Shown here one piece after another: positions 1 to 64,000 of a stretch of DNA of 64,000 bases. Within the stretch, counting starts at the first letter, position 1; each line of letters starts with the position of its first letter. The stretch is from contig DYTN01000004.1 of NCBI GenBank assembly GCA_020725925.1, positions 2,802 to 66,801 of the forward strand. Reading direction: 5' to 3'. The translations under genes and the position numbers were made by a program. The notes below the pieces were generated by a model, which was not told the DNA's origin, made no database searches, and worked only from the letters and a program-made list of their open reading frames with translations. The DNA comes from Methanobacteriota archaeon (GTDB lineage: Archaea; Thermoplasmatota; Thermoplasmata; UBA10834).

Positions 1-1
1 T

Positions 2-220
2 GATGCTCCCCCCGAGAAGGTGTGCGAGCAGAAGAAGGAGGGGAAGGACGAGGCCGCCCCCGAAGACCTTGTGCTCGTGCGCGTGCTCGAGGACGTGCCC
101 ACGTTCGCTGGCGTCGACAAGGACTACAAGCTGAGGAAGGAGGACATCATCTCACTGCCCAGCAATGTAGCGAAGACGCTCGTCTCGCACGGCAAAGCCA
201 AAGTGATCGGCTCAGGCTAG
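2..220 (+). CDS. GINS subunit (Gins15/Gins51-like), C-terminal fragment; the CDS begins upstream of the window
   Basis: Frame 2 is open from nt 2. The C-terminal sequence LVLVRVLEDVPTFAGVDKDYKLRKEDIISLPSNVAKTLVSHGKAKVI matches the archaeal GINS B-domain pattern V.VLxDVPxFxGxDxxxYxLxKEDxxxLP, recalled from memory. Confidence 0.45.
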   Translation, partial: DAPPEKVCEQKKEGKDEAAPEDLVLVRVLEDVPTFAGVDKDYKLRKEDIISLPSNVAKTLVSHGKAKVIGSG

Positions 221-997
221 GTCGAACGGCCCGCTCATGCCCCCGTGCTCCGTCACTTCGACTCTCACAGGATGCTTGCGCCTGGCGAGGTTCTTCTCGA
301 CCGCCTTGCGGGCGATCTCAGGCATGTTGTTCTCTCTGCTCAGGTGGACGAGCACTACCTTTTTCGTCCTCTCCGTCGCGGCGGACCCTGACAGCTCGGC
401 CGCATCGTCGTTCGACAGATGCCCGTGGTCCCCCCTGATCGCTCGCTTCAGGAACTCCGGGTAGGTCCCGCGGAGGAGCATCTCCTCATCATAGTTCGCC
501 TCCACCAAGAGCATGTCCGCTCCAGCCATGTGCCTGACGACATCCGCGGTCACGCTTCCGAGGTCTGTGGCGATGCCCAGGCGCCTCGAGTCGAACGTCA
601 CGGAGAGCGCCACGGGCTCTGCGGCAAGATGTCTGACCTTGAACGGTTCGATCCTGAGCTCCCCGATGCGCACCTCCTTGCCCGATGCTATGGGTCTCGC
701 GTCCACGCCGTCAAGGGGCGTGAGCGCGAGCGTCCCCTTCGTGCCGTAGACGGGGACTGCGTAGTCGAGTGCGAACCTCCTCGCCCCTCGGACATGGTCG
801 GTATGTTCGTGCGTGAGCAGCACGGCCTCGACCTGCGTCGGCTCAGCGCCGAACACCGACATCCTCCGTTCCAGCTCTCGACATGACAGCCCTGCGTCGA
901 CCAGGAGACCCTTCCCCTCAGACATCACGAGTGCGGAGTTGCCGACGCTCCCGCTGCTCAGAATCGATACAGTGAGACGGTGCATCCAGCTCGCCAA
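212..997 (-). CDS. Metallo-beta-lactamase-fold hydrolase
   Basis: 261 aa with the HxHxDH motif (LLTHEHTDHVRG) and downstream His/Asp residues typical of MBL-fold enzymes. Confidence 0.6.
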   Translation of the reverse strand: MASWMHRLTVSILSSGSVGNSALVMSEGKGLLVDAGLSCRELERRMSVFGAEPTQVEAVLLTHEHTDHVRGARRFALDYAVPVYGTKGTLALTPLDGVDARPIASGKEVRIGELRIEPFKVRHLAAEPVALSVTFDSRRLGIATDLGSVTADVVRHMAGADMLLVEANYDEEMLLRGTYPEFLKRAIRGDHGHLSNDDAAELSGSAATERTKKVVLVHLSRENNMPEIARKAVEKNLARRKHPVRVEVTEHGGMSGPFDLA

Positions 998-1217
998 CGC
1001 TCAGCCCGGTGATAAAGCCTTTGATTTCGCGAAGAGACCCTTTCCTCCAACTGGCAGACCTCTCGGAGCAGCTTTTCTTAAATGCTTCGGCATCGGTTTA
1101 TCTAAACGAAGGATGTTGTCCGGCCGCCGGGAAGCCCGGTGGGGACGCGGACTGGACTGGCAAGGACAACTAGCCACCACGAAGTTGGTGCCGCGTCCGG
1201 AGTAGGAGGTTTCCGCC

Positions 1218-2684
1218 ATGGTATCGCAGAAGCAGATGTTGAAGGTGCTCGAGAAGGATCAGCTGGATGCGATTCACGGCGCCACTCTCCGAGTGCTCGA
1301 GCGCACGGGCGTGCTGGTCAACATGCCCGAGGCCCTTGACCTCCTCGACCAGAAGGGAATGCAGGTGGACCGCAGGACCAGGATTGTCAAGATGCCTGAG
1401 TCGATTGTGACGGAAGCGGTCAAGAGCTGCAAGAAGGACTTCAAGTGGCATGGTCGGAGCGAGAAGCACACGATAGATGTCGTGGACGGCAGGACGAAGA
1501 TCGGCCCCGGAGCAGAGTGCGTGTACTACATCGACCCGAAGACTGACGAGGTCAGGATTCCGACGCTCCAAGACGGCCTCCTGTGCTGCAGGCTCATGGA
1601 CGCCCTGGACAACGTCAAGATCGCCTATGTCCCGACCTACATCAGCGACGTTCCAGACACGGCGAGGAGGATCATATCGGTGGCCGCAGGCCTTCTCAAC
1701 TCCGGCAAGCCCACGTTCGGCGGCACCTTGGACAAGGACGATGTCGAGCTTTCGATCCGGCTGGGTGAGGCTATTCTCGGAGATCGGGAGAAGCTGAGGA
1801 AGACCCCGCTGTTCTGTGGCTACGTCGACCCGATTAGCCCCCTGGCACATGAGCACACGATGCTCGAGGTCCTGCTGGGCTACGCGCGGATTGACGCGCC
1901 CGTGTTCGTGACGGTCATGGCTCTCGCAGGAGGGACCGCACCGGCGTCCATAGCTGGCGTCCTGGTGCAGCAGAACGCCGAAGTGCTCAGTTCCGTGGTC
2001 ATCGCGAGCTGCGTCACAAAGGCGCCGAAGGTCGTCTACGGGTCCGTCTCCTGCCCACTTGACATGAGGACGGGAATGTCTGCGACCGGAGCACCCGAGT
2101 TCTCGCTCATCGGCGTCGGCGCGGTACAACTCGCCAAGCATTACGGCCTCCCGAGCAACATGGGCGTTCAGAGCGACTCGAAGACAGTCGACGAGCAGAC
2201 CGCCTACGAGAAGGCCTTCTCCGCTTTGGCCGCGGCAGCCGCGGGAGCGGATTTCTCCGACCTCTTCATCGGCTCGACCGAAGCCTTCAACACCTACTCC
2301 CCGATCCAGCTGGTGATCGACGAGGAGATCGCATCCAATGCCCTTCGGTTCGCCCAGGGCATAGAGGTCAACGACGAGACGCTCTCGGTGGACATGATCG
2401 CCAAGACGGGTCCGATGGGGAACTACCTCAAGCAGAAGCAGACCATGGCGCGGTTCAGGAAGGAGCACCTGCGCCCGAATTTGTCGGACAGGTGGAGCCG
2501 GATGCAATGGGCGGCTTCGGGGTCCAAGGACGCGAAGAGGAGGGCGAAAGAGAGGATGGTGGAGCTCCTGAGCTCGCACCACCCCGAGCCCCTCGAGACC
2601 GAGGTCAGGAAGAACATCGACAGCCTTCTGAAGGAGTATTCCAAGAGCTTCGGGGCCGACGTCCTGGTGAAACGTAGTCCTTGA
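1218..2684 (+). CDS. MttB-superfamily methyltransferase (trimethylamine/glycine-betaine:corrinoid methyltransferase family), non-pyrrolysine type
   Basis: 488 aa. The N-terminus MLKVLEKDQLDAIHGATLRVLERTGV fits the MttB N-terminal pattern and the protein is full length for the family. The ORF is uninterrupted, with no in-frame amber codon. An SD-like GGAGGT lies 9 nt upstream. Confidence 0.75.
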   Translation: MVSQKQMLKVLEKDQLDAIHGATLRVLERTGVLVNMPEALDLLDQKGMQVDRRTRIVKMPESIVTEAVKSCKKDFKWHGRSEKHTIDVVDGRTKIGPGAECVYYIDPKTDEVRIPTLQDGLLCCRLMDALDNVKIAYVPTYISDVPDTARRIISVAAGLLNSGKPTFGGTLDKDDVELSIRLGEAILGDREKLRKTPLFCGYVDPISPLAHEHTMLEVLLGYARIDAPVFVTVMALAGGTAPASIAGVLVQQNAEVLSSVVIASCVTKAPKVVYGSVSCPLDMRTGMSATGAPEFSLIGVGAVQLAKHYGLPSNMGVQSDSKTVDEQTAYEKAFSALAAAAAGADFSDLFIGSTEAFNTYSPIQLVIDEEIASNALRFAQGIEVNDETLSVDMIAKTGPMGNYLKQKQTMARFRKEHLRPNLSDRWSRMQWAASGSKDAKRRAKERMVELLSSHHPEPLETEVRKNIDSLLKEYSKSFGADVLVKRSP

Positions 2685-2777
2685 GTCTTCCCCAGACCCC
2701 GCCTGAACTCTCGGGCACGCAAACCCGGCCAACCTTTCATTCGTATGGAGAGTGATACCTGACCCTGTCAGGAGGAA

Positions 2778-4238
2778 GTGAGAACGATGGCAAGCTACGC
2801 GGACAAGTTCAAGGTCAAGACGAGATGCCAGCTGATGAGCACGGAGGACAAGAAGCTGATACACGAGTCGACGCTCGAGGTCATGGAGGACGTCGGCATC
2901 AAGATACACGGCAGGACTGCGCGCGCGGCTCTGGTGCGCGCGGGCGCGCACGCGGACGAGAAGGCGCAGGTCGTCAGGTTCCCGATAGGCGTTGTGAACT
3001 CGCTCGTGAGGAAGATACCCAGGACCTTCACGCTCGCGGGCCGTACACCTGAGTATGACCTGCCGCTGGACGGCACGCACAGCTATTTCACCACTGACGG
3101 CTGCGGCGTCGCCGTGTGGGAGCCGAAGACGAGGACGAGGAGAAGATCTCTGCTGGAGGACATCCGCAAGACGGCGATAGTCTCCGACTGGCTGCCGTAC
3201 GTGAGCATCTACGAACCTATGGTCGTCGCGCACGACGTCCCTGAGAAGGTGCACGTGGTCGAGGGCGTGAGGGTCGGGATGGAGAACACGTCGAAGCACA
3301 TACTGACCGAGTCGACCTCGAACCCTGACGAGGCTAGGACACAGGTGAGGATGGCGGCAGAGGTGGTTGGCTCGGTCGAGGAGCTGAAGAAGAGGCACTA
3401 CATCTCCGCGATGGTCTGCACCGTCTCACCGCTTGTGCTCGAAGGCCCAACGACAGAGGCGGCCATGGTGTGGGCGGAGAACCATGTCCCCGTTCACATC
3501 ACCGGGATGGCGCAGGCGGGGATGAGCGGCCCAGCCACGATCGCAGGAGACCTGGTGGTCAACCACGCAGAGACGCTGGCGCTCGCGTGCGCCATGCAGG
3601 CGCACGAGCCAGGTTCGCCCTTGATGTACGGCTCTGTGCTTTCCGCCATGGACCCGAGGAGCGGGGCGTACATAGGCGGGTCGCCCGAGAGCACGATCCT
3701 CTGCGCAGCAGCTGTCGAGATGGCTAACTTCTGCAAGATACCTAACTCGACAGGCGGACTGGGATCGAGCGCCAAGGTCCCGGGCGTGCAGGCCTCAATC
3801 GAGAACACCCTCTCGACGGCCGCGAGCATACTCGTCGGCGGCGAGGTCATAAACGGCCTCGGGGTCCCGGACGGCTCGACGCTGCTGTCTTACGAGCAGC
3901 TCCTGTTCGACCATGAGATCGCGGGCATGGCGCTCAGGGCCATGAGCGGTTTCGCGGTGAACGAGGAGACGCTCGCCGTGGATTTGATCAAGAGGATTGG
4001 GATCGGCGGCACCTATCTCGGCCAGAAGCACACGCTGGCGCACATCAGGGACTTCTACCTGCAGCTGATGTGGAAGACGGAATCCTTCGAGCAAGCAGTC
4101 CACAGGGGCGGCATGGACTCACTAGAGGCGGCTAACGAGCGCATTCAGGGGATACTGAAGGAGCACACGCCGGCGCCTCTCGACAAGGACATCGCGGGGC
4201 GGCTGAACCTGATTGTGAAGGACTTCTCGAAGGCATGA
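2778..4238 (+). CDS. MttB-superfamily methyltransferase paralog, non-pyrrolysine type
   Basis: 486 aa, collinear in organisation with the upstream paralog (LIHESTLEVMEDVGIKIHG at the N-terminus). The ORF is uninterrupted. Confidence 0.75.
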   Translation: MRTMASYADKFKVKTRCQLMSTEDKKLIHESTLEVMEDVGIKIHGRTARAALVRAGAHADEKAQVVRFPIGVVNSLVRKIPRTFTLAGRTPEYDLPLDGTHSYFTTDGCGVAVWEPKTRTRRRSLLEDIRKTAIVSDWLPYVSIYEPMVVAHDVPEKVHVVEGVRVGMENTSKHILTESTSNPDEARTQVRMAAEVVGSVEELKKRHYISAMVCTVSPLVLEGPTTEAAMVWAENHVPVHITGMAQAGMSGPATIAGDLVVNHAETLALACAMQAHEPGSPLMYGSVLSAMDPRSGAYIGGSPESTILCAAAVEMANFCKIPNSTGGLGSSAKVPGVQASIENTLSTAASILVGGEVINGLGVPDGSTLLSYEQLLFDHEIAGMALRAMSGFAVNEETLAVDLIKRIGIGGTYLGQKHTLAHIRDFYLQLMWKTESFEQAVHRGGMDSLEAANERIQGILKEHTPAPLDKDIAGRLNLIVKDFSKA

Positions 4239-4367
4239 CGTCCGCGGCCGAAACTATTTCCAATCGGATATTTTTATATAATTTACAGAATCGTCCAATC
4301 ACCGCACCTTGTCGGGCCATCCAGTCGCCGAAAACCCAGCCCTGAACGATCTCGTCTACCTCGATAG

Positions 4368-4376
4368 TTTTATAAA
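4368..4376 (+). promoter_or_regulatory. Archaeal TATA box (TTTTATAAA) with upstream BRE-like CGATAG, promoter of tRNA-Lys
   Basis: AT-rich octamer centred about 30 nt upstream of the tRNA 5' end at 4402, in otherwise GC-rich DNA. Confidence 0.6.
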
Positions 4377-4401
4377 TGGTCACCATATACTGCGGGTCTG
4401 C

Positions 4402-4506
4402 GGGGCTGTAGCTCAGCTAGGTAGAGCAACCGGCTCTTACTGTGCTGCTTCTGGCTGCGCAGGGGACACCGGTTGGCCAAGGGTTCGAATCCCTTCAGCC
4501 CCGCCA
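4402..4506 (+). tRNA. tRNA-Lys (anticodon CUU) with an intron of about 28 nt (roughly 4440-4467) next to the anticodon loop; CCA is encoded
   Basis: Hand fold. Acceptor GGGGCTG/CAGCCCC pairs perfectly. D-arm is GCTC-AGCTAGGTA-GAGC. Anticodon stem is ACCGG/CCGGT with loop CTCTTA(C) and anticodon CTT. T-arm is AAGGG-TTCGAAT-CCCTT. Discriminator is G, followed by CCA. Confidence 0.8.
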
Positions 4507-4581
4507 TCGTTGCCTCCCTCGGGGTATCCAGTCAACCATTAAGTAGCAACGGGGGTATCCCCGCTCTGTCGGAGAGGTATT

Positions 4582-4902
4582 TTGGCCAGAAACACCGGGT
4601 ACAAGAGGCGCAGGAGCGACGAGCTGAGGGAGTTCAGGCCACGCGAGAGCCAGAAGACAGCCATGCTGAATCTTCACAGAGTCTCCTCCTTCAGATACGA
4701 TCTCAAAGAGATCATGAGCCACTACGAAGTCAGCGAGGCCGTCGCGACATCGGTGATTGCGAGCGTCATCGCAAAAGGGTTTCGGGTTTCGATAGAGTCT
4801 GCCAGGGCTTTCGTGCGCGACCAGGGGAGGTTGGGTGCGTACCCGGTCGAGGTCTCAGACGAGATATGCAGCCTGCTTGACAGATGGTCGAGGCTCCGCT
4901 AG
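4582..4902 (+). CDS. Hypothetical small protein (106 aa)
   Basis: ORF only; no recognisable motif. It lies just downstream of the tRNA. Confidence 0.2.
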   Translation: MARNTGYKRRRSDELREFRPRESQKTAMLNLHRVSSFRYDLKEIMSHYEVSEAVATSVIASVIAKGFRVSIESARAFVRDQGRLGAYPVEVSDEICSLLDRWSRLR

Positions 4903-5042
4903 GGTCTCAATCGCAGGCGCCGCCTCATGCGACGCTCCCCGATATCAGGTGGCGTTTCTTCCTCTTCGGTGTTTCTGAGCGTTGCGAGACGCACGGGGAA
5001 ACCGAGGTGTGAATTGCCCTGGCAGGAGCTACGTGAATCGTC

Positions 5043-5555
5043 TCAGTCCAGGAAGAGCACCGAGCTCGGAGATTTGCGCTTCAGCTCAGCCTCCCCCTTC
5101 CTCAGGAATTCGGAGCGATTGCCCTTCTTCTCCTTGACGATCATTCCCACACCAAGCGCGCCGGTCCGCATGTGGCGCAGGAGCTTCAGGTTCTCGCAGG
5201 CTTCGCCGTCATTGCACTCGACGCACTCATGCAGGTGCTTGCCTGTGGCACATGCACGGATCTCGCAGTTCGTCCTCCCGCCGCCCCTGAGACAGCCAGG
5301 GCATGGAGGCTCTGCGTGGATTGAGGCCAGGCTTTCGTGAAGCCCTTTGTAGTCAACTCCCTTTGGACCCCATTCCTCAATCCCGTAGTCCTTGATCAGC
5401 TTCCCCAGCCTCCCCGCGAGCTCGGAGATGGTTCCGTTGCCGACCGCGCAGCTGCCACACCAGAGTCCGCAGTAGGCGATCTGACCTTTCACGTTCTCGA
5501 ATGCTGGCGCCCTTGCGGAGCGCTTGCGCATGGGCTTTCCTTTCGAGCGCTTCAT
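5043..5555 (-). CDS. DUF3795-like Cys-rich zinc-ribbon protein
   Basis: 170 aa with the Cys clusters YCGLWCGSCAVGNG ... CPGC ... CATGKHLHECVECNDGEAC, characteristic of the DUF3795 family. Confidence 0.45.
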   Translation of the reverse strand: MKRSKGKPMRKRSARAPAFENVKGQIAYCGLWCGSCAVGNGTISELAGRLGKLIKDYGIEEWGPKGVDYKGLHESLASIHAEPPCPGCLRGGGRTNCEIRACATGKHLHECVECNDGEACENLKLLRHMRTGALGVGMIVKEKKGNRSEFLRKGEAELKRKSPSSVLFLD

Positions 5556-5737
5556 CGTTCAACCCCTGACCGGTGTTCGCCGAGAACAACGGACTGTTGT
5601 ATATTACTTCCGTTTGGGCATGCGAAGGTGCGGGGGCCGCGTCGCGCCCGAAGAAAGGTGTCTCAGCATGGTCTTCGCCAACCCGGGACTTGTCCGAGCA
5701 AAGGTTAAGAGCAGAGAGCCACTTCAAGAGCTAGCCT

Positions 5738-6505
5738 ATGCCAGCGAAACACCTCTACTTCATCGGGACCGCTGGGTGCGGGAAGAGCACCCTCACCAAC
5801 GCCTACCTGCTCTGGCTCCAGAACCAGGGCTATGACGGAATCACCGTCAACCTCGATCCAGGCGCAGACACGCTCCTGTACACGCCCGATGTCGATGTCC
5901 AGGACTGGATCAACCTCACCGATGTCATGCGCGAGTGCGGACTCGGCCCGAACGGGGCGCAGATCGCGGCCGCGGATATGCTCGCGCTCAACATCAAGGA
6001 GATCGCCCAGGTCGTCGCGGGACACGACACTGATTTCGTCCTGCTCGACACTCCTGGTCAGGTCGAGCTCTTCACGTTCAGGAAGAGCAGTAAGATTGTG
6101 ATAGACGAGCTCAGCGGCGACCTTGCGTTGCTCGTGTACCTGTACGATCCCTCTCTTGCGAAGAGCGCGAACGGGTTTGTCTCCACACTGATGCTCTCGG
6201 CGAGCGTCCACTTCAGGCTTCCGTTCCCGATGCTGCCAGTGCTCGCGAAGGCGGACATGCTCACGGAGGTGGACAGGGAGAAGGTCGAGGCCTGGAGCAG
6301 GGACTACTATGCGCTTTTCAACGCGCTGCTCGACGAATCCGCTGAGAGCCAGACGCAGATCAACGCCGAGTTCCTGCAGGCGCTCGAGGCCGTCGGCGCC
6401 AGCAAGGCGGTCATGCCGGTCAGCGCGGACACCGGTGAAGGGCTCGAGGACATCTACAATGCCGCCCAGCAGGTTTTCGAGGGCGGCGAGGACGTCGAGC
6501 GGTGA
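5738..6505 (+). CDS. GPN-loop GTPase
   Basis: P-loop FIGTAGCGKST, a GPN motif (GLGPNGAQ) and DTPGQVE switch II. Size of 255 aa is typical. Confidence 0.75.
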   Translation: MPAKHLYFIGTAGCGKSTLTNAYLLWLQNQGYDGITVNLDPGADTLLYTPDVDVQDWINLTDVMRECGLGPNGAQIAAADMLALNIKEIAQVVAGHDTDFVLLDTPGQVELFTFRKSSKIVIDELSGDLALLVYLYDPSLAKSANGFVSTLMLSASVHFRLPFPMLPVLAKADMLTEVDREKVEAWSRDYYALFNALLDESAESQTQINAEFLQALEAVGASKAVMPVSADTGEGLEDIYNAAQQVFEGGEDVER

Positions 6506-6512
6506 GCCGGTT

Positions 6513-7157
6513 TCACGGTGTCATCCTGAGGGAGCGGAGTACCTCTATGCCCGATTCGGACAGCTGCGCCCTCACCTCGCCAGAGCTCAGTTCGGCCATG
6601 ACGAGCCCTTCCTTCCTGAGCTCTCTCAAGACCCTCTCCACTGCCAGCCTGCTCGTGGGCTTCAGCTTCTCCGCGAGCTTCGCGAGGGTCATCTGCCTGT
6701 CCCCGAGAGCCAGCATGAACCTGATCTGCGCCTGCGTGAACCTGTCCCTTGCTGTGGCGCCCCTCAGCACGGGCAGCTTCGTCACCCTTCCCTCGCAGTG
6801 GTAGGTCTCGACGCCCAGGCGGAACGCCGCCAATAGGGCCGCATCTCCCAGCAGCTTGCTGCCGCCGCTGATGTTGAGCACGACCGAGTTCGGCCTGCCC
6901 GGGGCGCGGGGGCGCATCAGATCCTGGAGGACTGATGCGACGGCGTCCGTCAGCTCCATGAACTCCAGCTCTCCGAGGGAGACCGCCTCCACGTCATGGC
7001 CAGCCATCTCTTCGAGCGCCTTGAGGCGCAGGAACGCATCGGTGTCCTCCGTCCCCTCAGCTCCGACGAGCACGAGCCTGTCGTAGGGCAACTTGGTCAT
7101 CGCGAGGATGATCTTCTCGCCGTCCCCGGGCCCGAAGGTGGAGACCAGGATCCTCAA
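6513..7157 (-). CDS. CARF-domain plus winged-HTH transcriptional regulator (Csa3-like)
   Basis: N-terminal Rossmann-like domain with the CARF signature [DN]x[ST]xxx[RK] (NISGGSK). C-terminal wHTH (QIRFMLALGDRQMTLAKLAEKLKPTSRLAVERVLRELRKEGLV). Paralogous to the adjacent gene. Confidence 0.5.
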   Translation of the reverse strand: MRILVSTFGPGDGEKIILAMTKLPYDRLVLVGAEGTEDTDAFLRLKALEEMAGHDVEAVSLGELEFMELTDAVASVLQDLMRPRAPGRPNSVVLNISGGSKLLGDAALLAAFRLGVETYHCEGRVTKLPVLRGATARDRFTQAQIRFMLALGDRQMTLAKLAEKLKPTSRLAVERVLRELRKEGLVMAELSSGEVRAQLSESGIEVLRSLRMTP

Positions 7158-7837
7158 GCGTCATCACCGAGCAGCAGCTCCGTGGACTCCTCGACGGTGA
7201 CGACCTTCTTCCTTGAGTCGGTCGGATGTGCGTCCAGCCTCACAGCACCTTTCGCCACCAGGTTCTTGATATGGTGGTTCACCGTGGCCTTGTGCTTGCC
7301 CACGAGCTTGGAGAGGTCAATCTCGGTCAGCTTCCTGGACCTGTTCCTCAGGAGGGTCCTGAGTATCTCCCTCTCCTCGCCCGACAGGACCTGGCTGTAC
7401 TCCATGCGGAGGAGCGGTAGAGGGATCTCCTCGTAGGTCACGTCATGGACGTAGACTGTTGGCACGCCCTCGAGGATGCATGCGAGGAGCGCCGCGGAGG
7501 AGGTCGGCCTCGTGCCTCCGGCGATGTTGAACACGGATATCTTCTTGCCTTCCCTCTTGTGTCTCCTTATGTCGCCCCTGATCCTGGTCGCGATGCTCTT
7601 GAAGTCGAACGGGTCCTCGAGGTCCACGGCATCCACCGCCAGCTTCATGCTCCTGCAGTAGTCAAGGACGGCCTTCCTCGCCTCGGCGACATTCCTGACG
7701 GCCTCTGGGTCGGCCCTGTCCGCGCCGCAGTAGAAGACTACCTTCTCCACGTTCGCTGTCGACCTGATCGTCGGGATGAGGGACTTCGGGCGGAACCCGA
7801 GCGTGCCGAACACAACCACCATATCTCGCACCAGCAC
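7154..7837 (-). CDS. CARF-domain plus winged-HTH transcriptional regulator (Csa3-like), paralog
   Basis: N-terminus MVVVFGTLGFRPKSL resembles the Csa3 N-terminus (xTLGFxE). It has a CARF-like NIAGGTR motif and a C-terminal wHTH (EREILRTLLRNRSRKLTEIDLSKLVGKHKATVNHHIKNLVAKGAV). It overlaps the downstream paralog by 4 nt. Confidence 0.5.
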   Translation of the reverse strand: MLVRDMVVVFGTLGFRPKSLIPTIRSTANVEKVVFYCGADRADPEAVRNVAEARKAVLDYCRSMKLAVDAVDLEDPFDFKSIATRIRGDIRRHKREGKKISVFNIAGGTRPTSSAALLACILEGVPTVYVHDVTYEEIPLPLLRMEYSQVLSGEEREILRTLLRNRSRKLTEIDLSKLVGKHKATVNHHIKNLVAKGAVRLDAHPTDSRKKVVTVEESTELLLGDDA

Positions 7838-7982
7838 ATGATTCGCGGGGGCCTAGGTCTGCTTTCTGTGATACCGTAAGAATCATTGTCATACAAATAT
7901 TTAATTGAGGGTCGAGCCCAGGCAGTATCGGAATCCGTGAGACGGTCTGCGGTTCCGATGAATAGACGTTGCAGCGCTCCAA

Positions 7983-8636
7983 GTGAACATGCAGGATAGG
8001 GATGCACCCATGGTGCAGAAGTTCAAGCACGTGTTCCTGGACGCCGAGGGGACTCTCTACGTCCCGAAGGACGGGAGATCGAGATGGGAGTTCTGGGCGG
8101 ACCCCAGCCCAGACAAGGCAGTCGAGTTCTTCGAGCTTGACACGGGCGTGAAGGAGTCGCTCGAGAGGCTCAGGTCACAGGTCATCACGCTGTGCCTCGT
8201 GTCGAGGAATCCGCCCGAGATCATCGACGCCCTGCTTGACAAGTTCGGGATCAGGCAGTACTTCGACGAGATCCTGCTCAACGGGAACAAGGGCAAGCAG
8301 ATCGCGAAGTACCTGTACAGACGGGGCTACCGGAGGGACGAGTCGGTCATGGTGGGGGACATGCCTGTGCTGGACCTGTACCCGGTCAAGAGGGTGGGCA
8401 TTGAGTCCATACTCGTCGACCGGGACTACAACGGCTTTGCGAAGGTCGAGCGGATCAGGGGCGTTTCCGAGCTGCCCAATTGGCTCAGGATCGCTGACAT
8501 CGCTGAAGGGGCTGGAAACCACAGGCCTTACATCGCCTCCTTGGACGATTTCGAGACCGCGGACACGATCGCGGCGAGGGCTGCGCGCTTATCCTCGAGG
8601 AGCACCCAAAGGTTGATTGCCGCTCAGGTTACTTGA
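7983..8636 (+). CDS. HAD-superfamily hydrolase-like protein
   Basis: A motif I-like FLDAEGTL near the N-terminus and a GDxxxD-like VMVGDMPVLD near the C-terminus. The variant Asp to Glu in motif I lowers confidence. Confidence 0.35.
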   Translation: MNMQDRDAPMVQKFKHVFLDAEGTLYVPKDGRSRWEFWADPSPDKAVEFFELDTGVKESLERLRSQVITLCLVSRNPPEIIDALLDKFGIRQYFDEILLNGNKGKQIAKYLYRRGYRRDESVMVGDMPVLDLYPVKRVGIESILVDRDYNGFAKVERIRGVSELPNWLRIADIAEGAGNHRPYIASLDDFETADTIAARAARLSSRSTQRLIAAQVT

Positions 8637-8651
8637 CTGCAGAGGGAAGGA

Positions 8652-10022
8652 ATGTCGTCCAAGGCGTTGTCCGTGACCGTATATGGCGGCGCGGACCAGA
8701 TAGGCGGGAACAAGATCCTGCTGGAGGACCGCGACACCCGGGTCTTCCTCGACTTCGGGGAGCCCTTCGGCCTGAAGGACGATTTCTTTGTCGATTGGCT
8801 CCAGCCGAGGGACAAGCGTACCGGCCTCAAGGACTACTTCCACTTCGACCTCATGCCGAAGATCAGGGGGCTCTACGGCCCCGATCAGCTCGAGGACACC
8901 GACCTCAGGTACTCGGAGCCCGAGTTCGACGCCGTGTTCATCTCGCACATGCACTTCGACCACGTCATGCACATCAAGTTCGTCGACGACAAGATACCCG
9001 TGCACCTCGGGTCCGCGGCCGAGCGCATCCGCCAGTCGTGGGAGGCGACCGGTGGGAACAACGTCACGTTCGGGGACCACGAGTTCAAGAGCTTCAGGAC
9101 GGGCGCGAAGGTGAAGGTCGGGTCGCTGGAGGTCGAGCCGATTCATGTGGATCATTCCGTCCCAGGGGCCTACGGATTCGTCATACACACGTCCGAAGGA
9201 TGCGTCGCGTACACTGGTGACATGCGGCTGCACGGGCCCAGGAGCGACATGACGAAGGAGTTCGTGCGACGCGCAGCCGAGGAGAAGCCCGTCGCCATGA
9301 TCTGCGAGGGGACCAGGGTCTCGGATGCCGACCCGAGGGAGGACCTGTCCGAGAAGGATGTGGAGGAGCGCGCGAAGCGTCTCGTCGCGGGCCACAAGAA
9401 GCTTGCGATCGTCTCATTCTATCCGAAGGATGTGGACCGCATCAGGACGTTCAGGGATGTCGCCAGGGCCTCGCGCAGGCGATTCGTGATCTCGACGAAG
9501 GTGGCGCATATGCTCCAGTCGCTCAAGGGGGACAAGCGGATTGACGTCCCCGACCCGATGGCGGACCCCAACATGTTGGTCTATGTCAGGAGCGGCCTGG
9601 CGAGGCCCCAGGCGTACGATAAGGTATACCTTGACAGGCTCGGGTCTAGCGACCACATCGTCGACGCATCGTACGTCGCCAAGCATCAGGATGAGCTGAT
9701 CTTCCACACGGACTTCATGCAGCTCGCCGAGCTGATAGACGTCGGTCCCAGCCCCGGCAGCCTGTTCATCAGGTCCAAGAGCGAGCCCTTCGAGGAGGAC
9801 GACGTGCAGGAGGAGGTGCTCAAGAACTGGATCTCCTGGTTCAAGCTGGACTTCCACCAGGCCCACGCCTCTGGCCATGCGAGCATGCGGGAGATCTTCG
9901 ACACGGTGAACAGGATCTCCCCCAAGGTCTTGATCCCAGTCCACACGGAGCATCCAGAGCTGTTCCGGAGGTGCTCCTGCCCGGTGCAGCCGCCGGAGGC
10001 GAGGAAGAAGATATCTCTGTAG
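8652..10022 (+). CDS. Archaeal RNase J-like beta-CASP ribonuclease (MBL fold)
   Basis: N-terminus VYGGADQIGGNKILLEDRDTRVFLDFG, HxHxDH (SHMHFDHV), and the beta-CASP C-terminal motif HASGHAS. At 456 aa the size fits aRNase J. Confidence 0.65.
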   Translation: MSSKALSVTVYGGADQIGGNKILLEDRDTRVFLDFGEPFGLKDDFFVDWLQPRDKRTGLKDYFHFDLMPKIRGLYGPDQLEDTDLRYSEPEFDAVFISHMHFDHVMHIKFVDDKIPVHLGSAAERIRQSWEATGGNNVTFGDHEFKSFRTGAKVKVGSLEVEPIHVDHSVPGAYGFVIHTSEGCVAYTGDMRLHGPRSDMTKEFVRRAAEEKPVAMICEGTRVSDADPREDLSEKDVEERAKRLVAGHKKLAIVSFYPKDVDRIRTFRDVARASRRRFVISTKVAHMLQSLKGDKRIDVPDPMADPNMLVYVRSGLARPQAYDKVYLDRLGSSDHIVDASYVAKHQDELIFHTDFMQLAELIDVGPSPGSLFIRSKSEPFEEDDVQEEVLKNWISWFKLDFHQAHASGHASMREIFDTVNRISPKVLIPVHTEHPELFRRCSCPVQPPEARKKISL

Positions 10023-10118
10023 CCTCGACTGATCCCCGCAATCCTTTGTAGTAGTCCCGAATCGCTTAATAAGGGAAATCAATGTCCACTCTTGAGCAAT
10101 TGGGGCAGTGACCGCTCG

Positions 10119-11186
10119 ATGCATGCAGTCGTGAAGCGCAGAAGGGAGCCGGGAGCCGAGATCGAGGACGTCCCCAAGCCGACCATCGGCAAGGGCGAGG
10201 TCCTGGTCGAGACGAAGATGACATCCATCTGCGGCACGGACGTCCACATCTGGGACTGGAACCACTGGGCCCAGAGGCGCGTCAGGGCCCTGCCGATCAT
10301 ATTCGGCCACGAGATGTGCGGCGAGGTCGTCGGGCTCGGGAACGGCGTCAAGTCGGTCAAGGTCGGGGACCTCGTGTCCGCGGAGACTCACATCGTCGAC
10401 GGCACGTGCTACCAGTGCAGGACCGGCAGGATGCACATCTGCAGGAACATGAAGATCCTCGGTGTGGACACGGACGGCGTTTTCGCCGAGTTCGTGCGCC
10501 TCCCTGAGATGAACGCGCGCAAGCTCCCGAAGGGGATCGAGCCCGAGGTCGGCTCGCTCCTGGAACCGCTCGGCAACGCCACGTTCACGGTCCTGCCCAA
10601 CGGCTGCGTCACAGACATCAGGGGCAAGAGCGTCGTCGTCACTGGCTGCGGGCCCATCGGTCTCATGGCGATTGCGGTGCTCAAGGTCGTGGGTGCGGAG
10701 AAGGTCATCGCGACGGAGCTCGCGAGCGAGAAGGTGCGCACATCCCTCGCGAAGACCATGGGTGCGGACCTCGTGCTCGACGCGGCGATGGGCCACGACG
10801 CGCTCGTGAAGCGGGTCAAGGAGGAGACGAACGGAGACGGGGCTGATGTCTGCCTCGAGATGTCCGGTGCCGCGCCTGCCCTGAAGCAGGTGTTCGACAT
10901 GCTCACGCCCGGCGGGAGGGTCTCAATCCTTGGGCTATACAACGACCCCGTCACGCTCGATGTGAACAACATGATCACGTTCAAGTCCGCCACAGTCTAC
11001 GGCATCACTGGCCGGAGGATGTTCGAGACCTGGGACAGGATGTACGCGCTGCTCAGGATGCCAGGTTTCAAGACGAAGCTTTCATCTATCGTCAGCCACA
11101 CGTTACCCATCCGGGACATCGAGAAGGGCATGGAGCTCATACGGACGAAGAAGGCCGCCAAGGTGTCCCTGAGGCCCGAGTGGTGA
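10119..11186 (+). CDS. tdh: L-threonine 3-dehydrogenase (zinc-dependent MDR family)
   Basis: The N-terminus (VPKPTIGKGEVLVETKMTSICGTDVHIWDWNHWAQ) fits zinc-dependent Tdh. The GCGPIGL Rossmann motif is present. The adjacent kbl gene gives the canonical tdh-kbl pair. The ORF track begins at 10092; the start is more likely the MHAVVK methionine. Confidence 0.8.
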   Translation: MHAVVKRRREPGAEIEDVPKPTIGKGEVLVETKMTSICGTDVHIWDWNHWAQRRVRALPIIFGHEMCGEVVGLGNGVKSVKVGDLVSAETHIVDGTCYQCRTGRMHICRNMKILGVDTDGVFAEFVRLPEMNARKLPKGIEPEVGSLLEPLGNATFTVLPNGCVTDIRGKSVVVTGCGPIGLMAIAVLKVVGAEKVIATELASEKVRTSLAKTMGADLVLDAAMGHDALVKRVKEETNGDGADVCLEMSGAAPALKQVFDMLTPGGRVSILGLYNDPVTLDVNNMITFKSATVYGITGRRMFETWDRMYALLRMPGFKTKLSSIVSHTLPIRDIEKGMELIRTKKAAKVSLRPEW

Positions 11187-11190
11187 GGAG

Positions 11191-12390
11191 ATGGCTGTCA
11201 GAGACCCGACCGGGTTCCTACGAAGGGAGTACGAGCAGCTGGTGGAGAACGAGCTCGACTGGAAGCTCAGGGTCCTGGATGGCCCGAGCCTCCCGAGGTG
11301 CGTCGTCGACGGCCGGAAGGTCCTGATGCTGTGCTCGAACAACTACCTGAGCATGAGCAACCACCCGAAGGTCAAGAGGGCGGCCATCGATGCGATCAAG
11401 ACGCACGGCGCAGGTTCCGGCTCCGTTAGGCCCATCGCGGGCAACATGGATCTTCATGTCGAACTCGAGAGAAGGCTCGCCAGGTTCAAGGACGCAGAGG
11501 CATCGCTCGTGTACCAGACCGGGTTCGCGGCCAACGCAGGCCTGATACCGCAGCTCGCGGACGCTGGCGACCTGATTGTGAGCGACGAGCTCAACCACGG
11601 GAGCATCATCGATGGCGTCAGGCTGTCCAAAGCGGACAGGGCTGTGTACAAGCATTGTGACGCCGAGGACCTGAAGAAGGTCCTCGAGAAGGCCGAGGAG
11701 CACTCGCCCGCATACCGCAGGGTCCTCATAATCACGGACGGCGTGTTCAGCATGGACGGGGACATCGCCCCCTTGGACGGGATCGCTGCCCAGGCCCACG
11801 ACCACGGAGCCATGGTGTACGTCGACGACGCCCATGGCGAGGGCGTGCTCGGTAAGGGCGGGAGGGGGATCGTTTCACATTTCATGCTCAGGCGGGAGGA
11901 AGTCCAAGTCGAGATGGGCACCTTCTCAAAGGCGTTCGGCGTGGTCGGAGGACACGTCTCGGGCAGCAGAGACCTCGTCAACTATGCCCTCAACAAGTCG
12001 AGGACCTGGCTCCTGAGCGGCTCCCACCCACCGGCGGTCGCGGCCGCGTGTATCGCGGCCATAGACGTGCTCGAGAAGGAGCCCGAGCATGTCCGCGACC
12101 TTTGGGTCAACACTGAGTACTTCAGGAAGGGCATCAGGAGCATGGGGTTCGACACGGGCAAGAGCCAGACGCCCATCGTGCCCGTCATGATCGGGGAGAG
12201 TGGCGCTGCCAAGAAGTTCAGTTCGAGGCTGTTCGAGCTGGGGATCTTCGCCCTGCCAATCGTGTTCCCGATGGTCGCGAGGGACAAGGCCAGGATACGA
12301 ACAATCATGAATTCGGCCCTGACGCGCAAGGACCTCGACGAGGCCCTGGCCGCATTCCAGAAGGTGGGCAAGGAGCTGGGGCTTCTCTAG
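11191..12390 (+). CDS. kbl: 2-amino-3-ketobutyrate CoA ligase (glycine C-acetyltransferase), PLP-dependent
   Basis: 399-aa member of the alpha-oxoamine synthase family (SNNYLSMSNHPKV ... FSKAFGVVGGHVSG with the PLP lysine) immediately downstream of tdh. Confidence 0.8.
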   Translation: MAVRDPTGFLRREYEQLVENELDWKLRVLDGPSLPRCVVDGRKVLMLCSNNYLSMSNHPKVKRAAIDAIKTHGAGSGSVRPIAGNMDLHVELERRLARFKDAEASLVYQTGFAANAGLIPQLADAGDLIVSDELNHGSIIDGVRLSKADRAVYKHCDAEDLKKVLEKAEEHSPAYRRVLIITDGVFSMDGDIAPLDGIAAQAHDHGAMVYVDDAHGEGVLGKGGRGIVSHFMLRREEVQVEMGTFSKAFGVVGGHVSGSRDLVNYALNKSRTWLLSGSHPPAVAAACIAAIDVLEKEPEHVRDLWVNTEYFRKGIRSMGFDTGKSQTPIVPVMIGESGAAKKFSSRLFELGIFALPIVFPMVARDKARIRTIMNSALTRKDLDEALAAFQKVGKELGLL

Positions 12391-12396
12391 CGATCA

Positions 12397-12999
12397 CTAC
12401 TCGGTCTCGCCTTCGTGCTCGGACTCCTGCCGCTCGGTCACCGCGATCTTGAACTCCTCCATGGGCGCGACGACCTCGAACACAATCGTGTCGACGATCC
12501 CCTTCTCCTTCATGGACTGTTGGGGCGGGAGGAGGTGGTGCTTCTCGAAGAACTTGGTCAATTGATCCCTTCCGTTGTCGTCAACGGCCTTCTTGATCAC
12601 CGCGGGCTTCTTCCAGAACTGCGGTCCCAGGGTCGCGACGGTCCTCCTGCCCTCTATGTGGAGCACGACCATGTCGTTCTTCCTTGAGAAGTACTTGTCC
12701 CTGTCGCTCTGGGAGACCTCGATGCCCCTTGAGCGGCTCGGGCCCTGCCATATGGTGCAGTCGAAGGTGTCGCCCATGGCGGACGCCGGCGCGGCGCCGG
12801 GGGTCCGGGGAGGGTAGGTGAGGACGTGACACGCGGGGCAGAACATCTGCTCGGTCTCCTTCTTGCACCTGTTGCACACGCGCACGGCTGCCTCCTCCCA
12901 GGCAAAGGGGAAGCCGTACAGAGGCTTCAAAGTTCGTATCGGTCGTCCGCGAGCCGTCGTCACGCATCGGCAGCCAGATCCGATTCGACAAGCGGTCAC
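12397..12999 (-). CDS. Hypothetical protein with an N-terminal CxxC...CxxC zinc ribbon
   Basis: CNRCKKETEQMFCPAC near the N-terminus; the rest has no recognised motif. The start is uncertain. Confidence 0.3.
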   Translation of the reverse strand: MTACRIGSGCRCVTTARGRPIRTLKPLYGFPFAWEEAAVRVCNRCKKETEQMFCPACHVLTYPPRTPGAAPASAMGDTFDCTIWQGPSRSRGIEVSQSDRDKYFSRKNDMVVLHIEGRRTVATLGPQFWKKPAVIKKAVDDNGRDQLTKFFEKHHLLPPQQSMKEKGIVDTIVFEVVAPMEEFKIAVTERQESEHEGETE

Positions 13000-13059
13000 G
13001 CGTGCCGAATCCTTTAAGAGCGCTGACGGCTTCCGCTGAATGGTCTAGGAGGACTTTCT

Positions 13060-13536
13060 ATGGTGAAGATATTGATATGCTACTATTCCAGGTCCGGGAA
13101 CACGAAGAAGATGGCGTACCTGATACAGCAGGGCGTCATGAAAGAGGATGTCGAGGTCGACACGAAGAGCGTGAAGGAGGTCAAGCTGGACGACCTGAAG
13201 GACTACGACGGGTTCATCTTCGGGTCTCCGACTTACTACGGAGGCCCTGCTGCTCCCATCAAGGACCTTCTGGACCGGAGCATCAAGTTCCACGGCAAGC
13301 TCCAGGACCGGGTCGGGGGAGCGTTCTCGTCATCAGCGAACGTCGGCGGAGGGAATGAAACCACCATACTGTCGATCCTCCAGAGCCTCCTGATTCACGG
13401 CATGGTCGTGTGCGGGGACTCATCGGGTGATCACTACGGGCCCGTCGCAATCGAGAAGCCGGACAAGCGGGCGGAGAGGAACTGCATCAGGTATGGCAGG
13501 CGGATCGCCAGGCTGACGAAAGAGCTGCGCGGCTGA
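13060..13536 (+). CDS. Flavodoxin-like / NAD(P)H-dependent FMN reductase family protein
   Basis: MVKILICYYSRSGNTKKMA flavodoxin FMN-binding loop; 158 aa. Confidence 0.55.
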   Translation: MVKILICYYSRSGNTKKMAYLIQQGVMKEDVEVDTKSVKEVKLDDLKDYDGFIFGSPTYYGGPAAPIKDLLDRSIKFHGKLQDRVGGAFSSSANVGGGNETTILSILQSLLIHGMVVCGDSSGDHYGPVAIEKPDKRAERNCIRYGRRIARLTKELRG

Positions 13537-13599
13537 GCCCGCGGCGACTCCGGAAATCGGATTCTCCACAGAGCTCGTGTCTCAAATGAGGGAATCCTT

Positions 13600-16500
13600 C
13601 TACAGCCTAGAGAGATCCTCTTCCTCTGCCGGCTTCTTCTTCTGAGGCCGCTGCTCCTTCGAACGCCTTCTGGGCCGCTCCTCCGCCTCCTCGCGCTCCT
13701 CTTCCTCGGGCTCTTCCTCGGGTTCCCGCCCACGCTCGCGCCTGCGCTCCCTGGTCTCCTCGACCGCCTTTAGGGGCGTGTTGCACCTCGGGCACCTATC
13801 CGACCCCCGCACGCACTCCTTGCACAGGATGGCCTTGCACTTCTGGCATCTCGCTACCGCGATCCCGCCATGGAACAGGCATCTCCTGCCGACGAGGTCA
13901 GAAGGCACCTCCTTCTCCTTGCGCTCCTCCTCCCTGGGGAGCCTCTGCTTGGGCGCTCGCTCGCGGGGCCTCTCCCTGAAGGCCTCGACCTCCCTGCTGT
14001 ACCTGGGCCTGACCCTCGGCGGCTCCTCCTCCACTTCCTCCTCGTACTCCGAAGGCATCGGAGGAGCTCTCCTGTGCGGCTCCCTCGGCTCCTCCCTGTA
14101 GGCCTCCTCCCGCGGAGGCCGCTCGCGCCTCATCGCCCTTTCATCATACGGCATGTACTGCCCGTAGCCCTCGCTCACGATGGATTTCAGCGAGACAGTC
14201 GGGGACTCGTACCCTGCGCCCTCGAAGGTCTGCAGGATGGTCGTGAGCTGTCTCGCCCAGTAGGCCCCGATCCCCAGGTTGCGGATCAGGCCCAGCACGT
14301 TCTTCTGGTCGTTCGGTATCTCGAGGGCCTGCCTGAGCAGCGCCTCTGTCTGCGGGTCGGTGGACTTCGTGCTGAACTCGTGGTTGTCGACGGCCTGGAT
14401 GTAGCTCAGGATCTTCTTCGCGCTCGAGATCTTCAGCTCAGGGAAGTTGACCGTGATGTCGCACAGCCTGAGCCCGTGCGCCGCGAGGTCCCGCTTCTCC
14501 ATGGCGTTCACGAGCACCTCCCGGGACATCTTCTCGTACCTGTCGAACTCCTCCTTGCTCATGCCCGACAGGCTGATCTCCGCCTTGCCGCTCAGGAAGT
14601 CCATGACGTCGCCCAGGAAAGCGTACGGTATGCCGCAGACCCTGAAGGCCTCCTCCTTGGTGACGGGCCTGCCGTTGGAGTACTCGAAATCGAGCACCGA
14701 CCTCGCGTAGTCCTCTATCTTGCTCTTCCGGATGTCCGCCTCTGCCTGCTTCCGCCCCTCCGTCGCCGCCTCGAAGTACGGGTCGATGCTGAGCGCGTGG
14801 TCGAAGCACCTGAGGGCCTGCTCCGGCCGGTTGAGCGTGAGCAGTACCTGGGCCTTGCTCTTCCAGGCCTCTTTGTCGTTGGAGTCGAGGCCTATCGCCC
14901 TGTCGTACGAACTCACGGCTTCCTCGAACAATCCTTGCTTCTCCATCGCGTAGCCCTTGCTCATCCAGATCTTCGAGTTGGAGCTGTCGATGTCGAGGGC
15001 CTTGTCGAAGCAGTTGTTGGCGTCCTGGAACCTGTTGACTTCCAGGTGCAGGAGCCCGAGCCTGTACCAAGCCGCCTGGTCCGTCTGGTCGGCTTCTAGG
15101 GCCTTCATGTAGGACTTGATGGCCTCCTCCTTGTTCCCCGTGGCCTCGAACGCCTTCGCCCTGCTCTTCCACATGTCCTTGTCGTTCGAGCCCAGCCTGA
15201 TGGCCTCATCGAACGAGCCCAACGCTTCAGAGACCCTGTTGAGCTTCAGCAGGGCCATGCCCATGTACTTGAAGGTGGAGACGTCGTTCGGCGAGAGCCT
15301 CCTGGCCTCGTTGAACGAGCCGATGCTGTCCTCGAACCTGCCCATGGCTGCGAGCGCGCGCCCCTCGTTGGTGTGGAACTCAGCCGCGTTGGGGAGTATC
15401 TTGATGGCCTTCTTGAAGTCCGAGAGGGACTCCTCGAACCGCCTGAGCTCGAGGTACGCCCTGCCCCTGTTGTTCAACACGAACGGCTGGCTCGAGTCCA
15501 ACTTGATGGCGTGCTCGAACGACTCCGCGGCCTGGGCAGGGTTCCCGGCGGCGAGGAGCAGCAGCCCCTTCCTGTTCAGCAGGAATATGTCCTTCGGGTC
15601 CAGGACCAGAGCGCTCTCGTAGCTCCTGAGGGCCTCGTCGCTCCTCCCGAGCTTCTCGAGGGCGCTCGCGCGGTCGGAGAGCGCGTTCTTATTCTTCGGG
15701 CTGATCCGGAGTATCTGGTCGGTGACATGGATGACGCTCTCAGGCTCGTCCAAAGCGATGAGCGCGAGCTTCTTGAGCTCGAGCGTGTCGAGGTCGTCTG
15801 TGTGATGCTCAAGGGCCTTGTTGAAGCAGGCGAGCGCCTCGTTCGGGCGCTTCAGGAACAGGGAAGCGCTGCCCTTGTCCAGGAGCGCCTCTCGGTCCTT
15901 CGGGGAGACCTGAAGGATCTCGTTGCAGACGGCTGTGACCTCCTCGTTGCGCTTCAGGGACTTGAGCAGGTCCTTCTTCGCGTTGAGCACGGGGATGTTC
16001 TTGGCGGAGATCCTGAGCGCCTCGTCGTACGCCCTCAGGGCCTCCTCCATCCTGCCGAGCTTCGTGAGTATCTGGCCCTCCTTGATCCTCAGCTCGGACG
16101 AGGCCACGTTGAGCCGGACGGCCTCCCTGATGGATGTGAGGGCCTCGTCCCTGCGCTCGAGCCACTCGAGCGCGAGCGTTCTCTGGAGCCAGATATCCGG
16201 GTCCCTCGGGTCAACCTTGAGCGCGCGGTCGAAGGAGACGAGCGCCTGCTCGTACCTCTTCAGCTCTATCAGCGCCTTGCCCATGGTCGTGTACGCCAGC
16301 TTGTCGCTCGGGTCCAGCTCGACGGCCTTCGCGTACGAGCTCACCGCCTCGTCGTATTCCTTGCCTCTGAAGGCCGCCTCGCCCCTCACGCGCCAGAGCG
16401 CGATGCTGTTCGGGGCGGCATGCAGGCCCTGTTTGGCGTAGTCAAGGGCCTCCTTCGGCTTGCCCACCCTGAGGAACATGGACGATACGTTGTAGTAGAC

Positions 16501-18060
16501 TTCGGGGTTGCTAGGATCGTGCTTCAGCGCGAGCCTGTACGCCGCGAGGCTGTCGTCGAACCTCTCAAGCCTGTCCAGGGCGACGGCCTTGTCGAAGTGC
16601 GCCGCCTTGTTCTTCTCGTCCGCGGCGATGATCCTGTCGCATGTGTGGATGACGTCGGCATCCTTCTGCAGCTGCTTGTAGGCCTCCTTGAGGCTCTCGA
16701 GCATCGGGAGCTGGTCCGGGGCGCTCTTGAGTGCCTTCTCGAAGGTCTTGACCGCGTCATGCGGCTTCGCGGACTTCATCTGGGCAACGCCCTTGTCGTG
16801 CATGGCCACGAGGTCGTTGGGATCGAGGTCCAGGATTCTGTTGCACACTGCTATGACCTCGCCGTGCCTCTGTAGCTTGATCAGGCAGTCCTTCTTGAGG
16901 AACAGCGAGTCCTTGGATTTCGGGGACAGGTTGAGCGCAGCGTCTGCGAATGTAAGTGCCTCGCCATGCCTGCCCAGCGCTGCCAGCGCCTTCGCCTTGT
17001 CCAGAAGAGTTTCGTGGTCCTGAGGGCTGAGAAGGAGTATCCTGTCGCATGTCGCGGCAACGTCCTCGTGCCTCCCCGACTTCTGGAGGGTCTTCTTCCT
17101 GTTCACGAGCACGTTGAGGTCGTTCGGATCGATCCTGAGGGCCCTGTCAAAGGATTCGAGGGCCCTGTCGTGCATGCCTAGCTCCTCCTGCACAACCCCC
17201 AGCTCGTTCCAGACGATCTTGTTGCCGTGGTCTATCTCCGCCGCTTTGGAGAAGCACTCGAGCGCCTCTTGTGGTCTGCCGAGCTTGTGAAGAATGCGGC
17301 CCATGTTGTCAAGGCAGTACGCGTCGTTCGGGTCCACCTTGAGGGCGGCACCGAGCGACTGCACGGCCTCCTCCCTCTTGCCCGCGAGGTTCTGTGAGGT
17401 CGCTTTTGCTATCCAGAGGTCCTTGTCCTTGGGCTTGAGCTGTATGGCCGCCTGGAACGTGCGCGTGGCGTCGTCATGTCGCTGCAGGCGCGTGAGCGCG
17501 AGCCCCTTCTTTCGTATCATCTCGACATCGCTGGGCGTGTGCGCGAGTATGCCGTCGTAGTGTATGATCCCGTCCGGGTTGATCTCGATGGCCTTCCCGT
17601 AGCTGTCGACCGCGTTCGTGATTTCACCCGCGACGTCGTACGCCTCCCCGAGTGCGTGCCAAAGCATCTCAGCCTGAGGGACTAAGGCGACGGCCTTCTT
17701 CAAGGAGCTGATCGCCTCCTGGGTCATGCCTAGCCTGAGCGCGGCCCGTCCCTCGACCCCCATCGCCTCCGCGTTGTCACTATTCAGCTGGAGGGCGACC
17801 TTGGCGGCATCCTGGGCCATCTGCGCGCGGTCGAATGTGAGGTACTTCGCCCCGAGGGCGGAGAATATCTGGGAGAACTCCACCCTCATCTTGCCGATGA
17901 AGAGCATGTTCTCCTTGAGCATGTTGCTGGTCTTGTCGAGCTCGGCGAGGGCCTCCTTGGGCCTGCCGCCGCGCTCGAGCGAGTCGACTTTGGCCAGTTC
18001 CTTCTTGGTCTTCTCGAGGAGCTTCTTCTCCTTGTTCAGCAGAGCATCGAACAATCCCAA
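13600..18060 (-). CDS. Giant TPR-repeat protein (1486 aa) with a C-terminal Cys zinc ribbon and a highly charged Glu/Arg-rich tail
   Basis: More than 30 tandem 34-residue TPR-like units (W/L-G-Y-A-F-P pattern) over about 1000 aa. Then a non-repeat region, a zinc ribbon CLFHGGIAVARCQKCKAILCKECVRGSDRCPRCN, and an ERRRERGREPEEEPEEEEREE tail. Confidence 0.75.
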   Translation of the reverse strand: MGLFDALLNKEKKLLEKTKKELAKVDSLERGGRPKEALAELDKTSNMLKENMLFIGKMRVEFSQIFSALGAKYLTFDRAQMAQDAAKVALQLNSDNAEAMGVEGRAALRLGMTQEAISSLKKAVALVPQAEMLWHALGEAYDVAGEITNAVDSYGKAIEINPDGIIHYDGILAHTPSDVEMIRKKGLALTRLQRHDDATRTFQAAIQLKPKDKDLWIAKATSQNLAGKREEAVQSLGAALKVDPNDAYCLDNMGRILHKLGRPQEALECFSKAAEIDHGNKIVWNELGVVQEELGMHDRALESFDRALRIDPNDLNVLVNRKKTLQKSGRHEDVAATCDRILLLSPQDHETLLDKAKALAALGRHGEALTFADAALNLSPKSKDSLFLKKDCLIKLQRHGEVIAVCNRILDLDPNDLVAMHDKGVAQMKSAKPHDAVKTFEKALKSAPDQLPMLESLKEAYKQLQKDADVIHTCDRIIAADEKNKAAHFDKAVALDRLERFDDSLAAYRLALKHDPSNPEVYYNVSSMFLRVGKPKEALDYAKQGLHAAPNSIALWRVRGEAAFRGKEYDEAVSSYAKAVELDPSDKLAYTTMGKALIELKRYEQALVSFDRALKVDPRDPDIWLQRTLALEWLERRDEALTSIREAVRLNVASSELRIKEGQILTKLGRMEEALRAYDEALRISAKNIPVLNAKKDLLKSLKRNEEVTAVCNEILQVSPKDREALLDKGSASLFLKRPNEALACFNKALEHHTDDLDTLELKKLALIALDEPESVIHVTDQILRISPKNKNALSDRASALEKLGRSDEALRSYESALVLDPKDIFLLNRKGLLLLAAGNPAQAAESFEHAIKLDSSQPFVLNNRGRAYLELRRFEESLSDFKKAIKILPNAAEFHTNEGRALAAMGRFEDSIGSFNEARRLSPNDVSTFKYMGMALLKLNRVSEALGSFDEAIRLGSNDKDMWKSRAKAFEATGNKEEAIKSYMKALEADQTDQAAWYRLGLLHLEVNRFQDANNCFDKALDIDSSNSKIWMSKGYAMEKQGLFEEAVSSYDRAIGLDSNDKEAWKSKAQVLLTLNRPEQALRCFDHALSIDPYFEAATEGRKQAEADIRKSKIEDYARSVLDFEYSNGRPVTKEEAFRVCGIPYAFLGDVMDFLSGKAEISLSGMSKEEFDRYEKMSREVLVNAMEKRDLAAHGLRLCDITVNFPELKISSAKKILSYIQAVDNHEFSTKSTDPQTEALLRQALEIPNDQKNVLGLIRNLGIGAYWARQLTTILQTFEGAGYESPTVSLKSIVSEGYGQYMPYDERAMRRERPPREEAYREEPREPHRRAPPMPSEYEEEVEEEPPRVRPRYSREVEAFRERPRERAPKQRLPREEERKEKEVPSDLVGRRCLFHGGIAVARCQKCKAILCKECVRGSDRCPRCNTPLKAVEETRERRRERGREPEEEPEEEEREEAEERPRRRSKEQRPQKKKPAEEEDLSRL

Positions 18061-18215
18061 AGGCGGTCACCTGGCTGGTTGCGACTTAATGCGCTTGTCT
18101 TCATAAAAGGGTTTGCGGGTTGGAGGCGCACGAATGAAGGATAGCGGAGATTCCGTGTCTGACACCGCCTATGTGAGGGATCGGTCAACGGCGACAGGAA
18201 TCGGCAATTCCAGAT

Positions 18216-18238
18216 GAGAAATCTCACGGAGATTTCTC
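18216..18238 (+). promoter_or_regulatory. Perfect 10-bp inverted repeat GAGAAATCTC-acg-GAGATTTCTC (operator-like palindrome or hairpin)
   Basis: Read directly. It lies about 90 nt upstream of the small ORF at 18325 and about 60 nt upstream of a TATA-like box. Confidence 0.4.
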
Positions 18239-18297
18239 GCGGAACCGATTGAACCAGAGTCCGACGGTCCTGCTGCGGAAACCCGACATTCTGCGAA

Positions 18298-18307
18298 TCT
18301 ATAAATA
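18298..18307 (+). promoter_or_regulatory. TATA box (TCTATAAATA) for the leaderless ORF at 18325
   Basis: Strong AT-rich TATA consensus about 20-27 nt upstream of the ATG. Confidence 0.35.
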
Positions 18308-18324
18308 GATGCCAGCGGCATACG

Positions 18325-18612
18325 GTGGAACAGCTGACAAATCGTCAGACAAACGCTTTAGGATGGGATGCAATGAAGCACAGGAACGTGTGGCAGGCAG
18401 CGGTCCGGAACACCCAAGCGATACAGTGGGCTAAGACACACACGCTTCAAGACCTCGAGGATCTCGTGAACGAGATGTCGGGTCTCGGAGAAGATGTCAC
18501 GGACATCTCGCAGCTCCTGAATGATCTGTCTGAGATAGATCGGAGCCTGCATACCGACGCGCTAGCGGTTCCTGAGCCTGAGGCATGTGAGTACGCAGAA
18601 ATCGCAGGATAG
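18325..18612 (+). CDS. Hypothetical small acidic protein (95 aa)
   Basis: ORF with an upstream TATA box; no recognisable motif. Confidence 0.3.
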   Translation: MEQLTNRQTNALGWDAMKHRNVWQAAVRNTQAIQWAKTHTLQDLEDLVNEMSGLGEDVTDISQLLNDLSEIDRSLHTDALAVPEPEACEYAEIAG

Positions 18613-18810
18613 GTGACTGAAATGGTACGAGTGAGAAGACTGAAGAAGCCAACGACTGACATCGAAGACGACTTCCTGGGCCTTGAAGAGTACAAGGCCA
18701 CGGAGTTCCACCCGCACTGCTACATTCAGCAGCTCGCGCTCGCCGAAGCGAAGAAGTTCGACGAGGACTATGCCCTGGCGCATGCCCCTGTGCGCGGAGA
18801 CAAGGAGTAG
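18613..18810 (+). CDS. Hypothetical small protein (65 aa)
   Basis: ORF immediately following the previous one; no motif. Confidence 0.25.
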   Translation: MTEMVRVRRLKKPTTDIEDDFLGLEEYKATEFHPHCYIQQLALAEAKKFDEDYALAHAPVRGDKE

Positions 18811-18870
18811 AGGGTTGGCGCAGGCGCAGACATGCAGACCGCACTGAACTGAAACTCTGTGGACCGAAAG

Positions 18871-18982
18871 TGCAGGTGCCGGGATTCGAACCCGGGCCGT
18901 TGGCTTTCGTCCCTCTCCATTTTATCTTCTTTCAACGGAGCGGCTGGAAGGCCAAGATCCTAACCAGCTAGATTACACCTGC
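18871..18982 (-). tRNA. tRNA-Gly (anticodon UCC) with an intron of about 40 nt (roughly 18905-18944) adjacent to the anticodon loop; no encoded CCA
   Basis: The reverse-complement strand folds. Acceptor GCAGGTG/CACCTGC. D-arm ATCT-AGCTGGTTA-GGAT. Anticodon stem TTGGC/GCCAA with loop CTTCCA(G) and anticodon TCC. T-arm CCGGG-TTCGAAT-CCCGG. Discriminator A. Confidence 0.75.
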
Positions 18983-19006
18983 CCGTGGTTGGAAAACGCG
19001 TACTCT

Positions 19007-19014
19007 GATAAATA
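19007..19014 (-). promoter_or_regulatory. TATA box (TATTTATC on the minus strand) for tRNA-Gly
   Basis: Lies 25-32 nt upstream of the tRNA 5' end. Confidence 0.45.
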
Positions 19015-19160
19015 CGTGATTGTGCGGCTCACTCCCCCATTGCTATCCCACTGGGCGAGCGGGCGGTGACCGGGATCTCGCGAGTACATCCTCATGGGTA
19101 GCACTCTTTGTCTTTCCACCCCGCAAGAAATAACATCCTCTGAGCCAATCACTCCATTCG

Positions 19161-20219
19161 TTGTCGCTGCTTTCCGACATACACAGAGCGGTCGAGGAGA
19201 CGTCCAGGAAACTCTTGCAGGTGTCCGTCCCGCCCGTCAAGTACTGGCTTCTCGTGGACACGCTCGAGAAGGACGAGAGGGACCCCCTCGTGCGGAGGAC
19301 CGTCGCTGAGTGCGCGACCTATCCTCCGAGGGACAAGCTCCTCAGGACCCTGGGGCCGGACGGGACCTGGCCGATATCCAAGGCCAGGAAGGCAGCTGAA
19401 GATGCGGGTCCTGGCCCTCCTGTCGGATGGACATATGTCACCATCCTCAGGAACCTGCAGCTCTTGGAGGACATGAAGACCGACAGGGAGGACGGGCACA
19501 TTGAGGCGGCCCTTGAGAGGATCCTCGGCTGGCAGTCGAAGGAAGGCTACATACTCGGCCCGAAGCACGACATCTTCCCGCTCCCCCACTACAACGGCTA
19601 CGCTGTGAGGAACCTCTTCATCTATGGTATGGACGACGACCCGCGTGTGAAGAGGCTTGCCGACTGGCTGCTCAGCATTCAGAGACCGGACGGCGGCTGG
19701 GCGATTCCCTATCTGCAGGATGTCAAGTATCTCCCCGAGTACAAGGACATGAAGACGCGCAACTTCCTGGAGCTCGTGCGAAAGGGCAAGACACCGAGAT
19801 CGGACCCGAAGGGATTCGAGGACGTTCCGAGCTGCATCTGGACCACGATGATGGTCGTTCGGGGCCTTGCCCGGGGGAAGGACTACCGGCCTCGGAAGGA
19901 ACTCCTGAGGGGGGCCGACTTCTTCCTCGACAGGTTCTTCAAGCCGAACTGGCACACGTCCTACTATCGCTCCGCGAAGTATTGGACCCAGCTGAAGTAT
20001 CCGCCTTGGCCGGGCAATGGGCTCACCGCCCTGTACCTTCTCACGATCCTCGGCTACGGCCCTGGGGACGAGCGGATGGAGAAGCCGATCAGATGGCTGC
20101 TGAGCACCAGGCATGGAGACGGTTTCTGGTGGCAGTCGGACAGGCCGCACGTCCAGAAGGACCAGTGGATAACTGGGTTCGCGGTCGATGTCCTGGCCAG
20201 ATGTGCGAGGAACCAGTAG
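19161..20219 (+). CDS. Prenyltransferase/squalene-oxidase-repeat protein (alpha-alpha toroid fold)
   Basis: Repeated QxxDGGW/DGxW-type motifs (RPDGGWAIPY, HGDGFWWQS, KEGYILG). High-GC, core-like composition. Confidence 0.45.
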   Translation: MSLLSDIHRAVEETSRKLLQVSVPPVKYWLLVDTLEKDERDPLVRRTVAECATYPPRDKLLRTLGPDGTWPISKARKAAEDAGPGPPVGWTYVTILRNLQLLEDMKTDREDGHIEAALERILGWQSKEGYILGPKHDIFPLPHYNGYAVRNLFIYGMDDDPRVKRLADWLLSIQRPDGGWAIPYLQDVKYLPEYKDMKTRNFLELVRKGKTPRSDPKGFEDVPSCIWTTMMVVRGLARGKDYRPRKELLRGADFFLDRFFKPNWHTSYYRSAKYWTQLKYPPWPGNGLTALYLLTILGYGPGDERMEKPIRWLLSTRHGDGFWWQSDRPHVQKDQWITGFAVDVLARCARNQ

Positions 20220-20551
20220 GTGGTCTCCGCGGCCGCCAAGGGTCGTCCTTCTTCAAGTGATAGGGTCATGACAAGCATGGGGCTCTGGACGACCTGAAGC
20301 CCAGGACTCACGAAACCAGCAAGAGAGAAGTGACCAGATGGGGGCAGGCCGACATCGAACTGACACATACTGACTAGATTTCAATCGGGCGGAATTGAAT
20401 TTCGGGAGAACGCACCAAACCTCTTTCTTTTTCTATGGATTTTCGTGATGATGATTCATTAGGGGTTCGAACACCATTGCATGCAAATCGTGTGCTCTTT
20501 CATGAACCATATCCGAAGTCAGTTCGTGTCGAGATTTCTGTCTTCGACTCT

Positions 20552-21553
20552 TTAAGCGACAAAAGCCGATGCCTTGTCCTTCCACCGACCAACGTATTCC
20601 GCAAACATATGCTCGCTGCTCTTGAAAAGGGAGACCGGTCTCCCTCTCTCTACTGAGAAGACGCCAATTTCAGCCATCTGTGAAGCTCGAGATAGGACTT
20701 TGCTCTGTGGTTTGGGCTTGATTCCGTAGAGTCTGTGCTGATACTCTGAGAGATCCTTGTCGCTCATCCCGAGTCTTCTGTCTGCGAAATATGACGGGAG
20801 ATAGTTTGAGTTTGTCAGTCTTATGAAGGGCGTTATGTGTGTAAAATGAAGGAGATCAGCCATATATGCATGACCCTTCAGAATCGATTCAGACAATACG
20901 GTTGCATAAAGGTCCTCCAAGCTGCTGTCTTCCTTCAACTTCCTCGCACCGATCTCTCCGAAAACGTACTGCCCATCTTCCTTCTTCAGAATCTCCAATT
21001 CCACAAGGAACCTCAGGTACTGATTGACCTTGGTCTTGGATCTCCTTCCGTGAACGAAATCTGAAGCCTTGACAGTGTTTCTCATAACCACATTCGTTAC
21101 TATCTCATAGAGCGGGTTCATCTGATTCCGGATCTGATACAGCCTAAGGAATCGGCCGCCAATCACGCCCAGTAGTGCTCCTTCAGAACTGCTTCTGAAG
21201 CTGCCGAACTTAGATTCGATTCGCTCCGCAACGAACTTGCGATTTGGCAAGTCCAAATGCCAGCCGCCTTCGTCATGATCCACCTTGGTCTCGAAGACAT
21301 CCCTGAAGGGAGTGAACCTGACCTTGAAGAATCCTTCAGACGCGTCCCAGAGGTGTTGCTCTTTGACCGTCCCAAATGAATACACTTCCTCATTTCTGGC
21401 AGATGGCAATTCAGATAGAAAGAAGGACGTCCCCATGGTCCTGCGAACCAATGCCTCCACTTCGCGGGTGGAAACCTTCTGAGTGGTTAGAGGAATCCTG
21501 ATTATTTCGGACTCAGCTTTCGAGTTAGTCATGGTTCGCACCCATAATCCCAT
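20552..21553 (-). CDS. Hypothetical 333-aa protein, downstream partner of the C39-like peptidase
   Basis: ATG-initiated ORF overlapping the 3' end of the peptidase gene by 29 nt, which suggests translational coupling. Low GC. No recognised domain. Confidence 0.5.
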   Translation of the reverse strand: MGLWVRTMTNSKAESEIIRIPLTTQKVSTREVEALVRRTMGTSFFLSELPSARNEEVYSFGTVKEQHLWDASEGFFKVRFTPFRDVFETKVDHDEGGWHLDLPNRKFVAERIESKFGSFRSSSEGALLGVIGGRFLRLYQIRNQMNPLYEIVTNVVMRNTVKASDFVHGRRSKTKVNQYLRFLVELEILKKEDGQYVFGEIGARKLKEDSSLEDLYATVLSESILKGHAYMADLLHFTHITPFIRLTNSNYLPSYFADRRLGMSDKDLSEYQHRLYGIKPKPQSKVLSRASQMAEIGVFSVERGRPVSLFKSSEHMFAEYVGRWKDKASAFVA

Positions 21554-22175
21554 ACTTGTCTAGTGGTCCAGCAGGTCTCTGAACCCACATCACCCAGCGG
21601 GTCTCTTTACCCTCATCCCAGTATTTCAGCATTCTCACATCGGGGAGTGAGTTCTTGAAGCTTATTGCTCTACTCATATGTCCGGCAAATGGTTTGTAGG
21701 GGTCATGAAACCATACCATGCCGTCTTCAATCGCAACGACAACGAGGACATGATCCAGAATCATGCCTTCGAGATTGACCGGTTGCTGAGTGTGGTATTC
21801 AGGGCTTACGCCGACAATTGGATAAGATGCTGCCTCATCTTCGATTATTGATTTCAGCATCTGGAGCGTATTTCCACGATCTGCCTTCTCGAATACCCTG
21901 AAGGGGCTCCGCTTCTTGGCCAGATGGCTGTTGATGCTGGGAGTGACCGTCCCAATGGCACACCCTACTCCCTTTACATAGCCACATAGCTCATGCATGG
22001 TGCTCATCTTGATTCTCAACTCAGGAGATCCGGTCCTGGTCGCCAGGTCATCAAAGATATTCTTGAGGCAGGTCGGCCAACAAGTGTCTTTCAGATGCTG
22101 GACTTGCCATTTTGATGTCAGAAGTTCGAACTCAATATCATCCATTGTACCAGGCCTTGATTGATTTGCGAGCAT
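21525..22175 (-). CDS. Papain-like (C39-like) cysteine peptidase
   Basis: Gln/Cys-Trp catalytic motif QHLKDTCWPTC and His motif DHVLVVVAIEDGMVWFHDP (HxVVV...DP, as in the peptidase C39 family). The ORF is open to 22223, where the ORF track calls a TTG start; the first in-frame ATG (MLANQ) is at 22175. Confidence 0.45.
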   Translation of the reverse strand: MLANQSRPGTMDDIEFELLTSKWQVQHLKDTCWPTCLKNIFDDLATRTGSPELRIKMSTMHELCGYVKGVGCAIGTVTPSINSHLAKKRSPFRVFEKADRGNTLQMLKSIIEDEAASYPIVGVSPEYHTQQPVNLEGMILDHVLVVVAIEDGMVWFHDPYKPFAGHMSRAISFKNSLPDVRMLKYWDEGKETRWVMWVQRPAGPLDKYGIMGANHD

Positions 22176-22838
22176 TCCCCCAGATGCAGAGTTGATTATG
22201 CTGCATGTACCTCTCCTAGGCAACTACGCAGCAATCGAGTACTATCAGATAAATCCTTCCTGTGCCTGGATGAGGTGCATCGCGACAGAAACGCACCATT
22301 CAACAACTCATGCTTGACGATGAACTCACATAACTGCCTGAGACACTTGCGGGGTTCACATTCTGATGCATATGAACCGGGCTTCATCGAGACTTCTTTG
22401 CCTGCAGAGATGATGTTCTGATTCTGAACTCGTAGGCGGTCTGGCAGGCATCAAACGCTTGGAGCCTTACACTGTTCAAAACAAGACTCGGGCCTCGGAA
22501 AAGACCTCTATGATGAAGTGTCCCCTGCGCCTGGTCTGAATCGATGTTGTCGTTCTTCTTGGTTTGCCTCCGGTCGGGTTTCAGTCTGATTGGAGTTCGG
22601 ACATGCCTCCATTTGCGGTTTTCCCGTGATATGGCCACTTCGTCCATTGTCAGGGATCATCCCCAATCCCTACGTCGCACTCATTGCGTGCAGGAAGAAG
22701 ACCGGGGTCCAATCCTTGACTGCGACGTGAGGTCTCTGGAACCGAGCATAGCATGGCCTCTCGCTTATTCGTAGTTTCGCCTCTTGACGCAGGCGAAGAC
22801 CCTCTTCCACATACCATCCTTGTGGGCATTCTCGGAAA

Positions 22839-23573
22839 TTGAATACGATGAAGGTCGCGTTTCGCGAAATGCATATAAATGAATCAGCACATAACTTGGT
22901 CATGACATTCAAGATTAGTCCGAAGTACGATGCCGACTATCTGAAGGGAGATTCTGATATCGACAAGAAGTTGGACGTTTTTGAGGATCGTACGAAAGGA
23001 TGGACCCTTGAATGGGCCAAGAGACTCAGCGAGACTGAGCACGCTGGCTTCGCCGCGCTTGCTATAGCTCTCACTTACTTTGAAGCTCATGCTATCTACT
23101 ATAAGGGTGAGAGTTCAAATCCCAATAAATCGAAACAATTCTTCCGCGATGCATTCATTGATGTTTATGGGCATCATGTTCTTGGGATGGACCTGGCTGG
23201 CCGAATTGCAGATAATGTGTATGACCAAGGACGTTGCGGACTCTTCCACGAGGGAATGACAAAGGCAAAATTGCTGTTGAGGGATGATAACGGATCTGTG
23301 ACCTACTCCGAGGATTTCAACACTCATGAGCTTGTTGAGATATCGATAAATGTTCAAGAGTTCGTAAAGGAAATCGAGGCACATTTCCAAGAATACATGC
23401 AGAGACTACGAAAAAGCAGTGAAGTGACGTTGCGCAGGGATTTCGAGAGGTCATGGGACCGGGACTATCAACTCTCCATTCAGGCTTTGAGACAAGGCAC
23501 ACCGACGGAGGCGGTCCCAAGCACTCCACCGAATCCGGCTGCATCAGGTTCTCATTTGAGAGGGAACCCATAG
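22839..23573 (+). CDS. Hypothetical 244-aa protein with a possible HEPN-like Rx4H motif
   Basis: QGRCGLFHEG contains R-x4-H. There is no other motif. Low GC. Confidence 0.4.
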   Translation: MNTMKVAFREMHINESAHNLVMTFKISPKYDADYLKGDSDIDKKLDVFEDRTKGWTLEWAKRLSETEHAGFAALAIALTYFEAHAIYYKGESSNPNKSKQFFRDAFIDVYGHHVLGMDLAGRIADNVYDQGRCGLFHEGMTKAKLLLRDDNGSVTYSEDFNTHELVEISINVQEFVKEIEAHFQEYMQRLRKSSEVTLRRDFERSWDRDYQLSIQALRQGTPTEAVPSTPPNPAASGSHLRGNP

Positions 23574-23664
23574 TGCCCATTCTGCCGGGATCTGGACCCG
23601 GCGCGAGCTACACATCCTTTTTCTGATCTCAATCAAGTGGCGAATGTGCTCGCAGTTGAAACGC

Positions 23665-24966
23665 TTACTGTGGGGCTGGATTGCCCACAATTGATGCCTC
23701 GATTTGGCGAATCATTTCATCGCGAGATTGAATTTGATCCTTCAGGCACTTGCACAAGGCCTCTCGAGTAATCTCCTCCATGGCCGACGTTTGAGCCATA
23801 AGCTTGCTCTGGTCAAGATTTCTGGCGCCATGCAAGAGAAGTCCTCGTGCACGGTAAGCCTCCTTGACGGTGGCACGAATCTTCTTTCTTTCGACCGGTT
23901 CGGTCCCCAGGAAGTGAGCGATTCTCAGGCTGAGTCTATATGCGAACTCTCCGAATTCGACATCCTCTCCGAACAGCGATTCACAGGCAATCCAGTAATC
24001 AACCAAGGCTTCGTCCGGCCGTGGCCTGTCCACTGCATCACAGAATCTCTGAAGAGCCACCTTCCAGAAGGGAGGCTGTTTTTCTGCAATCTGTTCTACT
24101 AGCTTCCAGTAATGCCTAAGTCTAGGCAGACTCTGACTTTGGAGTGTGTAAGGTCTGCCAACTATTCTCCGTCGTGGGTAGGCAGTGCCTACGCGAACCG
24201 ACATGCCAGTCCAGCTCAGTGGTCGGCACCAGATAGTATCAAACCCTACTGACCCCGTCTCAGTCAACTTCATGATAGCTACGAACCACCAAAAGCAGTC
24301 TTGGTGCGTCTGTGTGAGTGCTGGGAAACCCCGCTTGACGACTGCTGTCATTTCAAGCACGAATCTCAGATGCCCGAATGGGAAGATTCTCGCTAGCGAA
24401 TCAGAGTCTGCTGCGATGCCATTGTACACAGCAAACTCATCAGCGTTCAACTTGCGAATGTTGAAAGGACCGACACGCTCCATGTCTGCTTCCATGGCGA
24501 AGTTGGCAAGCGGAGCTGAGAGGAGGTACTCGTCTTCCTCGCTGTTTAGGTAGTCTTCGAATGACTTGTAGTTCGATTCAAACTCTGCTTCCTTGAACTC
24601 GACGCCATCTTGCATGATTAGCTGGCGCGTAATCATTGGCTGGAGAATGTTGTATGCAAATGCCATGGGAACTACAGACGCTCCTTTGTCTTTGAGCAGA
24701 CTTGCTATGCTGCCGTGCCGAAGGAGGCCATTGGTCAAGGCTTCATTGGTCTTGTCATTGACGAAATCCAACGCAGTCGTTGCAGCAAGCAGTCGAAAGT
24801 CAGGCTTCGATTCTGACCCTACTGAAAAGGAACCATCCTTGCCAAACTCCACCTTGGGAACAAGCCTCTGTGGGAGTCCTCCTCTTCGGAGCACCGAGTC
24901 CCTAAGGACGCTCATGTAGCGAACAGTGAGGTCCTTGAGGGCGTTATACAAGATCTGATCTCGCAT
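23665..24966 (-). CDS. HEPN-domain abortive-infection-like protein (Abi/Apea-like)
   Basis: The C-terminal region YRLSLRIAHFLG ... KEAYRARGLLLHGARN contains the canonical HEPN Rx4-6H motif. Size is 433 aa. It lies in the low-GC island. Confidence 0.5.
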   Translation of the reverse strand: MRDQILYNALKDLTVRYMSVLRDSVLRRGGLPQRLVPKVEFGKDGSFSVGSESKPDFRLLAATTALDFVNDKTNEALTNGLLRHGSIASLLKDKGASVVPMAFAYNILQPMITRQLIMQDGVEFKEAEFESNYKSFEDYLNSEEDEYLLSAPLANFAMEADMERVGPFNIRKLNADEFAVYNGIAADSDSLARIFPFGHLRFVLEMTAVVKRGFPALTQTHQDCFWWFVAIMKLTETGSVGFDTIWCRPLSWTGMSVRVGTAYPRRRIVGRPYTLQSQSLPRLRHYWKLVEQIAEKQPPFWKVALQRFCDAVDRPRPDEALVDYWIACESLFGEDVEFGEFAYRLSLRIAHFLGTEPVERKKIRATVKEAYRARGLLLHGARNLDQSKLMAQTSAMEEITREALCKCLKDQIQSRDEMIRQIEASIVGNPAPQ

Positions 24967-25369
24967 GCAGAGGGTACACTGACCTCGAGCTTGATGAGGA
25001 AATCGGTTGCTGTGACGCCCTTCCTTCTCTAGAGGCTTTTCCGATTGCTCAAGGCTACTTGTTGAGTATCATGCTCCTCTCAGAACCACCCGAAGGAAAG
25101 TTTCTGTCTTGTTGATGTTTCCTTTCCCAAGGATGTTATGATGAAGTGGTCCCCTGTCAGATGGAGACTTCAGCATAGACGCTTTGCTAGGGCCGACTTC
25201 CTCGTATCCTTTTAACTTCGGTTAAATGATCAATAGAACGAAGACCGAAGAGGAACATGGGAATCTGACGAGCATGCGAAGGAGGAATTCCCGATTGTTA
25301 AGAATGCCGGACATCCGGTGAAGCATTGATGGTGCAAGTGTTTTCAATTTGCCGACAAACGGGCCTCGA

Positions 25370-25580
25370 TGTCTATGGAAAACATCGAGAACTCATGAGA
25401 ATGGGAAAAGACAACGGAAGAAGAGTCGAGACGGCACGAGCCTTTTTCATACGAGAAAATCCTCATGTTTTTCCATGGTTTTCCATAATTCTCAATGACT
25501 CTCATAGCTCATCTGAGATTCGCTGGCAAGAGCCTCAAATGAGGGTCTTTTCTCAATGATCTTTCCATTGATTCTCATGC
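25370..25580. repeat. Non-coding repeat locus A: a cluster of short motifs (CATGAGAA, ATTCTCAATGA, TTCCATGG), homologous in inverted orientation to locus B at 41640-41960
   Basis: Locus A 25477-25510 is GGTTTTCCATAATTCTCAATGACTCTCATAG. The reverse complement of locus B 41847-41884 is GGTTTTCCATAtgggatAATTCTCGTGACTTTTCCATAG. Locus A 25541-25575 (reverse complement CATGAGAATCAATGGAAAGATCATTGAGAAA) aligns with locus B 41735-41765 (CATGAGAACCATTGAGAATCTATGGAGAAAT). Confidence 0.6.
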
Positions 25581-25915
25581 GCTTATCAGATTACCTGGCA
25601 AGAAGCGTATGCGAGAGATTTTCTTCGGAGTGAGCGATTGCTCTTGTGTGAAGCACGTGCCGAGGCATCTCCTCCTCATGAAACCGTTCGGCGGTGAAGA
25701 ACCGACTTGACTCTTCAGTCCGATCGGTTGGAATTGAAATCGTGCTTTGGTTATCTGGCTAAGGGCTTGATCGGGCCCAGTTTGACTCACCGAGGTCCAT
25801 ACTGAGGGAGAAGCGGCGAAAAGTTGTATTCCCGAGAAGATCTGCGATCGGCATTCAGCCAGTATTTCGAGTTCAACCACTGTCCCTCGCCACTTGGCTC
25901 CAGTAGGATCAAGCA

Positions 25916-26950
25916 ATGTATGTCTGGCTAGAGCGGTTTCGTGTCTCGCCGCCGACTCCGAGACCAACGGCATACGTTTCATATCGAATGATTTACAATA
26001 CCCATCAGCTCGGTATGCCGAACATTCGCAAATCTGTATTCGGCTCAAGGTCGGAAAGGAATCTGTACGCTACTCTTACTTCTAGATGGTCCAACCGTTT
26101 CAACGTTTACCCGAACCTTCCTTTCCTCAATATCATCGAAGTCAAGAAGAACGAACTGCCCGTCTTCGACTTTGAGGTTTTGAAGAAATCGAGCGTTGAT
26201 TACACACTCTGCACCAAGGATGACGCACCCGTTCTATCAATCGAATTCGATGGACTCGGCTACGGCTTCTCCCGAGATGGGAAGTACGTTCCCGTCGTCT
26301 ATGACATTCCCGACCCATACAGGCAGGAAAAGATGAATCGAAAATTGAGGGCCGCCGACAAAGCGAATTACCCTCTCGTAATACTGTCCTATTTCGAGAA
26401 GGAACCGATCGGCAAAGATCTTCAGATAACCTTGGTTGACGGAATCATCGGACAGATCCTTTCGAGACGACGGTTTGATGAACTGATGAATGAACGTCTC
26501 AAGGAGGAACCCGACATTCTGTCAAGACTATCCAAACGGGAGATGGATGACCTGATTGATGGCATCGAGATAGAGGCAGATTTCGAGGAGAATCCTCTTT
26601 CGCGGAAGGCGGCAATCGCTGAGGTGGAAGCTGTGAAGCGAGGCCTCTTGAAACGATGGTCATTCCATTATTTTGAGGAGCCTACTGCACCTGACCTCCT
26701 TTCCTGGCCGCCTGATCCTGAATCTCTTTCACGGAGAATTGATGCACTCAGGAACGCCGAATGGATTGGTGCTCGTATTGTTTCTGACACCCCTTCTGGG
26801 ATAGTATTGGAAACCGCAGCGAAAATCCGGAGCATCTCGGGCCATGGAGTCTCTCCCTTGATTCTCGTTGAGGATATCGTCAGACTTCTGCATGCAACGA
26901 AACTGCTGGACGACCACACTGAAGAGATCCCTAACAGAACCTCAACCTGA
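25916..26950 (+). CDS. DUF2726/NERD-like PD-(D/E)xK-type nuclease-related protein
   Basis: VDYTLCTKDDAPVLSIEFDGLGYGF fits the DUF2726 core (DF-hl...p-l-IE-DG), recalled from memory. 344 aa, low GC, next to the methyltransferase. Confidence 0.35.
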   Translation: MYVWLERFRVSPPTPRPTAYVSYRMIYNTHQLGMPNIRKSVFGSRSERNLYATLTSRWSNRFNVYPNLPFLNIIEVKKNELPVFDFEVLKKSSVDYTLCTKDDAPVLSIEFDGLGYGFSRDGKYVPVVYDIPDPYRQEKMNRKLRAADKANYPLVILSYFEKEPIGKDLQITLVDGIIGQILSRRRFDELMNERLKEEPDILSRLSKREMDDLIDGIEIEADFEENPLSRKAAIAEVEAVKRGLLKRWSFHYFEEPTAPDLLSWPPDPESLSRRIDALRNAEWIGARIVSDTPSGIVLETAAKIRSISGHGVSPLILVEDIVRLLHATKLLDDHTEEIPNRTST

Positions 26951-27027
26951 GAGGTCTCCTATGCCATCGCCGCGTCCAGTATGATTGGCCCGGTGACGGT
27001 CATCTGACGACGCGCTCTCGTTCTCAC

Positions 27028-28563
27028 TTATGAAGAGTGCTCAGATAGCCTCGACTGTTTCTCCCTCTTCGCCAGCGGCTGTTTCTTCGCCTTTGGAGCT
27101 TGTGTGAATGTGGGATTGGTCTCCCTTGATGATACTGAATCAGGGCACTCAACCTTCTTGCCCTTCAATAGGTCTTCTATCGTAAGTAGCTGGATTCTCG
27201 GGTACTTCGGATTCCCAAGTTCTTTTGAAGTATAGAATCCCGCATCGGCGGCTTCAGAACGCATCTGTGGGGTGGGCTCGTTCAGACTGATCAACACGCC
27301 AATTGCAGCCTTCTCACGATCCACGACTCCATGTAGGTCTCTGACGTGGGCTGATGTTACATTGCCGGCCTTCACCGAGAATATGATTTGCTCCGACTTG
27401 GACCTCTCCACGAAGAAGTATAGGCGGCCGTCGATTCCCTTGTCAGCGCCCTTCTTCTGCTCGACGGGTCTAGCGCCTACTAGTCCGAGAGCCCACCATT
27501 GGAATTGGTATGGGTCTTGCTGGGCCAGTGCCTGCGCATCAGGTAGCGATACTGGTTCCCCAATCACCGTGTAGGATACCGTCTCTCCAAAAGCATCCTT
27601 GAGGCGATGTCTCATGAGTGTGATCGCAAGATGGGTGATATCAATTCCAATCCACTGTCTCCTCAGACGCTGGGCAACAGCAATTGTGGTCCCACAACCG
27701 CAGAACGGATCAAGCACCAAATCGCCCTCATTGCTACTCGTCGAGATAATCCGCTCAAGTAGACTTTCGGGCTTCTGAGTGGGATACCCAAGCCTCTCCT
27801 TCTTTGAGCCTGCAATGATTGATAATTCCCACACATCTCTCCGAGGCATGCCCCGAGTCTCCGCCTCCAACGTTATCTTCCTTGTTCCAGTCTCTGGGTC
27901 CAGCATCTGTGTCTTACCCTTGAACCTCTTCCAGTAGCTCTCGCTGACTGGTTCGTAGTCGACATTAAAGGTAATCGTTTGATTCGGGTCTCTCACATAG
28001 AAGAGAATCACGTCGTGCATGCGCTGATACATCTTCGAAGGCGTCGGCCACCTCCGATAGCTCCAGATGATTTCATTCTTGAAACAAGCTGGACTAAAGA
28101 CGGCATCCATAAGAATCTTGAGATGATGGCTTGCCGTTGGATCGCAATGCAGGTATATCGTCCCAGCTTGCTTGAGGACTCTCTTCATCTCGATTAGTCG
28201 GGGCGCCATCATTGATAGATAGGCGAGCATGTCGTTTGACCTGAGGATTCTTCTAAAAGCCTCCATTGTGTCTGCAAGCCTGCCGCCAAATGTGAGTGCA
28301 TCTTCGAATGCTTTGGCAGCTGCTTGGTCCCAATGCCAGGTGTCCTCAAAGGCCATGATTTGGGCTGCGGAACTGCTTCCATTGTGTTCCTTGAAAAGTA
28401 CGTTGTAATCTTGACCACTCTGAAAAGGTGGGTCAAGATAGATCAGATCAACGGTCTCGTCCTTGATGTACCGCTTGAGAATGTCGAGGTTGTCTCCGTA
28501 ATAGAGCATGTTTTCGGCTTTCCCTTCTGGCGTGTCCATCGTGTGGGAAATGGCTATTTGCAT
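27028..28563 (-). CDS. Beta-class N6-adenine/N4-cytosine DNA methyltransferase fused to a C-terminal Mrr-like restriction-endonuclease domain
   Basis: Motif IV DPPF (IYLDPPFQSGQDYN) precedes motif I (VLDPFCGCGTTIAVAQRL), which is the beta-class order. The C-terminal 150 aa carry KGADKGIDGRLYFF ... IIFSVKAGN, resembling the Mrr catalytic core (GIDG ... QxK-like). Confidence 0.7.
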   Translation of the reverse strand: MQIAISHTMDTPEGKAENMLYYGDNLDILKRYIKDETVDLIYLDPPFQSGQDYNVLFKEHNGSSSAAQIMAFEDTWHWDQAAAKAFEDALTFGGRLADTMEAFRRILRSNDMLAYLSMMAPRLIEMKRVLKQAGTIYLHCDPTASHHLKILMDAVFSPACFKNEIIWSYRRWPTPSKMYQRMHDVILFYVRDPNQTITFNVDYEPVSESYWKRFKGKTQMLDPETGTRKITLEAETRGMPRRDVWELSIIAGSKKERLGYPTQKPESLLERIISTSSNEGDLVLDPFCGCGTTIAVAQRLRRQWIGIDITHLAITLMRHRLKDAFGETVSYTVIGEPVSLPDAQALAQQDPYQFQWWALGLVGARPVEQKKGADKGIDGRLYFFVERSKSEQIIFSVKAGNVTSAHVRDLHGVVDREKAAIGVLISLNEPTPQMRSEAADAGFYTSKELGNPKYPRIQLLTIEDLLKGKKVECPDSVSSRETNPTFTQAPKAKKQPLAKREKQSRLSEHSS

Positions 28564-28788
28564 ATTAAGACAAGTGCTACCCGGAGGCTACACCGAAGGG
28601 CCATTGAGTCAATTCGCCCCAGCCCTTCTCGATCGGCAAATTCAAACCCGTTGCTTTGGCAGGCGTTCCTCTGAGTGTCATATGGTTTCTCAGTAAGTTG
28701 TACTGTATGACGAATCCGTCCAAAGCGTTCCCCGCACCGATTCTGCTTCCAAATCTTCTTACCTCCTTGAAGGAAAAGACTACTTAGG

Positions 28789-29019
28789 TTGACCTCACTA
28801 CCAGATTGGACGCTTGATATGGCAATAGTAAAGAGCCTGGGTATCACCGGTGGCGTTGTACTCGCAGTCTTCATTGCGGCGTATTTGTTTCTGCAGGCAG
28901 GGCAGTTCTTCAAAGAACTGAAGAAGGTTGGCTACGATCTTCTTGCCTTCGCTATTGTTATCGTTATTGTTGTCATAGCCGTGGTCCTGGCCATCGAATG
29001 GATGAAACACAGAAGCTGA
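28789..29019 (+). CDS. Small membrane protein with two predicted TM helices (76 aa)
   Basis: Hydrophobic stretches GGVVLAVFIAAYLFL and LLAFAIVIVIVVIAVVLAI. Confidence 0.3.
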   Translation: MTSLPDWTLDMAIVKSLGITGGVVLAVFIAAYLFLQAGQFFKELKKVGYDLLAFAIVIVIVVIAVVLAIEWMKHRS

Positions 29020-29105
29020 GTCAGGGCGGGTCGAATGCCCACCAAGGAGTCCTCCTTACTCAGCACAAGGTCCATATGGAAGAATAGAAGATACGGTAGA
29101 GCTTT

Positions 29106-29522
29106 ATGCAACTATCGCGTTATCGCACTATCGCAGGCAATTGGGAGAGGAGCGAGATGGCAAAAGCAACAATGACGATGCCCTCTGGAACAACGGTTGT
29201 GATCGAAGGCTCAGAGGGGGAAATCGAAACTATACTCCGACGAATCGATAAGGCACCTGAGAAGAGTCGCGCTCGGACAACCGAGCGATCGAAAGGCCGC
29301 AAAGGAGAGTCCGAGAAAGCTCTCGGGGACTACGTCTTGGAGCTGCGAGAGGCCGGCCTCTTCGAGAAGCCGCAAGGACTCGCCGACATCAAGAACGCTC
29401 TTCAGGCCGAAGGGCATATTGTCCCCATCACTACATTGTCAGGGGTCATGCTCAGAAGGGTCAAGAACCGCGAGCTGCGTCGATTCAAAGAAGAGAAGAC
29501 TTGGAAGTATGTCAAACGATAG
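29106..29522 (+). CDS. Small basic protein (138 aa), paralog of the next gene; probable winged-helix-like domain
   Basis: Shares the pattern LRxxGxFxxPxxxxxxxxLxxExHxxPxxxxxxxxxRxxxRxLRR with the 29562 ORF. Confidence 0.4.
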   Translation: MQLSRYRTIAGNWERSEMAKATMTMPSGTTVVIEGSEGEIETILRRIDKAPEKSRARTTERSKGRKGESEKALGDYVLELREAGLFEKPQGLADIKNALQAEGHIVPITTLSGVMLRRVKNRELRRFKEEKTWKYVKR

Positions 29523-29561
29523 AAAACGTATATCTGCACACCTAGTCTGGAGATGTGATTC

Positions 29562-29900
29562 ATGAAAGCCAAGATTGAAGTTGTTGACGGCAACGGCAGA
29601 GTCTTTGTTGGCATGACCGAACTTGTTGAGTCTACGCAGAAGCGTCGCAAACCATCGACGGGAGTGCCAACCGAAATCCGAAAAGAATTTTCACTGCCTG
29701 ACAGAATTGTTCAACTGAGGGACCAAGGTTTCTTTTCAACACCGAAGACGAGTCCAGAGGTTCATAAGGAATTAGCCAAGGAATATCACTGCGAGCCAGA
29801 TCGTGTAACCATGGCCCTAGGGCGTCTTCAGACAAGGAACCAACTTCGCAAAGCATCAGCAACGTTCGAGGACAAGAAAGTCAATGCTTACACATGGTGA
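29562..29900 (+). CDS. Small basic protein (112 aa), paralog of the previous gene
   Basis: Collinear similarity to the 29106 ORF (RIVQLRDQGFFSTPKTSPEVHKELAKEYHCEPDRVTMALGRLQTRNQLRK). Confidence 0.4.
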   Translation: MKAKIEVVDGNGRVFVGMTELVESTQKRRKPSTGVPTEIRKEFSLPDRIVQLRDQGFFSTPKTSPEVHKELAKEYHCEPDRVTMALGRLQTRNQLRKASATFEDKKVNAYTW

Positions 29901-29933
29901 AGGGTGTAGACGCACATACTACGAGAGGATTCC

Positions 29934-30737
29934 ATGGAAATAACCAAACAAGCAAGAATCGAAATGGAATCAAAGAAACTCGCAATGAAGATTCGGAATG
30001 TGAAGAGCGAACTTCCTGATATTCACTCGCTTCAGAGCCCGCTACACAAGTCACTGTGGGCACTCGCGGCAGCTAAGGAGGCAGGGGAGGACAGACCTCT
30101 GACATCGCAGAGAATGAGGATTCTTCTCGAGGTGTTCGATGTGGCAATCACGGACAGTCAGATCACAAACGCCCTGTCCAGATCCGGGGACAAGATCATC
30201 AGGAAGAATCGCGATGGAGTGCGAGGATACAAGATTGCCTTCACCGGTAAGACAGCTCTCATGAATACCGCTGGTGGGGAAGGTATCGAGGTGATATATG
30301 CAGAACCCGGCAACCGATGGAAGGCGCGAAGGCAATTGAGTGAACTTGCTGGCTCATTGAAGGGAGACCTTCTAGCTGTCGACAAGTATTATGGAGAGAG
30401 GACCCTGTACACACTCGAAACTCTAGCTAATCGCAAAGAGAATGTGCGATTCATTACATCCCATACAAGAGAGAATGCGCAGAAGCTCTCTGCGCTCTTT
30501 GGAGACCTCATGAATGCCAAGCCGAACTTGGAGGTTAGATTGTATTCCGGGAAGCATGACCTGCATGATAGGTACATCCTGTCAGACGATGCTCTTGTAC
30601 TGGTTGGTCACGGCCTCAAGGATTTGGGAGCGAGCGAGTCGTTCGTTGTTCGACTTGACACCAGGGTTGTCGGTGAACTCATGTCGCTTGTACGATGTAG
30701 TTTTGAAGATCGTTGGAGCAAATCGACTCCCATTTAG
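29934..30737 (+). CDS. Hypothetical 267-aa protein with an N-terminal wHTH-like region and a possibly divergent PLD-like (HxK to HxR) C-terminal motif
   Basis: C-terminal SGKHDLHDRYILSDDALVLVGHGLKD loosely resembles the HxKx4Dx6GSxN phospholipase-D/nuclease motif, with Arg in place of Lys and GHG in place of GSxN. The N-terminal region resembles the two small upstream proteins. Confidence 0.35.
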   Translation: MEITKQARIEMESKKLAMKIRNVKSELPDIHSLQSPLHKSLWALAAAKEAGEDRPLTSQRMRILLEVFDVAITDSQITNALSRSGDKIIRKNRDGVRGYKIAFTGKTALMNTAGGEGIEVIYAEPGNRWKARRQLSELAGSLKGDLLAVDKYYGERTLYTLETLANRKENVRFITSHTRENAQKLSALFGDLMNAKPNLEVRLYSGKHDLHDRYILSDDALVLVGHGLKDLGASESFVVRLDTRVVGELMSLVRCSFEDRWSKSTPI

Positions 30738-30845
30738 ACACATGGAAGAAGGAGAGATGTTCGTGCCGGCTGACCCCTTGAACAAAAAAAAAGAAGTTTA
30801 GCTCGGTGCTAAGATCGCGAAATTGAAATTTAGCCAATATCGAAA

Positions 30846-30866
30846 GTTCAAATCCGGCTCACTGCA
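30846..30866 (+). other. tRNA 3'-end-like fragment (GTTCAAATCCGGC TCACTGCA); possible att-site remnant at the right island boundary
   Basis: A 13-nt identity to the T-arm of tRNA-Pro (GTTCAAATCCGGC) is followed by an acceptor-3'-like tail. No upstream tRNA body is present, because the preceding CGAAAG cannot form a T-stem. Confidence 0.35.
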
Positions 30867-31264
30867 AGAAAATGACACGGAAAGGAATTGTTCCCTTCGA
30901 CTTCTTCGTATTCTAGTTATGGTGCGGTCGACCAATCCGCTTTCGATTGCAGCGGCAATCTTCCTGCGGCGCATGAATCTAGGGGTTGGTCGATTATCTC
31001 GTGTCCTAGACCTCTGCAACGATTCTAGCGCGCTAATCGGGGCCTCCCTCAGCCTTCGAACAGATCAAGCCAGTGTCTCAAGAAATGAGGGAAAAACTGC
31101 AATTTACATGAACGGTCAAAGGGGCTTATGTCCTTCACCTGGCACATTCTTGACATACTGGCTTCGTACCTCCCATAAAGGTTAATATGGGACGGCATCG
31201 TTGGTGGCGCTCACGAACAGAGCAAGGTTCCAGATCGACATTCTTATCAGAGCCAGGGGGAAGC

Positions 31265-32293
31265 ATGCTGAAGAGCGGTTTCGTGCCGAGGATTCTGTCC
31301 TGGAACACCACTAACAGATGTAATCTCAAATGCGCTCACTGCTACATGGATGCGAAGGACAGAGCGAGCACTAACGAGCTCACGACTGATGAGGGCAGGA
31401 AGCTCATAGACGAGATTTCTGAGGTTTCCAAGTGCGTCCTCGTTCTCAGCGGCGGGGAGCCGATGCTGAGAGCAGACATCTACGAACTGGCTGCTCACGC
31501 GAGATCCAAAGGACTCCGGGTCGTCATGGGCACGAATGGTACCTTGATTTCAAGAGAGGCTGCGAGGAATCTAGTCTCGGCAGGAGTATCCAGAGTCGCC
31601 ATATCCCTGGACGGGTGCGATGCGGCAATGCACGACTCGGTCAGGAGGGTTGAGGGTGCGTTCGAGGCCGCAATTGCGGGTGCGGAGGCCTGCAGGACCG
31701 CAGGTCTCGAGTTCCAGGTGAACTCGACGGTTTTCCCCCACAGCTTCAGTAGGATTCCTGACACTATCAGGACCGCGAAGAGAATCGGTGCGGCGGAGTT
31801 CCACCTGTTCTTTCTCGTCCCCACTGGTAGAGGTGTGTCCTTGAAGGACGTCGGCCCTTGGGACTACGAGAACATGCTACACCAGCTCTTGCCTCTTGAG
31901 AAGGAGGTCGGAATCCACATAAAGCCGACCTGCGCTCCGATGTACATGCGGGTATCCAAGCAGAGAGGAGGGAACGCCACAGAGAGATACTCACGGGGCT
32001 GTCTGGCCGGGATTTCGTACTGCAGGATAAGTCCGGAGGGAGGGGTTTACCCGTGCCCGTACCTGCCACTGGAGGTCGGCAGCGTTCGATCCCACAGCTT
32101 CGGAGAGATCTGGTTCAACGCACCCTTGTTCGCCGACCTGAGGAACTTCTCAAAGCTCAAGGGGAAGTGCAGAGTGTGCGAATTCAACGATATCTGCGGT
32201 GGCTGTAGGGCGCGGGCGTACGCGCTCGCTGGCGACGTTCTCGCTCCTGATCCGTGGTGCGTTCATGTGCCCAAGAGGAATCGAAATGGTTAG
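31265..32293 (+). CDS. Radical-SAM/SPASM enzyme of the AhbC/AhbD (NirJ-like) family: Fe-coproporphyrin III synthase or heme synthase
   Basis: CNLKCAHCY (CxxxCxxC) radical-SAM cluster motif and a C-terminal Cys-rich SPASM region (CRVCEFNDICGGCRARA), in an ahb/hem cluster. The start is more likely the MLKSGF methionine than the ORF-track start at 31187. Confidence 0.7.
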   Translation: MLKSGFVPRILSWNTTNRCNLKCAHCYMDAKDRASTNELTTDEGRKLIDEISEVSKCVLVLSGGEPMLRADIYELAAHARSKGLRVVMGTNGTLISREAARNLVSAGVSRVAISLDGCDAAMHDSVRRVEGAFEAAIAGAEACRTAGLEFQVNSTVFPHSFSRIPDTIRTAKRIGAAEFHLFFLVPTGRGVSLKDVGPWDYENMLHQLLPLEKEVGIHIKPTCAPMYMRVSKQRGGNATERYSRGCLAGISYCRISPEGGVYPCPYLPLEVGSVRSHSFGEIWFNAPLFADLRNFSKLKGKCRVCEFNDICGGCRARAYALAGDVLAPDPWCVHVPKRNRNG

Positions 32294-32780
32294 AGGACAT
32301 CCCGACTATCTTGACAAGAAGCTGGTCGCTGAACTCCAGCTGAGGTTTCCCCTGACAGAGAGGCCGTTCGAGGAAGTGGGGAGGCGACTTGGACTTTCGG
32401 AGGCGGAAGTGCTGAGCCGAACCCGGGAAATGATCCGCGAGGGAATCGTCCGGAGAATCGGATACATGGCGGGGAAGAGTCTTCAGAAGATGAAATCGAG
32501 CACACTCGTCGGAATGAAAGTCGAGACGGACAGAGCTGACTGGGCAGCGTCGGTCATCAGCAACTACAGAGAAGTCACCCACAACTATCTCCGAGACAAC
32601 GAACTCAATCTTTGGTTCACGGTGAGCGCATCCGACCGAGGACGTCTCGAGGACGTGGTTCGGGAAATTGTGACGAAAGTGCGGCCGCTCGACTGGATCG
32701 AGCTGCCATCCGTGAAGTCCTTCAAGCTTCTCACACCATCTGTCGGCATTTCCGAACAGGGGGTATCTTCACTTGGCTGA
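32286..32780 (+). CDS. Siroheme decarboxylase subunit (AhbA/AhbB, NirDL-like Lrp/AsnC fold)
   Basis: LDKKLVAELQLRFPLTERPFEEVGRRLGLSEAEVLSRTREMIREGIVRRIGY matches the NirD/L/G/H pattern. The ATG overlaps the upstream stop codon. Confidence 0.65.
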   Translation: MVRGHPDYLDKKLVAELQLRFPLTERPFEEVGRRLGLSEAEVLSRTREMIREGIVRRIGYMAGKSLQKMKSSTLVGMKVETDRADWAASVISNYREVTHNYLRDNELNLWFTVSASDRGRLEDVVREIVTKVRPLDWIELPSVKSFKLLTPSVGISEQGVSSLG

Positions 32781-33228
32781 CCTCACGATTCTAAGGGCAG
32801 TGGAAGACGGCATCGAGATGGTACCGAGGCCCTTCGAGGCAGCTGCGAAAAGGGCCGGCACTGACGAGGAGTCTGTGGTTCGCGAATTGAAAACTGTGCT
32901 CGAAAATGGCACGATACGCTTCTTCGGGGCGATCGTGGACCACAGAACTCTCGGGAAGCTCGTCAATGCGATGGTCGCGTGGGATGTGGAGGACAGCGCG
33001 GTAGATTCAGTCGGCAGGTCGTTCGCCGCAATCCCGATGGTCAGCCACTGTTACGAGAGGACGAGGGTTCCTGGCAAGTGGAAATACAACCTGTTCACAA
33101 TGGCTCACGCTGGGAACGAAGATGAACTCGAAGCGTTTCTCAAGGAGGGGCGTCGCCTGACGACAGGCGCAGACTGCATCGTGCTCAGGACCCTGAAAGA
33201 ATACAAGAAGACGGGGGTGAAGTTCTGA
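32773..33228 (+). CDS. Siroheme decarboxylase subunit (AhbA/AhbB), second paralog
   Basis: Same family (LTILRAVEDGIEMVPRPFEAAAKRAGTDEESVVRELKTVLENGTIRFFGA). Tandem with the previous gene. Confidence 0.65.
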   Translation: MADLTILRAVEDGIEMVPRPFEAAAKRAGTDEESVVRELKTVLENGTIRFFGAIVDHRTLGKLVNAMVAWDVEDSAVDSVGRSFAAIPMVSHCYERTRVPGKWKYNLFTMAHAGNEDELEAFLKEGRRLTTGADCIVLRTLKEYKKTGVKF

Positions 33229-33248
33229 AGTCGTCACTTGTCCCTCTG

Positions 33249-33863
33249 ATGATAGATTTCAATGGGAGGTTGGTGATCATCATCGGAGGAGGGCAGGTTG
33301 GTCTCAGGAAGGCGAGTGTCTTCTGTCGCGCAGGAGCTGATGTGCGCGTGATCAGCAAGGATTTCGCGAAGGGATTCAAGAGACTCCCCGCGAAGCTTGT
33401 GAAGGTCAGGAACTTCGAAGACCTGGGGTTGCTGAAGCATGCGTTCCTCGTGGTTGCAGCCACGAACGACCATGACCTGAACTCGCAAATCAAGCGCTCG
33501 TGCCGAGAGGCGGGAGTGATGTGCAACTCAGTGGACGACGAGGATTCAGATGTGTACCTTCCCTCAATCATCGCGCGAGGTCCCCTGACCATCTGCATAA
33601 GCACCCGTGGTGCGAGCCCAGCCCTTTCAAAGAGAGCCCGAATCATGATAGAGGAATTCATAGGGCCTGAATGGGGAAAGATGGCCGTCCTGTTGGCCGA
33701 GGCTAGAGTGATGCTCAAAAGCTCAATTGCCGCTCAGTCGTCGAGGAAGGAGGTCCTGAGTGGGATCCTCAATGACAAGGCAATATGGTCACAGCTGAGG
33801 AAAGGAGACATCGCAGGGGCGCGACGAACGATAACCAAGAGGCATCTGGAGGGAGGCAAGTGA
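33249..33863 (+). CDS. Precorrin-2 dehydrogenase / sirohydrochlorin ferrochelatase (SirC/CysG N-terminal domain-like)
   Basis: NAD-binding motif LVIIIGGGQVGLRKASVFCRAGADVRVI. At 204 aa the size is typical for SirC. Confidence 0.65.
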   Translation: MIDFNGRLVIIIGGGQVGLRKASVFCRAGADVRVISKDFAKGFKRLPAKLVKVRNFEDLGLLKHAFLVVAATNDHDLNSQIKRSCREAGVMCNSVDDEDSDVYLPSIIARGPLTICISTRGASPALSKRARIMIEEFIGPEWGKMAVLLAEARVMLKSSIAAQSSRKEVLSGILNDKAIWSQLRKGDIAGARRTITKRHLEGGK

Positions 33864-35119
33864 TTGGAGTCATAAGCGCTCACATAACGCACAGATGGGT
33901 CGACATCAAGAAGCTCGAGTTGTACGCAGCGAAGGAGGCAAGATCCCTACTCTCGTCAATAAAGGACCTCGATTCGGTGTGCGAGTGTGCTCTGCTCAAG
34001 ACGTGCAACAGGGTGGAGATATATGTTGCGACCACAAACCCCGAAAGGACCAAAGCTGCACTCGAAGCAATGATTCTCAATTTCGTCGAGGGTTCTGAGA
34101 GAAACCATGTTCAGTTCCTCTCCTCGACGGGCTCTGTCAGGCACCTCGCAAGGGTCACCAGCGGGCTCGACAGCATGATCGTGGGCGAGGACCAGATTCT
34201 TGCACAGGTGAAAGAGGCCTACGAGTTCGGGATCAAGGAGGGCACGATCGGTAAGACATTGGGGGAGGTTTTCCGAAAGGCGATCAGCATCGGGAAGAAG
34301 GTCAGAACAGAGACTGGTGTGAACAAGGGTGGCGTGTCGATCGGGTCTGCAGCTGTCGAACTGGCCAATGGGCTGCTCTCGTCGCTCCAGAACCGTACCA
34401 TACTCGTTGTCGGTGCGGGAGAAGTCTCCAGACTAGTGGCCAGGTCCCTCGCAAGTCACAATGTCAAGGCAATTTTCGTGGCCAACAGAACCTACGACGC
34501 CGCCGAGCAACTAGCCGCTGAACTCGGTGGAGAAGCAGTCCACTTCGACAGGCTCCCTGAGCGCCTTAGGATGAGCGACGTCGTGATCTGTGGAACCTCT
34601 GCGCCACATGTTGTCATTGACAAATCGGATCTAGTTCGTGCATTCGGCCCCGCTGGTCCAGCAACCCCTCTCCTGATGATCGACATAAGCAACCCCAGGA
34701 ACATCAGCGAGGATGTCCTTGAGCTGCCGAACGTCCAGCTTCACGACATGGACGGCCTCAAAGAGGTTGCGGAGAGGAATGAGGAACGAAGGAAGAATGA
34801 AATCGAGAGGGCCGAAAAGACGATTGACTCGGAACTCGAGCTGATGAAGTCCAGGTTCGAGGAAAGGAGAGACTCCGAGGAGACAGTCCGACTCCTCCAC
34901 ACATATGTGGGCCGGATAAGGGAATCCGAGTATGCAAAAGCAGTGAATAAGCTCAACGGTGTCGACGAGCGCCAGAAGAAGGTGATGTACGATATGCTGA
35001 TGTCCGTCACGAAAAAGATCCTCGCCGAACCCACGGAGAGCCTCAAGGAAGCCTCCAAGAACGGAGAGCAGGAACTCATCGATGCAACGGAGAAGCTCTT
35101 CAAGCTCAGGAGGAGATGA
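33860..35119 (+). CDS. hemA: Glutamyl-tRNA reductase
   Basis: Catalytic Cys motif LLKTCNRVEIY, NADPH-binding LVVGAGEVSRLVARSL, and a C-terminal dimerisation helix. A GTG start at 33860 overlaps the sirC stop codon (the ORF track is open from 33785). Confidence 0.8.
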   Translation: MIGVISAHITHRWVDIKKLELYAAKEARSLLSSIKDLDSVCECALLKTCNRVEIYVATTNPERTKAALEAMILNFVEGSERNHVQFLSSTGSVRHLARVTSGLDSMIVGEDQILAQVKEAYEFGIKEGTIGKTLGEVFRKAISIGKKVRTETGVNKGGVSIGSAAVELANGLLSSLQNRTILVVGAGEVSRLVARSLASHNVKAIFVANRTYDAAEQLAAELGGEAVHFDRLPERLRMSDVVICGTSAPHVVIDKSDLVRAFGPAGPATPLLMIDISNPRNISEDVLELPNVQLHDMDGLKEVAERNEERRKNEIERAEKTIDSELELMKSRFEERRDSEETVRLLHTYVGRIRESEYAKAVNKLNGVDERQKKVMYDMLMSVTKKILAEPTESLKEASKNGEQELIDATEKLFKLRRR

Positions 35120-35120
35120 A

Positions 35121-36101
35121 GTGTTCCCAAAGACAAGGCTCAGAAGGACCCGCAGCACACCCGAGCTCAGAGCGCTGGTGCGGGAAACCGAGGTCTTCCC
35201 AGGAGATCTTGTCTATCCGATGTTTGTGGACGAGACAATCTCGATCCCGAGACCTATACCTTCGATGCCCGGGATATTCTCATATCCGCTCAGGAGATTC
35301 GTTGCAGAGGCGGAGCGGGCGGAATCGCTCGGCGTGCCCGCAGTGATGATCTTCGGCGTCCCGAAGAAGAAGGATCCCCTCGGAAGACAGGCGTATGCTC
35401 GCGAAGGCATAGTCCAGAGATCCCTCAGGAAACTCGACGAGCGCACAAACCTGATACTCATAGCCGATCTGTGCCTCTGCGAGTATACCAGTCACGGTCA
35501 CTGCGGTGTGGTGATCGATGGACGAGTGCATAATGACAAGACGCTTGACCTGTATGGCAGGACGGCGGTCTCCCAGGCAGAGGCAGGAGCTGATGTAATT
35601 GCTCCCAGCGGCATGATGGACGGGATGGTGTCCGCCATCAGAGCCGCTTTGGACGATGCCGGTTTTGAGCAGACACCAATCATGTCATACAGCGCGAAAT
35701 TTGCATCCTCGTTCTACGGGCCTTTCAGGGACGCAGCCTCTTCGGCACCAGCCTTCGGTGACCGGCGCTCCCACCAGATGGACGGCTGCAATCTCCGCGA
35801 GGCCATCAGGGAGATCGAGCTGGACATTGCTGAGGGGGCGGACATAGTCATGGTCAAGCCCGCTCTGCCGTACTTGGACGTGATCAGAGAGGCGAGGAGG
35901 TCCTTCACGGTGCCTCTCGCCGCATACTGCGTGAGCGGAGAGTACGCGATGCTGAAGGCTGCCGCGTCTAGTGGTTATCTCGACTACGACGCTGTTCTGA
36001 AGGAGACCTTGTTGTCCATCAGACGGGCAGGGGCGGACATCATAGTCACGTACTCTGCCCTGGACTTCGCTGAGAAGAAGCATAAGGAAGAAAGAGGGTG
36101 A
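35121..36101 (+). CDS. hemB: Porphobilinogen synthase (delta-aminolevulinic acid dehydratase)
   Basis: A family-typical N-terminus RLRRTRSTPELRALVRETEV, the active-site motif VKPALPYLD, and a metal-binding Cys cluster CLCEYTSHGHCG. A GTG start follows the hemA stop codon. Confidence 0.8.
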   Translation: MFPKTRLRRTRSTPELRALVRETEVFPGDLVYPMFVDETISIPRPIPSMPGIFSYPLRRFVAEAERAESLGVPAVMIFGVPKKKDPLGRQAYAREGIVQRSLRKLDERTNLILIADLCLCEYTSHGHCGVVIDGRVHNDKTLDLYGRTAVSQAEAGADVIAPSGMMDGMVSAIRAALDDAGFEQTPIMSYSAKFASSFYGPFRDAASSAPAFGDRRSHQMDGCNLREAIREIELDIAEGADIVMVKPALPYLDVIREARRSFTVPLAAYCVSGEYAMLKAAASSGYLDYDAVLKETLLSIRRAGADIIVTYSALDFAEKKHKEERG

Positions 36102-36104
36102 GCG

Positions 36105-37373
36105 ATGTCGAAATCCGAGAAGCTCTACGAGAAGGCTAAGGAACTGATGCCTGCGGGGGTCTCGAGCCCGGTGCGAGCATTCGAGCCCTATCCGAGATAC
36201 ATAGAGTCGGCAAAGGGCTCAAGGATGAGGGATGTTGACGGGAAGGAATACGTTGACTATTGCATGGCATTCGGGCCGCTCATACTTGGTCACTCCCCAC
36301 CGAACGTCGTGACGGTAGTGAAGAAGATGCTCGAAAAAGGGAGTGTGTTCGGCGCGCCAACAGAGCAAGAGATCGTGCTCGCCGAGAAGATACGCAGTCA
36401 TTACCCAGCAGCAGAGATGCTGAGGCTCGTGAACACAGGAACCGAAGCCACCATGCATGCGCTCAGGTTGGCCAGGGGTTTCACGGGGAGAAAGAAGGTC
36501 GTGAAGGTCGAGGGGGCGTACCACGGAGCCCACGATGCCATGCTGGTCAAGGCAGGCTCGGGAGCGTTGACGCACAGCGCGCCCAATTCCCTCGGCGTGC
36601 TTGAAGACGTCGCGAAGCATACCATGCTTGTGCCATACAACAACTCAAGGGCTCTGCGAAATGCGCTGAAAGGCGAACATGGTGACGTCGCAGCGATGAT
36701 CATCGAGCCCGTGCTAGGCAATGTCGGTCCAATCCTGCCCGAGGAGGGGTACCTACAAGAAGTCAGGGAGATCACCTTGGACGAGGATGTTCTCCTGATT
36801 CTCGACGAGGTGATCACGGGCTTCAGGCTGGGCCTCGGAGGCGCACAGGAGATGTTCGGCATCAAGCCCGATCTGCTCACTCTGGGCAAGATTGTTGGAG
36901 GAGGATTCCCAATAGGCGTGTTTGGCGGGCGGAGGGAAATAATGGAGAAGATCTCGCCTCTGGGGGGAGTGTATCAGGCAGGCACGTTCAGCGGCAACCC
37001 GATCAGCGTCTCGGCCGGTCTCGAGACCATACGCACAATGGAAAAGAAAGGATACGCCTCTCTCGAGAGACGGTCGAGGAATCTTCGAGAGGGCTTGGAG
37101 GACGTGCTAGAGCGCTCCTCGCTGGGATATCAGGTTTCGGGCATAGGCTCTATGTTCCAGATATTCTTCACAAACGCAAAGATGCGGAACTGGGACGATA
37201 TACGGACTTCGGACACGGCGAGATTCATGCAGATGTTCCGGCGTCTCTTGGATGAAGGAGTCTATGTGCCGCCGAGCCAGTTCGAGACCAATTTCCTCTC
37301 GACTGCGCACAGTGATGCCGATGTCGAATTCACCATCGCGGCCTATGAAGGGGCCATCAGAGGACTCTCATGA
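36105..37373 (+). CDS. hemL: Glutamate-1-semialdehyde 2,1-aminomutase
   Basis: 422-aa class-III aminotransferase, with GAYHGAHDAMLVKAGSG and LILDEVITGFR around the PLP lysine, in hem context. Confidence 0.85.
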   Translation: MSKSEKLYEKAKELMPAGVSSPVRAFEPYPRYIESAKGSRMRDVDGKEYVDYCMAFGPLILGHSPPNVVTVVKKMLEKGSVFGAPTEQEIVLAEKIRSHYPAAEMLRLVNTGTEATMHALRLARGFTGRKKVVKVEGAYHGAHDAMLVKAGSGALTHSAPNSLGVLEDVAKHTMLVPYNNSRALRNALKGEHGDVAAMIIEPVLGNVGPILPEEGYLQEVREITLDEDVLLILDEVITGFRLGLGGAQEMFGIKPDLLTLGKIVGGGFPIGVFGGRREIMEKISPLGGVYQAGTFSGNPISVSAGLETIRTMEKKGYASLERRSRNLREGLEDVLERSSLGYQVSGIGSMFQIFFTNAKMRNWDDIRTSDTARFMQMFRRLLDEGVYVPPSQFETNFLSTAHSDADVEFTIAAYEGAIRGLS

Positions 37374-38287
37374 TGATCTGTGGCACCAGGGGGAGTCAGC
37401 TCGCACAGGTACAGACGCAGCTCGTGCTCCACAGGCTCGAACGGCTGTTTCCCCACATCGGCGTCGTCAGGCGCGTGGTCAGGACTTCGGGAGATGTGTT
37501 CAAACAGAGCCCCCTAACCGAGTTCGGAGGCACAGGGGCATTCGTCAAGGAGATCGACAATCTCCTGCGCAAGGGCGACATCGACTTTGCAGTGCACAGC
37601 CTCAAGGATGTTCCGACAAGGCTCAGGGAAGGAATCGAGATTGCCGCCGTGTTGCCGAGGGGGAACCCGAGAGACTACCTGATTTCAGATTTCCCGCTCG
37701 GCAGGCTACCTGCAGGGACAAAGGTTGGAACGTCCAGCCTCCGGAGGAAGGCGCAGCTTTTGAGACTGCGACCCGACCTCACAGTGGTGCCGTTGCGTGG
37801 AAACGTGCCGACCAGGGTGAGAAAGGTGGAGGATGGTGGACTTGACGCCGCAATCGTCGCAAGAGCAGGGCTTGACAGACTCGGTCTAAGTCCGCCCGGC
37901 TACACGCTCAGAATCAAGGACTTCGTCCCTTCCCCCTCCCAGGGCGCGATCGCAGTGGTTGCTAGGAAGGGCTCCGAAAGCTCGGCAATGATCGGGCGTT
38001 TGAACCACGGGCCGACTAGGCTAGCGACCGAGGTGGAGAGGCTCGCAATGGCCTTGCTCAGGGCAGGGTGTACTGCCCCTGTCGGGATCTACGCTACCTG
38101 CATCGGAGACAGAATCAGGATCCGAGGGATGGTGCTCAGCACGGACGGAAGAGAGAGCGTTGAACATGAGGCGACATTCCCTCACGGAAAAGCCCATGAC
38201 GGCGTGAAGAGGTTCGTGGAGGAATTGCGGAGCCTGGGAGGTGAGGCGCTTGTCAAAGAGGCGGGCGAGGCGGCACGCGCGTGGTAA
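37370..38287 (+). CDS. hemC: Hydroxymethylbilane synthase (porphobilinogen deaminase)
   Basis: MMICGTRGSQLAQVQTQLV N-terminus, plus KVGTSSLRRKAQLL and a dipyrromethane-cofactor Cys region. Confidence 0.8.
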   Translation: MMICGTRGSQLAQVQTQLVLHRLERLFPHIGVVRRVVRTSGDVFKQSPLTEFGGTGAFVKEIDNLLRKGDIDFAVHSLKDVPTRLREGIEIAAVLPRGNPRDYLISDFPLGRLPAGTKVGTSSLRRKAQLLRLRPDLTVVPLRGNVPTRVRKVEDGGLDAAIVARAGLDRLGLSPPGYTLRIKDFVPSPSQGAIAVVARKGSESSAMIGRLNHGPTRLATEVERLAMALLRAGCTAPVGIYATCIGDRIRIRGMVLSTDGRESVEHEATFPHGKAHDGVKRFVEELRSLGGEALVKEAGEAARAW

Positions 38288-39017
38288 GGTTTACCTTGTT
38301 GGAGCAGGCCCAGGGGATCCAGGTCTCATGACCGTCCGGGCAGTTGAGTTGCTGAAGAAGGCGGACGTCGTGATACACGACCGACTGATAGGAGTGGGAA
38401 TCGAGGCGCTGATCCCCAAGCATGCAAGGAGGATCGATGCTGGCAAGTCTGGGGTGCAGCACAATCTCGACCAGGCGGAGATAAACGATGTGATGGTTGA
38501 GCTCGCATCCTCTGGCAAGACCGTGGTGAGACTGAAAGGGGGCGACCCCTACCTTTTCGGGAGAGGAGCCGAGGAAGCGGAGTTCCTGACCAGCAGAGGC
38601 ATTGCCGTCGAGGTTGTGCCTGGCGTGACATCGGCCATCTCCGTTCCCGCTCTGGCAGGGATACCTGTGACCCATCGGGACATCGCCTCCGTGGTGACAA
38701 TCGTAACGGGACACGATTCCCCGCAGAAGAGAGGGGCGAGCGTAGACTGGGGAGCGCTCGCCCGCCTCGATTCGACCATTGTGGTGCTCATGGGAGTGAA
38801 GAACCTGGGACGAATAGCCAAGAAGCTGATGAGCGAGGGTAAGTCCGGAACAACTCCGGTTGCCGTAATAGAGCGCGGAACATGGCAGGACCCTGTCGTC
38901 ACCGTGGGCAACCTGCGGAACATTTCCAGGATGGCCAAGGAGGCCAACGTGAAGCCCCCTGCGATCATAGTCATAGGCGACATTGTGAGGTTAAGGGAAC
39001 GCCTGGAGGAATTATGA
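38241..39017 (+). CDS. cobA: Uroporphyrinogen-III C-methyltransferase (SUMT; CobA/SirA)
   Basis: KVYLVGAGPGDPGLMTVRAVELLKKADVVIHDRL and VRLKGGDPYLFGRGAEE, typical of tetrapyrrole methylases. Confidence 0.8.
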   Translation: MRRLSKRRARRHARGKVYLVGAGPGDPGLMTVRAVELLKKADVVIHDRLIGVGIEALIPKHARRIDAGKSGVQHNLDQAEINDVMVELASSGKTVVRLKGGDPYLFGRGAEEAEFLTSRGIAVEVVPGVTSAISVPALAGIPVTHRDIASVVTIVTGHDSPQKRGASVDWGALARLDSTIVVLMGVKNLGRIAKKLMSEGKSGTTPVAVIERGTWQDPVVTVGNLRNISRMAKEANVKPPAIIVIGDIVRLRERLEEL

Positions 39018-39802
39018 CGAGGACCATCGCCCTGATGAGGCCGGCGTCATCGCTGGGCGAGTCTGTGCGCTTGGCGAAGGAGAAGGGCTTCTACGTGCTC
39101 GGGGCACCTGTGATCGAGCTGGAGGCCATCGCGAACGGACAGTTCAACGAGTTTGTCGAAAGTCTCTCAAGAGGGTATGTCGACTATGTTGTATTCACGA
39201 GCGCGAATGGCCTGCGGTTTTCGCTCGGGCTCGCAGAGGGATTCATCGGAAAGGACGAGTTCATAGTCCTGCTCAGGAGAGCGAAGGTCGTTGCGATTGG
39301 CGCGAAGACGAGACAGGCGCTGAGCACCGCAGGAGTGAAGGTGAGCCACACGCCAAGCACCTATAGCTCCGAGGGGCTCGCGCATCTCTTCAAGAGGCTT
39401 TCTCCGAAGGGGTCGCGCATCGTTCTGGTGAGGAGCGCGCAGGGCTCAGGAGACCTCGTGCCAGCCCTCGAGGCATTGGGTGCAAGGGTGACGGATGTGC
39501 AAGTGTACAGGGTGAGAATGCCCGGGAGCCTGAAGGACGCGCAGGACTTGGTCAAGAGAGCCGCCAACGGGGAGGTGGACGTATTCTGTTTCACCAGCGC
39601 GATGACAGTGCTCAACTTCCTCGATATCGCACGCTCACTCGGACTCCTCGATGAAGTCATCTTGAAGATCAACCGAGCATGCGTTGCAGCCATAGGCCAA
39701 CCGACTGTGCGAGCACTGAAGAGCAATGGCATGGATGTGGACATAGTGCCTGAGGAACAGACATTCGAGGCCCTCTTGGACGAAGTGGTGAGAAAGGGAT
39801 GA
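39014..39802 (+). CDS. hemD: Uroporphyrinogen-III synthase
   Basis: An ATG at 39014 overlaps the cobA stop (ATGA). A 263-aa HemD-like two-domain protein (VFTSANGLRF ... FCFTSAMTV). The ORF track lists a longer out-of-context start at 38882. Confidence 0.6.
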   Translation: MTRTIALMRPASSLGESVRLAKEKGFYVLGAPVIELEAIANGQFNEFVESLSRGYVDYVVFTSANGLRFSLGLAEGFIGKDEFIVLLRRAKVVAIGAKTRQALSTAGVKVSHTPSTYSSEGLAHLFKRLSPKGSRIVLVRSAQGSGDLVPALEALGARVTDVQVYRVRMPGSLKDAQDLVKRAANGEVDVFCFTSAMTVLNFLDIARSLGLLDEVILKINRACVAAIGQPTVRALKSNGMDVDIVPEEQTFEALLDEVVRKG

Positions 39803-40971
39803 TAATATTCTCGAAAGTTCTCGGGAACAAAGGAACCGTGTATGACGCCCTTCGGGCGGGCGCCGCATGCGGCAGGGATGTACCGGACGACATGATCAGG
39901 TTCTCGAAGGAGCAAAGGCCGGTCGTGGTCTGGAACATCACGAGAAGATGCAACCTCAGGTGCGAACACTGCTACCTTGATGCGAGCGACACTGCCGACG
40001 ACGAGATGTCTCTGGAGGACTTCGGAGAGGTCGTCAACGACCTCGTGAAGTGCGAGGTCCCGCTAATAATATTCAGCGGTGGTGAGCCTCTAGTCAGGAA
40101 GGATTTCTTTGAGATTCTCAAGCTGGTGAAAGATGCGGGTCTCAAGAGCGTCATCAGCACAAATGGTACGCTGATCACGCCCGAGAACGCAGAGCGTCTG
40201 GCGGAGCTCGGCGTGAGATACGTTGGGGTGAGCCTCGACGCCGCATGCCCCGAGATCCACGACAGGTTCAGAGGCGTTAAGGGTTCGTGGGAGAAGGCCG
40301 TCGAGGGGGTCAGAAACGCAAAGACCGCGGGCATACGAACGGGCCTCAGAATAACCGTTACCAAGGACAACTACAGGGAACTTCCTGCACTTCTGGACCT
40401 CGCTCTCCGAGAAGGCGTCGAGAGGTTCTGCGTGTATCATCTGATACCAACAGGCCGTGGAGCATCAATGATAGCGAAGGATCTGGACAAGAACGAGCGC
40501 GAGTGGGTCCTCTCATTTCTCTATGAGAAGTCCATTGAACTCAGAGACAAGGAGATCGAGATACTCACAACGGATTCACCGATGGATGGCGTCTACATCC
40601 TGGAGCGGCTCAGGCGAGAGAACCCGGAGGCGTATGCCGATGCGCGAAAGCTCCTCGCGATAGGCAGCGGCTGTACAATAGGCACTAAGATTGCCAACAT
40701 AGACTACAGGGGCGATGTGATGCCATGCCATTTCGCGCCGGAAATCGTGGTCGGAAACGTCCGTGAGAAGACTTTCGCCCAGTTGTGGATCAAGGAACCA
40801 TGCAATGAGCTCACTGAGCTCAGGGAGATTTCTTCCAGACTGAAGGGGAAGTGTGGAAGGTGCGATTATCTTGATGTGTGCAGAGGATGCAGGAAGAGGG
40901 CACTGTTTCACACTGGCGACTGGAAGGGCGAAGATCCCTCTTGCTTGTATGACCCACCGGCACGGGTTTGA
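39799..40971 (+). CDS. Radical-SAM/SPASM enzyme of the AhbC/AhbD (NirJ-like) family, second paralog
   Basis: MIIFSKVLGNKGTVYDALRAG N-terminus, CNLRCEHCY cluster motif, and a C-terminal SPASM Cys motif CGRCDYLDVCRGCRKRA. Confidence 0.7.
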   Translation: MIIFSKVLGNKGTVYDALRAGAACGRDVPDDMIRFSKEQRPVVVWNITRRCNLRCEHCYLDASDTADDEMSLEDFGEVVNDLVKCEVPLIIFSGGEPLVRKDFFEILKLVKDAGLKSVISTNGTLITPENAERLAELGVRYVGVSLDAACPEIHDRFRGVKGSWEKAVEGVRNAKTAGIRTGLRITVTKDNYRELPALLDLALREGVERFCVYHLIPTGRGASMIAKDLDKNEREWVLSFLYEKSIELRDKEIEILTTDSPMDGVYILERLRRENPEAYADARKLLAIGSGCTIGTKIANIDYRGDVMPCHFAPEIVVGNVREKTFAQLWIKEPCNELTELREISSRLKGKCGRCDYLDVCRGCRKRALFHTGDWKGEDPSCLYDPPARV

Positions 40972-41109
40972 GTCCTCATAGCCCACGTCCAATCCAGGAG
41001 AGCTCAGGAGTTTGGATTCGGAAATGACTCTGAGGGCAGGCAGCAATCACGCGGACAGACCCGGAACGGTTATATGAAGTGTTCAGGATTCCTCAGGTCA
41101 AGACCGGAG

Positions 41110-41406
41110 CGCCCGCCCGGCGAACGGGAGACACCGGAGTTGCACGACATCCTCATCACACACGGAAAGGTCATAGACGGGACCGGGTCGCTGGTTGCGC
41201 TCTTGGATGTGGCCATCGACGGCACAAGGATTTCAGGCCTGTACAAGCATTCGGGGGGAAGGCGTCGATTACAATCGACGCCGAGGGAATGGTCGTCTGT
41301 CCGGGATTCATAGACATACACTCGCATTCCGAACTCGCACTCCTGGCAAACCCGCTGGCTAAGAGCAAGATCAGGCAGGGGGTGACGACTGAGCTCGTTG
41401 GCAACA
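41110..41406 (+). pseudogene. Frameshifted, 3'-truncated amidohydrolase (N-acyl-D-amino-acid deacylase/dihydroorotase-like) gene remnant
   Basis: Two frames encode HDILITHGKVIDGTGSLVALLDVAIDGTRI and then ITIDAEGMVVCPGFIDIHSHSELALLANPLAKSKIRQGVTTELVGN, the conserved N-terminal 100 aa of D-aminoacylase-type amidohydrolases. The reading frame is lost after GN at about 41407, where AT-rich non-coding DNA begins. Confidence 0.6.
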
Positions 41407-41639
41407 CTTTTTTCTCATTTTCTAGGTTCCTTTCTTAATCAACTTGAGACGATGTAGGCCCAACTGGGCCCAATCAGATCAAGAGCCAGATAGTCGAAGT
41501 GTGATTTCAACTCCAGCCGATCAGACTGAAGAGCGGAGTCGGTTTTTCGCCGCCGAGTGTTTTCACTAGGAGGAGATGATGCCTCGACACGCTCTTGGCA
41601 CAGAAGCAATCGCTCAGTCCGAAGAAAACTCTCATGTGC

Positions 41640-41960
41640 GCTTCTGCCAGGAATCTGAGAATCGTATAGGAAGTGCTGAAATGCATGAGAATCACTAAGA
41701 TAATGATTGAAGCTAAATCCTCATGCCAGCTCCCATGAGAACCATTGAGAATCTATGGAGAAATGATCGAGAAAAAACTCTCATTCAAGGCCCTTGCCAG
41801 CTAATTTCAGAGGAGCATTGAGAATCATTGGGAATGTATGGAAACTATGGAAAAGTCACGAGAATTATCCCATATGGAAAACCCTCGTGCCGTCTCGACT
41901 CTTTTTCCATCGTCCTTCTCCATTCTCATCAGTTCTCAATACTTTCCATGGGCATCGAGG
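41640..41960. repeat. Non-coding repeat locus B (CATTGAGAATC, CATGAGAA and CCATGGAAA motif cluster), homologous in inverted orientation to locus A
   Basis: See locus A. CATTGAGAATC occurs twice, together with multiple (T)ATGGA(A)A units. Confidence 0.6.
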
Positions 41961-42407
41961 CCCGTTCTTCGGCAGATTGAAGACACCTGCACCGTCAGTG
42001 CTCCATTGGATGGCCTGAATTCTCAACAATCGGGAATTCCTCCTTCGCATGATTGTCAGATTCCCATGTTCCTCTTCGGTCTTCGTTCTATTGCTCATTT
42101 GACCGAAGTCAAAAGCTGAATCACGTGAGTAGCTCAAACCTCGACGACGGAGAAGAGAGAGTCGGGCGCTTGAGCCTGTCCTATGCCGATCATCGCCAGT
42201 ATCGTCTCTCATGGCTTGGGCTTCAAGTCCCTGGCGTTCCTGACTGCGATCATCTCTCTCTTCGTGTCACTTTTTTCGCGCCGAAAGAAGCGTGGTTCTG
42301 AGGTAACAGCTCTCTTTGCAGTTTCGCCAACCTCGTGCAAAGCTACCTGTACTCAACAGTCATGAGAGACCTATAATCGTCCAAGGACGATCGGAGATGA
42401 GGCCACA

Positions 42408-42731
42408 ATGACACAAGAAGTCTGGCATAATCGCATGCTAATGAACGAGGCGAACGTCAACCGTTATGTGGAGCAAAAGGCGGGCGTGTACGGACTTTTC
42501 GAGAACATGCCCGATGATAAGTACTACTTTAGGTACGCCGGGCAGTCGGCAGATCTGAGAACCCGATTGCTCCAGCATCTCGCAGACAGCGAGCCAAATG
42601 CCTGCATAAAGCAGTTGGTCAGAGGAGGAAGCTGCACTTTCGGGTTCGCGTATGTTGGTACGCAAGCAGAACGGGATGCGATTGAGAAAGGATACAGAGA
42701 GAACTGGGATTTGAAGTGCAACAAGGTCTAG
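42408..42731 (+). CDS. GIY-YIG nuclease-domain protein (107 aa)
   Basis: GVYGLFENMPDDKYYFRYAGQSADLRTRLLQH is the GIY-(x10)-YIG motif with downstream Arg and Glu residues (ERDAIEKGYREN). Confidence 0.55.
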   Translation: MTQEVWHNRMLMNEANVNRYVEQKAGVYGLFENMPDDKYYFRYAGQSADLRTRLLQHLADSEPNACIKQLVRGGSCTFGFAYVGTQAERDAIEKGYRENWDLKCNKV

Positions 42732-42738
42732 CCGCGAC

Positions 42739-43314
42739 TTAGGATTTCGCGGCTTCTTCCTCTTTCTTCAACGCCTCAAGTATCGGCCGTCCCATCTTCA
42801 AGTCTTCAGTTCTTACCTCGATGCGGTGCGTGATGGTGACGAACTCCCTCATCTTCACGATGGCGCCGAAAGAGGCGACGCCGCCCAGGAGTAGCGCCAT
42901 TTTCCAGTTTGACTCTACTTCATCAAAGACTAGCAAGAGGCATGCCCCCGCGAAGAAAACGCCGGAGGCAAATGCGAAACCAGCAGTTGCTCGTAAAGCC
43001 GACTTGCCTCTGGAGATATGAGAAGCCCACTCCTCAATCTTCGACCCGATCCACGAGAGGTCGTTCAGTTCGGGCAGAACCACTTTGAGATCCTCGATCT
43101 TGATTCCCTTCGTCTTCTTGTTAAGCTTCTCGACGCCGTCCTTCAGCTGGATGAAGAGATGATCCACAACTTTCTGATTCTTTGACTCGAATTCTCTCGA
43201 GAAGCTCTCAGTCTTGAACAGAATCCCCATTGAGATGTTGATTGCGCCAATCAGAATCGTTCCCGCGACAATAAGCAACTCGTCCATTCCCCTAACCCTC
43301 TGGTCTAGCACCAC
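42739..43314 (-). CDS. Hypothetical membrane protein (191 aa, two or three TM segments)
   Basis: Hydrophobic N-terminal segment (LLIVAGTILIGAINISMGILF) and central segments (FAFASGVFFAGACLLLVF; LLLGGVASFGAIV). Confidence 0.35.
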   Translation of the reverse strand: MVLDQRVRGMDELLIVAGTILIGAINISMGILFKTESFSREFESKNQKVVDHLFIQLKDGVEKLNKKTKGIKIEDLKVVLPELNDLSWIGSKIEEWASHISRGKSALRATAGFAFASGVFFAGACLLLVFDEVESNWKMALLLGGVASFGAIVKMREFVTITHRIEVRTEDLKMGRPILEALKKEEEAAKS

Positions 43315-43724
43315 AGCGGCCCAGTATTGGGAATCGCGAGTATAAAGGTGCTAGCTCTGGAGCCTGGCTCACTCTGTCTCCCTTCTGGACTTGATAGCTC
43401 CTATAATCTGGACCAGAATCTCAATCTGGTACGTCCACAGGAACAGCGACACCATCGTGCAACTTGAACCCTGATTGGTCTCAGAGAATGGGTATCTGGC
43501 TGGCTCGCGATTCAAATCCCTTCGAGCCTTGACCAATCCTATTTTCAGGAATCAATGCAAGAAAGCCGAGTGACCCATGGTCAAACAAGAAGTTGGACCC
43601 AAACGGACTACCGAGCTTTCACGACGAGTACTTCCTTGATGACAAACGGTGCGAGGTTTCACAACCGTCAATCCAATAGAACCCTCATCGAGAGGCGTGG
43701 CCTGTAGTATCCCAATCAGTGTTC

Positions 43725-44696
43725 TCAGGAGAGGAATCCCGACAGCGCGATGCCTGCCGTTAGGAGCACACCGCCAAACAAATGGATCTGAACGGTCATG
43801 GCCTGCGCAGGCAGCAGCGCGCGGACATTCTCTGGGTTGCTAAGAACTACCTTCGAGGCCTTGATAGCCAGTGGGATGGTGAGGAAGAACAGCAGGGCAA
43901 GAGCTGGCAACAGAGAGAAGAGGATCGCGATGGCAGCCCATCCATATGCGGCGCAGAGTATTATCGGATATCCGACGGACGCTTTCTTCCTCCCGAGCCT
44001 CACGACCCAGTGGCGTTTCCCCACGCTCGCGTCTGCTTCCATATCTGGGAACTGGTTGATGTAAAGGACCAGGGCGATGAGGAGGCCGATTGGAACACCG
44101 GCAAGAAATACGGGAACGTTGACGTCTCCAGTGAGCACGATGTACGTGCCGAGGACCACGAGAGGGCCGAACCCAAGACATACCCCGATCTCGCCAACCC
44201 CGCGTCGAGCAAGGTTCACCTTCGGGGCGATGTACAGGAAGCCCAGCAGCCCGCCAGCGATCCCAACGGGCAGGATCCACCAACTGATAGTCCATGCCAG
44301 ATAGAGGCCTATCGCGGCACCTATGCCGAAGCCAGTCAGGGCGGCCAGAAAGACCTTCTTCGGTTCGAGTACCCCGCCTATCAGGAAAGGAGTCCCTCCG
44401 TTGAACTGCGTCCTCGCGTTGTTTATTGCGTCCCCGCCGTTTTCGTAGTCGAAATAGTCGTTGATCATGTTAGTTCCTGCGTGCAGAGACACGGTCCCTG
44501 CCATCGTCACTAGGAGCAGGACGAGATCGAAAACCCCTCTCTCCCAGTACACGAGGGCGGCGCCGAAGAGCACTGGCACTATAGCCGCCGTGAAGAAGGG
44601 AGCTCTGAGTTCGAGCAGCCAGATCTTCACCATCCTTCCAAACGAAGCAGGCTCCTTTGCCCCGGCCGAGGTACCTTGTACGTTCTGTCCGTCCAT
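43725..44696 (-). CDS. UbiA-family prenyltransferase (MenA-like polyprenyltransferase)
   Basis: At least eight TM helices. The Asp-rich motif GTNMINDYFDYENGGD is the UbiA NxxxDxxxD box. High GC. Confidence 0.7.
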   Translation of the reverse strand: MDGQNVQGTSAGAKEPASFGRMVKIWLLELRAPFFTAAIVPVLFGAALVYWERGVFDLVLLLVTMAGTVSLHAGTNMINDYFDYENGGDAINNARTQFNGGTPFLIGGVLEPKKVFLAALTGFGIGAAIGLYLAWTISWWILPVGIAGGLLGFLYIAPKVNLARRGVGEIGVCLGFGPLVVLGTYIVLTGDVNVPVFLAGVPIGLLIALVLYINQFPDMEADASVGKRHWVVRLGRKKASVGYPIILCAAYGWAAIAILFSLLPALALLFFLTIPLAIKASKVVLSNPENVRALLPAQAMTVQIHLFGGVLLTAGIALSGFLS

Positions 44697-45405
44697 TTCA
44701 AATTCCCCGCTGAGAGACAGAGTAGTCTCAGATGACCGAAACCATGTCTTTCATACTCTGCATCTTCTTAAGCCTATCGGTGATTGTTGCCTTCGATGTG
44801 ACGGGCGATGATCTGCACGACCGCTATGCTGCCCTTCTGCCTCCTTCTTCAGATGCCCGAGATGAATGGCCGTTGGTCCCGGAAATGTTTCGGGCTCGTC
44901 TCGAGTCTTGAGAGGAACTCGAAGAGGTCCAAGGGCTAGATTTCGATGAGAAGAGGTCTCGAGACGCTGTTGATGGCTTCGTTGTTCTGCCATCTCTGTT
45001 TTGCAGGGAGATGATCTTGTTCGAGCTCGGAAGTTGACACAGGTTCAGAAGCCGCATGGGTCCTTCACACTGGTGTGGAGCTCGGAGTCATGCTACGTCT
45101 TTCTGGTTTTTCCATTTCTAGCTCCCAGCTCTAACTGCTGGATGATTTCATATCGCAATCCGTGTATGAAAAAAGAAGGTCAAAGGGTTTCTTGGACTGG
45201 CCTTGCACCTTCGCTACCGAATTGAAATCCGAGCTGGATTGTCTGGCTGTGGACTAGTTCTGGCTCGGTTGGGCCCACTTCACTATCAAGCCAGAGAAAG
45301 GCTCCCAGAATTCAGACTATGCGACTTCATTCTTGATTGAAATCCTCAAGATGCTTGCTGGGTGCACCTAGGTTCGGACCACTTCGCGCCCACCATTTCC
45401 AAGAC

Positions 45406-45891
45406 TCATTTACATCGGATAACATTTCTATTTCGGGGCTCTGTTCTGTATCTTTTCTGCGGGTTCCTTCGTTTTGAGTGGTGGAATTGCTTTCCCTTGG
45501 GTTGGATTGCCAATACTTTCGGCTCGAATCTGCCCCCTGTTCTGAAGTAGACACGCTTCCTACCTTCCGAATCTGTCTCTTCCGAGCGAGCGGCATAGCC
45601 TTCCTCTTCGAGGAATTCGAGGACTCCGTAGACGAATTGATAGCTCGCCCCTCTGCTCCTTTGCCTCCGAGATCCCTCTTTCCTTTTCTTGATCCTCGGA
45701 TAATCCATTTTTAGCTCGCTAACAGTGTACAGCGGAGAGATGCGACCATCGGGATTCTTCTCCATCTCTTTGTCATGCTGTTCTTGTCGCTTTTCTATCA
45801 TCCTCATGATCCTCTTCGCCGGACCACGAAGATTCGCGTAGGGGTCTTTTTGGCGCATGTGCTCAACTCGAGTCTTACCTTCCCTTGACAC
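45406..45891 (-). CDS. Hypothetical basic protein with a winged-helix-like segment (161 aa)
   Basis: YQFVYGVLEFLEEEGYAARSEETDSEGRKRVYF resembles the PadR/wHTH recognition-helix-wing region. Low GC. Confidence 0.3.
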   Translation of the reverse strand: MSREGKTRVEHMRQKDPYANLRGPAKRIMRMIEKRQEQHDKEMEKNPDGRISPLYTVSELKMDYPRIKKRKEGSRRQRSRGASYQFVYGVLEFLEEEGYAARSEETDSEGRKRVYFRTGGRFEPKVLAIQPKGKQFHHSKRRNPQKRYRTEPRNRNVIRCK

Positions 45892-46005
45892 TGCAATACA
45901 TGTCTTGGTTGATAAATACTGCCGTGGCCAGCATTGAAGATATGTGGAAATGTTGGTTGCGACACCTGAATCACATATGAATCGAAATGGAGTTTAGTAT
46001 ACTGA

Positions 46006-46191
46006 ATGGGAGGCAAGCTTAGACGTGGACTATGCGTGGTATCTGGCGTCGTCGAGGTCAGAATCAGAAGCGACCTAGATGAGCTGAGAGCAAAGCGCAA
46101 TATCCCGTCTCGTTCCAAACTGATTGGTTGGATCCTGAGGTCGTACATAGATTCGCTGCGCGACCAAGGAGGCTCAGATGGCTGCTTGTAA
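46006..46191 (+). CDS. Ribbon-helix-helix (CopG/Arc-like) DNA-binding protein (61 aa)
   Basis: VRIRSDLDELRAKRNIPSRSKLIGWILRSYIDS matches the RHH beta-strand plus two-helix pattern. It lies immediately upstream of the integrase. Confidence 0.4.
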   Translation: MGGKLRRGLCVVSGVVEVRIRSDLDELRAKRNIPSRSKLIGWILRSYIDSLRDQGGSDGCL

Positions 46192-46520
46192 GCCCGATCG
46201 CTTCCCAGAGCATCATAGCACTCATCTTAGATGCAGTCGAGCGCAGAAGGCTGCTTCTAAGCTCTCCTCTGACGAACCAACTTCGGGAAACATCATTAGG
46301 CCCGACTGTAATGCTCCTGTCGAGACGAGGATACCGCAACTACATGGACAACTCGTCTTGGGAGCGTGCCCAAACGGCCGACAGAGCCGAGTTTCCCGCG
46401 GTCGCGCAGGCACCTCTGTGGGCTCGAGAAAAGGCCATCGGAGAAGGGGATCGAGAAGCTTGGGCCGGTTTCCGTTCCTAGCGGCTGCAAACGCGCTACT
46501 GACGGAAACCCAGCCGTTCT

Positions 46521-47465
46521 ATGACGCACAAGGAAAGGTGTCGCAAGTTCAGAAGAGTGGGCGAGATTCTGGAAATACTGAAGAGCGAGCGCAGAATCGC
46601 CTCCACCAGCCCCTTGAAGATGAACGAAGCAGATGTTTGCGAATTCATCGGCTGGTGCAAAAGGAACCTCGACTCGACGACAGCTGCGCACTATCTGAAG
46701 TTCCTGGACGAGATACTTCAGTCGGTCGGGAACAACTCAGTCTTGATGGTGAAGACGAAGCGGAAGAGCCTGATACCCCATGTCACACCCAAATCCGTGC
46801 GCACAATCCCCAATGACAGCCTCCTAACCATTCTGTGCGGTAGCTACCGCTTGGGCGATGAGTGGTGGGACGAGGTGGGAAAGACTGCTGCGACTCTCTA
46901 CTTCCACACCGGATTGAGGGTATCTGAGCTCAGACTCGCCAAAGTCGGCGACCTTGACCTGACGAGAGAGCTGATTGTGGTCAGCAGTCCTAAGGGCATA
47001 GGCAGGTGGACGAATGGAACCGAGTCTTCTCCAATCATGTCTGGGGTCGAGAACCTGCTTCGGAACTATCTGCGCATCAGGGAGCACGTTATCGTGCGAT
47101 CCGGAGCAAAACCAGCCAACGTGGAGCCCCTCTTCCCTTATATGACGAAGAAAGGCAGGGTCGGCTACTGGTCTCAGGTCATGTGGGGGCGGCTAAAGCG
47201 GCAGATGGAACTTGCGACAGGCGTCAGGTTCCGCTGGAAGGACTTCCGGCCAACGTACGCACAGCGGCTGAAGGATCTCGGGGCCCCTATCGAGGCGGTG
47301 TCCAAATGCCTCCGGCACAAGGACACCGGCACCACAGAGGAGTACTATGCGCGTATCCGCAGTGAGACCGCGTTCTCCCAAGTGAGACGGGTATGGGAAA
47401 CACCCGTTGCGGAATTTCAATCCGGCGAAATTGAAAATCAGCCAGATAGGATGGTAATGGGGTAG
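46521..47465 (+). CDS. Tyrosine recombinase / phage-type integrase (intact)
   Basis: C-terminal catalytic region with Arg (GLRVSEL), FRPTYAQRL, and LRHKDTGTTEEYYARI containing the terminal Tyr nucleophile. 314 aa. The stop codon overlaps the tRNA-Pro 3' end. Confidence 0.8.
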   Translation: MTHKERCRKFRRVGEILEILKSERRIASTSPLKMNEADVCEFIGWCKRNLDSTTAAHYLKFLDEILQSVGNNSVLMVKTKRKSLIPHVTPKSVRTIPNDSLLTILCGSYRLGDEWWDEVGKTAATLYFHTGLRVSELRLAKVGDLDLTRELIVVSSPKGIGRWTNGTESSPIMSGVENLLRNYLRIREHVIVRSGAKPANVEPLFPYMTKKGRVGYWSQVMWGRLKRQMELATGVRFRWKDFRPTYAQRLKDLGAPIEAVSKCLRHKDTGTTEEYYARIRSETAFSQVRRVWETPVAEFQSGEIENQPDRMVMG

Positions 47466-47531
47466 GCCGGATTTGAACCGACGGTCACGTGGTCCCGAAC
47501 CACGGATCATACCAAGCTAGACCACTACCCC
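47458..47531 (-). tRNA. tRNA-Pro (anticodon CGG), 74 nt, no encoded CCA
   Basis: The reverse-complement strand folds. Acceptor GGGGTAG/CTACCCC. Anticodon stem CGTGG/CCACG with loop TTCGGGA and anticodon CGG. T-arm GTCGG-TTCAAAT-CCGGC. Discriminator A. The D-stem has one mismatch and a 9-nt loop. Confidence 0.65.
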
Positions 47532-47552
47532 GCGTAGGTCGGGCGGGTGAGG

Positions 47553-47560
47553 TATAGAAA
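47553..47560 (-). promoter_or_regulatory. TATA-like box (TTTCTATA on the minus strand) upstream of tRNA-Pro
   Basis: Lies 22-29 nt upstream of the tRNA 5' end. Confidence 0.3.
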
Positions 47561-47786
47561 GGGGTGGCTATTAAGACATAGCGAAGCGCTCGAAATCACC
47601 TCTTGGGGAATGCTAGAACCTCCTCTTCGTCCTCGTGCATTCGACGCTGAGACATGTCTGAGCGAAGGAGGTCCGTCTGTCACTCGACATGCTAAGGAAT
47701 GATCGCTGCCAGACTCCGGCGTATCGTCTATTGCCGTGGCTTAGATACGGCAAACTATAAGTAGCCACCAATCTCCTCCCAGTCAC

Positions 47787-48470
47787 ATGCGAGACCAAGT
47801 CAGGGAAAAGATCGCGGGCGAGATATGTCTTTCTGACGAGCCTGGCAAGACCATACGCAAGTGGCGGGAGCAGTTCAGCATCTCACAGCAGGAGCTCTCG
47901 AGGCACTTGGGCGTCTCCCCTTCTGTCATAAGCGACTACGAGGCCGGGAGGAGGAAGTCGCCGGGCATCGTGACCGTGCGCAAGATCGTCGACGCCTTCC
48001 TCGACATCGACGAGAAGACCGGCGGCGCCATACTCAAGCAGTATTCCCTCGCGTCCAAGACGGACTCCATCATATCCATCAAGGAGTTCGCAAAGGAGGT
48101 CGTGGCATCGGACCTCGTACACAAGATCGACGGCGAGAACCTCACGCCCGCGATTCCGCTGGACAAGCACATACACGGCTACACCGTGATAGACAGCGTG
48201 AGGGCAATCACATCGCTGAGCTCTTTCGACTATCTCAAGATCTACGGCTGGAGCAGCCAGAGGGCGCTCGTGTTCACGGGCGTCAGGTTCGGTCGTTCCC
48301 CCATGATAGCCATCAGGGCGCATCCTCTCAAGCCCGCGATGGTCGTCTACCAGAAGCCTGAGCAGGTGGACGAGCTCGCGATACGCTTGGCAGAGCTGGA
48401 GAACATACCCCTGATCAGGACCACCTTGGCCATAGGCGATCTCGTTGATGAGCTCCAGTCTCTCGGCTGA
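47787..48470 (+). CDS. XRE-family HTH domain protein with a C-terminal domain of unknown function
   Basis: [37 protein letters not shown] is a classic HTH_3 segment. It lies upstream of the HMG-CoA synthase operon. Confidence 0.5.
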
Positions 48471-48495
48471 GCGCAAGTCTGGAAGGGATGCAACC

Positions 48496-49548
48496 ATGGA
48501 AGTCGGAATAGTCAGCTACGGCGCCTACGTGCCACGCTACCGGATAACTCCGGAGGAGATCGGCAAGGTCTGGGGCGTGGATGGCAAGTCGATGAGCAAG
48601 GGCCTCATGATCAGCTGCAAGTCGGTGCCCTCGCCGGAGGAGGACACGATCACCATATCCGTCGAGGCTGCGCGGAACATGATGCGCAGGTGCGAGGTGA
48701 ACCCGAAGGACATAGGCGCCATCTATGTCGGCTCGGAGTCGCATCCATACGCCGTCAAGCCGTCCGGCACGATCGTCGCTGAGGCCATCGAGGCCGCCCC
48801 GCACCTGACAGTGGCGGACTTCGAGTTCGCGTGCAAGGCCGGCACCGCGGCGATACAGACCTGCATGGGCCTTGTCGGGTCGGGGATGATCAAGTACGGG
48901 GTCGCAATCGGTGCGGACACGTCTCAGGGAGCGCCTGGGGACGCGCTCGAGTATTCCGCATCTGCCGGCGGAGCGGCTTTTCTCATTGGAGCGGAGAAGA
49001 CAATTGCCACCATCGACCACACATATTCCTACACGACGGACACGCCCGACTTCTGGCGCAGGGAGGGACAGATGTATCCCAGGCACGGGGGCAGGTTCAC
49101 GGGCGAGCCAGCATACTTCAAGCATGTCATCAGTGGAGCGAAGGGCCTTCTTGAGCGCACGAACACGACAGCGAAGGACTACACATATGCCGTGTTTCAC
49201 CAGCCGAACGGGAAGTTCCCCACGAGGGTCGCGAAGCAGCTGGGGTTCGCGGACCTGCAGCTCACGACCGGCCTGCTCGCGCCGACCATAGGCAACACCT
49301 ACTCCGGTGCGGTGCCCCTTGGCCTCGCGGCCATCCTGGACGAGGCGAAGCCAGGGGACAGGATTTTCGCCGTCGCATACGGCTCCGGCGCGGGTTCAGA
49401 CGCATTTGCGATCACGGTGACGAACGAGATCGACTCATATCCGCGCCACAAAGCGCCGAGCGTCAAGGACCTCAACTCGAACCTCAAGTTCCTGGACTAC
49501 GCGACCTACGCGAAGTTCAGGGGCAAGATCATGCTGGGGAGTGAGTGA
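48496..49548 (+). CDS. Hydroxymethylglutaryl-CoA synthase (archaeal type)
   Basis: [28 protein letters not shown]-terminus. The catalytic Cys lies within [10 protein letters not shown]. The gene is first in a three-gene operon with thiolase and DUF35. The ATG at 48496 is preferred over the ORF-track start at 48445. Confidence 0.8.
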
Positions 49549-50717
49549 GCATGAGGCGCGTTGCTGTGATAGGCATCGGCGACACCGAGTTCGGTGAGCT
49601 CTGGGACTCGAGCTTCAGGGAGATAGGCATCCAGGCGGGGCTCATCGCAGTCGCGGATGCCAACATAAGCGCGGACAAGATCGACGCCCTCTTTGTGGGC
49701 AACATGTCCGCTGGGCGGTTCATAGAGCAGGAGCACATAGGTGCCCTCATCGCGGACTACTCCGGCCTTGCGAGAGACCACATACCGGCCACGAGGGTGG
49801 AGGCCGCTGGTGCCTCCGGCGGGCTCGCGCTCAGGCAGGGCTTCCAGGCGGTCGCTTCCGGACTTCACGACATCGTCGTTGTTGGAGGGGCGGAGAAGAT
49901 GACAGACGTGAGCGACACCGAATCATCCATGATTCAGTCCTCCGCAGCTGACCAGGAGTGGGAGACCGTTCTGGGCGCAACGTTCCCCGCGCTGCATGCT
50001 CTCATCGCGAGGAGGCACATGCATCAGTTCGGCACCACCAGGGAGCAACTGGCGGACGTCGCCGTCAAGAATCACAAGAACGGCTCGCTCAACCCGAAGG
50101 CGCAGTTCCAGCGGGAGATCACCAGGGAGACCGTCCTCTCGTCGCCGGTCGTATCCTCTCCGCTCAGGGTGTTCGACTGCGCGCCAAGCTCGGACGGGGC
50201 TGCGGCAGTCGTTCTCTGTCCCCTTGACCAGGCGAAGAAATACACCGACATGCCCATCGAGATCGCTGGGTCGGGCCAGGCCAGCGACACCCTCTCCCTC
50301 CACGACAGAAAGGACATCTGCACCATGGAGGCGACGAGGGTGGCCGCGAAGCGCGCGTTCGACATGGCTGGAATATCGCACAAGGACATCGACGTGGCGG
50401 AGGTGCACGACAACTTCACGATCAGCGAGATACTCGCCATCGAGGACCTGGGGTTCTTCAACAAGGGCGAGGGCGGCAAGGCCACCGAGGCGGGCCTCAC
50501 TGCACTGGAAGGCCAGGTGGCAGTGAACACCTCGGGCGGGCTCAAGGCCAGGGGCGACCCCATAGGAGCGACGGGGCTGGCCCAGGCGGTGGAGATCGTC
50601 ACGCAGCTTCGGGGCACCGCAGGCAAGAGGCAGGTCAAGGATGCGACGATAGGCCTCGCTCACAACGTCGGCGGGACCGGTGCAACTGTCGTAGTCCATG
50701 TGCTCAGGAGGGTCTGA
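49545..50717 (+). CDS. Acetyl-CoA C-acetyltransferase (thiolase), archaeal
   Basis: [17 protein letters not shown]-terminus and a thiolase fold ([13 protein letters not shown] ... [16 protein letters not shown]). The start overlaps the HMGCS stop codon. Confidence 0.85.
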
Positions 50718-50718
50718 C

Positions 50719-51135
50719 ATGGCCACGGCACCGAGGTTCTGGAGGGAGAACCCCAGCAGGTACAACCTCGTGGGCGTGGAGTGCCACAACTGCGGAAGGC
50801 ACTTCTTCCCGCCAAGGAGCATCTGCCCCGTATGCCACAGGAAGAGCGTCGGCAAGATGGAGAAGGTCAAGCTCAAGGGCGAGGGGAAGATATTCTCCCT
50901 GACAGAGGTCCAGGAGAGCCCAGAGGAGATCTCCATGCAGAAGCCCTACGTGCTCGCGATGGTGGAGCTCGTAGAGGGCGCGAGAGTGTCGGGCCAGGTG
51001 ATCGACTGCGACGCCTGCGACCTGGAGATAGGCACGCCCGTCCGGGTGACGCTCAGGAAGCTCAGCGAGGAGGGCCCGTCGGGCATCATCCACTACGGCT
51101 ACAAGTTCGTCCCCCTCAAGGAGAAAGCTCCTTAA
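50719..51135 (+). CDS. DUF35 OB-fold/zinc-ribbon scaffold protein of the thiolase/HMG-CoA synthase complex
   Basis: Zinc ribbon CHNCGRHFFPPRSICPVC followed by an OB-fold region. The gene order is conserved. Confidence 0.75.
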   Translation: MATAPRFWRENPSRYNLVGVECHNCGRHFFPPRSICPVCHRKSVGKMEKVKLKGEGKIFSLTEVQESPEEISMQKPYVLAMVELVEGARVSGQVIDCDACDLEIGTPVRVTLRKLSEEGPSGIIHYGYKFVPLKEKAP

Positions 51136-51199
51136 GTGCGCGGACCGACTTCAGGTATCTGAGGGCTTTCGAGCTCAAGCGCAGCGCGGCGGTCTCACC

Positions 51200-52753
51200 A
51201 TGGCAGTGTCGAAGCGAGTCTCAAGCGACCGCGTAGCGGTCGACGGGAGAAGTTTGACGATCGAGAAGGTCGTGCGCGTGGCGCGCTCGCGCGCCTGCGT
51301 CGAGCTGCCATCGAGCACGCACGAGATGATGCTTCGCTCCCGCAAGGCCCTCGAGAAGCTCGTCGAGGACGGAAGGGTCATCTACGCCGTGAACACGGGC
51401 GTGGGCGAGCTTGTCGACGTGAAGATACCCAAGGACGAGCTCAAGAGCCTCCAGGTGAACCTGCTCCGGAGCCATGCCTGCGGTGTCGGCGAGCGCTATC
51501 CGACCGAGGTCGTCAGGGCGATGATGCTCCTGAGGGCTAACGCGCTCGCGAAGGGCTACTCGGGCGTCAGGCCAGAGGTCGTCCGGATGATCGTCGACAT
51601 GCTGAATGCCGGAGTCCATCCGGCCATTCCTCGGCAGGGCTCCGTCGGCGCGAGCGGCGACCTCGTCATGCTCGCCCACCTCGGCCTCGCGATGATCGGC
51701 GAGGGGGAGGCGGACGCGGGCAAGGGGTTCGAGCCAGGAGCGAAGGCGTTGCGCAGGAAGAAGCTCGAGCCCATCTCGCTCGAGGCAAAGGAAGCGATAT
51801 CGATCATCAACGGCACTCAGGCGATGGCTGCCGTCGGAGCGTTGACCGCCAAGGACGCAGCCGTCCTCGCAGACAACGCGCAGATTGCGGCCGCGATGTC
51901 GCTCGAGGCCCTCAAGGGGACCTCATCGGCCTTCGACATGAAGGTCTCCAAGGTCCGCCCCCACAAGGGCCAGCTGCGCGTGTCTAGGAACATGCTCGCG
52001 CTCCTCCAGGGGAGCGAGATCATGGTCTCTCACCACGACTGCCCCAAGATACAGGACGCGTACACGCTGCGGTGCATTCCCCAGGTCATGGGCGCCAGCC
52101 TCGACGCGATCTGGTACGCCGAGGACGTGCTCGACGTGGAGATCAACTCCGCCACGGACAACCCGCTCTTCTTTCCGGACGAGGGGATGGTCATCTCCGG
52201 CGGCAACTTCCACGGCCAGCCCGTCGCGCTCGCCATGGACTTCCTCGGGCTCGGGGTGCACGAGCTCGGGAGCTTCTCCGAGAGGAGGACCGCGAGGCTC
52301 GTGGACGAGAAGCTCAGCGGCCTGCCAGCGTTCCTGACCAGGCACGGCGGAGTTGCCTCCGGCCTCATGGTCCCCCAGTACGTTGCCGCGTCCATGGTCA
52401 GCGAGAACAAAGTGCTGGTCCATCCTGCATCTGCGGATTCGATTCCCACGAGCGCCAACCAGGAGGACCACAACAGCATGGGCACGATAGCCGCCTGGAA
52501 GGCCAGACAGATAGCAGAGAACGTGAGGCGCGTGGTCGCGATCGAGATGATCACGGCGGCCCAAGGGCTGGACTTCATACATCTCTCCTCGAGCCCGGCA
52601 GTCGAGAAGGTGAGGAGGGTCCTCAGGAAAGCTGTCCCGACCTTGGAGGAGGACAGGCCTCTGGCTGACGAGATAGAGAAGGTGGCCAGGATGATCTCGG
52701 ACGGCGTGTTCGTCCAGGCTGCCGAAGGCGCATGCGGTTTCGAGCGCACGTGA
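51200..52753 (+). CDS. MIO-dependent ammonia-lyase (histidine/aromatic amino-acid ammonia-lyase family)
   Basis: ASG tripeptide in GSVGASGDLVMLAHL (the MIO cofactor precursor). Size is 517 aa. Confidence 0.75.
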   Translation: MAVSKRVSSDRVAVDGRSLTIEKVVRVARSRACVELPSSTHEMMLRSRKALEKLVEDGRVIYAVNTGVGELVDVKIPKDELKSLQVNLLRSHACGVGERYPTEVVRAMMLLRANALAKGYSGVRPEVVRMIVDMLNAGVHPAIPRQGSVGASGDLVMLAHLGLAMIGEGEADAGKGFEPGAKALRRKKLEPISLEAKEAISIINGTQAMAAVGALTAKDAAVLADNAQIAAAMSLEALKGTSSAFDMKVSKVRPHKGQLRVSRNMLALLQGSEIMVSHHDCPKIQDAYTLRCIPQVMGASLDAIWYAEDVLDVEINSATDNPLFFPDEGMVISGGNFHGQPVALAMDFLGLGVHELGSFSERRTARLVDEKLSGLPAFLTRHGGVASGLMVPQYVAASMVSENKVLVHPASADSIPTSANQEDHNSMGTIAAWKARQIAENVRRVVAIEMITAAQGLDFIHLSSSPAVEKVRRVLRKAVPTLEEDRPLADEIEKVARMISDGVFVQAAEGACGFERT

Positions 52754-52809
52754 CTGGCGATAGCTTGAACATCTAGATTCTCAATTCCCGCGCAAAGTGA
52801 GGGCACTGA

Positions 52810-54204
52810 ATGGAAGACCTCGCAGAGGGCATCATCAAGCACGCGCAGAAGCTCGGGGCGGAGTTCGCCGACCTCAGAATCGAGAACGCTTCTGGCACGA
52901 CGATCGTGGTCATGGACGGCAGGACCAAGGCGATGACGACCTCCGTCGAGACCGGCTGCGGCATCAGAGCCTTCGTGGGCGGTGCGTGGGGGTTCGCCTC
53001 GACGAACACTCTGACAAGGACTTCTCTCAGACAGGCGACTGAGGCCGCAGTCGACCTGGCAAAGGCCGCGAAGGCAAAGGCCAAGCTGGAGTTCGAGATT
53101 GTCCACGCGAAGCCCGTCAGGAGAAAGGAGGTCTACAGGTGCAGGGAGCGCGCCGCGGACGTCGCCATCGAGGACAAGCTCGCGTATGTTCTCGGCCTGG
53201 ACAAGAGCATGAAGGCGCTCGACCAGAGGATCTCCAGCACGAGTGCCAGGTACGACGACCTCGAGGCGGACCGAGTGGTCGCCAATTCGTTCGGGACGCT
53301 GTCCAGAATCACGGAGCGGTGGCTCATATCCGCATGCTCTGCGTGGGCGAGGTCGGAGGGCGTCGCCCAGAGAGGCCATGCCTCGCTCGGCAACGTTGGA
53401 GGCTATGAGCTGATGAGGAGGGAGTCCGCCGAGAGGCTGGGGGTCGAGGCTGCCGAGCAGGCCATTCGCTTGCTGGACTCGAAGCCCGTCCCCGCGGGCA
53501 AGTTCACGTGCATACTGGACAACAAGATGACGGGCATGCTGGCCCACGAGGCGTTCGGGCATGCGTGCGAGGCCGATTCTGTGCTCGCGAGCTCGTCCGT
53601 CCTTGAAGGCAAGATGGGCAAGAGGGTCGCGAGTGAGGACATCAGCCTGATAGACGACCCCACGATACCGAGCACGTTCGGCTACTTCTCACTCGACTGG
53701 GAGGGCGTTGGGGCGAAGAGGCACGCGCTCATCGAGGACGGGGTTCTGGTGGGTTACATGCACAACCTCGAATCGAGCAGCAGGATGGGCGTTAGGCCCA
53801 ACGGCTCATCGAGGGCGCAGGCGTTCAACAGCCCGCCCATCATACGAATGAGCAACACGTACATCGCCGGCGGGGACTGGAAGAAGGAAGAGCTGATCGA
53901 GGAGCTCAGGCACGGGCTCCTGATCCAGGGCAGCCAGTACGGATACGTCGAGACCGCGAAGGGCCAGTTCATGTTCAAGTGCGACGAGGCCTACCAGGTC
54001 GACAGAGGGGAAGTCGGCCAGCGCTATCGGGACGCATCCCTATCCGGCGTCATACTCGACGTCCTGAAGAACGTCAAGGGGCTCGCGGACGATTTCATGC
54101 TGGCTGATGCGGGCTATTGCGGAAAGGGGGCGCAAACCGCACGGACGACGGATGGTGGACCGCACATGTGCGTCTCGGACATGGTCGTCGGAGGGTTGGC
54201 CTGA
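52810..54204 (+). CDS. TldD-family metalloprotease-like protein
   Basis: 464-aa protein of the TldD/PmbA fold with an HExxxH-like FGHACEAD, paired with a PmbA-like gene. Confidence 0.7.
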   Translation: MEDLAEGIIKHAQKLGAEFADLRIENASGTTIVVMDGRTKAMTTSVETGCGIRAFVGGAWGFASTNTLTRTSLRQATEAAVDLAKAAKAKAKLEFEIVHAKPVRRKEVYRCRERAADVAIEDKLAYVLGLDKSMKALDQRISSTSARYDDLEADRVVANSFGTLSRITERWLISACSAWARSEGVAQRGHASLGNVGGYELMRRESAERLGVEAAEQAIRLLDSKPVPAGKFTCILDNKMTGMLAHEAFGHACEADSVLASSSVLEGKMGKRVASEDISLIDDPTIPSTFGYFSLDWEGVGAKRHALIEDGVLVGYMHNLESSSRMGVRPNGSSRAQAFNSPPIIRMSNTYIAGGDWKKEELIEELRHGLLIQGSQYGYVETAKGQFMFKCDEAYQVDRGEVGQRYRDASLSGVILDVLKNVKGLADDFMLADAGYCGKGAQTARTTDGGPHMCVSDMVVGGLA

Positions 54205-54210
54205 GGTGAC

Positions 54211-55566
54211 GTGATGGTCGATATCAAGGGACTGGCCGAGAAGACGGTCCGCCAGGCCATGAAGCTGGGGGCGACCCACTGCGATGTGATGGTCGCGGAC
54301 GCGAAGTACGTGTCAGCAGAGATAGAGAAGGGTTCCATCAAAGCTGCGAGCATGCTGTTCGACCCGGGAGTGGCCGTTCGCGTGTTCATGCAGGGTTCGC
54401 AGGGGTTCTCGTCCTGCACAGGCCATGACGCGAAAGCTGTCTGCAGGGCAGTAGAGCTGGCCGTCTCACATGCCAAGGCTGGCACGCGGGATCCTGATTT
54501 CAGAGACCTCCCGTACAAGTCGCCGGGGGGCAGAGCTTCGGGCCTGTTCGAGAAGAGGCTCGCGTCAACGAGCGTCGATGAGATCGTGTCCATGGCCATC
54601 GCCCTCGCGGACAAGGCCGGAGACGACAAGAGGATCGTGGGCGTGAACGCCTCGGTGAACGTTGGGACGGGGACCTACGCCCTCGCGAACAGCAATGGCA
54701 TCTCGCTGTCCCAGAGGCTCAGCTCGTTCGAGCTCGGCGCAGAAGCGGTTGCCAGGTCGGGCGACAAGATGTTCTCGGGCATGGACGGCTTGTGGTCCAG
54801 GAGGCTCGACAGAGCCGCATTGGGGAGGGTCGGAGAGAGCGCGAAGGAGCACGCGCTCCTGGGATTGCGGCAGGTGAAGATCCCGACGGGCGACCGGCCT
54901 GTCGTGATGGATCCGTTGGCGTTCGGTTTCATCCTATCGTCGGCCATCGGCGGGGGAGTGAATGCCGAGAGCATCCAGAGGAAGAGGAGCTACCTCACAG
55001 GGAAGCTGAACCAGGTCATAGGCTCTGACGGCCTCACAGTCATCGACGACCCGACGATCGAATGGGGGCCTGGAAGCTACGCGTTCGACGGCGAGGGAAC
55101 GCCAGCCCGCAAGACCTTGATCGTGGATGGCGGCCTCCTGAGGTCGTATCTTTACGACAGCTACACCGCTGGCAAGGACTGCGTCGAGAGCACTGGCAAC
55201 TCGTCCCGCGGGTCTTCCCTGTGGAGCTTCAGGCATGTGCCGTCGATTTCGAGCTCGAACCTGGTCGTCACACCGGGTGACAGCACTCTGAAGGAGATGG
55301 TCCGGGAGACGAGCAAGGGAGTGTACCTGAGGGTCACGTTCGACTCCCCGAACCTTGCCACCGGCGAGTTCTCAGGTCTCATGATGGAGAGCTTCAGGAT
55401 AGACAAGGGTGAGCTGGGGCCGTCCATCCGCCAGTCTACCATTGGCATCGGCGTGGTAGACATGCTCTCCAGGATTGACATGATCGGCAAGGACCCCAGG
55501 GAATCGTTCGGTGTGCGAACGCCTGCGGTCAGGGTCTCCAAAGCCAGGATAGCGGGCTCAGGCTAG
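54211..55566 (+). CDS. TldE/PmbA-family protein
   Basis: 451 aa of the TldD/PmbA fold, lacking the metal-binding motif. It follows the TldD-like gene directly. Confidence 0.7.
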   Translation: MMVDIKGLAEKTVRQAMKLGATHCDVMVADAKYVSAEIEKGSIKAASMLFDPGVAVRVFMQGSQGFSSCTGHDAKAVCRAVELAVSHAKAGTRDPDFRDLPYKSPGGRASGLFEKRLASTSVDEIVSMAIALADKAGDDKRIVGVNASVNVGTGTYALANSNGISLSQRLSSFELGAEAVARSGDKMFSGMDGLWSRRLDRAALGRVGESAKEHALLGLRQVKIPTGDRPVVMDPLAFGFILSSAIGGGVNAESIQRKRSYLTGKLNQVIGSDGLTVIDDPTIEWGPGSYAFDGEGTPARKTLIVDGGLLRSYLYDSYTAGKDCVESTGNSSRGSSLWSFRHVPSISSSNLVVTPGDSTLKEMVRETSKGVYLRVTFDSPNLATGEFSGLMMESFRIDKGELGPSIRQSTIGIGVVDMLSRIDMIGKDPRESFGVRTPAVRVSKARIAGSG

Positions 55567-58500
55567 AAGTCGTATTTCTGCCCGCAGATCGGGCACGCGC
55601 CCGTCCTCTTGGCGCAAGACAGGTGCAGCTGCCCCCCGCATCTGCAGTTCACGATGTCGAACCCTGGCTTGATCCTGCCCTGGCATGAGATGCATCTGGT
55701 GACATCGGTCGCCCTGCCAAGCTTGAACGGCGGGCCCGCAGGGAACACGTTGACCGTGTCCTCGATCTCGAAGCTCTGGACCCTGCCGTCGAGCTGTCTC
55801 CTGGCCGAGATTGTGAGCTTGATCGGCACGCTCCCGCTCTGCCTCGGGACCAGCCTGAGCACGATGTTCGCCTCGGCCCCCGGCTTGAGAGCAGCGACGG
55901 CCGGCGTAGCCTTCGTCTCGAAGTCGCCTGAGACGGCCACGGACACATCTCTCGCAAGGGCCCTGCCCGTGTTCCTGACGGTGAGGGTGAGCTCGCCATC
56001 GGCCCCGTCCTGCAGTCCCGTCGCCACCATGGTTCCCATGATCTCCGGCGAGTACGCCTCTGCAAGCTCCTTTGCAGTGTCCAGCGCCTCTGCCACGAGC
56101 TCGATGGCGGAGTCGTAGTCCTTCTCCCGCTCGATCTCGGCCATCGCTATGAGCCTCTCCGGCTCCCTCTTCGATAGCCCGAACCTGCCCAGGGCCTCCA
56201 TGGAGCTCTCAGCGGCGATCGAGATGTCCATGTACTTCTTGTGCAGCTCCTCGACCCCGAGCATCCTCTGGTCCGCGTCCATCAGCAGCTGGAACGCGAC
56301 CGCGGTGTCTCCTGCGTCCGCGGCCCCCTTGGCTTGCTCGACCATCCCCTCGACGACGCGCACGGAGGCTCCGAACTTCCGGAGCGACTCAGTTTTATCG
56401 TTGATCTCGTCCACGAGGTTCGTTATCTTCTTGGCCATCAGCCCGAGGCAGGTATCCCTGCATGCCATGGCCTGCTGGTACGCGAAGTCCCAGAGCTTCT
56501 CCTGGAAGGAGGTGTTCGCGACCTCGAGCAGGTCCTCGCACGCCTTGGCATTGACTCCCATCTCCTTGGCCTTGGCGATCATCTTCCTGTTCTGGTTCAT
56601 TATGTCCTCGATGGAGTCCTCGAACAGGGTGACGGCCTTGCTCGAGGCGCGCCTGAGGGCGTCCCTGAACTTCGCGAACTCGTGCGCCGCGAGGTACTCC
56701 TGCGCCATGTCGAGTATCTCGTCGCACTCGGCGGTGTCTATCATGACCTTCTTGAGCCTTTCGATGCGCTCCCTGGTCGCGCTCAGCTCTATCCTGCAGC
56801 TGTCCAGGTTCTCCCTGATGGCATGGAGCTCGTCCCCGCTCTCTATCGCAGCGGTCATCGCGTCCACGTACTTGCCCTCTCGGAACAGCCCCTCGGCCCG
56901 GGTCACGAGGTCCGCCAAGCGATCGCTCTTTATGCCCTCGGCGGTCGCGTCCGCGAGCTTCTTCTTGGCGAGGTCTACTGCGCGGGCGCTTATGTCCCTC
57001 TGCAGCTCCGCGCGCTCCATCTCCATCTCGCACTTCATCGCGAGCTTGAGGGCGTCCTGGTACCTTCCCTCCCTGAACGCCTGGAATCCGTCCGCGACGC
57101 AGCTCCCGGCCATGCCCACCTGGAGCCCTTCGGACTCGGCCTTGTCCAGCCTGTCCTTGAACCGCTCCAGCGTGCCCCAGATCCTCGACTTGGTGACTTC
57201 GGACGAGGCCTCTGAGGACTTGCGCGCGAGTTCGAGGGCTATCGCGTACTGATGCCTAGTCAGGGCCTCCACTGCCTGCTCCAGGTACTCGCGGGACTTG
57301 CCGACATCCATGTCCAGCGTCTCGGCGTCCTTGAGGTTGTTGCGCGCCACCCTGATTTCCAGGGCGGCCTGGGAGCTGAGGTTCTTGACATGGTTGATGT
57401 CGTCCTTCGCGGACGAGACGCACCTGAGGGCCTCGACGTAGCCTCCTGTTCTGGCAAGCTCCATCGCCTTCTCCGCCAGCTTCTCCGGCCCCGTGGTGTC
57501 GACACCGACGTTCCTCGCATCCGTCAATAGCCTCTGGAGGTCATGGGTCATCACGGCGATGGCCGACACGATGGCTGCCCTGGTCTCCTGGTCGCACTTC
57601 TTCGCAGCCGCAAGGGCCTCGTCGTAGTTCTTCTGCTTCATGGACTCCTTGGCACGAGTCAGGAGCGCGAGCGGGCTGTCCATGTTGATGCCATTGACTA
57701 TCGCGAGGTCCATGCTCTCCTTTGAGCTGAGTATGAACTTGGCCGCGAGGTACATCGCGAGGCTCTTTTCCGTCTCGGCCATTGTGCTGTCGACCAATCC
57801 CTCTGCGGCATCCACATCTCCTGACACGAACGCCGTTCTGGCCTCCTCCAGCCTCCGGAGGAGGGATGAGACATCCGTCCTCGTCTTGCCCGCCTCGGAA
57901 ATCAGCTCCTCGGTCCTGCGTATCTTGCCTTTGATCGTGTCGAACCTGGTTATGTTGGACTGGAGAGCCGTCTTCGTATCCCTGATGATTCTGAAGGCAA
58001 CACCGTAGTCTCCCGCCTCCGTCTTCCCGCGGACCTCCTTGAGCTGCAGCTTGGCCTCCTCGACGTCCATGCCTATCGTCTTGGCCTCTTCCAGGGAGTC
58101 CTTCACAGACGACAGCTCCGCCTGGACGAGCTTGGTCATCATCTCGTCCGCGTGCTGGATTATCTCTCTCGCCCTGGAGGTGGCATCCTCGTAGACCCTC
58201 CGCGCCAGCGCATCGTTTGCGCGCGTCAGGAGTATCTCCAGGTCCGCGACGTCCCCGTTCATGGAGCGGAGGGCGGCGATCTTCTCGTTCGCGCTCGCGA
58301 TCACCCGGTCGCACTCAGCCTGGCCGATGCCCTCGATCTTGTGCGTGACCTGCTGCAGCAGGTCGTGGGCCTTGTCGAACTCGAACCCCGCGACGTGCTG
58401 CCTTGCCAACGTGATGAAATCAGAAACCTCGCTCAGGGCTTCCCCGCTGTAGCCCTTCACGAACTGGTCTATGCTCTGCAGCCTGTCGCTCATGAGCCTC

Positions 58501-60071
58501 GTCATGGCCATGCCGCCGGCTTCCTTGGAGGCCTCAGCGAGCTTAATGCTCTCGCCCATGTCCTCCTTCGAGAGGGCGTCCAGCGCCTTCTGCAGGATGC
58601 CCTCGGCCTCCGTCATGTCCGCGCCGATCTGCTTGCCCAGCTTGACCGCCTTGTCCGAGACCTCGATGGCGCCCATCGCTGCGTCGTGGGCGATCTTCTT
58701 GACCTCTCCCAGCCCGCGCTTGGTGAGGTCTGTCGTGGCCTCATAATCCCTCGCCTCGAAGGACTTCCTGGCCTGTGTCAGCATGCCCTTGACCGAGGTC
58801 GGGTCGGCACCGAGGTCGACCGCGAACTTCACAGCCTTGGCGAGATCGACTATCTGGTCCCTTGCCTTGTAGAACTTGTCGAGGGCCGAGTCGACCTCCT
58901 TCTTGCTCTGCGCGGCGTAGTCCATGGCGTCCTCGAACTTGCCCGCCTTCAGGTTGTCCCTTGCGGTGTTGAGAAGGAGGATGGCCTTGGTCATGTCCAC
59001 GCCCACCTTCTTGGCGAGGACGAACTTGTCCCTGGCCTCGGATATGACCTGGAGCACGGAGTTGAACTCCGCCTGATGCACGCGCTCGTGCGCTGTGTTC
59101 AGCGCGTGGAGCGCCTCGATGTACTTCTTCTCCTTGAGGGCGCTCACTGCCTGGTCGAGGAGCTGCTGCGGGACCGTGACATCCTCCTTCGCGGCCTTCA
59201 TCTTCCGGATGTTCTCCCTGGTCTCCCTGGCCATCTCCTGGAACCTCGCGGAGATGGAATTCTCCCCCTCCGCCTCGGCCTTCTTCGCGTACGAGAGTGA
59301 TTCCTTGAACCTGAGCGACCCGAGGGCGGTCTTCGCCCGCTCCACATGCGACTCGACCCGGGACATGTCTGCACCGAGCTCCGCCCCCGCAGAGACGAGC
59401 TCCTCTGCCCTCGATATGGTGGAGTTGATCCTCGACTTCAGGTCCTCCCCGGCACCGTCCAGGACCTCCTTTATCTGGCTCATGCATGATTCGTATTCCT
59501 GGCTCTCCAGGGCGGACTTGGCTCTCGAGAGCTGGTCCTCGAAGATGGTGACGTCCTCCCCGAAGTCCTTCGCCTGCATAATCGTCTCCTGGGCCTGCGA
59601 GAACAGTTGTGAGAACAGTTCGTGGACCGCCCTCTCAGCGACGTCGTACGCGTTCTTGGCGTACTTCATGGCGCCCTCGAGGTCCTCCGCAACGACCCGC
59701 TCCTTGCTCCTCTCCAGCAGCTCGCGGGCGTTCTTCGCCTCTCCACCGGAGCCCTGCATGAGCGCGAGCAGCGCCTCGACGGAGTCGCCGACATCGCCCA
59801 GCTTGCGGACATAGGCTGCACGGGCGGCCTCCATCGCCTTCCGGACGTGCCCTAGGGCGGTCTGGTAGTCCTTGGTCGCCATGGCGGCGTCGAAGTCCCT
59901 CTTCGGCCTCTCGACCTCTGAGAGGTCCGCGTCGATCTCCCTGCAGGTCTTCAGGAACTGCTCCAGAGCCTCGAGCTCCTTCTCAGCAAATTCCTTGTTC
60001 CGAGTGGCCTCCTTAGCACGCTCTTCTAGCTGCTTAGCTAACTGGAGGCTCTTTAGGTAGCTTCCCGCCAA
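55563..60071 (-). CDS. Giant alpha-helical tandem-repeat protein (1502 aa) with a C-terminal beta-sandwich (CARDB/Ig-like) domain and a Cys4 zinc ribbon
   Basis: About 15 copies of a degenerate unit centred on [LIV]G[AVM]D[MPTV] followed by helical segments, at roughly 90-aa spacing (LGADMSRV, VGVDMTKA, LGADPTSV, IGADMTEA, IGMDVEEA, VGVDTTGP, LDMDVGKS, MGVNAKAC). C-terminal ELTLTVRNTGRALARDVSVAVSG ... CISCQGRIKPGFDIVNCRCGGQLHLSCAKRTGACPICG. Confidence 0.7.
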   Translation of the reverse strand: MAGSYLKSLQLAKQLEERAKEATRNKEFAEKELEALEQFLKTCREIDADLSEVERPKRDFDAAMATKDYQTALGHVRKAMEAARAAYVRKLGDVGDSVEALLALMQGSGGEAKNARELLERSKERVVAEDLEGAMKYAKNAYDVAERAVHELFSQLFSQAQETIMQAKDFGEDVTIFEDQLSRAKSALESQEYESCMSQIKEVLDGAGEDLKSRINSTISRAEELVSAGAELGADMSRVESHVERAKTALGSLRFKESLSYAKKAEAEGENSISARFQEMARETRENIRKMKAAKEDVTVPQQLLDQAVSALKEKKYIEALHALNTAHERVHQAEFNSVLQVISEARDKFVLAKKVGVDMTKAILLLNTARDNLKAGKFEDAMDYAAQSKKEVDSALDKFYKARDQIVDLAKAVKFAVDLGADPTSVKGMLTQARKSFEARDYEATTDLTKRGLGEVKKIAHDAAMGAIEVSDKAVKLGKQIGADMTEAEGILQKALDALSKEDMGESIKLAEASKEAGGMAMTRLMSDRLQSIDQFVKGYSGEALSEVSDFITLARQHVAGFEFDKAHDLLQQVTHKIEGIGQAECDRVIASANEKIAALRSMNGDVADLEILLTRANDALARRVYEDATSRAREIIQHADEMMTKLVQAELSSVKDSLEEAKTIGMDVEEAKLQLKEVRGKTEAGDYGVAFRIIRDTKTALQSNITRFDTIKGKIRRTEELISEAGKTRTDVSSLLRRLEEARTAFVSGDVDAAEGLVDSTMAETEKSLAMYLAAKFILSSKESMDLAIVNGINMDSPLALLTRAKESMKQKNYDEALAAAKKCDQETRAAIVSAIAVMTHDLQRLLTDARNVGVDTTGPEKLAEKAMELARTGGYVEALRCVSSAKDDINHVKNLSSQAALEIRVARNNLKDAETLDMDVGKSREYLEQAVEALTRHQYAIALELARKSSEASSEVTKSRIWGTLERFKDRLDKAESEGLQVGMAGSCVADGFQAFREGRYQDALKLAMKCEMEMERAELQRDISARAVDLAKKKLADATAEGIKSDRLADLVTRAEGLFREGKYVDAMTAAIESGDELHAIRENLDSCRIELSATRERIERLKKVMIDTAECDEILDMAQEYLAAHEFAKFRDALRRASSKAVTLFEDSIEDIMNQNRKMIAKAKEMGVNAKACEDLLEVANTSFQEKLWDFAYQQAMACRDTCLGLMAKKITNLVDEINDKTESLRKFGASVRVVEGMVEQAKGAADAGDTAVAFQLLMDADQRMLGVEELHKKYMDISIAAESSMEALGRFGLSKREPERLIAMAEIEREKDYDSAIELVAEALDTAKELAEAYSPEIMGTMVATGLQDGADGELTLTVRNTGRALARDVSVAVSGDFETKATPAVAALKPGAEANIVLRLVPRQSGSVPIKLTISARRQLDGRVQSFEIEDTVNVFPAGPPFKLGRATDVTRCISCQGRIKPGFDIVNCRCGGQLHLSCAKRTGACPICGQKYDF

Positions 60072-60231
60072 GGGACATCAAGCTCCATGCGCCAGAGGCC
60101 TGACTCGAAGTGGACCACTGACACTCTTGGACTGAGTTATCATTTTTGTATGCGCATATAAATGTATCGTTTTCTCTATCAGAACTGATACGATTGCCAG
60201 AAGTGCTCACATCCAATGTCCCGAAGCTCTC

Positions 60232-60912
60232 TCACAGCCTTGCCAGCAGGTCCTTGACGAGCGCATTCCCCCTGCGCTCCAGGGCGGACGCCGATGACCC
60301 CAAGGCATCGGCAGCGGGCCGGTCCGTGAGCCCAGCGACGTTGATCCTGACGTTCATCAGCGCTCCCCTGAGGCCGGCATCCGCCAGGAGCACGGCGACA
60401 CCGACGTCGGACCTCGCGCTCTTCTTGCCGATCTCCTCCACCCTTAGCCCCTTGGACAATACCTCGTAGCACGCCTGTGCCGTCCTCATGGGCACCTCGG
60501 CCGCGTGCGCCAACGCGCGCTCGTAGTCATTCGAGGTCTTCCTGGACCGGCTCAGGCCCTTCTCCCTCGCCGCCTTTACGACGAGGTCGTAGGCCTCGGC
60601 ATCCATGGTCGCGAGCCGCACCAGCTCGTCCCTCTTCTCGGCGAACGACCTCCTGAGGTCCTCAAGCTCCAGCCGGTCCGCCTCGTGCTTCCTGCTCTTG
60701 GCGGTGATGGCGCACACCATGGACATGAGCGACGCGGCCATCGCGCCCGCAACGGCGGAGGCGGTCCCTCCGCCCGGCGACGGCTCGTCGCTCGAGAGCT
60801 CCGCGCAGAGGCTCCTGAGGGCGTCGAGGTCCTTCACGCCCAAATTCTCCTCTCCAGGACCTGGTTGCTGGAAAAACCGCCCAGCTTCAGGAACTTGGCC
60901 GCGAGGTCGCAC
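60232..60912 (-). CDS. Formiminotetrahydrofolate cyclodeaminase-domain protein (FtcD C-terminal-domain-like)
   Basis: LCAELSSDEPSPGGGTASAVAGAMAASLMSMVCAIT matches the cyclodeaminase signature (PGGGsasA). The start is uncertain because the listed ORF overlaps the upstream gene by 79 nt. Confidence 0.55.
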   Translation of the reverse strand: MRPRGQVPEAGRFFQQPGPGEENLGVKDLDALRSLCAELSSDEPSPGGGTASAVAGAMAASLMSMVCAITAKSRKHEADRLELEDLRRSFAEKRDELVRLATMDAEAYDLVVKAAREKGLSRSRKTSNDYERALAHAAEVPMRTAQACYEVLSKGLRVEEIGKKSARSDVGVAVLLADAGLRGALMNVRINVAGLTDRPAADALGSSASALERRGNALVKDLLARL

Positions 60913-61733
60913 ACGGCGTCGAGCGGTATGAGGCCGATGATCTCGCTCTCGACCACCTCGACCCCTCTTGCCTCAGCCTCGGCCTTGACCGTCTCGAAGA
61001 CCTTGGAGATTGGGGTGACGGTGTAGTCCGTGAGGTTCATGGACACCTGGACCACGCCCTTCGCCTCCAGGTAGAATCCCAGGGCCTTCACCTTGGGCAT
61101 GCCACCGCTGCTGGCCCTGATCTTCCTGGCTATCTCCTTGGCGACCTTCAAGTCCTTCGAGTCGAGATTGATGTTGAACGCGATCAGAGGCATCCTAGCG
61201 CCCACCGCGATGGCTCCTGCGGTCGGGTGGATCATCCGCGGGCCGTAGTCCGGGTACCTTGATTCGTCCGTGAGGATGGCCTCCTTGAGCACTTCGAACT
61301 CCCCCTTGCGAACGTTCTCGAGGTTGGCCCTCTCCGGCCGCTTGGCCGCGGCCTCGTACATGTACACGGGTATCTTGAGCCCCTTCCCGATGCGCGCGCC
61401 GACCTTGTTGGCTATCTCGACGCAGTCCTCCATCGTGACGCCCGCGATGGGCACGAAGGGCAGCACGTCGAGGGCGCCCATGCGCGGGTGCTCTCCTTCG
61501 TGCTTCGTGAGGTCTATGAGTTCCGACGCGGCCCTCGCGCCCCTGTAGGCCCCTTCCTGGATGTTCTCCTTGCCCCCCGCGAAGGTCACCACGGACCTGT
61601 TGTGGTCGGGGTCCATCTGCACGTCGAGGATCTTGATGCCAGGGACTGACCTTATCGAGAAGACGATTCTGTCGATGACATCCTTCCTGCGCCCCTCGCT
61701 GAAGTTCGGAACGCATTCCACAATCGCGGGCAT
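60834..61733 (-). CDS. ftcD: Glutamate formimidoyltransferase (FtcD N-terminal-domain-like)
   Basis: MPAIVECVPNFSEGRRKDVIDRIV N-terminus is typical of formiminotransferase domains. 299 aa. Confidence 0.7.
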   Translation of the reverse strand: MPAIVECVPNFSEGRRKDVIDRIVFSIRSVPGIKILDVQMDPDHNRSVVTFAGGKENIQEGAYRGARAASELIDLTKHEGEHPRMGALDVLPFVPIAGVTMEDCVEIANKVGARIGKGLKIPVYMYEAAAKRPERANLENVRKGEFEVLKEAILTDESRYPDYGPRMIHPTAGAIAVGARMPLIAFNINLDSKDLKVAKEIARKIRASSGGMPKVKALGFYLEAKGVVQVSMNLTDYTVTPISKVFETVKAEAEARGVEVVESEIIGLIPLDAVCDLAAKFLKLGGFSSNQVLERRIWA

Positions 61734-61796
61734 GGTCCTCGGACCGGGCTACGGCATTGGCTAGCCTGTAGTTATAACCGTCGAGCCTGGGCCAAA

Positions 61797-62333
61797 TCAC
61801 TTCTTCGTGACGTCGACGGACGCCACGCGCTCGAGGACGAGTTCTCCCGTCCTGTCACCTTTGACCGTCTCCAGCTCAGTCCTCGCTATCCCGAACCTCA
61901 GCAGTCGCTCAGAGTCGATGTCCTTCTCCATGTCCGGTAGCTCGGACCATCCGGCTCCTGGTCGAACTGGTCTGTCTGTCAGCTGGGCGACTACGATCTC
62001 CTCCGTCCCCTCGCCAACGGACATCTTCTTGATGGCGCTGCTGAGCTGTCTCTCCCCGGAAGCGTAGAGAAGCGTCTCCATCGCGAGCGAGGACGACGAG
62101 TTCGTCCCATCGGCGATAGCCCTCAGGGCATGATAGAGGGCGGTCCTCAGGTGATCGGCCCCGAAGATGAGGTCCGCCTTGGCGATTACAACCTCTGCCC
62201 CTGCTGCGCCCGCCTCGTCCATGATCTCCTGCATGAGCGAGGGCGCCTGGCCCTTCCTCGCAGGGACCATCCACGCCCTGAGGTATTTCGTGGTCTCCAG
62301 AAACGCGTCTGCCATATGAAACGCCCTCAGCAC
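61797..62333 (-). CDS. KEOPS complex subunit Cgi121-like protein
   Basis: The pattern SLAMETLLYASGERQLSSAIKKMSVGEGTEEIVVA and a C-terminal ELVLERVA resemble archaeal Cgi121, as recalled from MJ0187 (ILVRASGQRQIHEAIKIIG). Confidence 0.45.
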   Translation of the reverse strand: MLRAFHMADAFLETTKYLRAWMVPARKGQAPSLMQEIMDEAGAAGAEVVIAKADLIFGADHLRTALYHALRAIADGTNSSSSLAMETLLYASGERQLSSAIKKMSVGEGTEEIVVAQLTDRPVRPGAGWSELPDMEKDIDSERLLRFGIARTELETVKGDRTGELVLERVASVDVTKK

Positions 62334-62352
62334 GTACGTATGTGTAGATTAA

Positions 62353-64000
62353 TCATCTGTATTCCTTGAGGGACCTCTGCCGGTCCTCGAGCTCCGGAGG
62401 CATCGTCGGGTCCGTCTGGCCGAGCTGGTTCTTGATCGACCTGGCCACCGCCTCGCCTATCGTGGGTATCTGCTTGAGCCTGTCGTAGCTCGTGTTCCTC
62501 AGGTCCTCGATGGACCTGAGCCCGCGGTCGTAGAGCGCCCTCGCCCTCACGCGCCCCACGCCTCCGAGCTTGACGAGATCGAGCAGCTCGCGCTTTATGC
62601 CGTACCCCACCCGAGTCCTCATCTCCCGGGCTGGCTCGACGGCGTCCTTGGAGAACAGCTCCGCGAGCCTGGCCGCAGCGTGGACAAGCCACTCGGCCAT
62701 CTCCATCTTGTTCCTGATGTCTCCCGGCCCTACCCCGAACGCCTCCGCGATGTCGTTCTCGTGCACCTCGGAGACCCAGTCGTGGAGGAGCTTGGCGGTC
62801 TTGAGCTCCGCCAGGAAGAACTCGTACTTGGTCAGGTCAGACGGCGGTTCGATCAGGAGCTGGTCGCTCGCCTCGCTCTCGAACTCCTCTATCCAGCCGT
62901 AGTCCGACTGGCGCAGATACATCACGGGCATGTCGGGGACCGCGCTGATGGCGTGGAGCATGCCGAACTCCTTGCCCGGCTTGTACTTAGTGAGGGCGTC
63001 CCGGATGATCGTGGCCGACTGCGGGTCGATGTACAGGTCGCTCACCCACCTCCCGAACATGGTCGCGCGGAGCGGGTCGCCGTCGTGCAGCATCCCCTCT
63101 CTCCTAAGGAATTCGACGACCCCCGAGATCGTGTCGCTCAGGTAGGCAGCTTCTGTCTGGTGCGCAAGGAACGTCTTCGAGAAGAACGAATTCAGATCGT
63201 CGAAGGACGACGCCGCCTTGGTGGCTATGAGCGCGAGCACATGAGACCTTATCGCGGGCTCGGTGCCAAGCTTGGAGTAGATGTCCTCGTTCTCCCCGAG
63301 CAGGTAGTTCTCCAGGAGCAGGTCCTTCTCCTCCTCGTCCCTCGCGACCAGGATCGCCTCACCGTAGGTGTCGAACCTCGGTCTGCCAGCCCTCCCGCAC
63401 ATCTGCTTGACTTCCAGCACAGGGATTGTCGACCACCCGGCGTTCGCATCGAACCGTCTCACATCCCGCACGATGACCGTCCTCGCGGGGAGATTGATGC
63501 CCGCCGCGAGGGTGGGAGTGGCGACTATGCACCTGAGGAGCCCGCTCTTGAAGGTCGTCTCGACGAGCTTTCTCTGGGCGCTCGTGAGGCCGGCGTGATG
63601 GAACGCGCAGCCGCTCTTGATGCATCTCCCGAGCTTGCTGCCCATGGTCGTGGGCTCGTCCTGCTCGCCTATGAGCCTCTTCGAGGCCTTCGCCAGGTCC
63701 TGGGCCTGATATCCTCCAGAGGATTTCACCACCGCACCGAGGTGGGTCGCAAGCGATTCGCTCGCCTTCCTAGTGTTCACGAACACGAGGCACTGTCCTC
63801 CGGACTCCAGGGCGCTCTTCACCAGCGCGTGCACGGGCTCTTCGGCCTCCAGCAGAACGCGCTTCCTATTGTCCGTGAAGAACACTTTGCCCTCGGCGTA
63901 GACGCCCTCTCGTAGTGGCACCGGCCTCCAGGAGCTCTCCACGAGCGTCGCGCCGAGCCACTCGGCCAGCTCCCGGGCGTTCCTGATCGTGGCCGAGAGG
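62353..64000 (-). CDS. Hel308/Ski2-type DNA helicase, C-terminal two-thirds; the CDS continues beyond the window end
   Basis: RecA-like domain 2 (VFVNTRKASESLATHL ... RDVRRFD), then winged-helix, ratchet and C-terminal HhH (KQIPTIGEAVARSIKNQLG) regions. The frame stays open to nt 64000 (upstream residues IRNARELAEWLGATLV). Confidence 0.75.
   Translation of the reverse strand, partial: LSATIRNARELAEWLGATLVESSWRPVPLREGVYAEGKVFFTDNRKRVLLEAEEPVHALVKSALESGGQCLVFVNTRKASESLATHLGAVVKSSGGYQAQDLAKASKRLIGEQDEPTTMGSKLGRCIKSGCAFHHAGLTSAQRKLVETTFKSGLLRCIVATPTLAAGINLPARTVIVRDVRRFDANAGWSTIPVLEVKQMCGRAGRPRFDTYGEAILVARDEEEKDLLLENYLLGENEDIYSKLGTEPAIRSHVLALIATKAASSFDDLNSFFSKTFLAHQTEAAYLSDTISGVVEFLRREGMLHDGDPLRATMFGRWVSDLYIDPQSATIIRDALTKYKPGKEFGMLHAISAVPDMPVMYLRQSDYGWIEEFESEASDQLLIEPPSDLTKYEFFLAELKTAKLLHDWVSEVHENDIAEAFGVGPGDIRNKMEMAEWLVHAAARLAELFSKDAVEPAREMRTRVGYGIKRELLDLVKLGGVGRVRARALYDRGLRSIEDLRNTSYDRLKQIPTIGEAVARSIKNQLGQTDPTMPPELEDRQRSLKEYR

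Follow-up and report, generated by a model that had tools for sequence, protein, structure and literature searches.

To our knowledge, CARF domains are known almost solely as receivers of the cyclic-oligoadenylate (cOA) alarms raised by CRISPR type III systems. A first-pass annotation of the 64,000-nucleotide stretch of DNA analysed here (the window) described two adjacent Csa3-like proteins, each combining a CARF domain with a winged helix-turn-helix (wHTH), with no CRISPR-Cas locus in view. The annotation had placed both open reading frames between 6513 and 7837, and we located them there, on the minus strand. Gene B (6513..7157, minus strand) starts with TTG and encodes a divergent CARF3-clade CARF-wHTH paralogue of 214 aa that reads MRILVSTFGPGD...NISGGSK.... 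Gene A encodes a CARF3-clade CARF-wHTH protein, and its longest open reading frame, from a GTG at 7837 (7154-7837, 227 aa), reads ...VFGTLGF...NIAGGTR.... The previously assigned extent to 7837 holds for this open reading frame, but the predicted start is almost certainly the ATG at 7822, since nearly all homologues are 222 aa long and a Shine-Dalgarno-like GGTG (7829..7832, minus strand) precedes that ATG by 6 nt. GGTGA, GGCGA or GGAGA is found at the equivalent place in orthologous loci. With this start, gene A spans 7154..7822 (minus strand, 222 aa) and stops with TGA at 7154-7156. Junction analysis showed that the two genes overlap by 4 nt, TTGA at 7154-7157, which comprises the start TTG of B and the stop TGA of A. 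For A (E 4e-139) and for B (E 7e-128), a public protein collection contained an identical protein, and the matches listed for each comprised well over 100 relatives, indicating that both are real genes. The homologues of A are 222 aa long and 73-89% identical, and those of B are 46-59% identical. The two proteins had been called paralogous, which is correct but only remotely so: BLASTP aligned 57 aa surrounding the GG loop at 37% identity (E 3e-5), and the profile-profile comparison gave a probability of 87% and an E value of 4e-6, with 18% identity over 170 columns.

A profile search for CARF domains, the check that the annotation had proposed, matched CARF3 in both proteins, "CARF3" being a clade label taken from the PADLOC profile names. 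A matched profile PDLC01853 with 296.7 bits (E 2e-89), residues 1-219 aligning to positions 1-209 of the 209 in the profile, and B matched PDLC01856 with 126 bits (E 4e-37). The A and B subfamilies are thus already catalogued bioinformatically as CARF3 'CARF' proteins, in entries that give a name only. A also exceeded the cut-off of Pfam PF09651 Cas_APE2256 (32.4 bits; cut-off 24.8). The AF2 models had a pLDDT of 83 for A and 93 for B, and the secondary structure of the N-terminal domain of A is a beta-alpha Rossmann-like repeat. The top full-length Foldseek matches were Csa3 structures (2wte, 6wxq and 6w11; E 4e-8 for A and 3e-9 for B), with alignments spanning 227-237 columns, followed by the other CARF proteins Cam1, Crn1/Sis0811, Csm6, Can2, Card1 and Cad1. 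MarR and MepR were also aligned over the full length, the C-terminal halves of A and B align to MarR-type winged helices, and several wHTH Pfam families matched below threshold. Against PDB sequences, single-protein and profile searches produced only marginal CARF matches (Cami1 8phj, E 0.005-0.04; Card1, E 0.09) and otherwise generic MarR-type matches; the CARF fold was shown by Foldseek. These profile and structure matches bear out the description of A and B as a Csa3-like CARF-wHTH pair. That the N-terminal domains belong instead to another Rossmann-like ligand-binding family such as the TrmB sugar-binding or DprA-like domains, the outcome that the annotation had named as speaking against it, is effectively refuted by the Foldseek and PADLOC CARF3 results: although Pfam Csa3_N and HFX_2341_N stayed under their gathering cut-offs in both proteins, the CARF3 matches are full-length, PF09651 was passed by A, all top Foldseek matches over the N-terminal domain were CARF proteins, and the TrmB matches were weak and confined to the wHTH part. 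Neither protein is Csa3 in the strict sense, since the Csa3 models scored under their cut-offs (TIGR01884 cas_HTH, 37.0 for A and 21.1 for B against a curated 60.2; PF22662 Csa3_N, 20.2 and 25.1 against 27). The PADLOC Csa3 profile PDLC01044 gave 56 bits for A and 41 bits for B.

The CARF domain of A (7433..7822, minus strand; about residues 1-130) carries both Csa3 pocket motifs. T7-L8-G9-F10, which follows beta-1 (7793-7804, minus strand), is the equivalent of Csa3 T-h-G-F, and I100-A-G-G-T-R105, which follows beta-4 (7508-7525, minus strand), is the equivalent of L-x2-G-h-R. NIAGGTR had been read as the literal signature [DN]x[ST]xxx[RK], which it does not fit because its third position is Ala; it fits the published motif 2 of Csa3, Leu-x2-Gly-h-Arg (PMC8699464). 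Motifs 1 and 2 of A correspond to Gly9-Phe10 and Gly96/Arg98, through which Csa3a contacts cA4 (PMC8699464). The wHTH domain of A (7157..7390, minus strand; about residues 145-222) was assigned from MarR-family Foldseek and PDB matches together with sub-threshold MarR/HTH_24 Pfam matches, and its recognition helix reads K-H-K-A-T-V-N-H-H (residues 176-184). In B, the CARF domain comprises about residues 1-128 (6774..7157, minus strand), and the wHTH domain, assigned from AF2 secondary structure and AdcR/ZitR/MarR-type PDB sequence matches, comprises about residues 136-214 (6516..6752, minus strand). The Csa3 pocket is only partly represented in B: the motif-2 equivalent I96-S-G-G-S-K101 (6855-6872, minus strand) is present, whereas the motif-1 position reads T7-F8-G9-P10, without the Phe.

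We compared the pair across 49 species-level genomes of Thermoplasmata and Methanomassiliicoccales besides the window, which gave 52 related loci; three complete chromosomes (OY970070.1, OY968769.1 and OW818644.1) are among these genomes. Of the positions in A, 43 are identical in at least 98% of 49 orthologues, and both pocket motifs as well as the recognition helix belong to this set. G6 T7 L8 G9, F98-N-I-A-G-G-T104 and, in the helix, K178 A179 T180 N182 H184 are invariant, and the pocket varies at positions 10 (F/Y/H) and 105 (R/K). Only five positions of B reach the same level among its 49 orthologues (M1, G98, G99, A111 and G115); the last four are the only invariant residues of its CARF domain, and across orders the pocket keeps only GG. 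K101 is gone in loci L046-L052, which read GGLW, and the "recognition helix" of B in Methanomassiliicoccaceae is degenerate and contains proline. B of the close clade keeps the GG-S/T-K loop and a helix with invariant R175 and R178. Judged from these alignments, A is under strong constraint, whereas B is fast-evolving, with pocket and helix determinants gone in some lineages.

Phylogenetic footprinting upstream of A revealed a candidate operator, TGTATGACAATGATTCTTACGGTATCAC (7868..7895, minus strand), of the form GTATGA-N14-GTATCA. On the minus strand it comprises box 1 (GTATGA, 7889-7894), an inverted half (TCTTAC, 7876-7881) and box 2 (GTATCA, 7869-7874), the latter at a direct spacing of 20 bp to box 1. 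Box 2 lies 50-54 nt 5' of the ATG in the 42 orthologous loci of the consensus set, and in both orders the distance of GTATnA-N14-GTATyA to the ATG is fixed, the remaining intergenic sequence being unalignable. A later scan found the element in the other close-clade loci as well, with variant forms in L030-L033. A position weight matrix (PWM) built without the window scored 35.0 bits at 7868-7895, against a null maximum of 9.4 +/- 3.1 (highest 19.9 in 100 simulations). When the 64-kb window was scanned with this matrix, no second site rose above the null, and hence no regulon is defined here; the runner-up at 4267-4294 (16.4 bits) lies in the AT-rich promoter region of a tRNA and was rejected. 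Directly upstream of box 1 is a TATA-box-like element, TTAAATAT (7897..7904, minus strand), and TTTAATAT/TTTAATAA is conserved at this position in the close clade. By the archaeal consensus it is probably the TATA box, which would place the predicted transcription start near box 2. Some of the footprint could represent core promoter and not operator, since the GTAT boxes coincide in part with AT-rich promoter sequence. In L031-L033, an altered recognition helix of A (VTKATMNYH) coincides with altered boxes (GGTTCA / GGTCTA); this covariation represents one clade and one event, and loci with the canonical helix can have GTCT variants too. Similar boxes, GTATTAC, are carried by the FecCD-type ABC transporter operon of Methanomassiliicoccaceae, for example in L040 (around 7330-7400), at the promoter of the secreted protein/FecCD ABC operon.

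The invariant recognition helix of A and the conserved operator suggest sequence-specific DNA binding, which bears on a second possible activity. The ring nucleases Sso1393 and Sis0811 also consist of a CARF domain and a wHTH, and both were among the Foldseek matches (E 5e-5 for A and 7.5e-7 for B), so that A and B might be Crn1-type enzymes that degrade cyclic oligoadenylates and not regulators. We consider this very improbable: besides the helix and the operator, Csa3 ranked above the ring nucleases in both Foldseek searches, and the best profile of neither protein was that of CARF7, the Crn1 clade, which reached no more than 32 bits with A and did not match B, as against 297 and 126 bits for CARF3.

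The genomic setting of the pair is one of housekeeping genes. Close-clade loci have KBL-TDH-MBL-HAD, then A-B, then the gene for a GPN-loop GTPase, and in Methanomassiliicoccales a CBS protein, C25 peptidase or PEP synthase is encoded upstream and an HDAC-like deacetylase downstream. A is 70-82% identical over 27 species-level close-clade genomes and 42-57% identical in deeper lineages. Together with the array and viral-contig searches described next, this identity gradient and the conserved synteny over the 49 genomes identify the pair as vertically inherited, chromosomal and not linked to CRISPR. Our search confirmed that the 64-kb window contains no CRISPR array, as the annotation had reported; likewise, no CRISPR-like array was found within 10 kb of the pair in the 52 related loci from the 49 genomes, and no cas family among the annotated ORFs of the window (Pfam/PADLOC). 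With housekeeping flanks, the pair does not lie within or next to a CRISPR-cas locus, as Csa3 in the strict sense does. The reported lack of Cas10 and CD-NTase genes held for every ORF annotated by Pfam or PADLOC, a set smaller than the whole since many shorter ORFs fell outside it. Several ORFs of a low-GC island (19-47 kb), among them 20552-21553, 21525-22223, 22839-23573 and 23665-24966, gave no convincing match. This island was considered as a possible cOA/CBASS generator and rejected, its annotated ORFs encoding a methylase-Mrr fusion, an integrase, a PDC-S05-like protein and haem-pathway enzymes. No relatives were found in the viral contigs scanned, and a literature search on the CRISPR types of Methanomassiliicoccales gave nothing usable.

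It is conceivable that the pair has an ordinary Csa3 role in trans, sensing cA4/cA6 from a distal type III CRISPR-Cas system and regulating cas or repair genes, its chromosomal location being its sole unusual feature. The residues with which Csa3a contacts cA4 (Gly9-Phe10; Gly-x-Arg) have retained counterparts in A, many homologues bear the automatic JGI label 'CRISPR locus-related DNA-binding protein', and HFX_2341, which lies 178 kb from the nearest array, represses cas genes on over-expression (PMC11434293). We regard both the role in trans and the location as its sole peculiarity as rather unlikely. The identity of A over the close clade and its synteny form the pattern of a core gene, unlike that of patchy, horizontally mobile CRISPR accessory genes; moreover, no array or cas gene was found in the window or beside the pair in any genome examined, and the Csa3-specific models stayed under threshold.

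In the window and in each of the 49 genome loci, a B-type gene comes directly after A wherever the sequence extends downstream. Junctions were tallied with the window and two duplicate loci included: 27 rows show a 4-nt overlap, 9 a 1-nt overlap, and 10 have 1-4 nt between the genes. This tally suggests that A and B are usually translationally coupled. The pairing is kept despite complete turnover of the flanking genes between orders. The A-B tandem in every genome that has A, the unequal constraint on the two genes and the conserved operator-like element are new here, and our literature search found no description of the obligate tandem, its class-wide housekeeping synteny or its operator.

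CARF proteins are normally homodimers, and A and B could be two independent homodimeric regulators, comparable to Csa3a/Csa3b, with their own pockets and DNA targets and merely co-transcribed. Csa3a and MM_0565 form dimers from a single gene product (PMC8699464, PMC7465815), Csa3a and Csa3b of S. solfataricus are neighbours that act separately on different operators (PMC8699464), and the pocket loop and the R175/R178 helix of B survive in the close clade. We consider this arrangement possible but less likely than joint action of A and B. Adjacency was kept in 49 of 49 genomes, mostly with overlapping start and stop, while the flanks turned over, and B has lost its basic pocket residue in the GGLW loci and has a degenerate helix in Methanomassiliicoccaceae. 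A protein that is degenerate yet always retained is hard to square with an autonomous sensor-regulator.

The explanation that we prefer, with a probability of roughly 60%, is that A and B constitute one operon for a pair of CARF3 (Csa3-like) CARF-wHTH regulators that is vertically inherited, autoregulated and works together. The pair would have been inherited as a unit since before Methanomassiliicoccales split from the other sampled Thermoplasmata. A would be the constrained subunit that keeps the Csa3-type pocket (T-L-G-F after beta-1 and G-G-T-R/K after beta-4), and we infer that it recognises the GTAT(G/T/C)A boxes, which adjoin the TATA-like box and cover the site where transcription of the A-B operon is predicted to begin. 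In this way the pair would autoregulate, most likely by repression, a sign that depends on the predicted assignment of the TATA box and transcription start. A ligand in the CARF pocket would change the affinity for DNA, as in Csa3a, in which cA4 drives repositioning of the wHTH (PMC8699464); the default guess, by analogy, is cA4 or a related adenylate. The 4-nt start/stop overlap would keep production of B matched to that of A, and B would most likely join A in one complex, either by forming an A:B heterodimer or through mixed dimers that occupy the multi-box operator.

A bolder reading, which we regard as doubtful, is that A:B is an obligate heterodimeric CARF sensor whose asymmetric pocket receives an endogenous, non-CRISPR nucleotide-derived signal, forming a class-wide housekeeping second-messenger transcription switch in Thermoplasmata and Methanomassiliicoccales. 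A would contribute the intact half-pocket and the DNA specificity and B the degenerate half, and the regulon would include the FecCD-type transporter operon. Can1 (PDB 6sce), a single-chain nuclease effector of type III systems with two CARF domains in one chain, was among the Foldseek matches of A and provides a precedent for a cOA pocket built from two non-identical CARF domains, as in an A:B heterodimer; with one nuclease chain on one side and two transcription factors on the other, the parallel is purely conceptual. The conservation of A, its housekeeping context and its constant coupling to the fast-evolving B argue for CARF signalling in normal cell physiology. Should the ligand prove not to be a CRISPR product, the pair would offer a route to an unrecognised archaeal second messenger, and if A and B heterodimerise, they would provide a natural asymmetric CARF pocket from two separate proteins. 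If the pair answers a distal type III system, it would be an ordinary Csa3-type regulator in an unusual location. The predicted operator offers a direct starting point for EMSA, DAP-seq and reporter assays.

The closest known systems are Csa3a and Csa3b of Saccharolobus/Sulfolobus, which like A and B have an N-terminal CARF domain and a C-terminal MarR-like wHTH in about 210-220 aa, are two paralogues encoded close together, and are the best full-length structural match of A and B, at a sequence identity of just 15-17%. The operator of Csa3a adjoins BRE/TATA, as the candidate operator of A-B adjoins the TATA-like box. Unlike Csa3a/Csa3b, A and B are not linked to type I-A cas genes or to arrays. 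A CRISPR array lies between csa3a and csa3b, which work independently of each other, whereas the A and B genes overlap and are always paired. B further differs from Csa3 in lacking the motif-1 Phe and in being degenerate in some lineages. MM_0565 of Methanosarcina mazei is a euryarchaeal CARF-wHTH protein that forms a dimer, binds DNA and affects transcription globally (PMC7465815); compared by description, it is a single gene at a type I-B CRISPR locus, in contrast to the CRISPR-unlinked A-B tandem. HFX_2341 of Haloferax mediterranei, a Csa3-like protein with a CARF domain and a DNA-binding domain, is a global repressor that acts especially on transport genes; its chromosomal gene is inherited vertically, does not adjoin CRISPR and also occurs in relatives that lack CRISPR (PMC11434293). 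In being chromosomal, vertical and CRISPR-unlinked it resembles the A-B pair, but it is described as a single 308-aa gene of Halobacteria, whereas A and B are proteins of 214-222 aa from Thermoplasmata that score under the PF19810 HFX_2341_N gathering score of 30 (25.4 bits for A and 23.8 bits for B). Precomputed PF19810 matches are present on many homologues of A and of B, indicating that the HFX_2341-like and A/B families are neighbours.

Two genes, here called A and B, lie in tandem on the minus strand of the window. B occupies 6513-7157 (214 aa). A was found as an ORF of 227 aa at 7154-7837; its true start is almost certainly the ATG at 7822, because the homologues have 222 aa and a GGTG is located 6 nt 5' of this codon. 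The TTG start codon of B at 7157 overlaps the TGA stop codon of A (TTGA). Both are genuine genes, and their nearest relatives are proteins from Thermoplasmata MAGs, with identities of 73-89% for A and 46-59% for B among the matches listed. The host of the window is a high-GC archaeon. The conserved C-terminus of A (…ELLLGDD; 7154-7175 in the window and the orthologous loci) overlaps a GGTGA that is Shine-Dalgarno-like for B (cttGGTGAtgac), so the protein-level conservation there may partly reflect a translational-coupling signal.

The first-pass annotation described the two products as Csa3-like CARF-winged-HTH regulators. A matched Pfam Cas_APE2256 with 32.4 bits (threshold 24.8), and both proteins gave sub-threshold Pfam matches to Csa3_N, HFX_2341_N and several winged-helix families. 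The NCBIfam Csa3 model (TIGR01884) scored 37 bits for A and 21 bits for B, both below the cut-off of 60.2. The decisive profile evidence came from PADLOC, in which the CARF3 profile PDLC01853 matched A over its full length (296.7 bits, E 2e-89) and the CARF3 profile PDLC01856 matched B (126 bits, E 4e-37); the PADLOC Csa3 profile gave 56 and 41 bits, respectively. AlphaFold models built from input alignments of 40 and 41 sequences were confident (pLDDT 83 for A and 93 for B). When they were compared with the PDB by Foldseek, Csa3 of S. solfataricus (2wte, 6wxq, 6w11) topped the list for both proteins in alignments spanning both domains (E 4e-8 for A and 3e-9 for B), followed by the CARF domains of Cam1, Crn1/Sis0811, Csm6, Can2, Card1, and Cad1, while the C-terminal halves were matched by MarR-type repressors. 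These profile and structural matches support the Csa3-like CARF-winged-HTH reading and speak against a non-CARF Rossmann family. The proposed paralogy of A and B holds in that the two proteins are related, but the relationship is only remote (hhalign probability 87%, E 4e-6, 18% identity over 170 columns).

When one genome per species was scanned, 49 loci with A were recovered, all in Thermoplasmata MAGs. The identity of A was 70-82% in 27 of them (the close clade), 52-57% in three deeper lineages, and 42-48% in 19 Methanomassiliicoccales. A B-type gene directly followed A in every locus whose sequence continued downstream. In the junction tally, whose rows also cover the window and two duplicate loci, A and B share 4 nt 27 times and 1 nt (TGATG) 9 times, and they are separated by 1-4 nt 10 times; the other values are partly ORF-start artefacts of the counting script. 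In the close clade, A-B stands between the KBL-TDH-MBL-HAD genes, which are transcribed divergently from it, and a GPN-loop GTPase gene, which is convergent with it. In Methanomassiliicoccales, a CBS protein, a C25 peptidase-PKD giant or PEP synthase is encoded 5' of the pair and an HDAC-like deacetylase 3' of it. No relative was found in viral contigs. Together with the lack of nearby arrays (see below), these observations point to a core gene pair that is inherited vertically and not to a mobile defence accessory. Among 1.84 billion representative proteins, only 131 clusters were retrieved at E <= 1e-3, of which ~40 were full-length A-like proteins mostly keeping the TLGF-like and N-x-[ST]-GG-T-K-like motifs. 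The family is small, yet it reaches beyond the 49 genomes.

The two proteins are constrained very differently. Over 49 orthologous pairs, 43 positions of A are at least 98% identical, including G6-T7-L8-G9, F98-N-I-A-G-G-T104, S108, H126-D127, and the recognition helix K178-A-T-x-N-x-H184; pocket positions 10 (F, Y or H) and 105 (R or K) vary. Csa3 contacts cA4 through two motifs, Gly9-Phe10 and Gly96/Arg98 (PMC8699464), and the conserved motif positions of A map onto both. In B, only five positions (M1, G98, G99, A111, G115) are at least 98% identical. The first motif reads T-F-G-P in the window, Lys101 is missing from one Methanomassiliicoccales branch (GGLW), and the 'recognition helix' of Methanomassiliicoccaceae contains prolines. 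From this reduced constraint, B appears to be a partner that has kept its structure but depends on A for function, and its apparent dependence together with the translational coupling is the main, indirect argument that A and B may act in a joint complex.

Alignment of the regions 5' of A revealed a candidate operator, TGTATGACAATGATTCTTACGGTATCAC at 7868-7895, directly downstream of the TATA-like TTAAATAT (7897-7904). Its distance from the ATG of A is constant (the ATG-proximal box, box 2, lies at -50 to -54), and the intergenic sequence around it cannot be aligned. The consensus is ATAnTnGTaTnAnnATaaaTcTtAccGTATcA in the close clade and aATaGTATtA...TAATAccGTATTAA in Methanomassiliicoccales, both with two direct GTATnA boxes 20 bp apart and an inverted TAATAC-like half between them. 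A PWM trained without the window scored the site at 35.0 bits, whereas the maximum in 100 block-wise Markov simulations was 9.4 +/- 3.1 (highest 19.9); no second significant site was detected in the 64-kb window. Changes of the divergent neighbour leave the element in place before A-B, which assigns it to this operon and not to HAD. Three lineages with an altered recognition helix of A (VTKATMNYH) also have altered boxes (GGTTCA / GGTCTA), a covariation that is suggestive, although it represents a single event. Provided that the TATA assignment is correct, the TATA-proximal box (box 1) is predicted to abut the TATA box and box 2 to lie over the transcription start. Such geometry is usual for archaeal repressors, and A-B would then be negatively autoregulated through these boxes. 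Some close-clade loci carry a second, inverted operator copy (~22 bits) facing HAD (L011 9850-9877, L015 9852-9879), which 7924-7951 of the window resembles weakly (AGTATCGGAATCCGTGAGACGGTCTGCG, 0.6 bits). In Methanomassiliicoccaceae (loci L034-L045), a conserved GTATTAC-N17-ATAC-N7-GTATTAC (e.g., L040 7330-7400, L035 8150-8210) is located 2-3 kb downstream of A-B, between a DUF6951 gene and the gene for a secreted 664-aa protein, which a FecCD-type permease gene follows. As its boxes resemble the A-B operator, this secreted protein/FecCD ABC-transporter operon is a candidate regulon member.

As far as the scans and annotation reached, the absence of CRISPR-Cas and of signal generators noted earlier was borne out. 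Tandem-repeat, direct-repeat, and custom spacer-repeat scans detected no array in the 64-kb window, and none was found within 10 kb of the pair in any of 52 loci. No cas gene, Cas10 or CD-NTase was present among the ORFs selected across the window for Pfam and PADLOC annotation, a set that omits many shorter ORFs and in which a few ORFs of the low-GC island (see below) received no assignment. The closest characterised relatives, Csa3a and Csa3b, have architecture, fold, and pocket motifs in common with A and B; unlike A and B, they exceed the Csa3-model thresholds and are CRISPR-linked, and the two paralogues are independent of each other, as A and B probably are not. HFX_2341 of Haloferax offers the nearest functional precedent, being a Csa3-like global repressor that is vertically inherited, CRISPR-unlinked, and also present in CRISPR-less Halobacterium (PMC11434293); its Pfam family gives sub-threshold matches for A and B and precomputed matches in many homologues. 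Each CARF family has members without CRISPR-Cas linkage (PMC4012209, a 2014 survey). Both subfamilies are already catalogued as CARF3 by PADLOC. What appears to be undescribed is the obligate, translationally coupled tandem, the strong asymmetry of constraint, and the conserved, putatively autoregulatory operator.

The window has three tRNA genes, two of which (102 and 112 nt) are long enough for introns; ARAGORN detected neither of these two. A low-GC stretch at 18871-47531 (49-58% GC vs ~62%) runs from an apparently intron-containing tRNA (18871-18982, -) to tRNA-Pro(CGG) (47458-47531, -), the end of which overlaps a tyrosine integrase gene (46521-47465, +) by 8 nt. It is probably an integrated element. 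Its products include a fusion of an N6/N4 DNA methylase with an Mrr-like nuclease domain (27028-28563, -) and a candidate defence protein of PDC-S05-like type (29934-30737, +; 41 bits); several of its ORFs matched no family. A haem/sirohaem (tetrapyrrole) cluster of intermediate GC content within this region (31187-40971) comprises two radical SAM/SPASM genes (31187-32293 and 39799-40971), an AsnC/NirDL-like gene (32773-33228), and genes for GluTR, ALAD, GSA aminotransferase, PBG deaminase, and UroIII synthase, and resembles the alternative (sirohaem-dependent) haem pathway. Two giant minus-strand genes lie at 13600-18060 and 55563-60071. The first encodes a TPR-repeat protein of 1486 aa, and its internal DNA repeats were picked up by the repeat finder; the product of the second has 1502 aa and matched only CARDB and prokaryotic RING-finger families, near its C-terminus. 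BLASTP between the two proteins found no similarity. Pfam and PADLOC also assigned a GPN-loop GTPase, a HAD hydrolase, an MBL/RMMBL nuclease, threonine-dehydrogenase-like and aminotransferase genes, HMG-CoA synthase and thiolase, histidine ammonia-lyase, TldD/PmbA, a Hel308-like helicase, and two adjacent MttB-superfamily methyltransferases (1218-2684 and 2778-4238, both +; PF06253, 286 and 280 bits). Apyc1-type enzymes degrade cyclic nucleotides, and a weak Anti-Pycsar Apyc1-like match (23.8 bits, cut-off 50) came from an MBL-fold hydrolase that is encoded in the wider neighbourhood of A-B, both in the window (212-997) and at the orthologous locus L001 (12441-13211, on a 646-kb contig); it is probably a generic MBL enzyme.

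Follow-up and report, generated by a model that had tools for sequence, protein, structure and literature searches.

What was inserted where a low-GC block with defence-like genes interrupts the chromosome of an uncultured Thermoplasmata archaeon, and how far does the insertion reach? The stretch of DNA that we analysed (64,000 nucleotides, the window) belongs to one contig of a metagenome-assembled genome (MAG), and all readings given here rest on that contig. With a probability of roughly three in four, positions 20,339-47,469 (27.1 kb) are an integrated region of composite structure, assembled by elements that carry a tyrosine integrase and belong to an uncharacterised family from Thermoplasmata.

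Extent of the insertion

The locus lies between two tRNA genes that are also found in close relatives.

18,871-18,982, minus strand: tRNA-Gly(UCC), intron-containing (Rfam tRNA model, 54.8 bits)
19,023-20,338, plus strand: lineage-specific segment carrying a prenyltransferase/terpene-cyclase-like gene (19,161-20,219)
47,458-47,531, minus strand: tRNA-Pro(CGG), found with ARAGORN and Rfam

The close relatives have the order tRNA-Gly(UCC), 0.9-2.4 kb, tRNA-Pro(CGG), an HTH protein gene and the HMG-CoA synthase (HMGS) gene. The flanks on both sides are common to the window and two of these loci, L016 and L019, in which the identity to the window is 88% and 84% for HMGS, 91% and 89% for the HTH protein, and 71% and 66% for a TPR protein, respectively. 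The spacing between the two tRNA genes is 2.4 kb in L016 and 0.9 kb in L019, with unrelated genes in it, as compared to 28.4 kb (19,023-47,457) in the window. In the composite reading this slot is an insertion hot spot. Similarity to the relatives stops at about 19,022 on the left, and tRNA-Gly(UCC), which ARAGORN missed in the window, is the final conserved feature of the left core flank (kept in L016, L019 and L107). On the right, tRNA-Pro(CGG) adjoins the HTH and HMGS genes in L016, L017, L019, L020, L022 and L100 as well. The island and haem genes were found in none of 95 related loci (L001-L095), the sole match being the last 24 integrase codons in L004.

The initial annotation had described a horizontally acquired block at 20.25-31.19 kb. 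Its acquisition in association with an element was confirmed, as the block is missing from syntenic relatives and tied to tRNA-directed integration. The bounds were not, since L016 and L019 lack the entire 19,023-47,457. The proposed empty site, with the gene at 19,161-20,219 beside the haem operon that starts at 31,265, does not exist, because the relatives lack both at this locus and have 0.9-2.4 kb there instead. The segment at 19,023-20,338 is found in L006, and its homologue in L004 sits between two copies of an element-end motif; it is probably older island cargo outside the att-bracketed region. Domain searches with its gene gave weak SQHop_cyclase repeats and nothing further.

The GC content of 20,339-30,866 is 0.496 compared to 0.619 ± 0.020 when the flanking core is cut into 1-kb windows (z = -6.0), and its tetranucleotide usage correlates with the core at 0.75, as against 0.94-0.96 for 10-kb core chunks. 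The sharp fall in GC described earlier was therefore borne out by both profiles, but core GC resumes only at the tRNA-Pro gene and not at 31.2 kb. The haem operon stretch (30,867-41,461) is intermediate between the low-GC blocks and the core (GC 0.567, z = -2.4, tetranucleotide correlation with the core 0.886), and 41,462-47,457 again has a low GC content (0.526, z = -4.7). The two low-GC blocks are alike in tetranucleotides (r = 0.906; against the core r = 0.75 and 0.74).

Attachment sites, integrase and element family

20,339-20,351, no strand: distal att core (attL), TGGGGGCAGGCCG, aligned with the L004 junction and the tRNA-Pro end of the window
20,352-20,435, plus strand: left-end arm with the palindromic motif ATTTCAATCGGGCGGAATTGAAT, GGGAGAACGCACCAAACC and a pyrimidine tract
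46,190-47,465, plus strand: tyrosine integrase gene (Pfam Phage_integrase), split into two frames
47,394-47,457, plus strand: right-end arm, containing ATTTCAATCCGGCGAAATTGAAA and also encoding the last 24 integrase codons
47,458-47,469: proximal att core (attR), the 3'-terminal 12 nt of tRNA-Pro(CGG)

The search for att-like repeats that the initial annotation had proposed gave the core TGGGGTAGGCCG, the 12-nt 3' end of tRNA-Pro, at 47,458 and a degenerate direct copy of it at 20,339; the DNA enclosed by the two measures 27.1 kb. Within its 12-13 nt the distal copy shows one substitution and one additional base, which counts against the composite reading. The left and right arms are conserved and inverted relative to each other around the core, and in L004 right arm, core and left arm are contiguous. 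L004 and L017 share an 18-mer of the left arm without mismatch, and L101 and L109 differ from it at three positions; in L004, L017 and L101 its distance to the core is 64-66 nt. The right arm is 88% identical to L004 9281-9356 and is kept in L100 and L101. L017 has exact copies of the 12-nt core on both sides of a 2.6-kb insert, and its 18-mer is 65 nt away from the core; in L101, repeats of 14 nt enclose a 9.8-kb element whose arms are the same but whose core is different. Complete members measure 9.8 kb (L101) and about 10 kb (L109, which carries a D5-type primase and DarT-Macro). Judged by these sequences, L004, L017, L100, L101 and L109 belong with the window to one uncharacterised element family of Thermoplasmata. 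Its elements would recombine at the 12-nt core, and integration would regenerate the tRNA and leave a core copy at the far end.

Two repeats of 14-15 nt at the block edges had earlier been taken for the att duplication. Both are present, GCGGAATTGAATTT at 20,389-20,402 (one base from where it had been placed) and GCGAAATTGAAATTT at 30,817-30,831, but they are integrase-arm motifs conserved in the family, 50 nt inside the true core. The left one is the ATTTCAATCGGGCGGAATTGAAT of the left-end arm. With up to three mismatches the motif has six matches in the window compared to 0.56 expected, and six were reached in none of 100 shuffles. A third and better copy stands beside tRNA-Pro at 47,425-47,439, and related copies stand at the ends of two 0.6-kb repeats.

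The integrase gene, which had been supposed lost, lies at the tRNA-proximal end and has lost 8 nt near 46,520, between PFY and THKER, which shifts its reading frame. We found 65 homologues; in alignments with those of 400-423 aa, the match begins in frame +2 and continues in frame +3. The catalytic signature of the integrase reads R...KxxR...Y (KDFR) in the sequence, and the final 8 nt of the gene fall within the att core. At the same site L100 has integrase, arm, tRNA-Pro(CGG), HTH and HMGS, and in L103 the integrase overlaps tRNA-Pro(UGG). As the integrase is frameshifted and attL degenerate, the region is probably immobile now.

Cargo of the low-GC block

20,552-22,223, minus strand: two overlapping genes (333 aa and 232 aa), function unassigned
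22,902-23,573, plus strand: 223-aa protein, HEPN-like by motif only, conserved RCGLFH (Rx4H)
23,665-24,966, minus strand: 433-aa protein of a rare family, C-terminal HEPN-fold domain, motif RARGLLLH
25,916-26,950, plus strand: DUF2726-like (PD-(D/E)xK-type nuclease-like) protein (Pfam PF10881, E 5e-5)
27,028-28,563, minus strand: N6/N4 DNA methyltransferase-Mrr fusion, C-terminal Mrr-type restriction-endonuclease domain, possibly inactive
29,106-30,737, plus strand: three-gene cassette, two small paralogues (138 and 112 aa) and a 267-aa protein

Some of the gene labels given earlier held. The methyltransferase-Mrr fusion is a solid assignment from sequence matches (Pfam N6_N4_Mtase 6e-49, NA-iREase1 2e-10, Mrr_cat 2e-8; PADLOC MTase_II 6e-62), and fold evidence supports the 433-aa protein as a HEPN protein. 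The second HEPN label has the motif only: the 223-aa protein belongs to a widespread, uncharacterised family (953 representative homologues; R111 invariant, C112, G113 and H116 nearly so), it had no match in Pfam or PDB, and its single-sequence structure model was unusable at a pLDDT of 46. The DUF2726 match is weak (23.4 bits, under the Pfam cut-off of 24.7 bits), as are the Pfam matches (MIT_C and PLDc_2) of the PLD-like/MIT_C-like C-terminal domain of the 267-aa protein and the match of the cassette to the PADLOC candidate PDC-S05 (3e-11). The paralogy of the 138-aa and 112-aa proteins was judged by reading the sequences. The 333-aa and 232-aa proteins gave no matches in Pfam, NCBIfam, PADLOC, PHROG or PDB sequence searches; the peptidase label for this pair was backed by no tool and had as its sole basis a Cys/His motif seen by eye. 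The cargo is predicted, most probably, to act in defence of the restriction or abortive-infection type; against this, PADLOC recognised no complete known defence system.

Inner scar, inverted repeats and haem operon

25,209-25,782, plus strand: repeat Ra, non-coding-looking and iteron-rich, one end with an arm-like GGAATTGAAATC motif
30,817-30,866, no strand: internal att scar, an arm motif (the right edge repeat) and a tRNA 3'-end-like fragment
31,265-40,971, plus strand: 11-gene haem operon of the sirohaem-dependent (Ahb) route, by Pfam; genes 1-5 encode an AhbD-like radical SAM protein, two NirDL-like proteins, sirohaem synthase and HemA, the remaining genes HemB, HemL, HemC, CobA, HemD and an AhbC-like radical SAM protein
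41,079-41,438, plus strand: 5' fragment of an amidohydrolase gene, truncated where Rb begins (Pfam Amidohydro_3, profile positions 2-51 of 472 only)
41,462-42,115, minus strand: repeat Rb, inverted copy of Ra with an 80-bp insertion
42,739-45,891, minus strand: second low-GC cargo module, a membrane protein, a UbiA prenyltransferase (Pfam UbiA 3e-30) and a small winged-helix-like protein (PadR and F-93_WHD, weak)

The tRNA-like fragment noticed earlier is present at 30,846-30,866. GTTCAAATCCGGC, its initial 13 nt, recurs exactly in the T-arm of tRNA-Pro(CGG), on the opposite strand, but the core (TCACTGCA as acceptor strand) matches neither tRNA of the window, which again counts against the composite reading. 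Since the fragment runs in the reverse orientation to tRNA-Pro and to the left core, it is not a simple right-hand att partner of the left repeat. Comparison with the L-type and R-type ends gave no assignment of the scar to either. Its architecture, an arm with a forward tRNA 3' end, recurs in L107 and L109. L107, from the same place in the chromosome, has its integrase end fused to a tRNA-Pro 3' end in forward orientation, together with the native flank of that tRNA end, so orientation flips do occur at the att sites of this family.

Ra (574 nt) and Rb (654 nt) are 84% and 78% identical in inverted orientation, with exact shared stretches of up to 38 nt; Ra matched no Rfam family. At about 80% identity they would be a poor substrate for homologous recombination, a further point against the composite reading.

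The gene order of the haem operon is identical in L096-L099, in unrelated contexts. The operon of L096 and the syntenic left flank of L006 come from one MAG, in which the operon stands elsewhere and with genome-typical GC; in the related MAG DBS2-1.bin12 it is on another contig and in another context. Compared with DBS2-1.bin12, the DNA identity of the operon is 69-72% and that of core genes 72-75%; with divergence so similar to that of the core, the sequence itself is no proof of foreign origin, which is signalled only by position and mildly deviant composition.

Possible histories of the region

In the composite reading, the flagged block of 10.5 kb would be the tRNA-distal part of the region, with the left arm and two cargo modules split by a 0.6-kb repeat, and its right edge would be the scar of a second, related integration event with the core reversed. 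Past the scar follow the haem operon, relocated in this reading, the truncated amidohydrolase gene, the inverted repeat, the second low-GC module and the integrase. We infer that the present order arose from at least two related elements through recombination or inversion between these. A crossover between the two inverted repeats of 0.6 kb is a candidate event, and the haem operon may have been carried in as flanking DNA of one element. No single simple history accounts for all features. A tandem array with one inversion, a more specific form of the composite reading, is a tentative proposal that we hold to be possible but doubtful. Here 25.8-41.5 kb would have flipped between the inverted repeats, from an original order of attL and a first element (first cargo module, repeat, amidohydrolase fragment, haem operon), followed by a middle att, a second element (second half of the flagged block, repeat, UbiA module, integrase) and tRNA-Pro. 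Undoing the inversion makes all three tRNA-like cores co-oriented and gives a second element of 11.1 kb, a family-typical size, with its integrase at the tRNA. Tandem junctions of right arm, core and left arm exist in L004 and L109, and L107 has an inverted junction at the same locus. However, the outer side of the middle att is DNA from upstream of the haem operon where a tandem junction would need a right arm, and the acceptor part of the middle core differs from tRNA-Pro at five of eight positions. The repeats are only about 80% identical, and their orientation relative to the element ends is unlike in the two reconstructed elements even after the inversion is undone.

The original proposal, a self-contained 10.9-kb element at 20,250-31,190, bounded by 14-15-nt direct repeats, inserted between the gene at 19,161-20,219 and the haem operon and now without its integrase, is unlikely. 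The low-GC block is indeed sharply delimited and uniform in composition, and the 10.5 kb from left core to inner scar is the size of a complete family member (9.8 and about 10 kb). In direct orientation, 18 of 20 positions of the right repeat also agree with the arm next to the integrase, so an adjacent integrase gene could have been deleted. Yet the edge repeats belong to the arm motifs, with further copies at 47,425 and within each of the 0.6-kb repeats; the left core and the tRNA-like core at 30,846 point in opposite directions; the relatives contradict the empty site; and an integrase of the matching family stands with a matching arm at 46.2-47.5 kb. Least probable, and by our estimate very improbable, is a chimeric contig of at least two related Thermoplasmata populations joined at shared element sequences, in which case neither the composite structure nor the position of the haem operon would be real. 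In its favour, the contig is metagenome-assembled (proteins with 100% identity all stem from one NCBI contig of 111,976 bp), the composition classes (0.50, 0.57 and 0.62) switch exactly at repeated element sequences, and the 0.6-kb repeats share exact stretches of up to 38 nt. Against a mis-assembly, L016 and L019 each have the counterparts of both outer flanks in collinear order on a single contig, so that the contig of the window re-enters the same part of the chromosome after 28 kb; at the outer ends, att core and arms pair up as one integration would leave them; and repeats this divergent would not be mis-joined with the k-mer sizes usual in final assembly.

Comparison with known systems

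The composite region has much in common with the tRNA-targeting genomic islands and integrated plasmids of Archaea that have a non-split pNOB8-type ('type II') tyrosine integrase, such as PYG1 of Pyrococcus yayanosii (PMC5126054): a tyrosine integrase by a tRNA gene, a tRNA 3' end duplicated as att, atypical composition, absence from relatives and variable cargo. Unlike in such islands, the integrase gene ends inside the att core, with an overlap of 8 nt, and the arms form a conserved inverted pair around the core. Archaeal integrase classes have been reviewed (PMC8371274), with R...KxxR...Y as the SSV1-type and R...YxxR...Y as the pNOB8-type consensus. The KxxR (KDFR) of the window follows the SSV1-type and not the pNOB8-type consensus, and an att inside the integrase ORF is likewise shared with the SSV-type ('suicidal', type I) integrases (PMC7253208, PMC8371274). 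In contrast to these, the core holds only the last 8 nt of the gene, including the stop codon, so integration leaves the gene unsplit, as in the pNOB8 type; the disruption comes from the 8-nt deletion and not from integration.

As in defence islands, restriction-modification-type, HEPN, nuclease-like and orphan genes cluster in a low-GC mobile-element region, and relatives of the element carry DarT-Macro, GmrSD, HEPN and R-M genes. Unlike in defence islands, no complete known system was recognised by PADLOC, and most genes are uncharacterised, their role in defence being a prediction. Inverted element- or tRNA-derived sequences at rearrangement junctions (the inner scar and L107) recall the inversions by the pTN3 integrase in Thermococcales, which span hundreds of kb as compared to 16 kb here (PMC5495485). 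Unlike in the pTN3 case, the rearrangement may stem from either the integrase or homologous recombination between the 0.6-kb repeats. The haem operon has the domain set of archaeal Ahb clusters and the 11-gene order of L096-L099, but differs from such clusters in lying in an att-bracketed region, between an att scar and a truncated gene, with a GC content 5 points under that of the host core.

The island is of an ordinary kind, a tRNA-integrated island, and its composite structure is moderately interesting. The element family behind it is previously undescribed and, as far as seen, confined to uncultured Thermoplasmata.

Extent and composition of the island

The low-GC block that the initial annotation described as a defence island (20,250-31,190) is part of a 27.1-kb region (20,339-47,469) bracketed by the attachment (att) sites of one integrase family, because the att core, the arms beside it and the integrase family all match. 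The island reading was broadly right and rested on a real observation, but it erred on the limits of the island, on the att sites and on what became of the integrase. All structural readings, the junctions included, rest on the assembly of one MAG contig, whose features used below are the following.

Features of the insertion locus (strand in brackets where assigned)
18,871-18,982 (-): tRNA-Gly(UCC) with an intron, 112 nt
19,023-19,045: short sequence at the end of homology with relatives
19,161-20,219: prenyltransferase/terpene-cyclase-like gene
20,339: distal copy of the att core (attL)
25,209-25,782: first copy of a 0.6-kb inverted repeat, 574 nt
30,817-30,866: inner scar, an arm motif followed by a tRNA 3'-end-like core
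31,116-31,149: intergenic motif upstream of the first haem gene
31,265-40,971: 11-gene haem operon
41,079-41,438: truncated amidohydrolase gene
41,462-42,115: second copy of the 0.6-kb repeat, inverted
46,521-47,465: Phage_integrase ORF
47,458-47,531 (-): tRNA-Pro(CGG), the sole tRNA found by ARAGORN; its 3' end is attR
48,445-51,236: HMG-CoA synthase (HMGS), thiolase and a small gene

In the sliding GC profile of the window, GC was approximately 0.62 up to 20 kb and approximately 0.49 over 20.3-31.2 kb, which confirmed the GC drop first seen by eye. The right limit, earlier placed at about 31.2 kb, was too short: GC was 0.55-0.58 over 31.2-41 kb and approximately 0.50-0.56 over 41-47.5 kb, and recovered to the core value only past 48 kb. 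The tetranucleotide profiles of the two low-GC blocks correlated with each other at r 0.906, and 10-kb chunks of the core correlated with the remaining core at 0.94-0.96. The low-GC blocks differ in composition from the host, as genomic islands do.

Composition of the segments (z relative to 1-kb windows of two core flanks, GC 0.619 +/- 0.020; r, tetranucleotide correlation with the core)
First low-GC block, 20,339-30,866: GC 0.496; z -6.0; r 0.75
Haem operon and amidohydrolase fragment, 30,867-41,461: GC 0.567; z -2.4; r 0.886
Second low-GC block, 41,462-47,457: GC 0.526; z -4.7; r 0.74

The insertion locus in relatives

The left-flank protein had matches solely from uncultured Thermoplasmata. 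With the HMG-CoA synthase of the right flank as query, 80 metagenomic loci were obtained, and two of these (L016 and L019) carry both window flanks on a single contig. Both have the order TPR protein, small gene, short gap, tRNA-Pro(CGG), HTH protein, HMGS, thiolase and onward, and their DNA homology with the window ends at about 19,022 and restarts exactly at 47,458, the 3' end of the tRNA. On the left, conservation ends with tRNA-Gly(UCC), which was found by Rfam and missed by ARAGORN in bacterial mode, and which is kept in L016, L019 and L107, the same chromosomal locus in another relative. From tRNA-Gly to tRNA-Pro the slot measures 28.4 kb in the window, in comparison to 2.4 kb in L016 (a GNAT-type acetyltransferase by sequence inspection, and two membrane proteins) and 0.9 kb in L019 (a DUF169 protein). 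The island is missing from the syntenic locus of both relatives, and none of the window's island and haem genes was found in loci L001-L095, except for the last 24 integrase codons in L004.

The empty site had been predicted to join the gene at 19,161-20,219 directly to the haem operon. This was wrong, because the slot in L016 and L019 is short, with this gene also missing there, and because the haem operon lies on another contig in the related MAG DBS2-1.bin12. The gene at 19,161-20,219 does not belong to the core at this locus. Homologues with 79% identity to it (L001-L005) stand in unrelated contexts, and these loci, not being syntenic, were uninformative as evidence on the empty site. In one of them (L004, 2,821-5,820) the homologue is flanked by two copies of the left-end motif of the element. 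The sequence at 19,023-19,045 reads GTGCGGCTCACTCCCCCA and shares CGGCTCACT with the inner scar (30,855-30,863); judged by this likeness, it may be another tRNA-derived scar, left by an older insertion that brought the gene at 19,161-20,219.

On the right, HMG-CoA synthase, thiolase and the small gene, whose counterpart in L100 is a zf-ChsH2/OB_ChsH2_C protein, belong to an archaeal-type mevalonate pathway. This trio is highly syntenic across Thermoplasmata and is a useful anchor for finding the tRNA-Pro hot spot.

Attachment sites

The att sites were identified in L004, where a sequence 88% identical to window 47,394-47,469 runs straight into one 79% identical to window 20,341-20,434, giving the order right arm, TGGGGTAGGCCG, left arm. 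The common core consists of the last 12 nt at the 3' end of tRNA-Pro, and the window has it as TGGGGTAGGCCG at 47,458 and, in the same orientation, as the imperfect distal copy TGGGGGCAGGCCG at 20,339, so that the tRNA 3' end is directly repeated at the distal boundary of the island. After the distal core follows the left arm, as in L004, L017 and L101, consisting of the palindrome ATTTCAATCGGGCGGAATTGAAT followed by the 18-mer GGGAGAACGCACCAAACC. L004 and L017 have the 18-mer unchanged, L101 and L109 have it with 3 mismatches, and in L004, L017 and L101 it lies 64-66 nt from the core. The right arm doubles as the last 24 codons of the integrase. In L017 exact 12-nt cores surround a 2.6-kb insert, and L101 is a 9.8-kb element with 14-nt repeats of another core and the same arms.

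The two 14-15-nt repeats taken earlier for the edges of the island are present as placed (30,817-30,831 and, shifted by one base, 20,389). They are not the att sites: the left one lies in the palindrome of the left arm, and the core is the end of tRNA-Pro. When up to 3 mismatches are allowed, the window has 6 occurrences of the motif, in comparison to 0.56 expected. The palindromic arm motif gave no significantly stable hairpin (z about 0) and is for that reason more likely a putative protein-binding site.

The integrase and its family

At one end of the region the tyrosine integrase lies beside its target tRNA: the Phage_integrase ORF ends inside tRNA-Pro(CGG), an arrangement shared with L100 and L103. 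The integrase had been thought lost; it exists, but is damaged by an 8-nt deletion. Full-length homologues (400-423 aa) match the window in two different frames: residues 8-115 of the homologue P0122 correspond to frame +2 (46,190-46,522) and residues 118-423 to frame +3. Between the conserved PFY and THKER the homologues have three codons and the window has one base, and this frameshifting lesion lies outside any homopolymer. The start ATG of the 314-aa ORF was made by the deletion, and the ORF is without the conserved GRFPFL...PFY segment. Read from the sequence, the frameshifted integrase and the degenerate attL argue against present excision or integration activity, and because of these two lesions the region is now probably fixed.

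In total 65 homologues of the integrase were found (29-71% identical; 41-71% for the 46 closest), and those with a source annotation come from Thermoplasmata or Methanobacteriota MAGs. At the same site L100 has integrase, arm, tRNA-Pro(CGG), HTH and HMGS, and in L103 the integrase overlaps tRNA-Pro(UGG). The cargo of L109 includes a D5-type primase-helicase and DarT-Macro, and the L101 element is followed by a further island with N6_N4 methyltransferase, GmrSD and HEPN genes. Viral contigs scanned with the integrase and the left-arm 18-mer as queries gave no match, and nothing indicates that the element is a virus.

The integrase ORF crosses the right arm unbroken and has its stop codon inside the core, which it overlaps by 8 nt only. 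In SSV-type (type I) systems the gene is split by integration, whereas here it is not. The pNOB8-type (type II) integrases, with the consensus R...YxxR...Y (PMC8371274), share the intact gene but differ in the signature, which in the window (...WKDFRPTY...) is KxxR when read by eye, without structural alignment. The integrase/att family appears to be undescribed.

The inner scar and the order of the segments

The tRNA-like fragment at 30,846-30,866 in the initial annotation is real, but lies on the plus strand, opposite to tRNA-Pro. Its first 13 nt equal the T-arm of tRNA-Pro(CGG). Together with the arm motif it forms the inner scar, whose core is oriented opposite to both the left core and tRNA-Pro, and whose outer side is the DNA upstream of the haem operon. 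Since its acceptor part TCACTGCA fits neither tRNA-Pro nor tRNA-Gly of the window, the scar, as judged by sequence match, probably records that a related element integrated into a different tRNA. Such a tRNA would have the 3' end GGTTCAAATCCGGCTCACTGCA. Upstream of the haem operon in the related loci L096-L099 no candidate parent tRNA was found, and a tRNA-His beside a homologue of the flank gene in L002 was rejected, its 3' end being unrelated. The scar was also considered as an inverted left-end (attL-type) junction, and this was rejected, as it scored equally weakly with both end types (2-8 against 10 right ends and 0-9 against 4 left ends; shuffled 3.2 +/- 1.9). Because the arms are mirror images of each other, the scar cannot be assigned to left or right.

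The 574-nt repeat recurs inverted with 84% and 78% identity over two segments, the second copy having an 80-bp insertion. Both copies are non-coding-looking, with short iterated motifs (TTTCCATA, GATTCTCA, CTGGCAAG) and the arm-like GGAATTGAAATC at one end. They matched no Rfam family and had no copy in any fetched locus; they might serve the element family as an origin or as a regulatory region.

One inversion between these repeats could have produced the present order. Undoing it brings all three cores into the same orientation and places a family-sized 11-kb element beside the tRNA, but a single inversion leaves some features unexplained, and we consider it possible yet doubtful. In L107 (10,001-12,297; also L108) the end of the integrase is joined to a forward tRNA-Pro 3' end with its native flank (DUF169, tRNA-Gly, small gene and TPR protein, the TPR protein being 66% and the neighbours 72-82% identical), and on the other side of the element pyridoxal-synthesis genes stand in place of HTH-HMGS. 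This implies a chromosomal rearrangement with its breakpoint at the att site, and orientation flips at these att sites therefore occur in the family. The rearranged junctions recall the inversions linked to an integrase in Thermococcales (PMC5495485), but nothing points to the integrase as their cause in the window.

The data establish that tRNA-Pro has at its 3' end an insertion specific to this lineage, with a duplicated core between conserved arms, an integrase of a matching family and a foreign composition. The integrase would bind the inverted arms and exchange strands within the 12-nt core, thereby regenerating the tRNA, and successive related elements, with recombination between them, probably built the composite.

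Cargo of the first low-GC block

The genes of this block were searched with Pfam, NCBIfam and PADLOC, and only three recognisable items were found.

Recognisable cargo genes
27,028-28,563: N6/N4 methyltransferase fused to an Mrr-type endonuclease domain
25,916-26,950: DUF2726 match, sub-threshold
29,934-30,737: PLD-like/PDC-S05 match, weak

PHROGs gave two sub-threshold matches only, of unknown function, and sequence searches of the PDB with three cargo proteins gave chance-level matches only. The 433-aa protein has the four-helix HEPN fold with an Rx4-6H motif, and its family is very rare (16 homologues in 5.8 billion proteins). The 223-aa protein (22,902-23,573), a candidate HEPN protein by its motif, belongs to a large uncharacterised family in which its RCGLFH motif is kept across 52 aligned homologues; it had no Pfam and no PDB sequence match, and a single-sequence structure model reached a pLDDT of 46 only. 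The 232-aa protein had been called a peptidase, a label for which no match was found in Pfam, NCBIfam, PADLOC, PHROG or the PDB sequences. Upstream of the PLD-like gene (29,106-29,900) are 138- and 112-aa proteins, apparent paralogues with a shared C-terminal winged-helix-like segment, which had no family match in any library.

The cargo would act in defence, with the methyltransferase-Mrr fusion as a modification/restriction-type module, the HEPN protein and the HEPN candidate as RNases of the abortive-infection or toxin type, and the DUF2726-like and PLD-like proteins as putative nucleases. The rare HEPN-domain family and the widespread Rx4H-motif family are candidate new defence genes.

The haem operon

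Between the two low-GC blocks lies the 11-gene haem operon of the sirohaem-dependent route (Pfam). It is an Ahb cluster with AhbA/B-type (NirDL-like) proteins and two radical-SAM/SPASM enzymes (Pfam), and a further set of genes assigned by sequence as HemA, HemB, HemL, HemC, HemD, CobA and sirohaem synthase. The operon is collinear with L096-L099. DBS2-1.bin12, which also gave the syntenic left flank L006, has the same haem gene order on its separate contig, at genome-typical GC, with a PKD-domain protein and histidine-biosynthesis genes at one end and an MFS transporter at the other. In the window the operon is followed on the right by the truncated amidohydrolase gene, by genes for a membrane protein, for a UbiA prenyltransferase and for a small winged-helix-like protein, and by the integrase ORF. 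The amidohydrolase covers the first ~50 profile positions only and stops at the edge of the inverted repeat, a sign that the haem segment ends in an illegitimate junction. The 28-32-nt motif GTCAAAGGGGCTTATGTCCTTCACCTGGCACATT, which precedes the first haem gene, recurs with 88-96% identity in intergenic positions of unrelated island loci (L104, 5,021-5,052 and 13,486-13,513; L105, 5,828-5,855).

The operon may have come in as DNA flanking one of the successive elements. We give a probability of about one in four to the reading in which the complete operon was captured by, and travelled with, the tRNA-Pro-specific element family, having been taken from the flank of an earlier site of which the tRNA fragment is the scar; haem autotrophy would then be a trait that moves horizontally among these archaea, and the symmetric arms would let the integrase flip DNA between inverted sites.

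Islands integrated at tRNA genes with defence-type cargo are well known in Archaea (PMC5126054, PMC2718499, PMC8371274), and the region is such an island, which makes the finding itself an ordinary one. What deserves follow-up is the haem operon inside the region and the att/integrase family defined here. This family now has a defined core, two defined arms, tRNA-Pro as its target and a usual size of about 10 kb; uncultured Thermoplasmata commonly carry it, and it could serve to mark the limits of islands in their MAGs. The haem operon is an essential-pathway operon in an element-bracketed region, between an att scar and a truncated gene, and offers a concrete case in which an archaeal metabolic operon may have been relocated or transferred by an element.

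Follow-up and report, generated by a model that had tools for sequence, protein, structure and literature searches.

A mobile archaeal cassette pairing a C39-like cysteine peptidase with a winged-helix protein: a candidate defence or toxin module

Described systems closest to the cassette

The classical role of C39 peptidases is the removal of double-glycine leaders. Among the closest known relatives of the peptidase described here, the product of gene A, are (i) the C39 domains of the PCAT/AMS ABC transporters (PCAT1, ComA, LahT); and (ii) the stand-alone proteins of the Peptidase_C39_2 family (PF13529, PDB 3erv). Unlike the transporter domains, A is neither fused to nor located beside a transporter, shows no membrane association and has no double-glycine substrate nearby. 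It further differs from the C39 and C39_2 proteins by a conserved extension at its C-terminus (Y/H-W...W.MW) and by its obligatory winged-helix partner, the product of gene B. Compared with PeiR, PeiW and PeiP (MEROPS C71) of methanogen viruses, A lacks pseudomurein-binding repeats and a secretion signal and shows 14% identity, and B has no counterpart among them. A pseudomurein-lytic, PeiR-like role of A was considered and rejected owing to the missing repeats, the missing signal and the wrong type of host: the hosts appear to be Thermoplasmatota-type archaea, which we take to be devoid of pseudomurein.

Regarding the mode of action, the closest analogy is provided by ImmA-ImmR, CapP-CapH and IrrE-DdrO, which likewise consist of a protease gene and a gene for a DNA-binding protein, are carried by mobile elements and lie beside defence genes. 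Such protease/repressor pairs (CapH/CapP, ImmR/ImmA) regulate defence islands. Nevertheless, their enzymes are Zn metallopeptidases (HEXXH, COG2856/M78), their DNA-binding proteins are of the small Xre-type HTH kind, and neither is homologous to A or B; no match of A or B to ImmA/ImmR- or CapP/CapH-type families was found in Pfam or PADLOC. Cytoplasmic proteases that act as transducers or effectors within small defence-island operons are also found in CalpL-CalpT-CalpS, in Csx29 (TPR-CHAT)-Csx30 and in the modules that combine gasdermin with a caspase-like protease. These proteases have Lon-like or caspase-like CHAT folds and depend on CRISPR or cyclic-nucleotide sensors, whereas no such sensor is linked to A or B. 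Finally, the staphopain-staphostatin (scpAB, sspBC) and SpeB-Spi pairs comprise secreted virulence proteases with pro-regions, and their inhibitors are beta-barrels of about 110 aa that lack DNA-binding domains; B showed no detectable similarity to staphostatins.

Direct searches with the A and B proteins of the studied locus against Pfam, NCBIfam, PADLOC and PDB sequences returned nothing significant. At the level of families, PADLOC-DB v2.0.0 gave no match among 13 members of the A family and scattered weak matches only for the B family (PDC-S47 in 4 of 70, best 7.6e-4; PDC-M02B in 1 of 70). The pair thus matches no system catalogued in PADLOC v2, and no paper that describes it was found in the literature, in agreement with the sequence-only reading of this locus, whose author knew of no defence system of this kind.

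The two genes and their proteins

The window, that is, the whole stretch of 64,000 nucleotides of archaeal DNA that was analysed, carries both genes on its minus strand (Table 1). For each of them a longer and a shorter reading frame can be drawn, and the shorter ones (A of 206 aa, starting MDDIEF; B of 326 aa) are favoured by homologues and by public gene calls. The reading frames and coordinates given in the sequence-only reading were reproduced, but its overlap of 29 nt follows from the longest frames: with the homologue-supported starts, the overlap is 8 nt (ATGACTAA), as is also the case in loci L004 and L007.

Table 1. Positions of the cassette features in the window
Feature	Coordinates	Strand	Details
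Gene A, stand-alone soluble C39-like (papain-fold) cysteine peptidase	21525..22145	minus	206 aa + stop; MDDIEF at 22145
Gene A, longest ORF	21525..22223	minus	232 aa, TTG start at 22223
Gene B, basic three-part protein	20552..21532	minus	326 aa; start MTNSK at 21532
Gene B, longest ORF	20552..21553	minus	333 aa, ATG start at 21553
A codons Gln16 (22100-22098) to catalytic Cys22 (22082-22080)	22080..22100	minus	Q-H-L-K-D-T-C
A codons His132 (21752-21750) to Asp148 (21704-21702)	21702..21752	minus	DHVLVVV, WFHDP; 16 residues apart
Winged helix-turn-helix, B residues ~140-200	20933..21115	minus	holds family-invariant Tyr172, Leu176
B residues 228-247, LHFTHITPFIRLTNSNYLPS	20792..20851	minus	stretch with highest conservation in B family
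Promoter-like block CAGGAAGGATTTATCTGATAGTACTC	22237..22262	minus	~95-115 nt upstream of A start codon

Protein A is soluble and stand-alone, without a membrane segment, and displays the papain-like alpha+beta fold of the C39/C39-like superfamily (clan CA; PF03412, PF13529, PF12385). It has the catalytic order Gln, Cys, His, Asp, with Q-x5-C and a His-to-Asp distance of about 16 residues; Q-x5-C is the spacing of C39 peptidases (ComA/PCAT1). Both motifs that had led to its first description as C39-like, QHLKDTCWPTC and DHVLVVVAIEDGMVWFHDP, are indeed present. Across the 13 A proteins, whose pairwise identity ranges from 13 to 84%, Cys22, His132, Asp148 and Pro149 are invariant and Gln16 is nearly so. 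Pfam Peptidase_C39_2 matches 5 of the 13 family members (best E 1.2e-18) and Peptidase_C39 matches two. The strong C39_2 match corresponds to the distant L020 member, which has precomputed C70 and C39_2 matches and is linked with the other family members at E 3e-5. Three of the four closest relatives of the window protein match C39_2 weakly (best E 0.015); the window protein itself has no C39 match and lies below every Pfam threshold. In general terms, A belongs to the C39/C39_2/C70 branch of papain-fold cysteine peptidases and keeps the Gln-Cys-His-Asp set intact. The original call is therefore borne out, and an assignment to a non-peptidase family, the outcome that would have overturned it, was not obtained.

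Proteolytic activity of A is predicted from its sequence, and the term peptidase is used in that predictive sense because papain-fold relatives include ligases, acyltransferases and a reported C39-like glycosidase. BtrH has a role of the ligase/acyltransferase type (PMC10318531), and the glycosidase was reported from a methanogen (PMC13642728). If A were, similarly to these enzymes or to CtaG and CcbD, an amide-bond transferase, a ligase or another hydrolase, it would modify B or a small molecule, and the pair would be a modification system. CtaG, CcbD and AziU3 do appear among the matches of A. The top structural and profile matches, however, are true peptidases (PeiR, PCAT1, LahT, ComA, and Pfam C39_2, C39 and C70), the complete catalytic set is kept with C39 spacing, and the neighbourhoods of the pair contain neither carrier-protein nor biosynthetic genes, all of which makes a modification system quite improbable.

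Protein B is basic (pI 9.3) and soluble, and comprises (i) an N-terminal alpha/beta domain; (ii) a central basic winged helix; and (iii) a helical C-terminal domain that holds a strongly conserved motif. The protein had initially been described as having no recognisable domain, a statement that the winged helix contradicts. Binding of B to nucleic acid, presumably DNA, is suggested by this domain. The other two domains are more conserved than the winged helix, and residues 228-247 follow the family consensus T..P[FY][IL]R.SN.Y.PS. The AlphaFold model is unreliable in that stretch (pLDDT ~30-40) and poor overall (pLDDT 53) and, in consequence, a fold was assigned for one of the three domains only.

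The B family is unnamed, previously unclassified and without a Pfam family. A full HMMER scan recovers about 165 clusters at E<=1e-3, nearly all of 300-330 aa. This size is apparent only with the full scan, as word-seeded homologue searches return two to five relatives; with a narrower B alignment as query, one GTDB genome and four metagenome loci are recovered. Two long members (P0033 and P0103) were examined as potentially informative fusions and set aside, as their starts or ends appear to be mis-called. B was also inspected for a cleavage site of the double-glycine or AvrRpt2 type, an idea that was discarded: Gly34 and Gly54 are conserved, but they have a hydrophobic residue at -2 and lie in predicted structured elements.

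Strict pairing and transfer of the cassette as a unit

The pair occurs far beyond chance. In each of the 14 independent lineages with room to check, the gene immediately upstream of B is an A homologue, and this order is kept even where B identity falls to about 15-25%. Of 13 pairs, 10 have an overlap of 1-23 nt between the A stop and the B start, and the other three have a gap of at most 10 nt. The translational coupling of the two genes, first proposed from a single locus, thus extends to the family, and the co-occurrence of the B family with the peptidase is general among the lineages compared. Moreover, A and B have diverged together: their pairwise identities correlate with r=0.95.

The cassette, of 1.6 kb, is transferred as a unit. 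DNA homology between the window and L007 covers exactly the two coding sequences and a 26-nt promoter-like block, with unrelated DNA in the remaining flanks. The block is identical at 23 of 26 positions and is the sole conserved non-coding stretch between both loci; it consists of a purine-rich stretch and the TATA-like TTTATC, which we take to be an archaeal BRE/TATA element. The GC content of the cassette is about 0.50, compared with about 0.62 for the host. No conserved palindrome was found, and a search around the island and the cassette gave no convincing inverted repeats or direct repeats of the att type. A scan for bacterial sigma-70 promoters and terminators was uninformative here, the host being an archaeon.

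In one lineage, a single-base change in a poly-A tract disrupts A and leaves B intact. This frameshift is present in L001/L002/L013, as opposed to the intact A of L003, and may reflect either phase variation or an assembly error. A broken A accompanied by an intact B is the pattern to be expected if A were the costly or toxic partner.

Genomic context and possible function

The hosts of the pair are archaeal, and the pair itself is rare and patchy among them. Its flanks are different in every lineage and contain defence-type genes (R-M, Dnd, TIR, ThsB-TIR, MmeI, HNH, HEPN-like, DUF499-MTase-SNF2, MORC-like ATPase) as well as mobile-element genes (integrases, resolvase, IS/TnpB). In L016, DUF499-MTase-SNF2 genes come directly after the cassette on its own strand, as do MmeI and ThsB-TIR in L023; in L014 and L015 an integrase and a small wHTH gene precede it. 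The pair is, accordingly, an accessory and horizontally mobile unit of archaeal defence islands and integrative elements. The 'GG' C-termini of the small wHTH proteins upstream of A (L014, L015) were considered as ubiquitin-like tails and dismissed, as the L017 homologue lacks them.

The defence-island setting first described for the window recurs, then, across lineages, but in the window's own island profiles confirm few defence genes, namely an MTase-Mrr fusion and a PDC-S05 candidate. Similarly, the adjoining HEPN genes of that description have motif support, but no profile confirms them. The cassette is divergent from one such HEPN-like gene, and a neighbour of 433 aa shares a conserved R-x4-H-G motif with a homologue that lies close to the pair of a different lineage.

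A housekeeping operon for the maturation and export of peptides, in which A would remove double-glycine leaders from bacteriocins or quorum-sensing peptides, has a single point in its favour, namely the resemblance of A to C39 peptidase domains. Against it, A is a stand-alone protein without a membrane segment, neither an ABC transporter nor a short leader-peptide gene lies nearby in any of the 14 lineages examined, the pair is rare, patchy and of atypical GC, and no conserved Gly-Gly site was seen in the B alignments. Such an operon, which would have spoken against a defence role, hence deserves hardly any credence.

The mobile-element genes raise a different explanation, in which B would serve an integrative element as a DNA-binding factor for initiation, partition or excision, and A would be the protease that matures B. 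Genes of this kind (integrases, a resolvase or IS elements) are located within a few kb in L014, L017, L018, L019, L020 and L023, and the winged helix of B would suit such a factor. But no other element gene co-travels with the pair; the shared DNA stops at the two coding sequences; in several loci an integrase is missing from the surrounding 8-10 kb; and no B homologue was found in collections of viral contigs, phages and plasmids (IMG/VR, INPHARED, PLSDB). That last result fits cargo of a host chromosome or of an integrative element. A function in element maintenance or replication is, on balance, very improbable.

The winged helix also opens a regulatory explanation that was absent from the sequence-only reading: a proteolytic transcriptional switch similar to ImmA/ImmR, CapP/CapH or IrrE/DdrO, in which B would repress adjacent defence or mobile genes and A would cleave B upon a stress or infection signal, with derepression of the neighbours. 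The basic winged helix, the presence of a protease gene in the same operon and the many different defence systems and integrases that the cassette adjoins (L016, L023, the window, L014, L015) are all in line with it. On the other hand, known switches combine Zn metallopeptidases with Xre-type HTH repressors of about 100 aa, whereas here a cysteine enzyme accompanies a B of 320 aa with two extra domains that surpass the winged helix in conservation. Besides, the orientation and identity of the neighbours vary, some flanks being housekeeping, and the moving unit is just the pair with a promoter-like block of its own, so that it brings along no conserved regulatory target. A switch of this type is, therefore, an unlikely explanation.

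Two adjacent, co-transcribed genes that move as a unit, with a patchy distribution, on mobile elements and in defence islands, are what is found in type II toxin-antitoxin and Abi systems, and the pair conforms to this organisation. In those systems a DNA-binding domain on one of the partners serves autoregulation, a role for which the winged helix of B is a candidate. From its genomic context, the pair is a credible candidate for a defence or toxin function. Tentatively, and with a confidence somewhat short of an even chance, we read it as a conflict module of the toxin-antitoxin-like or abortive-infection type, whose effector would be proteolytic. In such a module, B would bind nucleic acid, either its own promoter or invader DNA, and would form a complex with A that holds the latter in check; infection, or the loss of B, would release or activate A, and active A would then cleave host or viral proteins. 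The A-B complex, the identity of A as the toxic partner and the antiviral effect are thus all predicted features of the module.

Some observations run against the module reading. A protease gene placed ahead of the gene for a larger partner is an uncommon order among type II toxin-antitoxin systems, and typical antitoxins are far smaller than the 320 aa of B. One flank is housekeeping in L011 and L019, and the scarcity of profile-confirmed defence genes in the window island belongs here too.

A more far-reaching version, possible though doubtful, is that the pair constitutes an unrecognised archaeal immune system, in which B would sense either a viral protein or the DNA of an invading virus or plasmid and would unleash the A protease, which would abort the infection by cleaving host or viral targets; this system, with a protease as effector, would be specific to Archaea, may have originated in them, and would be built on a family, that of B, for which no relatives have been described.

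In any case, the cassette is of interest as a compact and mobile unit, with a pair strictly conserved across deep divergence, located beside R-M, Dnd and TIR genes and absent from the catalogues searched, which joins a new winged-helix family with a protease fold that is known above all from bacteriocin export. In a 2026 survey, nearly one third of 7747 archaeal genomes had no other detectable system, and discovery methods adapted to archaea were called for (PMC12988326). Should the pair prove to act in defence or addiction, the archaeal repertoire would gain a protease-based mechanism, and about 165 clusters of proteins now labelled 'hypothetical' would receive a function.

Gene limits, co-inheritance and host

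The sequence-only reading had proposed, as a candidate defence or toxin module, an overlapping pair formed by a C39-like cysteine peptidase (A) and a 333-aa protein (B). The longest ORFs lie where it put them, at 21525..22223 (232 aa, TTG start) and 20552..21553 (333 aa), both on the minus strand, and the two motifs it quoted are found in the sequence. In public gene calls, proteins identical to these or nearly so are shorter (from MDDIEF and MTNSK, respectively), in agreement with the N-termini kept among homologues; hence, these starts were adopted (see table). The claimed 29-nt overlap holds for the longest ORFs, but the adopted starts reduce it to 8 nt (junction ATGACTAA), a length that recurs in L004 and L007, two of the related loci (numbered from L001) that carry the pair in other genomes or metagenomes.

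At every locus with upstream sequence, B is immediately preceded by a homologue of A in the same orientation. This co-occurrence, which had been left to be checked, extends to 14 of 14 lineages (the window; L001-3; L004-6; L007-9/12; L011; L014-L021; L023), with B in L011 being 23% identical (tblastn) and the A-B overlap there 4 nt. The A stop and B start overlap by 1-23 nt in ten of 13 pairs and are at most 10 nt apart in the other three. Over these 13 pairs, the pairwise identities of A and B are correlated (r=0.95) and their means are close (0.26 and 0.27); in consequence, both genes have been inherited together without reshuffling. In an all-against-all comparison of flanking ORFs, only A and B are common to all loci.

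The pair by itself constitutes the mobile unit. When the L007 group is compared with the window, DNA similarity (79.7%) extends over 22146-20554, i.e., exactly both coding sequences; no conserved DNA was found downstream and, upstream, only a 26-nt block (CAGGAAGGATTTATCTGATAGTACTC) is conserved, at 23/26 positions, which we infer to be a BRE/TATA-type promoter. GC is near 0.50 over ~10 kb around the pair vs. ~0.62 for the genome.

The host is an archaeon. Two window tRNA genes (102 and 112 nt) were detected by Rfam but not by ARAGORN, a result expected of archaeal tRNAs with introns; both probably contain introns, an archaeal signature. The window also holds a complete operon for haem biosynthesis by the siroheme-dependent (alternative, Ahb-type) route and an HMG-CoA synthase/thiolase pair. 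Among the genes of related loci are those for RFC small subunit, eIF2-alpha, ribosomal protein L44e and TFIIE-alpha, and HVO_2833-like genes; two of these loci come from MAGs labelled Thermoplasmata or Thermoplasmatota.

Coordinates of the features described (window positions unless a locus is named)
Feature	Position	Strand	Description
Gene A	21525-22145	-	206 aa; public calls and homologue N-termini
Gene B	20552-21532	-	326 aa; public calls and homologue N-termini
Conserved block	22237-22262		Putative promoter
Poly-A site	L001:9590-9600 (same site in L002 and L013) vs. L003:9590-9600		One-base difference splits A
244-aa ORF	22839-23573	+	Divergent from pair; RCGLFH (R-x4-H)
433-aa neighbour	23665-24966	-	Homologue at L001:6755-7687 / L003:6754-7734, ~1.6 kb from pair
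344-aa protein	25916-26950	+	DUF2726 (nuclease-related) just under Pfam threshold (23.4 vs. 24.7 bits)
511-aa fusion	27028-28563	-	N6/N4 DNA methyltransferase (E 6e-49) with C-terminal Mrr_cat/NA-iREase1 nuclease-like domain
138-aa ORF	29106-29522		Beside PDC-S05 protein; faint IS481-transposase likeness
267-aa protein	29934-30737	+	Matches PDC-S05, PADLOC candidate single-gene system (E 3e-11)
Haem operon	31187-40971	+	2 radical-SAM/SPASM, 2 NirDL-like AhbA/B, precorrin-2 dehydrogenase, HemA, HemB, HemL, HemC, CobA, HemD; GC 0.55-0.60, intermediate between island and host
Second low-GC segment	41000-47531		GC 0.49-0.56
Tyrosine-recombinase gene	46521-47465		At end of second low-GC segment
tRNA-Pro(CGG)	47458-47531		Start overlapped by recombinase gene on opposite strand
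1486-aa protein	13600-18060	-	Almost all TPR repeats; BTAD-like N-terminal region
tRNA gene, 102 nt	4402-4503	+	Probable intron
tRNA gene, 112 nt	18871-18982	-	Probable intron; ~1.3 kb from low-GC island start
DUF499 cluster	L016:9046-16930		DUF499, DUF7680, large N6/N4 MTase, SNF2 helicase; directly 3' of pair, archaeal contig
~93-aa winged-helix gene	L014:7087-7368; L015:972-1256		Directly upstream of A, beside integrase; Gly-Gly end

The two proteins

Window A itself has no match in Pfam, NCBIfam, PADLOC or PDB sequence searches. Its assignment as C39-like is borne out by three lines of evidence: (i) structural matches led by PeiR (listed value 10.6), the PCAT1 C39 domain (9.5 and 9.2), LahT (8.9), ComA (8.9) and the C39-like protein 3erv (8.7), with staphopain, streptopain, UfSP and cathepsins ranking after them; (ii) an alignment of the genes that precede 13 divergent B homologues, in which Cys22, His132, Asp148, Pro149 and Trp176 never vary and Gln16 hardly does; and (iii) Pfam matches of these relatives to Peptidase_C39_2 (5/13; best E 1.2e-18), Peptidase_C39 (2/13) and C70 (1/13). 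The catalytic residues are spaced Q-x5-C, with 16 residues from His to Asp, which is the C39 pattern. The strongly matching member, from L020, is linked to the other family members at E 3e-5; among 2309 ORFs, it was the sole outside hit. This fold also occurs in ligases and transferases, among them CtaG, CcbD and AziU3, also found as structural matches, and BtrH (PMC10318531), as well as in a C39-like glycosidase that has been reported (PMC13642728). That A acts as a peptidase is thus a prediction; a non-proteolytic papain-fold enzyme is quite improbable.

The sequence-only reading saw no recognisable domain in B; no Pfam family was found for it, but a winged helix is present. B represents a new winged-helix family: scanning 1.84 billion representatives with HMMER gave 165 clusters at E<=1e-3, of which 94 reach E<=1e-10, and nearly all clusters are of 300-330 aa and match end to end. 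The secondary structure in a structure model, itself poor at pLDDT 53, suggests three parts: (i) a beta-rich alpha/beta domain (~10-110); (ii) the winged helix (~140-200); and (iii) a helical C-terminal domain. Among 70 sequences, Tyr172 never changes, and conservation is strongest in T..P[FY][IL]R.SN.Y.PS (231-247). B is basic (pI 9.3; 9.9 for the winged-helix segment).

Neither a hydrophobic segment in A nor a membrane segment in B was found. A classical C39 peptide-export role is effectively excluded, as there is no transporter, no leader peptide and no membrane association.

A is intact with an A8 tract in L003 (ENA assembly) and frameshifted with A7 in L001 and L002/L013 (two JGI metagenomes). 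The surrounding 670 nt are otherwise 100% identical across the three metagenomes, B being unchanged and intact. The difference may reflect phase variation, switching the protease on and off, or an assembly error in the homopolymer. A broken A beside an intact B is the pattern expected if A were the costly partner, which the frameshift hints at, assembly error being the alternative.

Genomic neighbourhoods

Flanking genes within ~8-10 kb of the pair vary: (i) window: N6/N4 MTase fused to an Mrr-type nuclease, DUF2726, PDC-S05 candidate and two R-x4-H-motif proteins; (ii) L001-3: HSDR_N, HNH, TIR, MmeI-type R-M and IS110; (iii) L004-6: MORC-like HATPase, MazG-like, SLFN-type helicase and Dcm methylases with Vsr; (iv) L007: DndC/D/E and SNF2 helicase; (v) L016: HNH and, directly downstream on the same strand, a DUF499-DUF7680-MTase-SNF2 cluster, a candidate BREX/DISARM-like system; (vi) L021: methylase and Bpu10I-type endonuclease; and (vii) L023: integrase, resolvase, MmeI and two ThsB-TIR genes. 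Integrases flank the pair in L014, L017 and L018, and an IS element or TnpB in L019 and L020; L011 and L019 have housekeeping genes on one flank. Three subfamily scans of IMG/VR, together with searches of INPHARED and PLSDB, gave no B homologue. An element-maintenance role for the pair is rated very unlikely.

The HEPN genes reported beside the pair are putative: two proteins carry R-x4-H, but neither matches a HEPN profile. The 433-aa neighbour matches none of the Pfam, NCBIfam or PADLOC models; it shares YR.R...[LV]HG (HEPN-like) with its L001-3 homologue (26% identity over 207 aa, E 2e-10), and may represent an unclassified HEPN family recurring near the cassette. The sole profile match of the 244-aa ORF is a weak JetC coiled-coil.

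Other observations concern separate features. The MTase-Mrr fusion, which shares the low-GC island of the pair, is unusual. The second low-GC segment probably represents an integrated element distinct from that island. The Gly-Gly end of the ~93-aa proteins is probably coincidental, since the L017 homologue lacks it and is not beside A.

Proposed function

PADLOC v2, a search that the sequence-only reading had suggested, holds no model for A and gives scattered, weak matches to B. No description of the pair was found in the literature on archaeal 'dark matter' islands with C39 (PMC4158269, PMC6393860), the papain-like classification (PMC10318531) or a 2026 archaeal defence survey (PMC12988326).

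Chief among the alternatives is a proteolytic switch of transcription, in which A would cleave a repressor, B, by analogy with ImmA/ImmR or CapP/CapH. It is unlikely: B is large, with two extra highly conserved domains; A belongs to a different protease class from those of the known switches; and no regulated target moves with the pair.

A selfish or defensive two-gene module fits the evidence best, given (i) the patchy distribution and atypical GC; (ii) movement as a minimal unit that brings along its putative promoter; (iii) varying defence and mobile-element neighbourhoods; and (iv) the coupling of a potentially dangerous cytoplasmic protease to a putative DNA-binding partner. As to mechanism, we tentatively favour, at somewhat less than an even chance, a toxin-antitoxin-like or abortive-infection module, in which A would be the effector, acting by proteolysis, and B would bind DNA and serve as controller of A or as sensor. 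The pair resembles known protease-containing conflict modules in kind; its composition, a stand-alone C39-like peptidase with a new winged-helix family, appears to be new and is seemingly confined to archaea.
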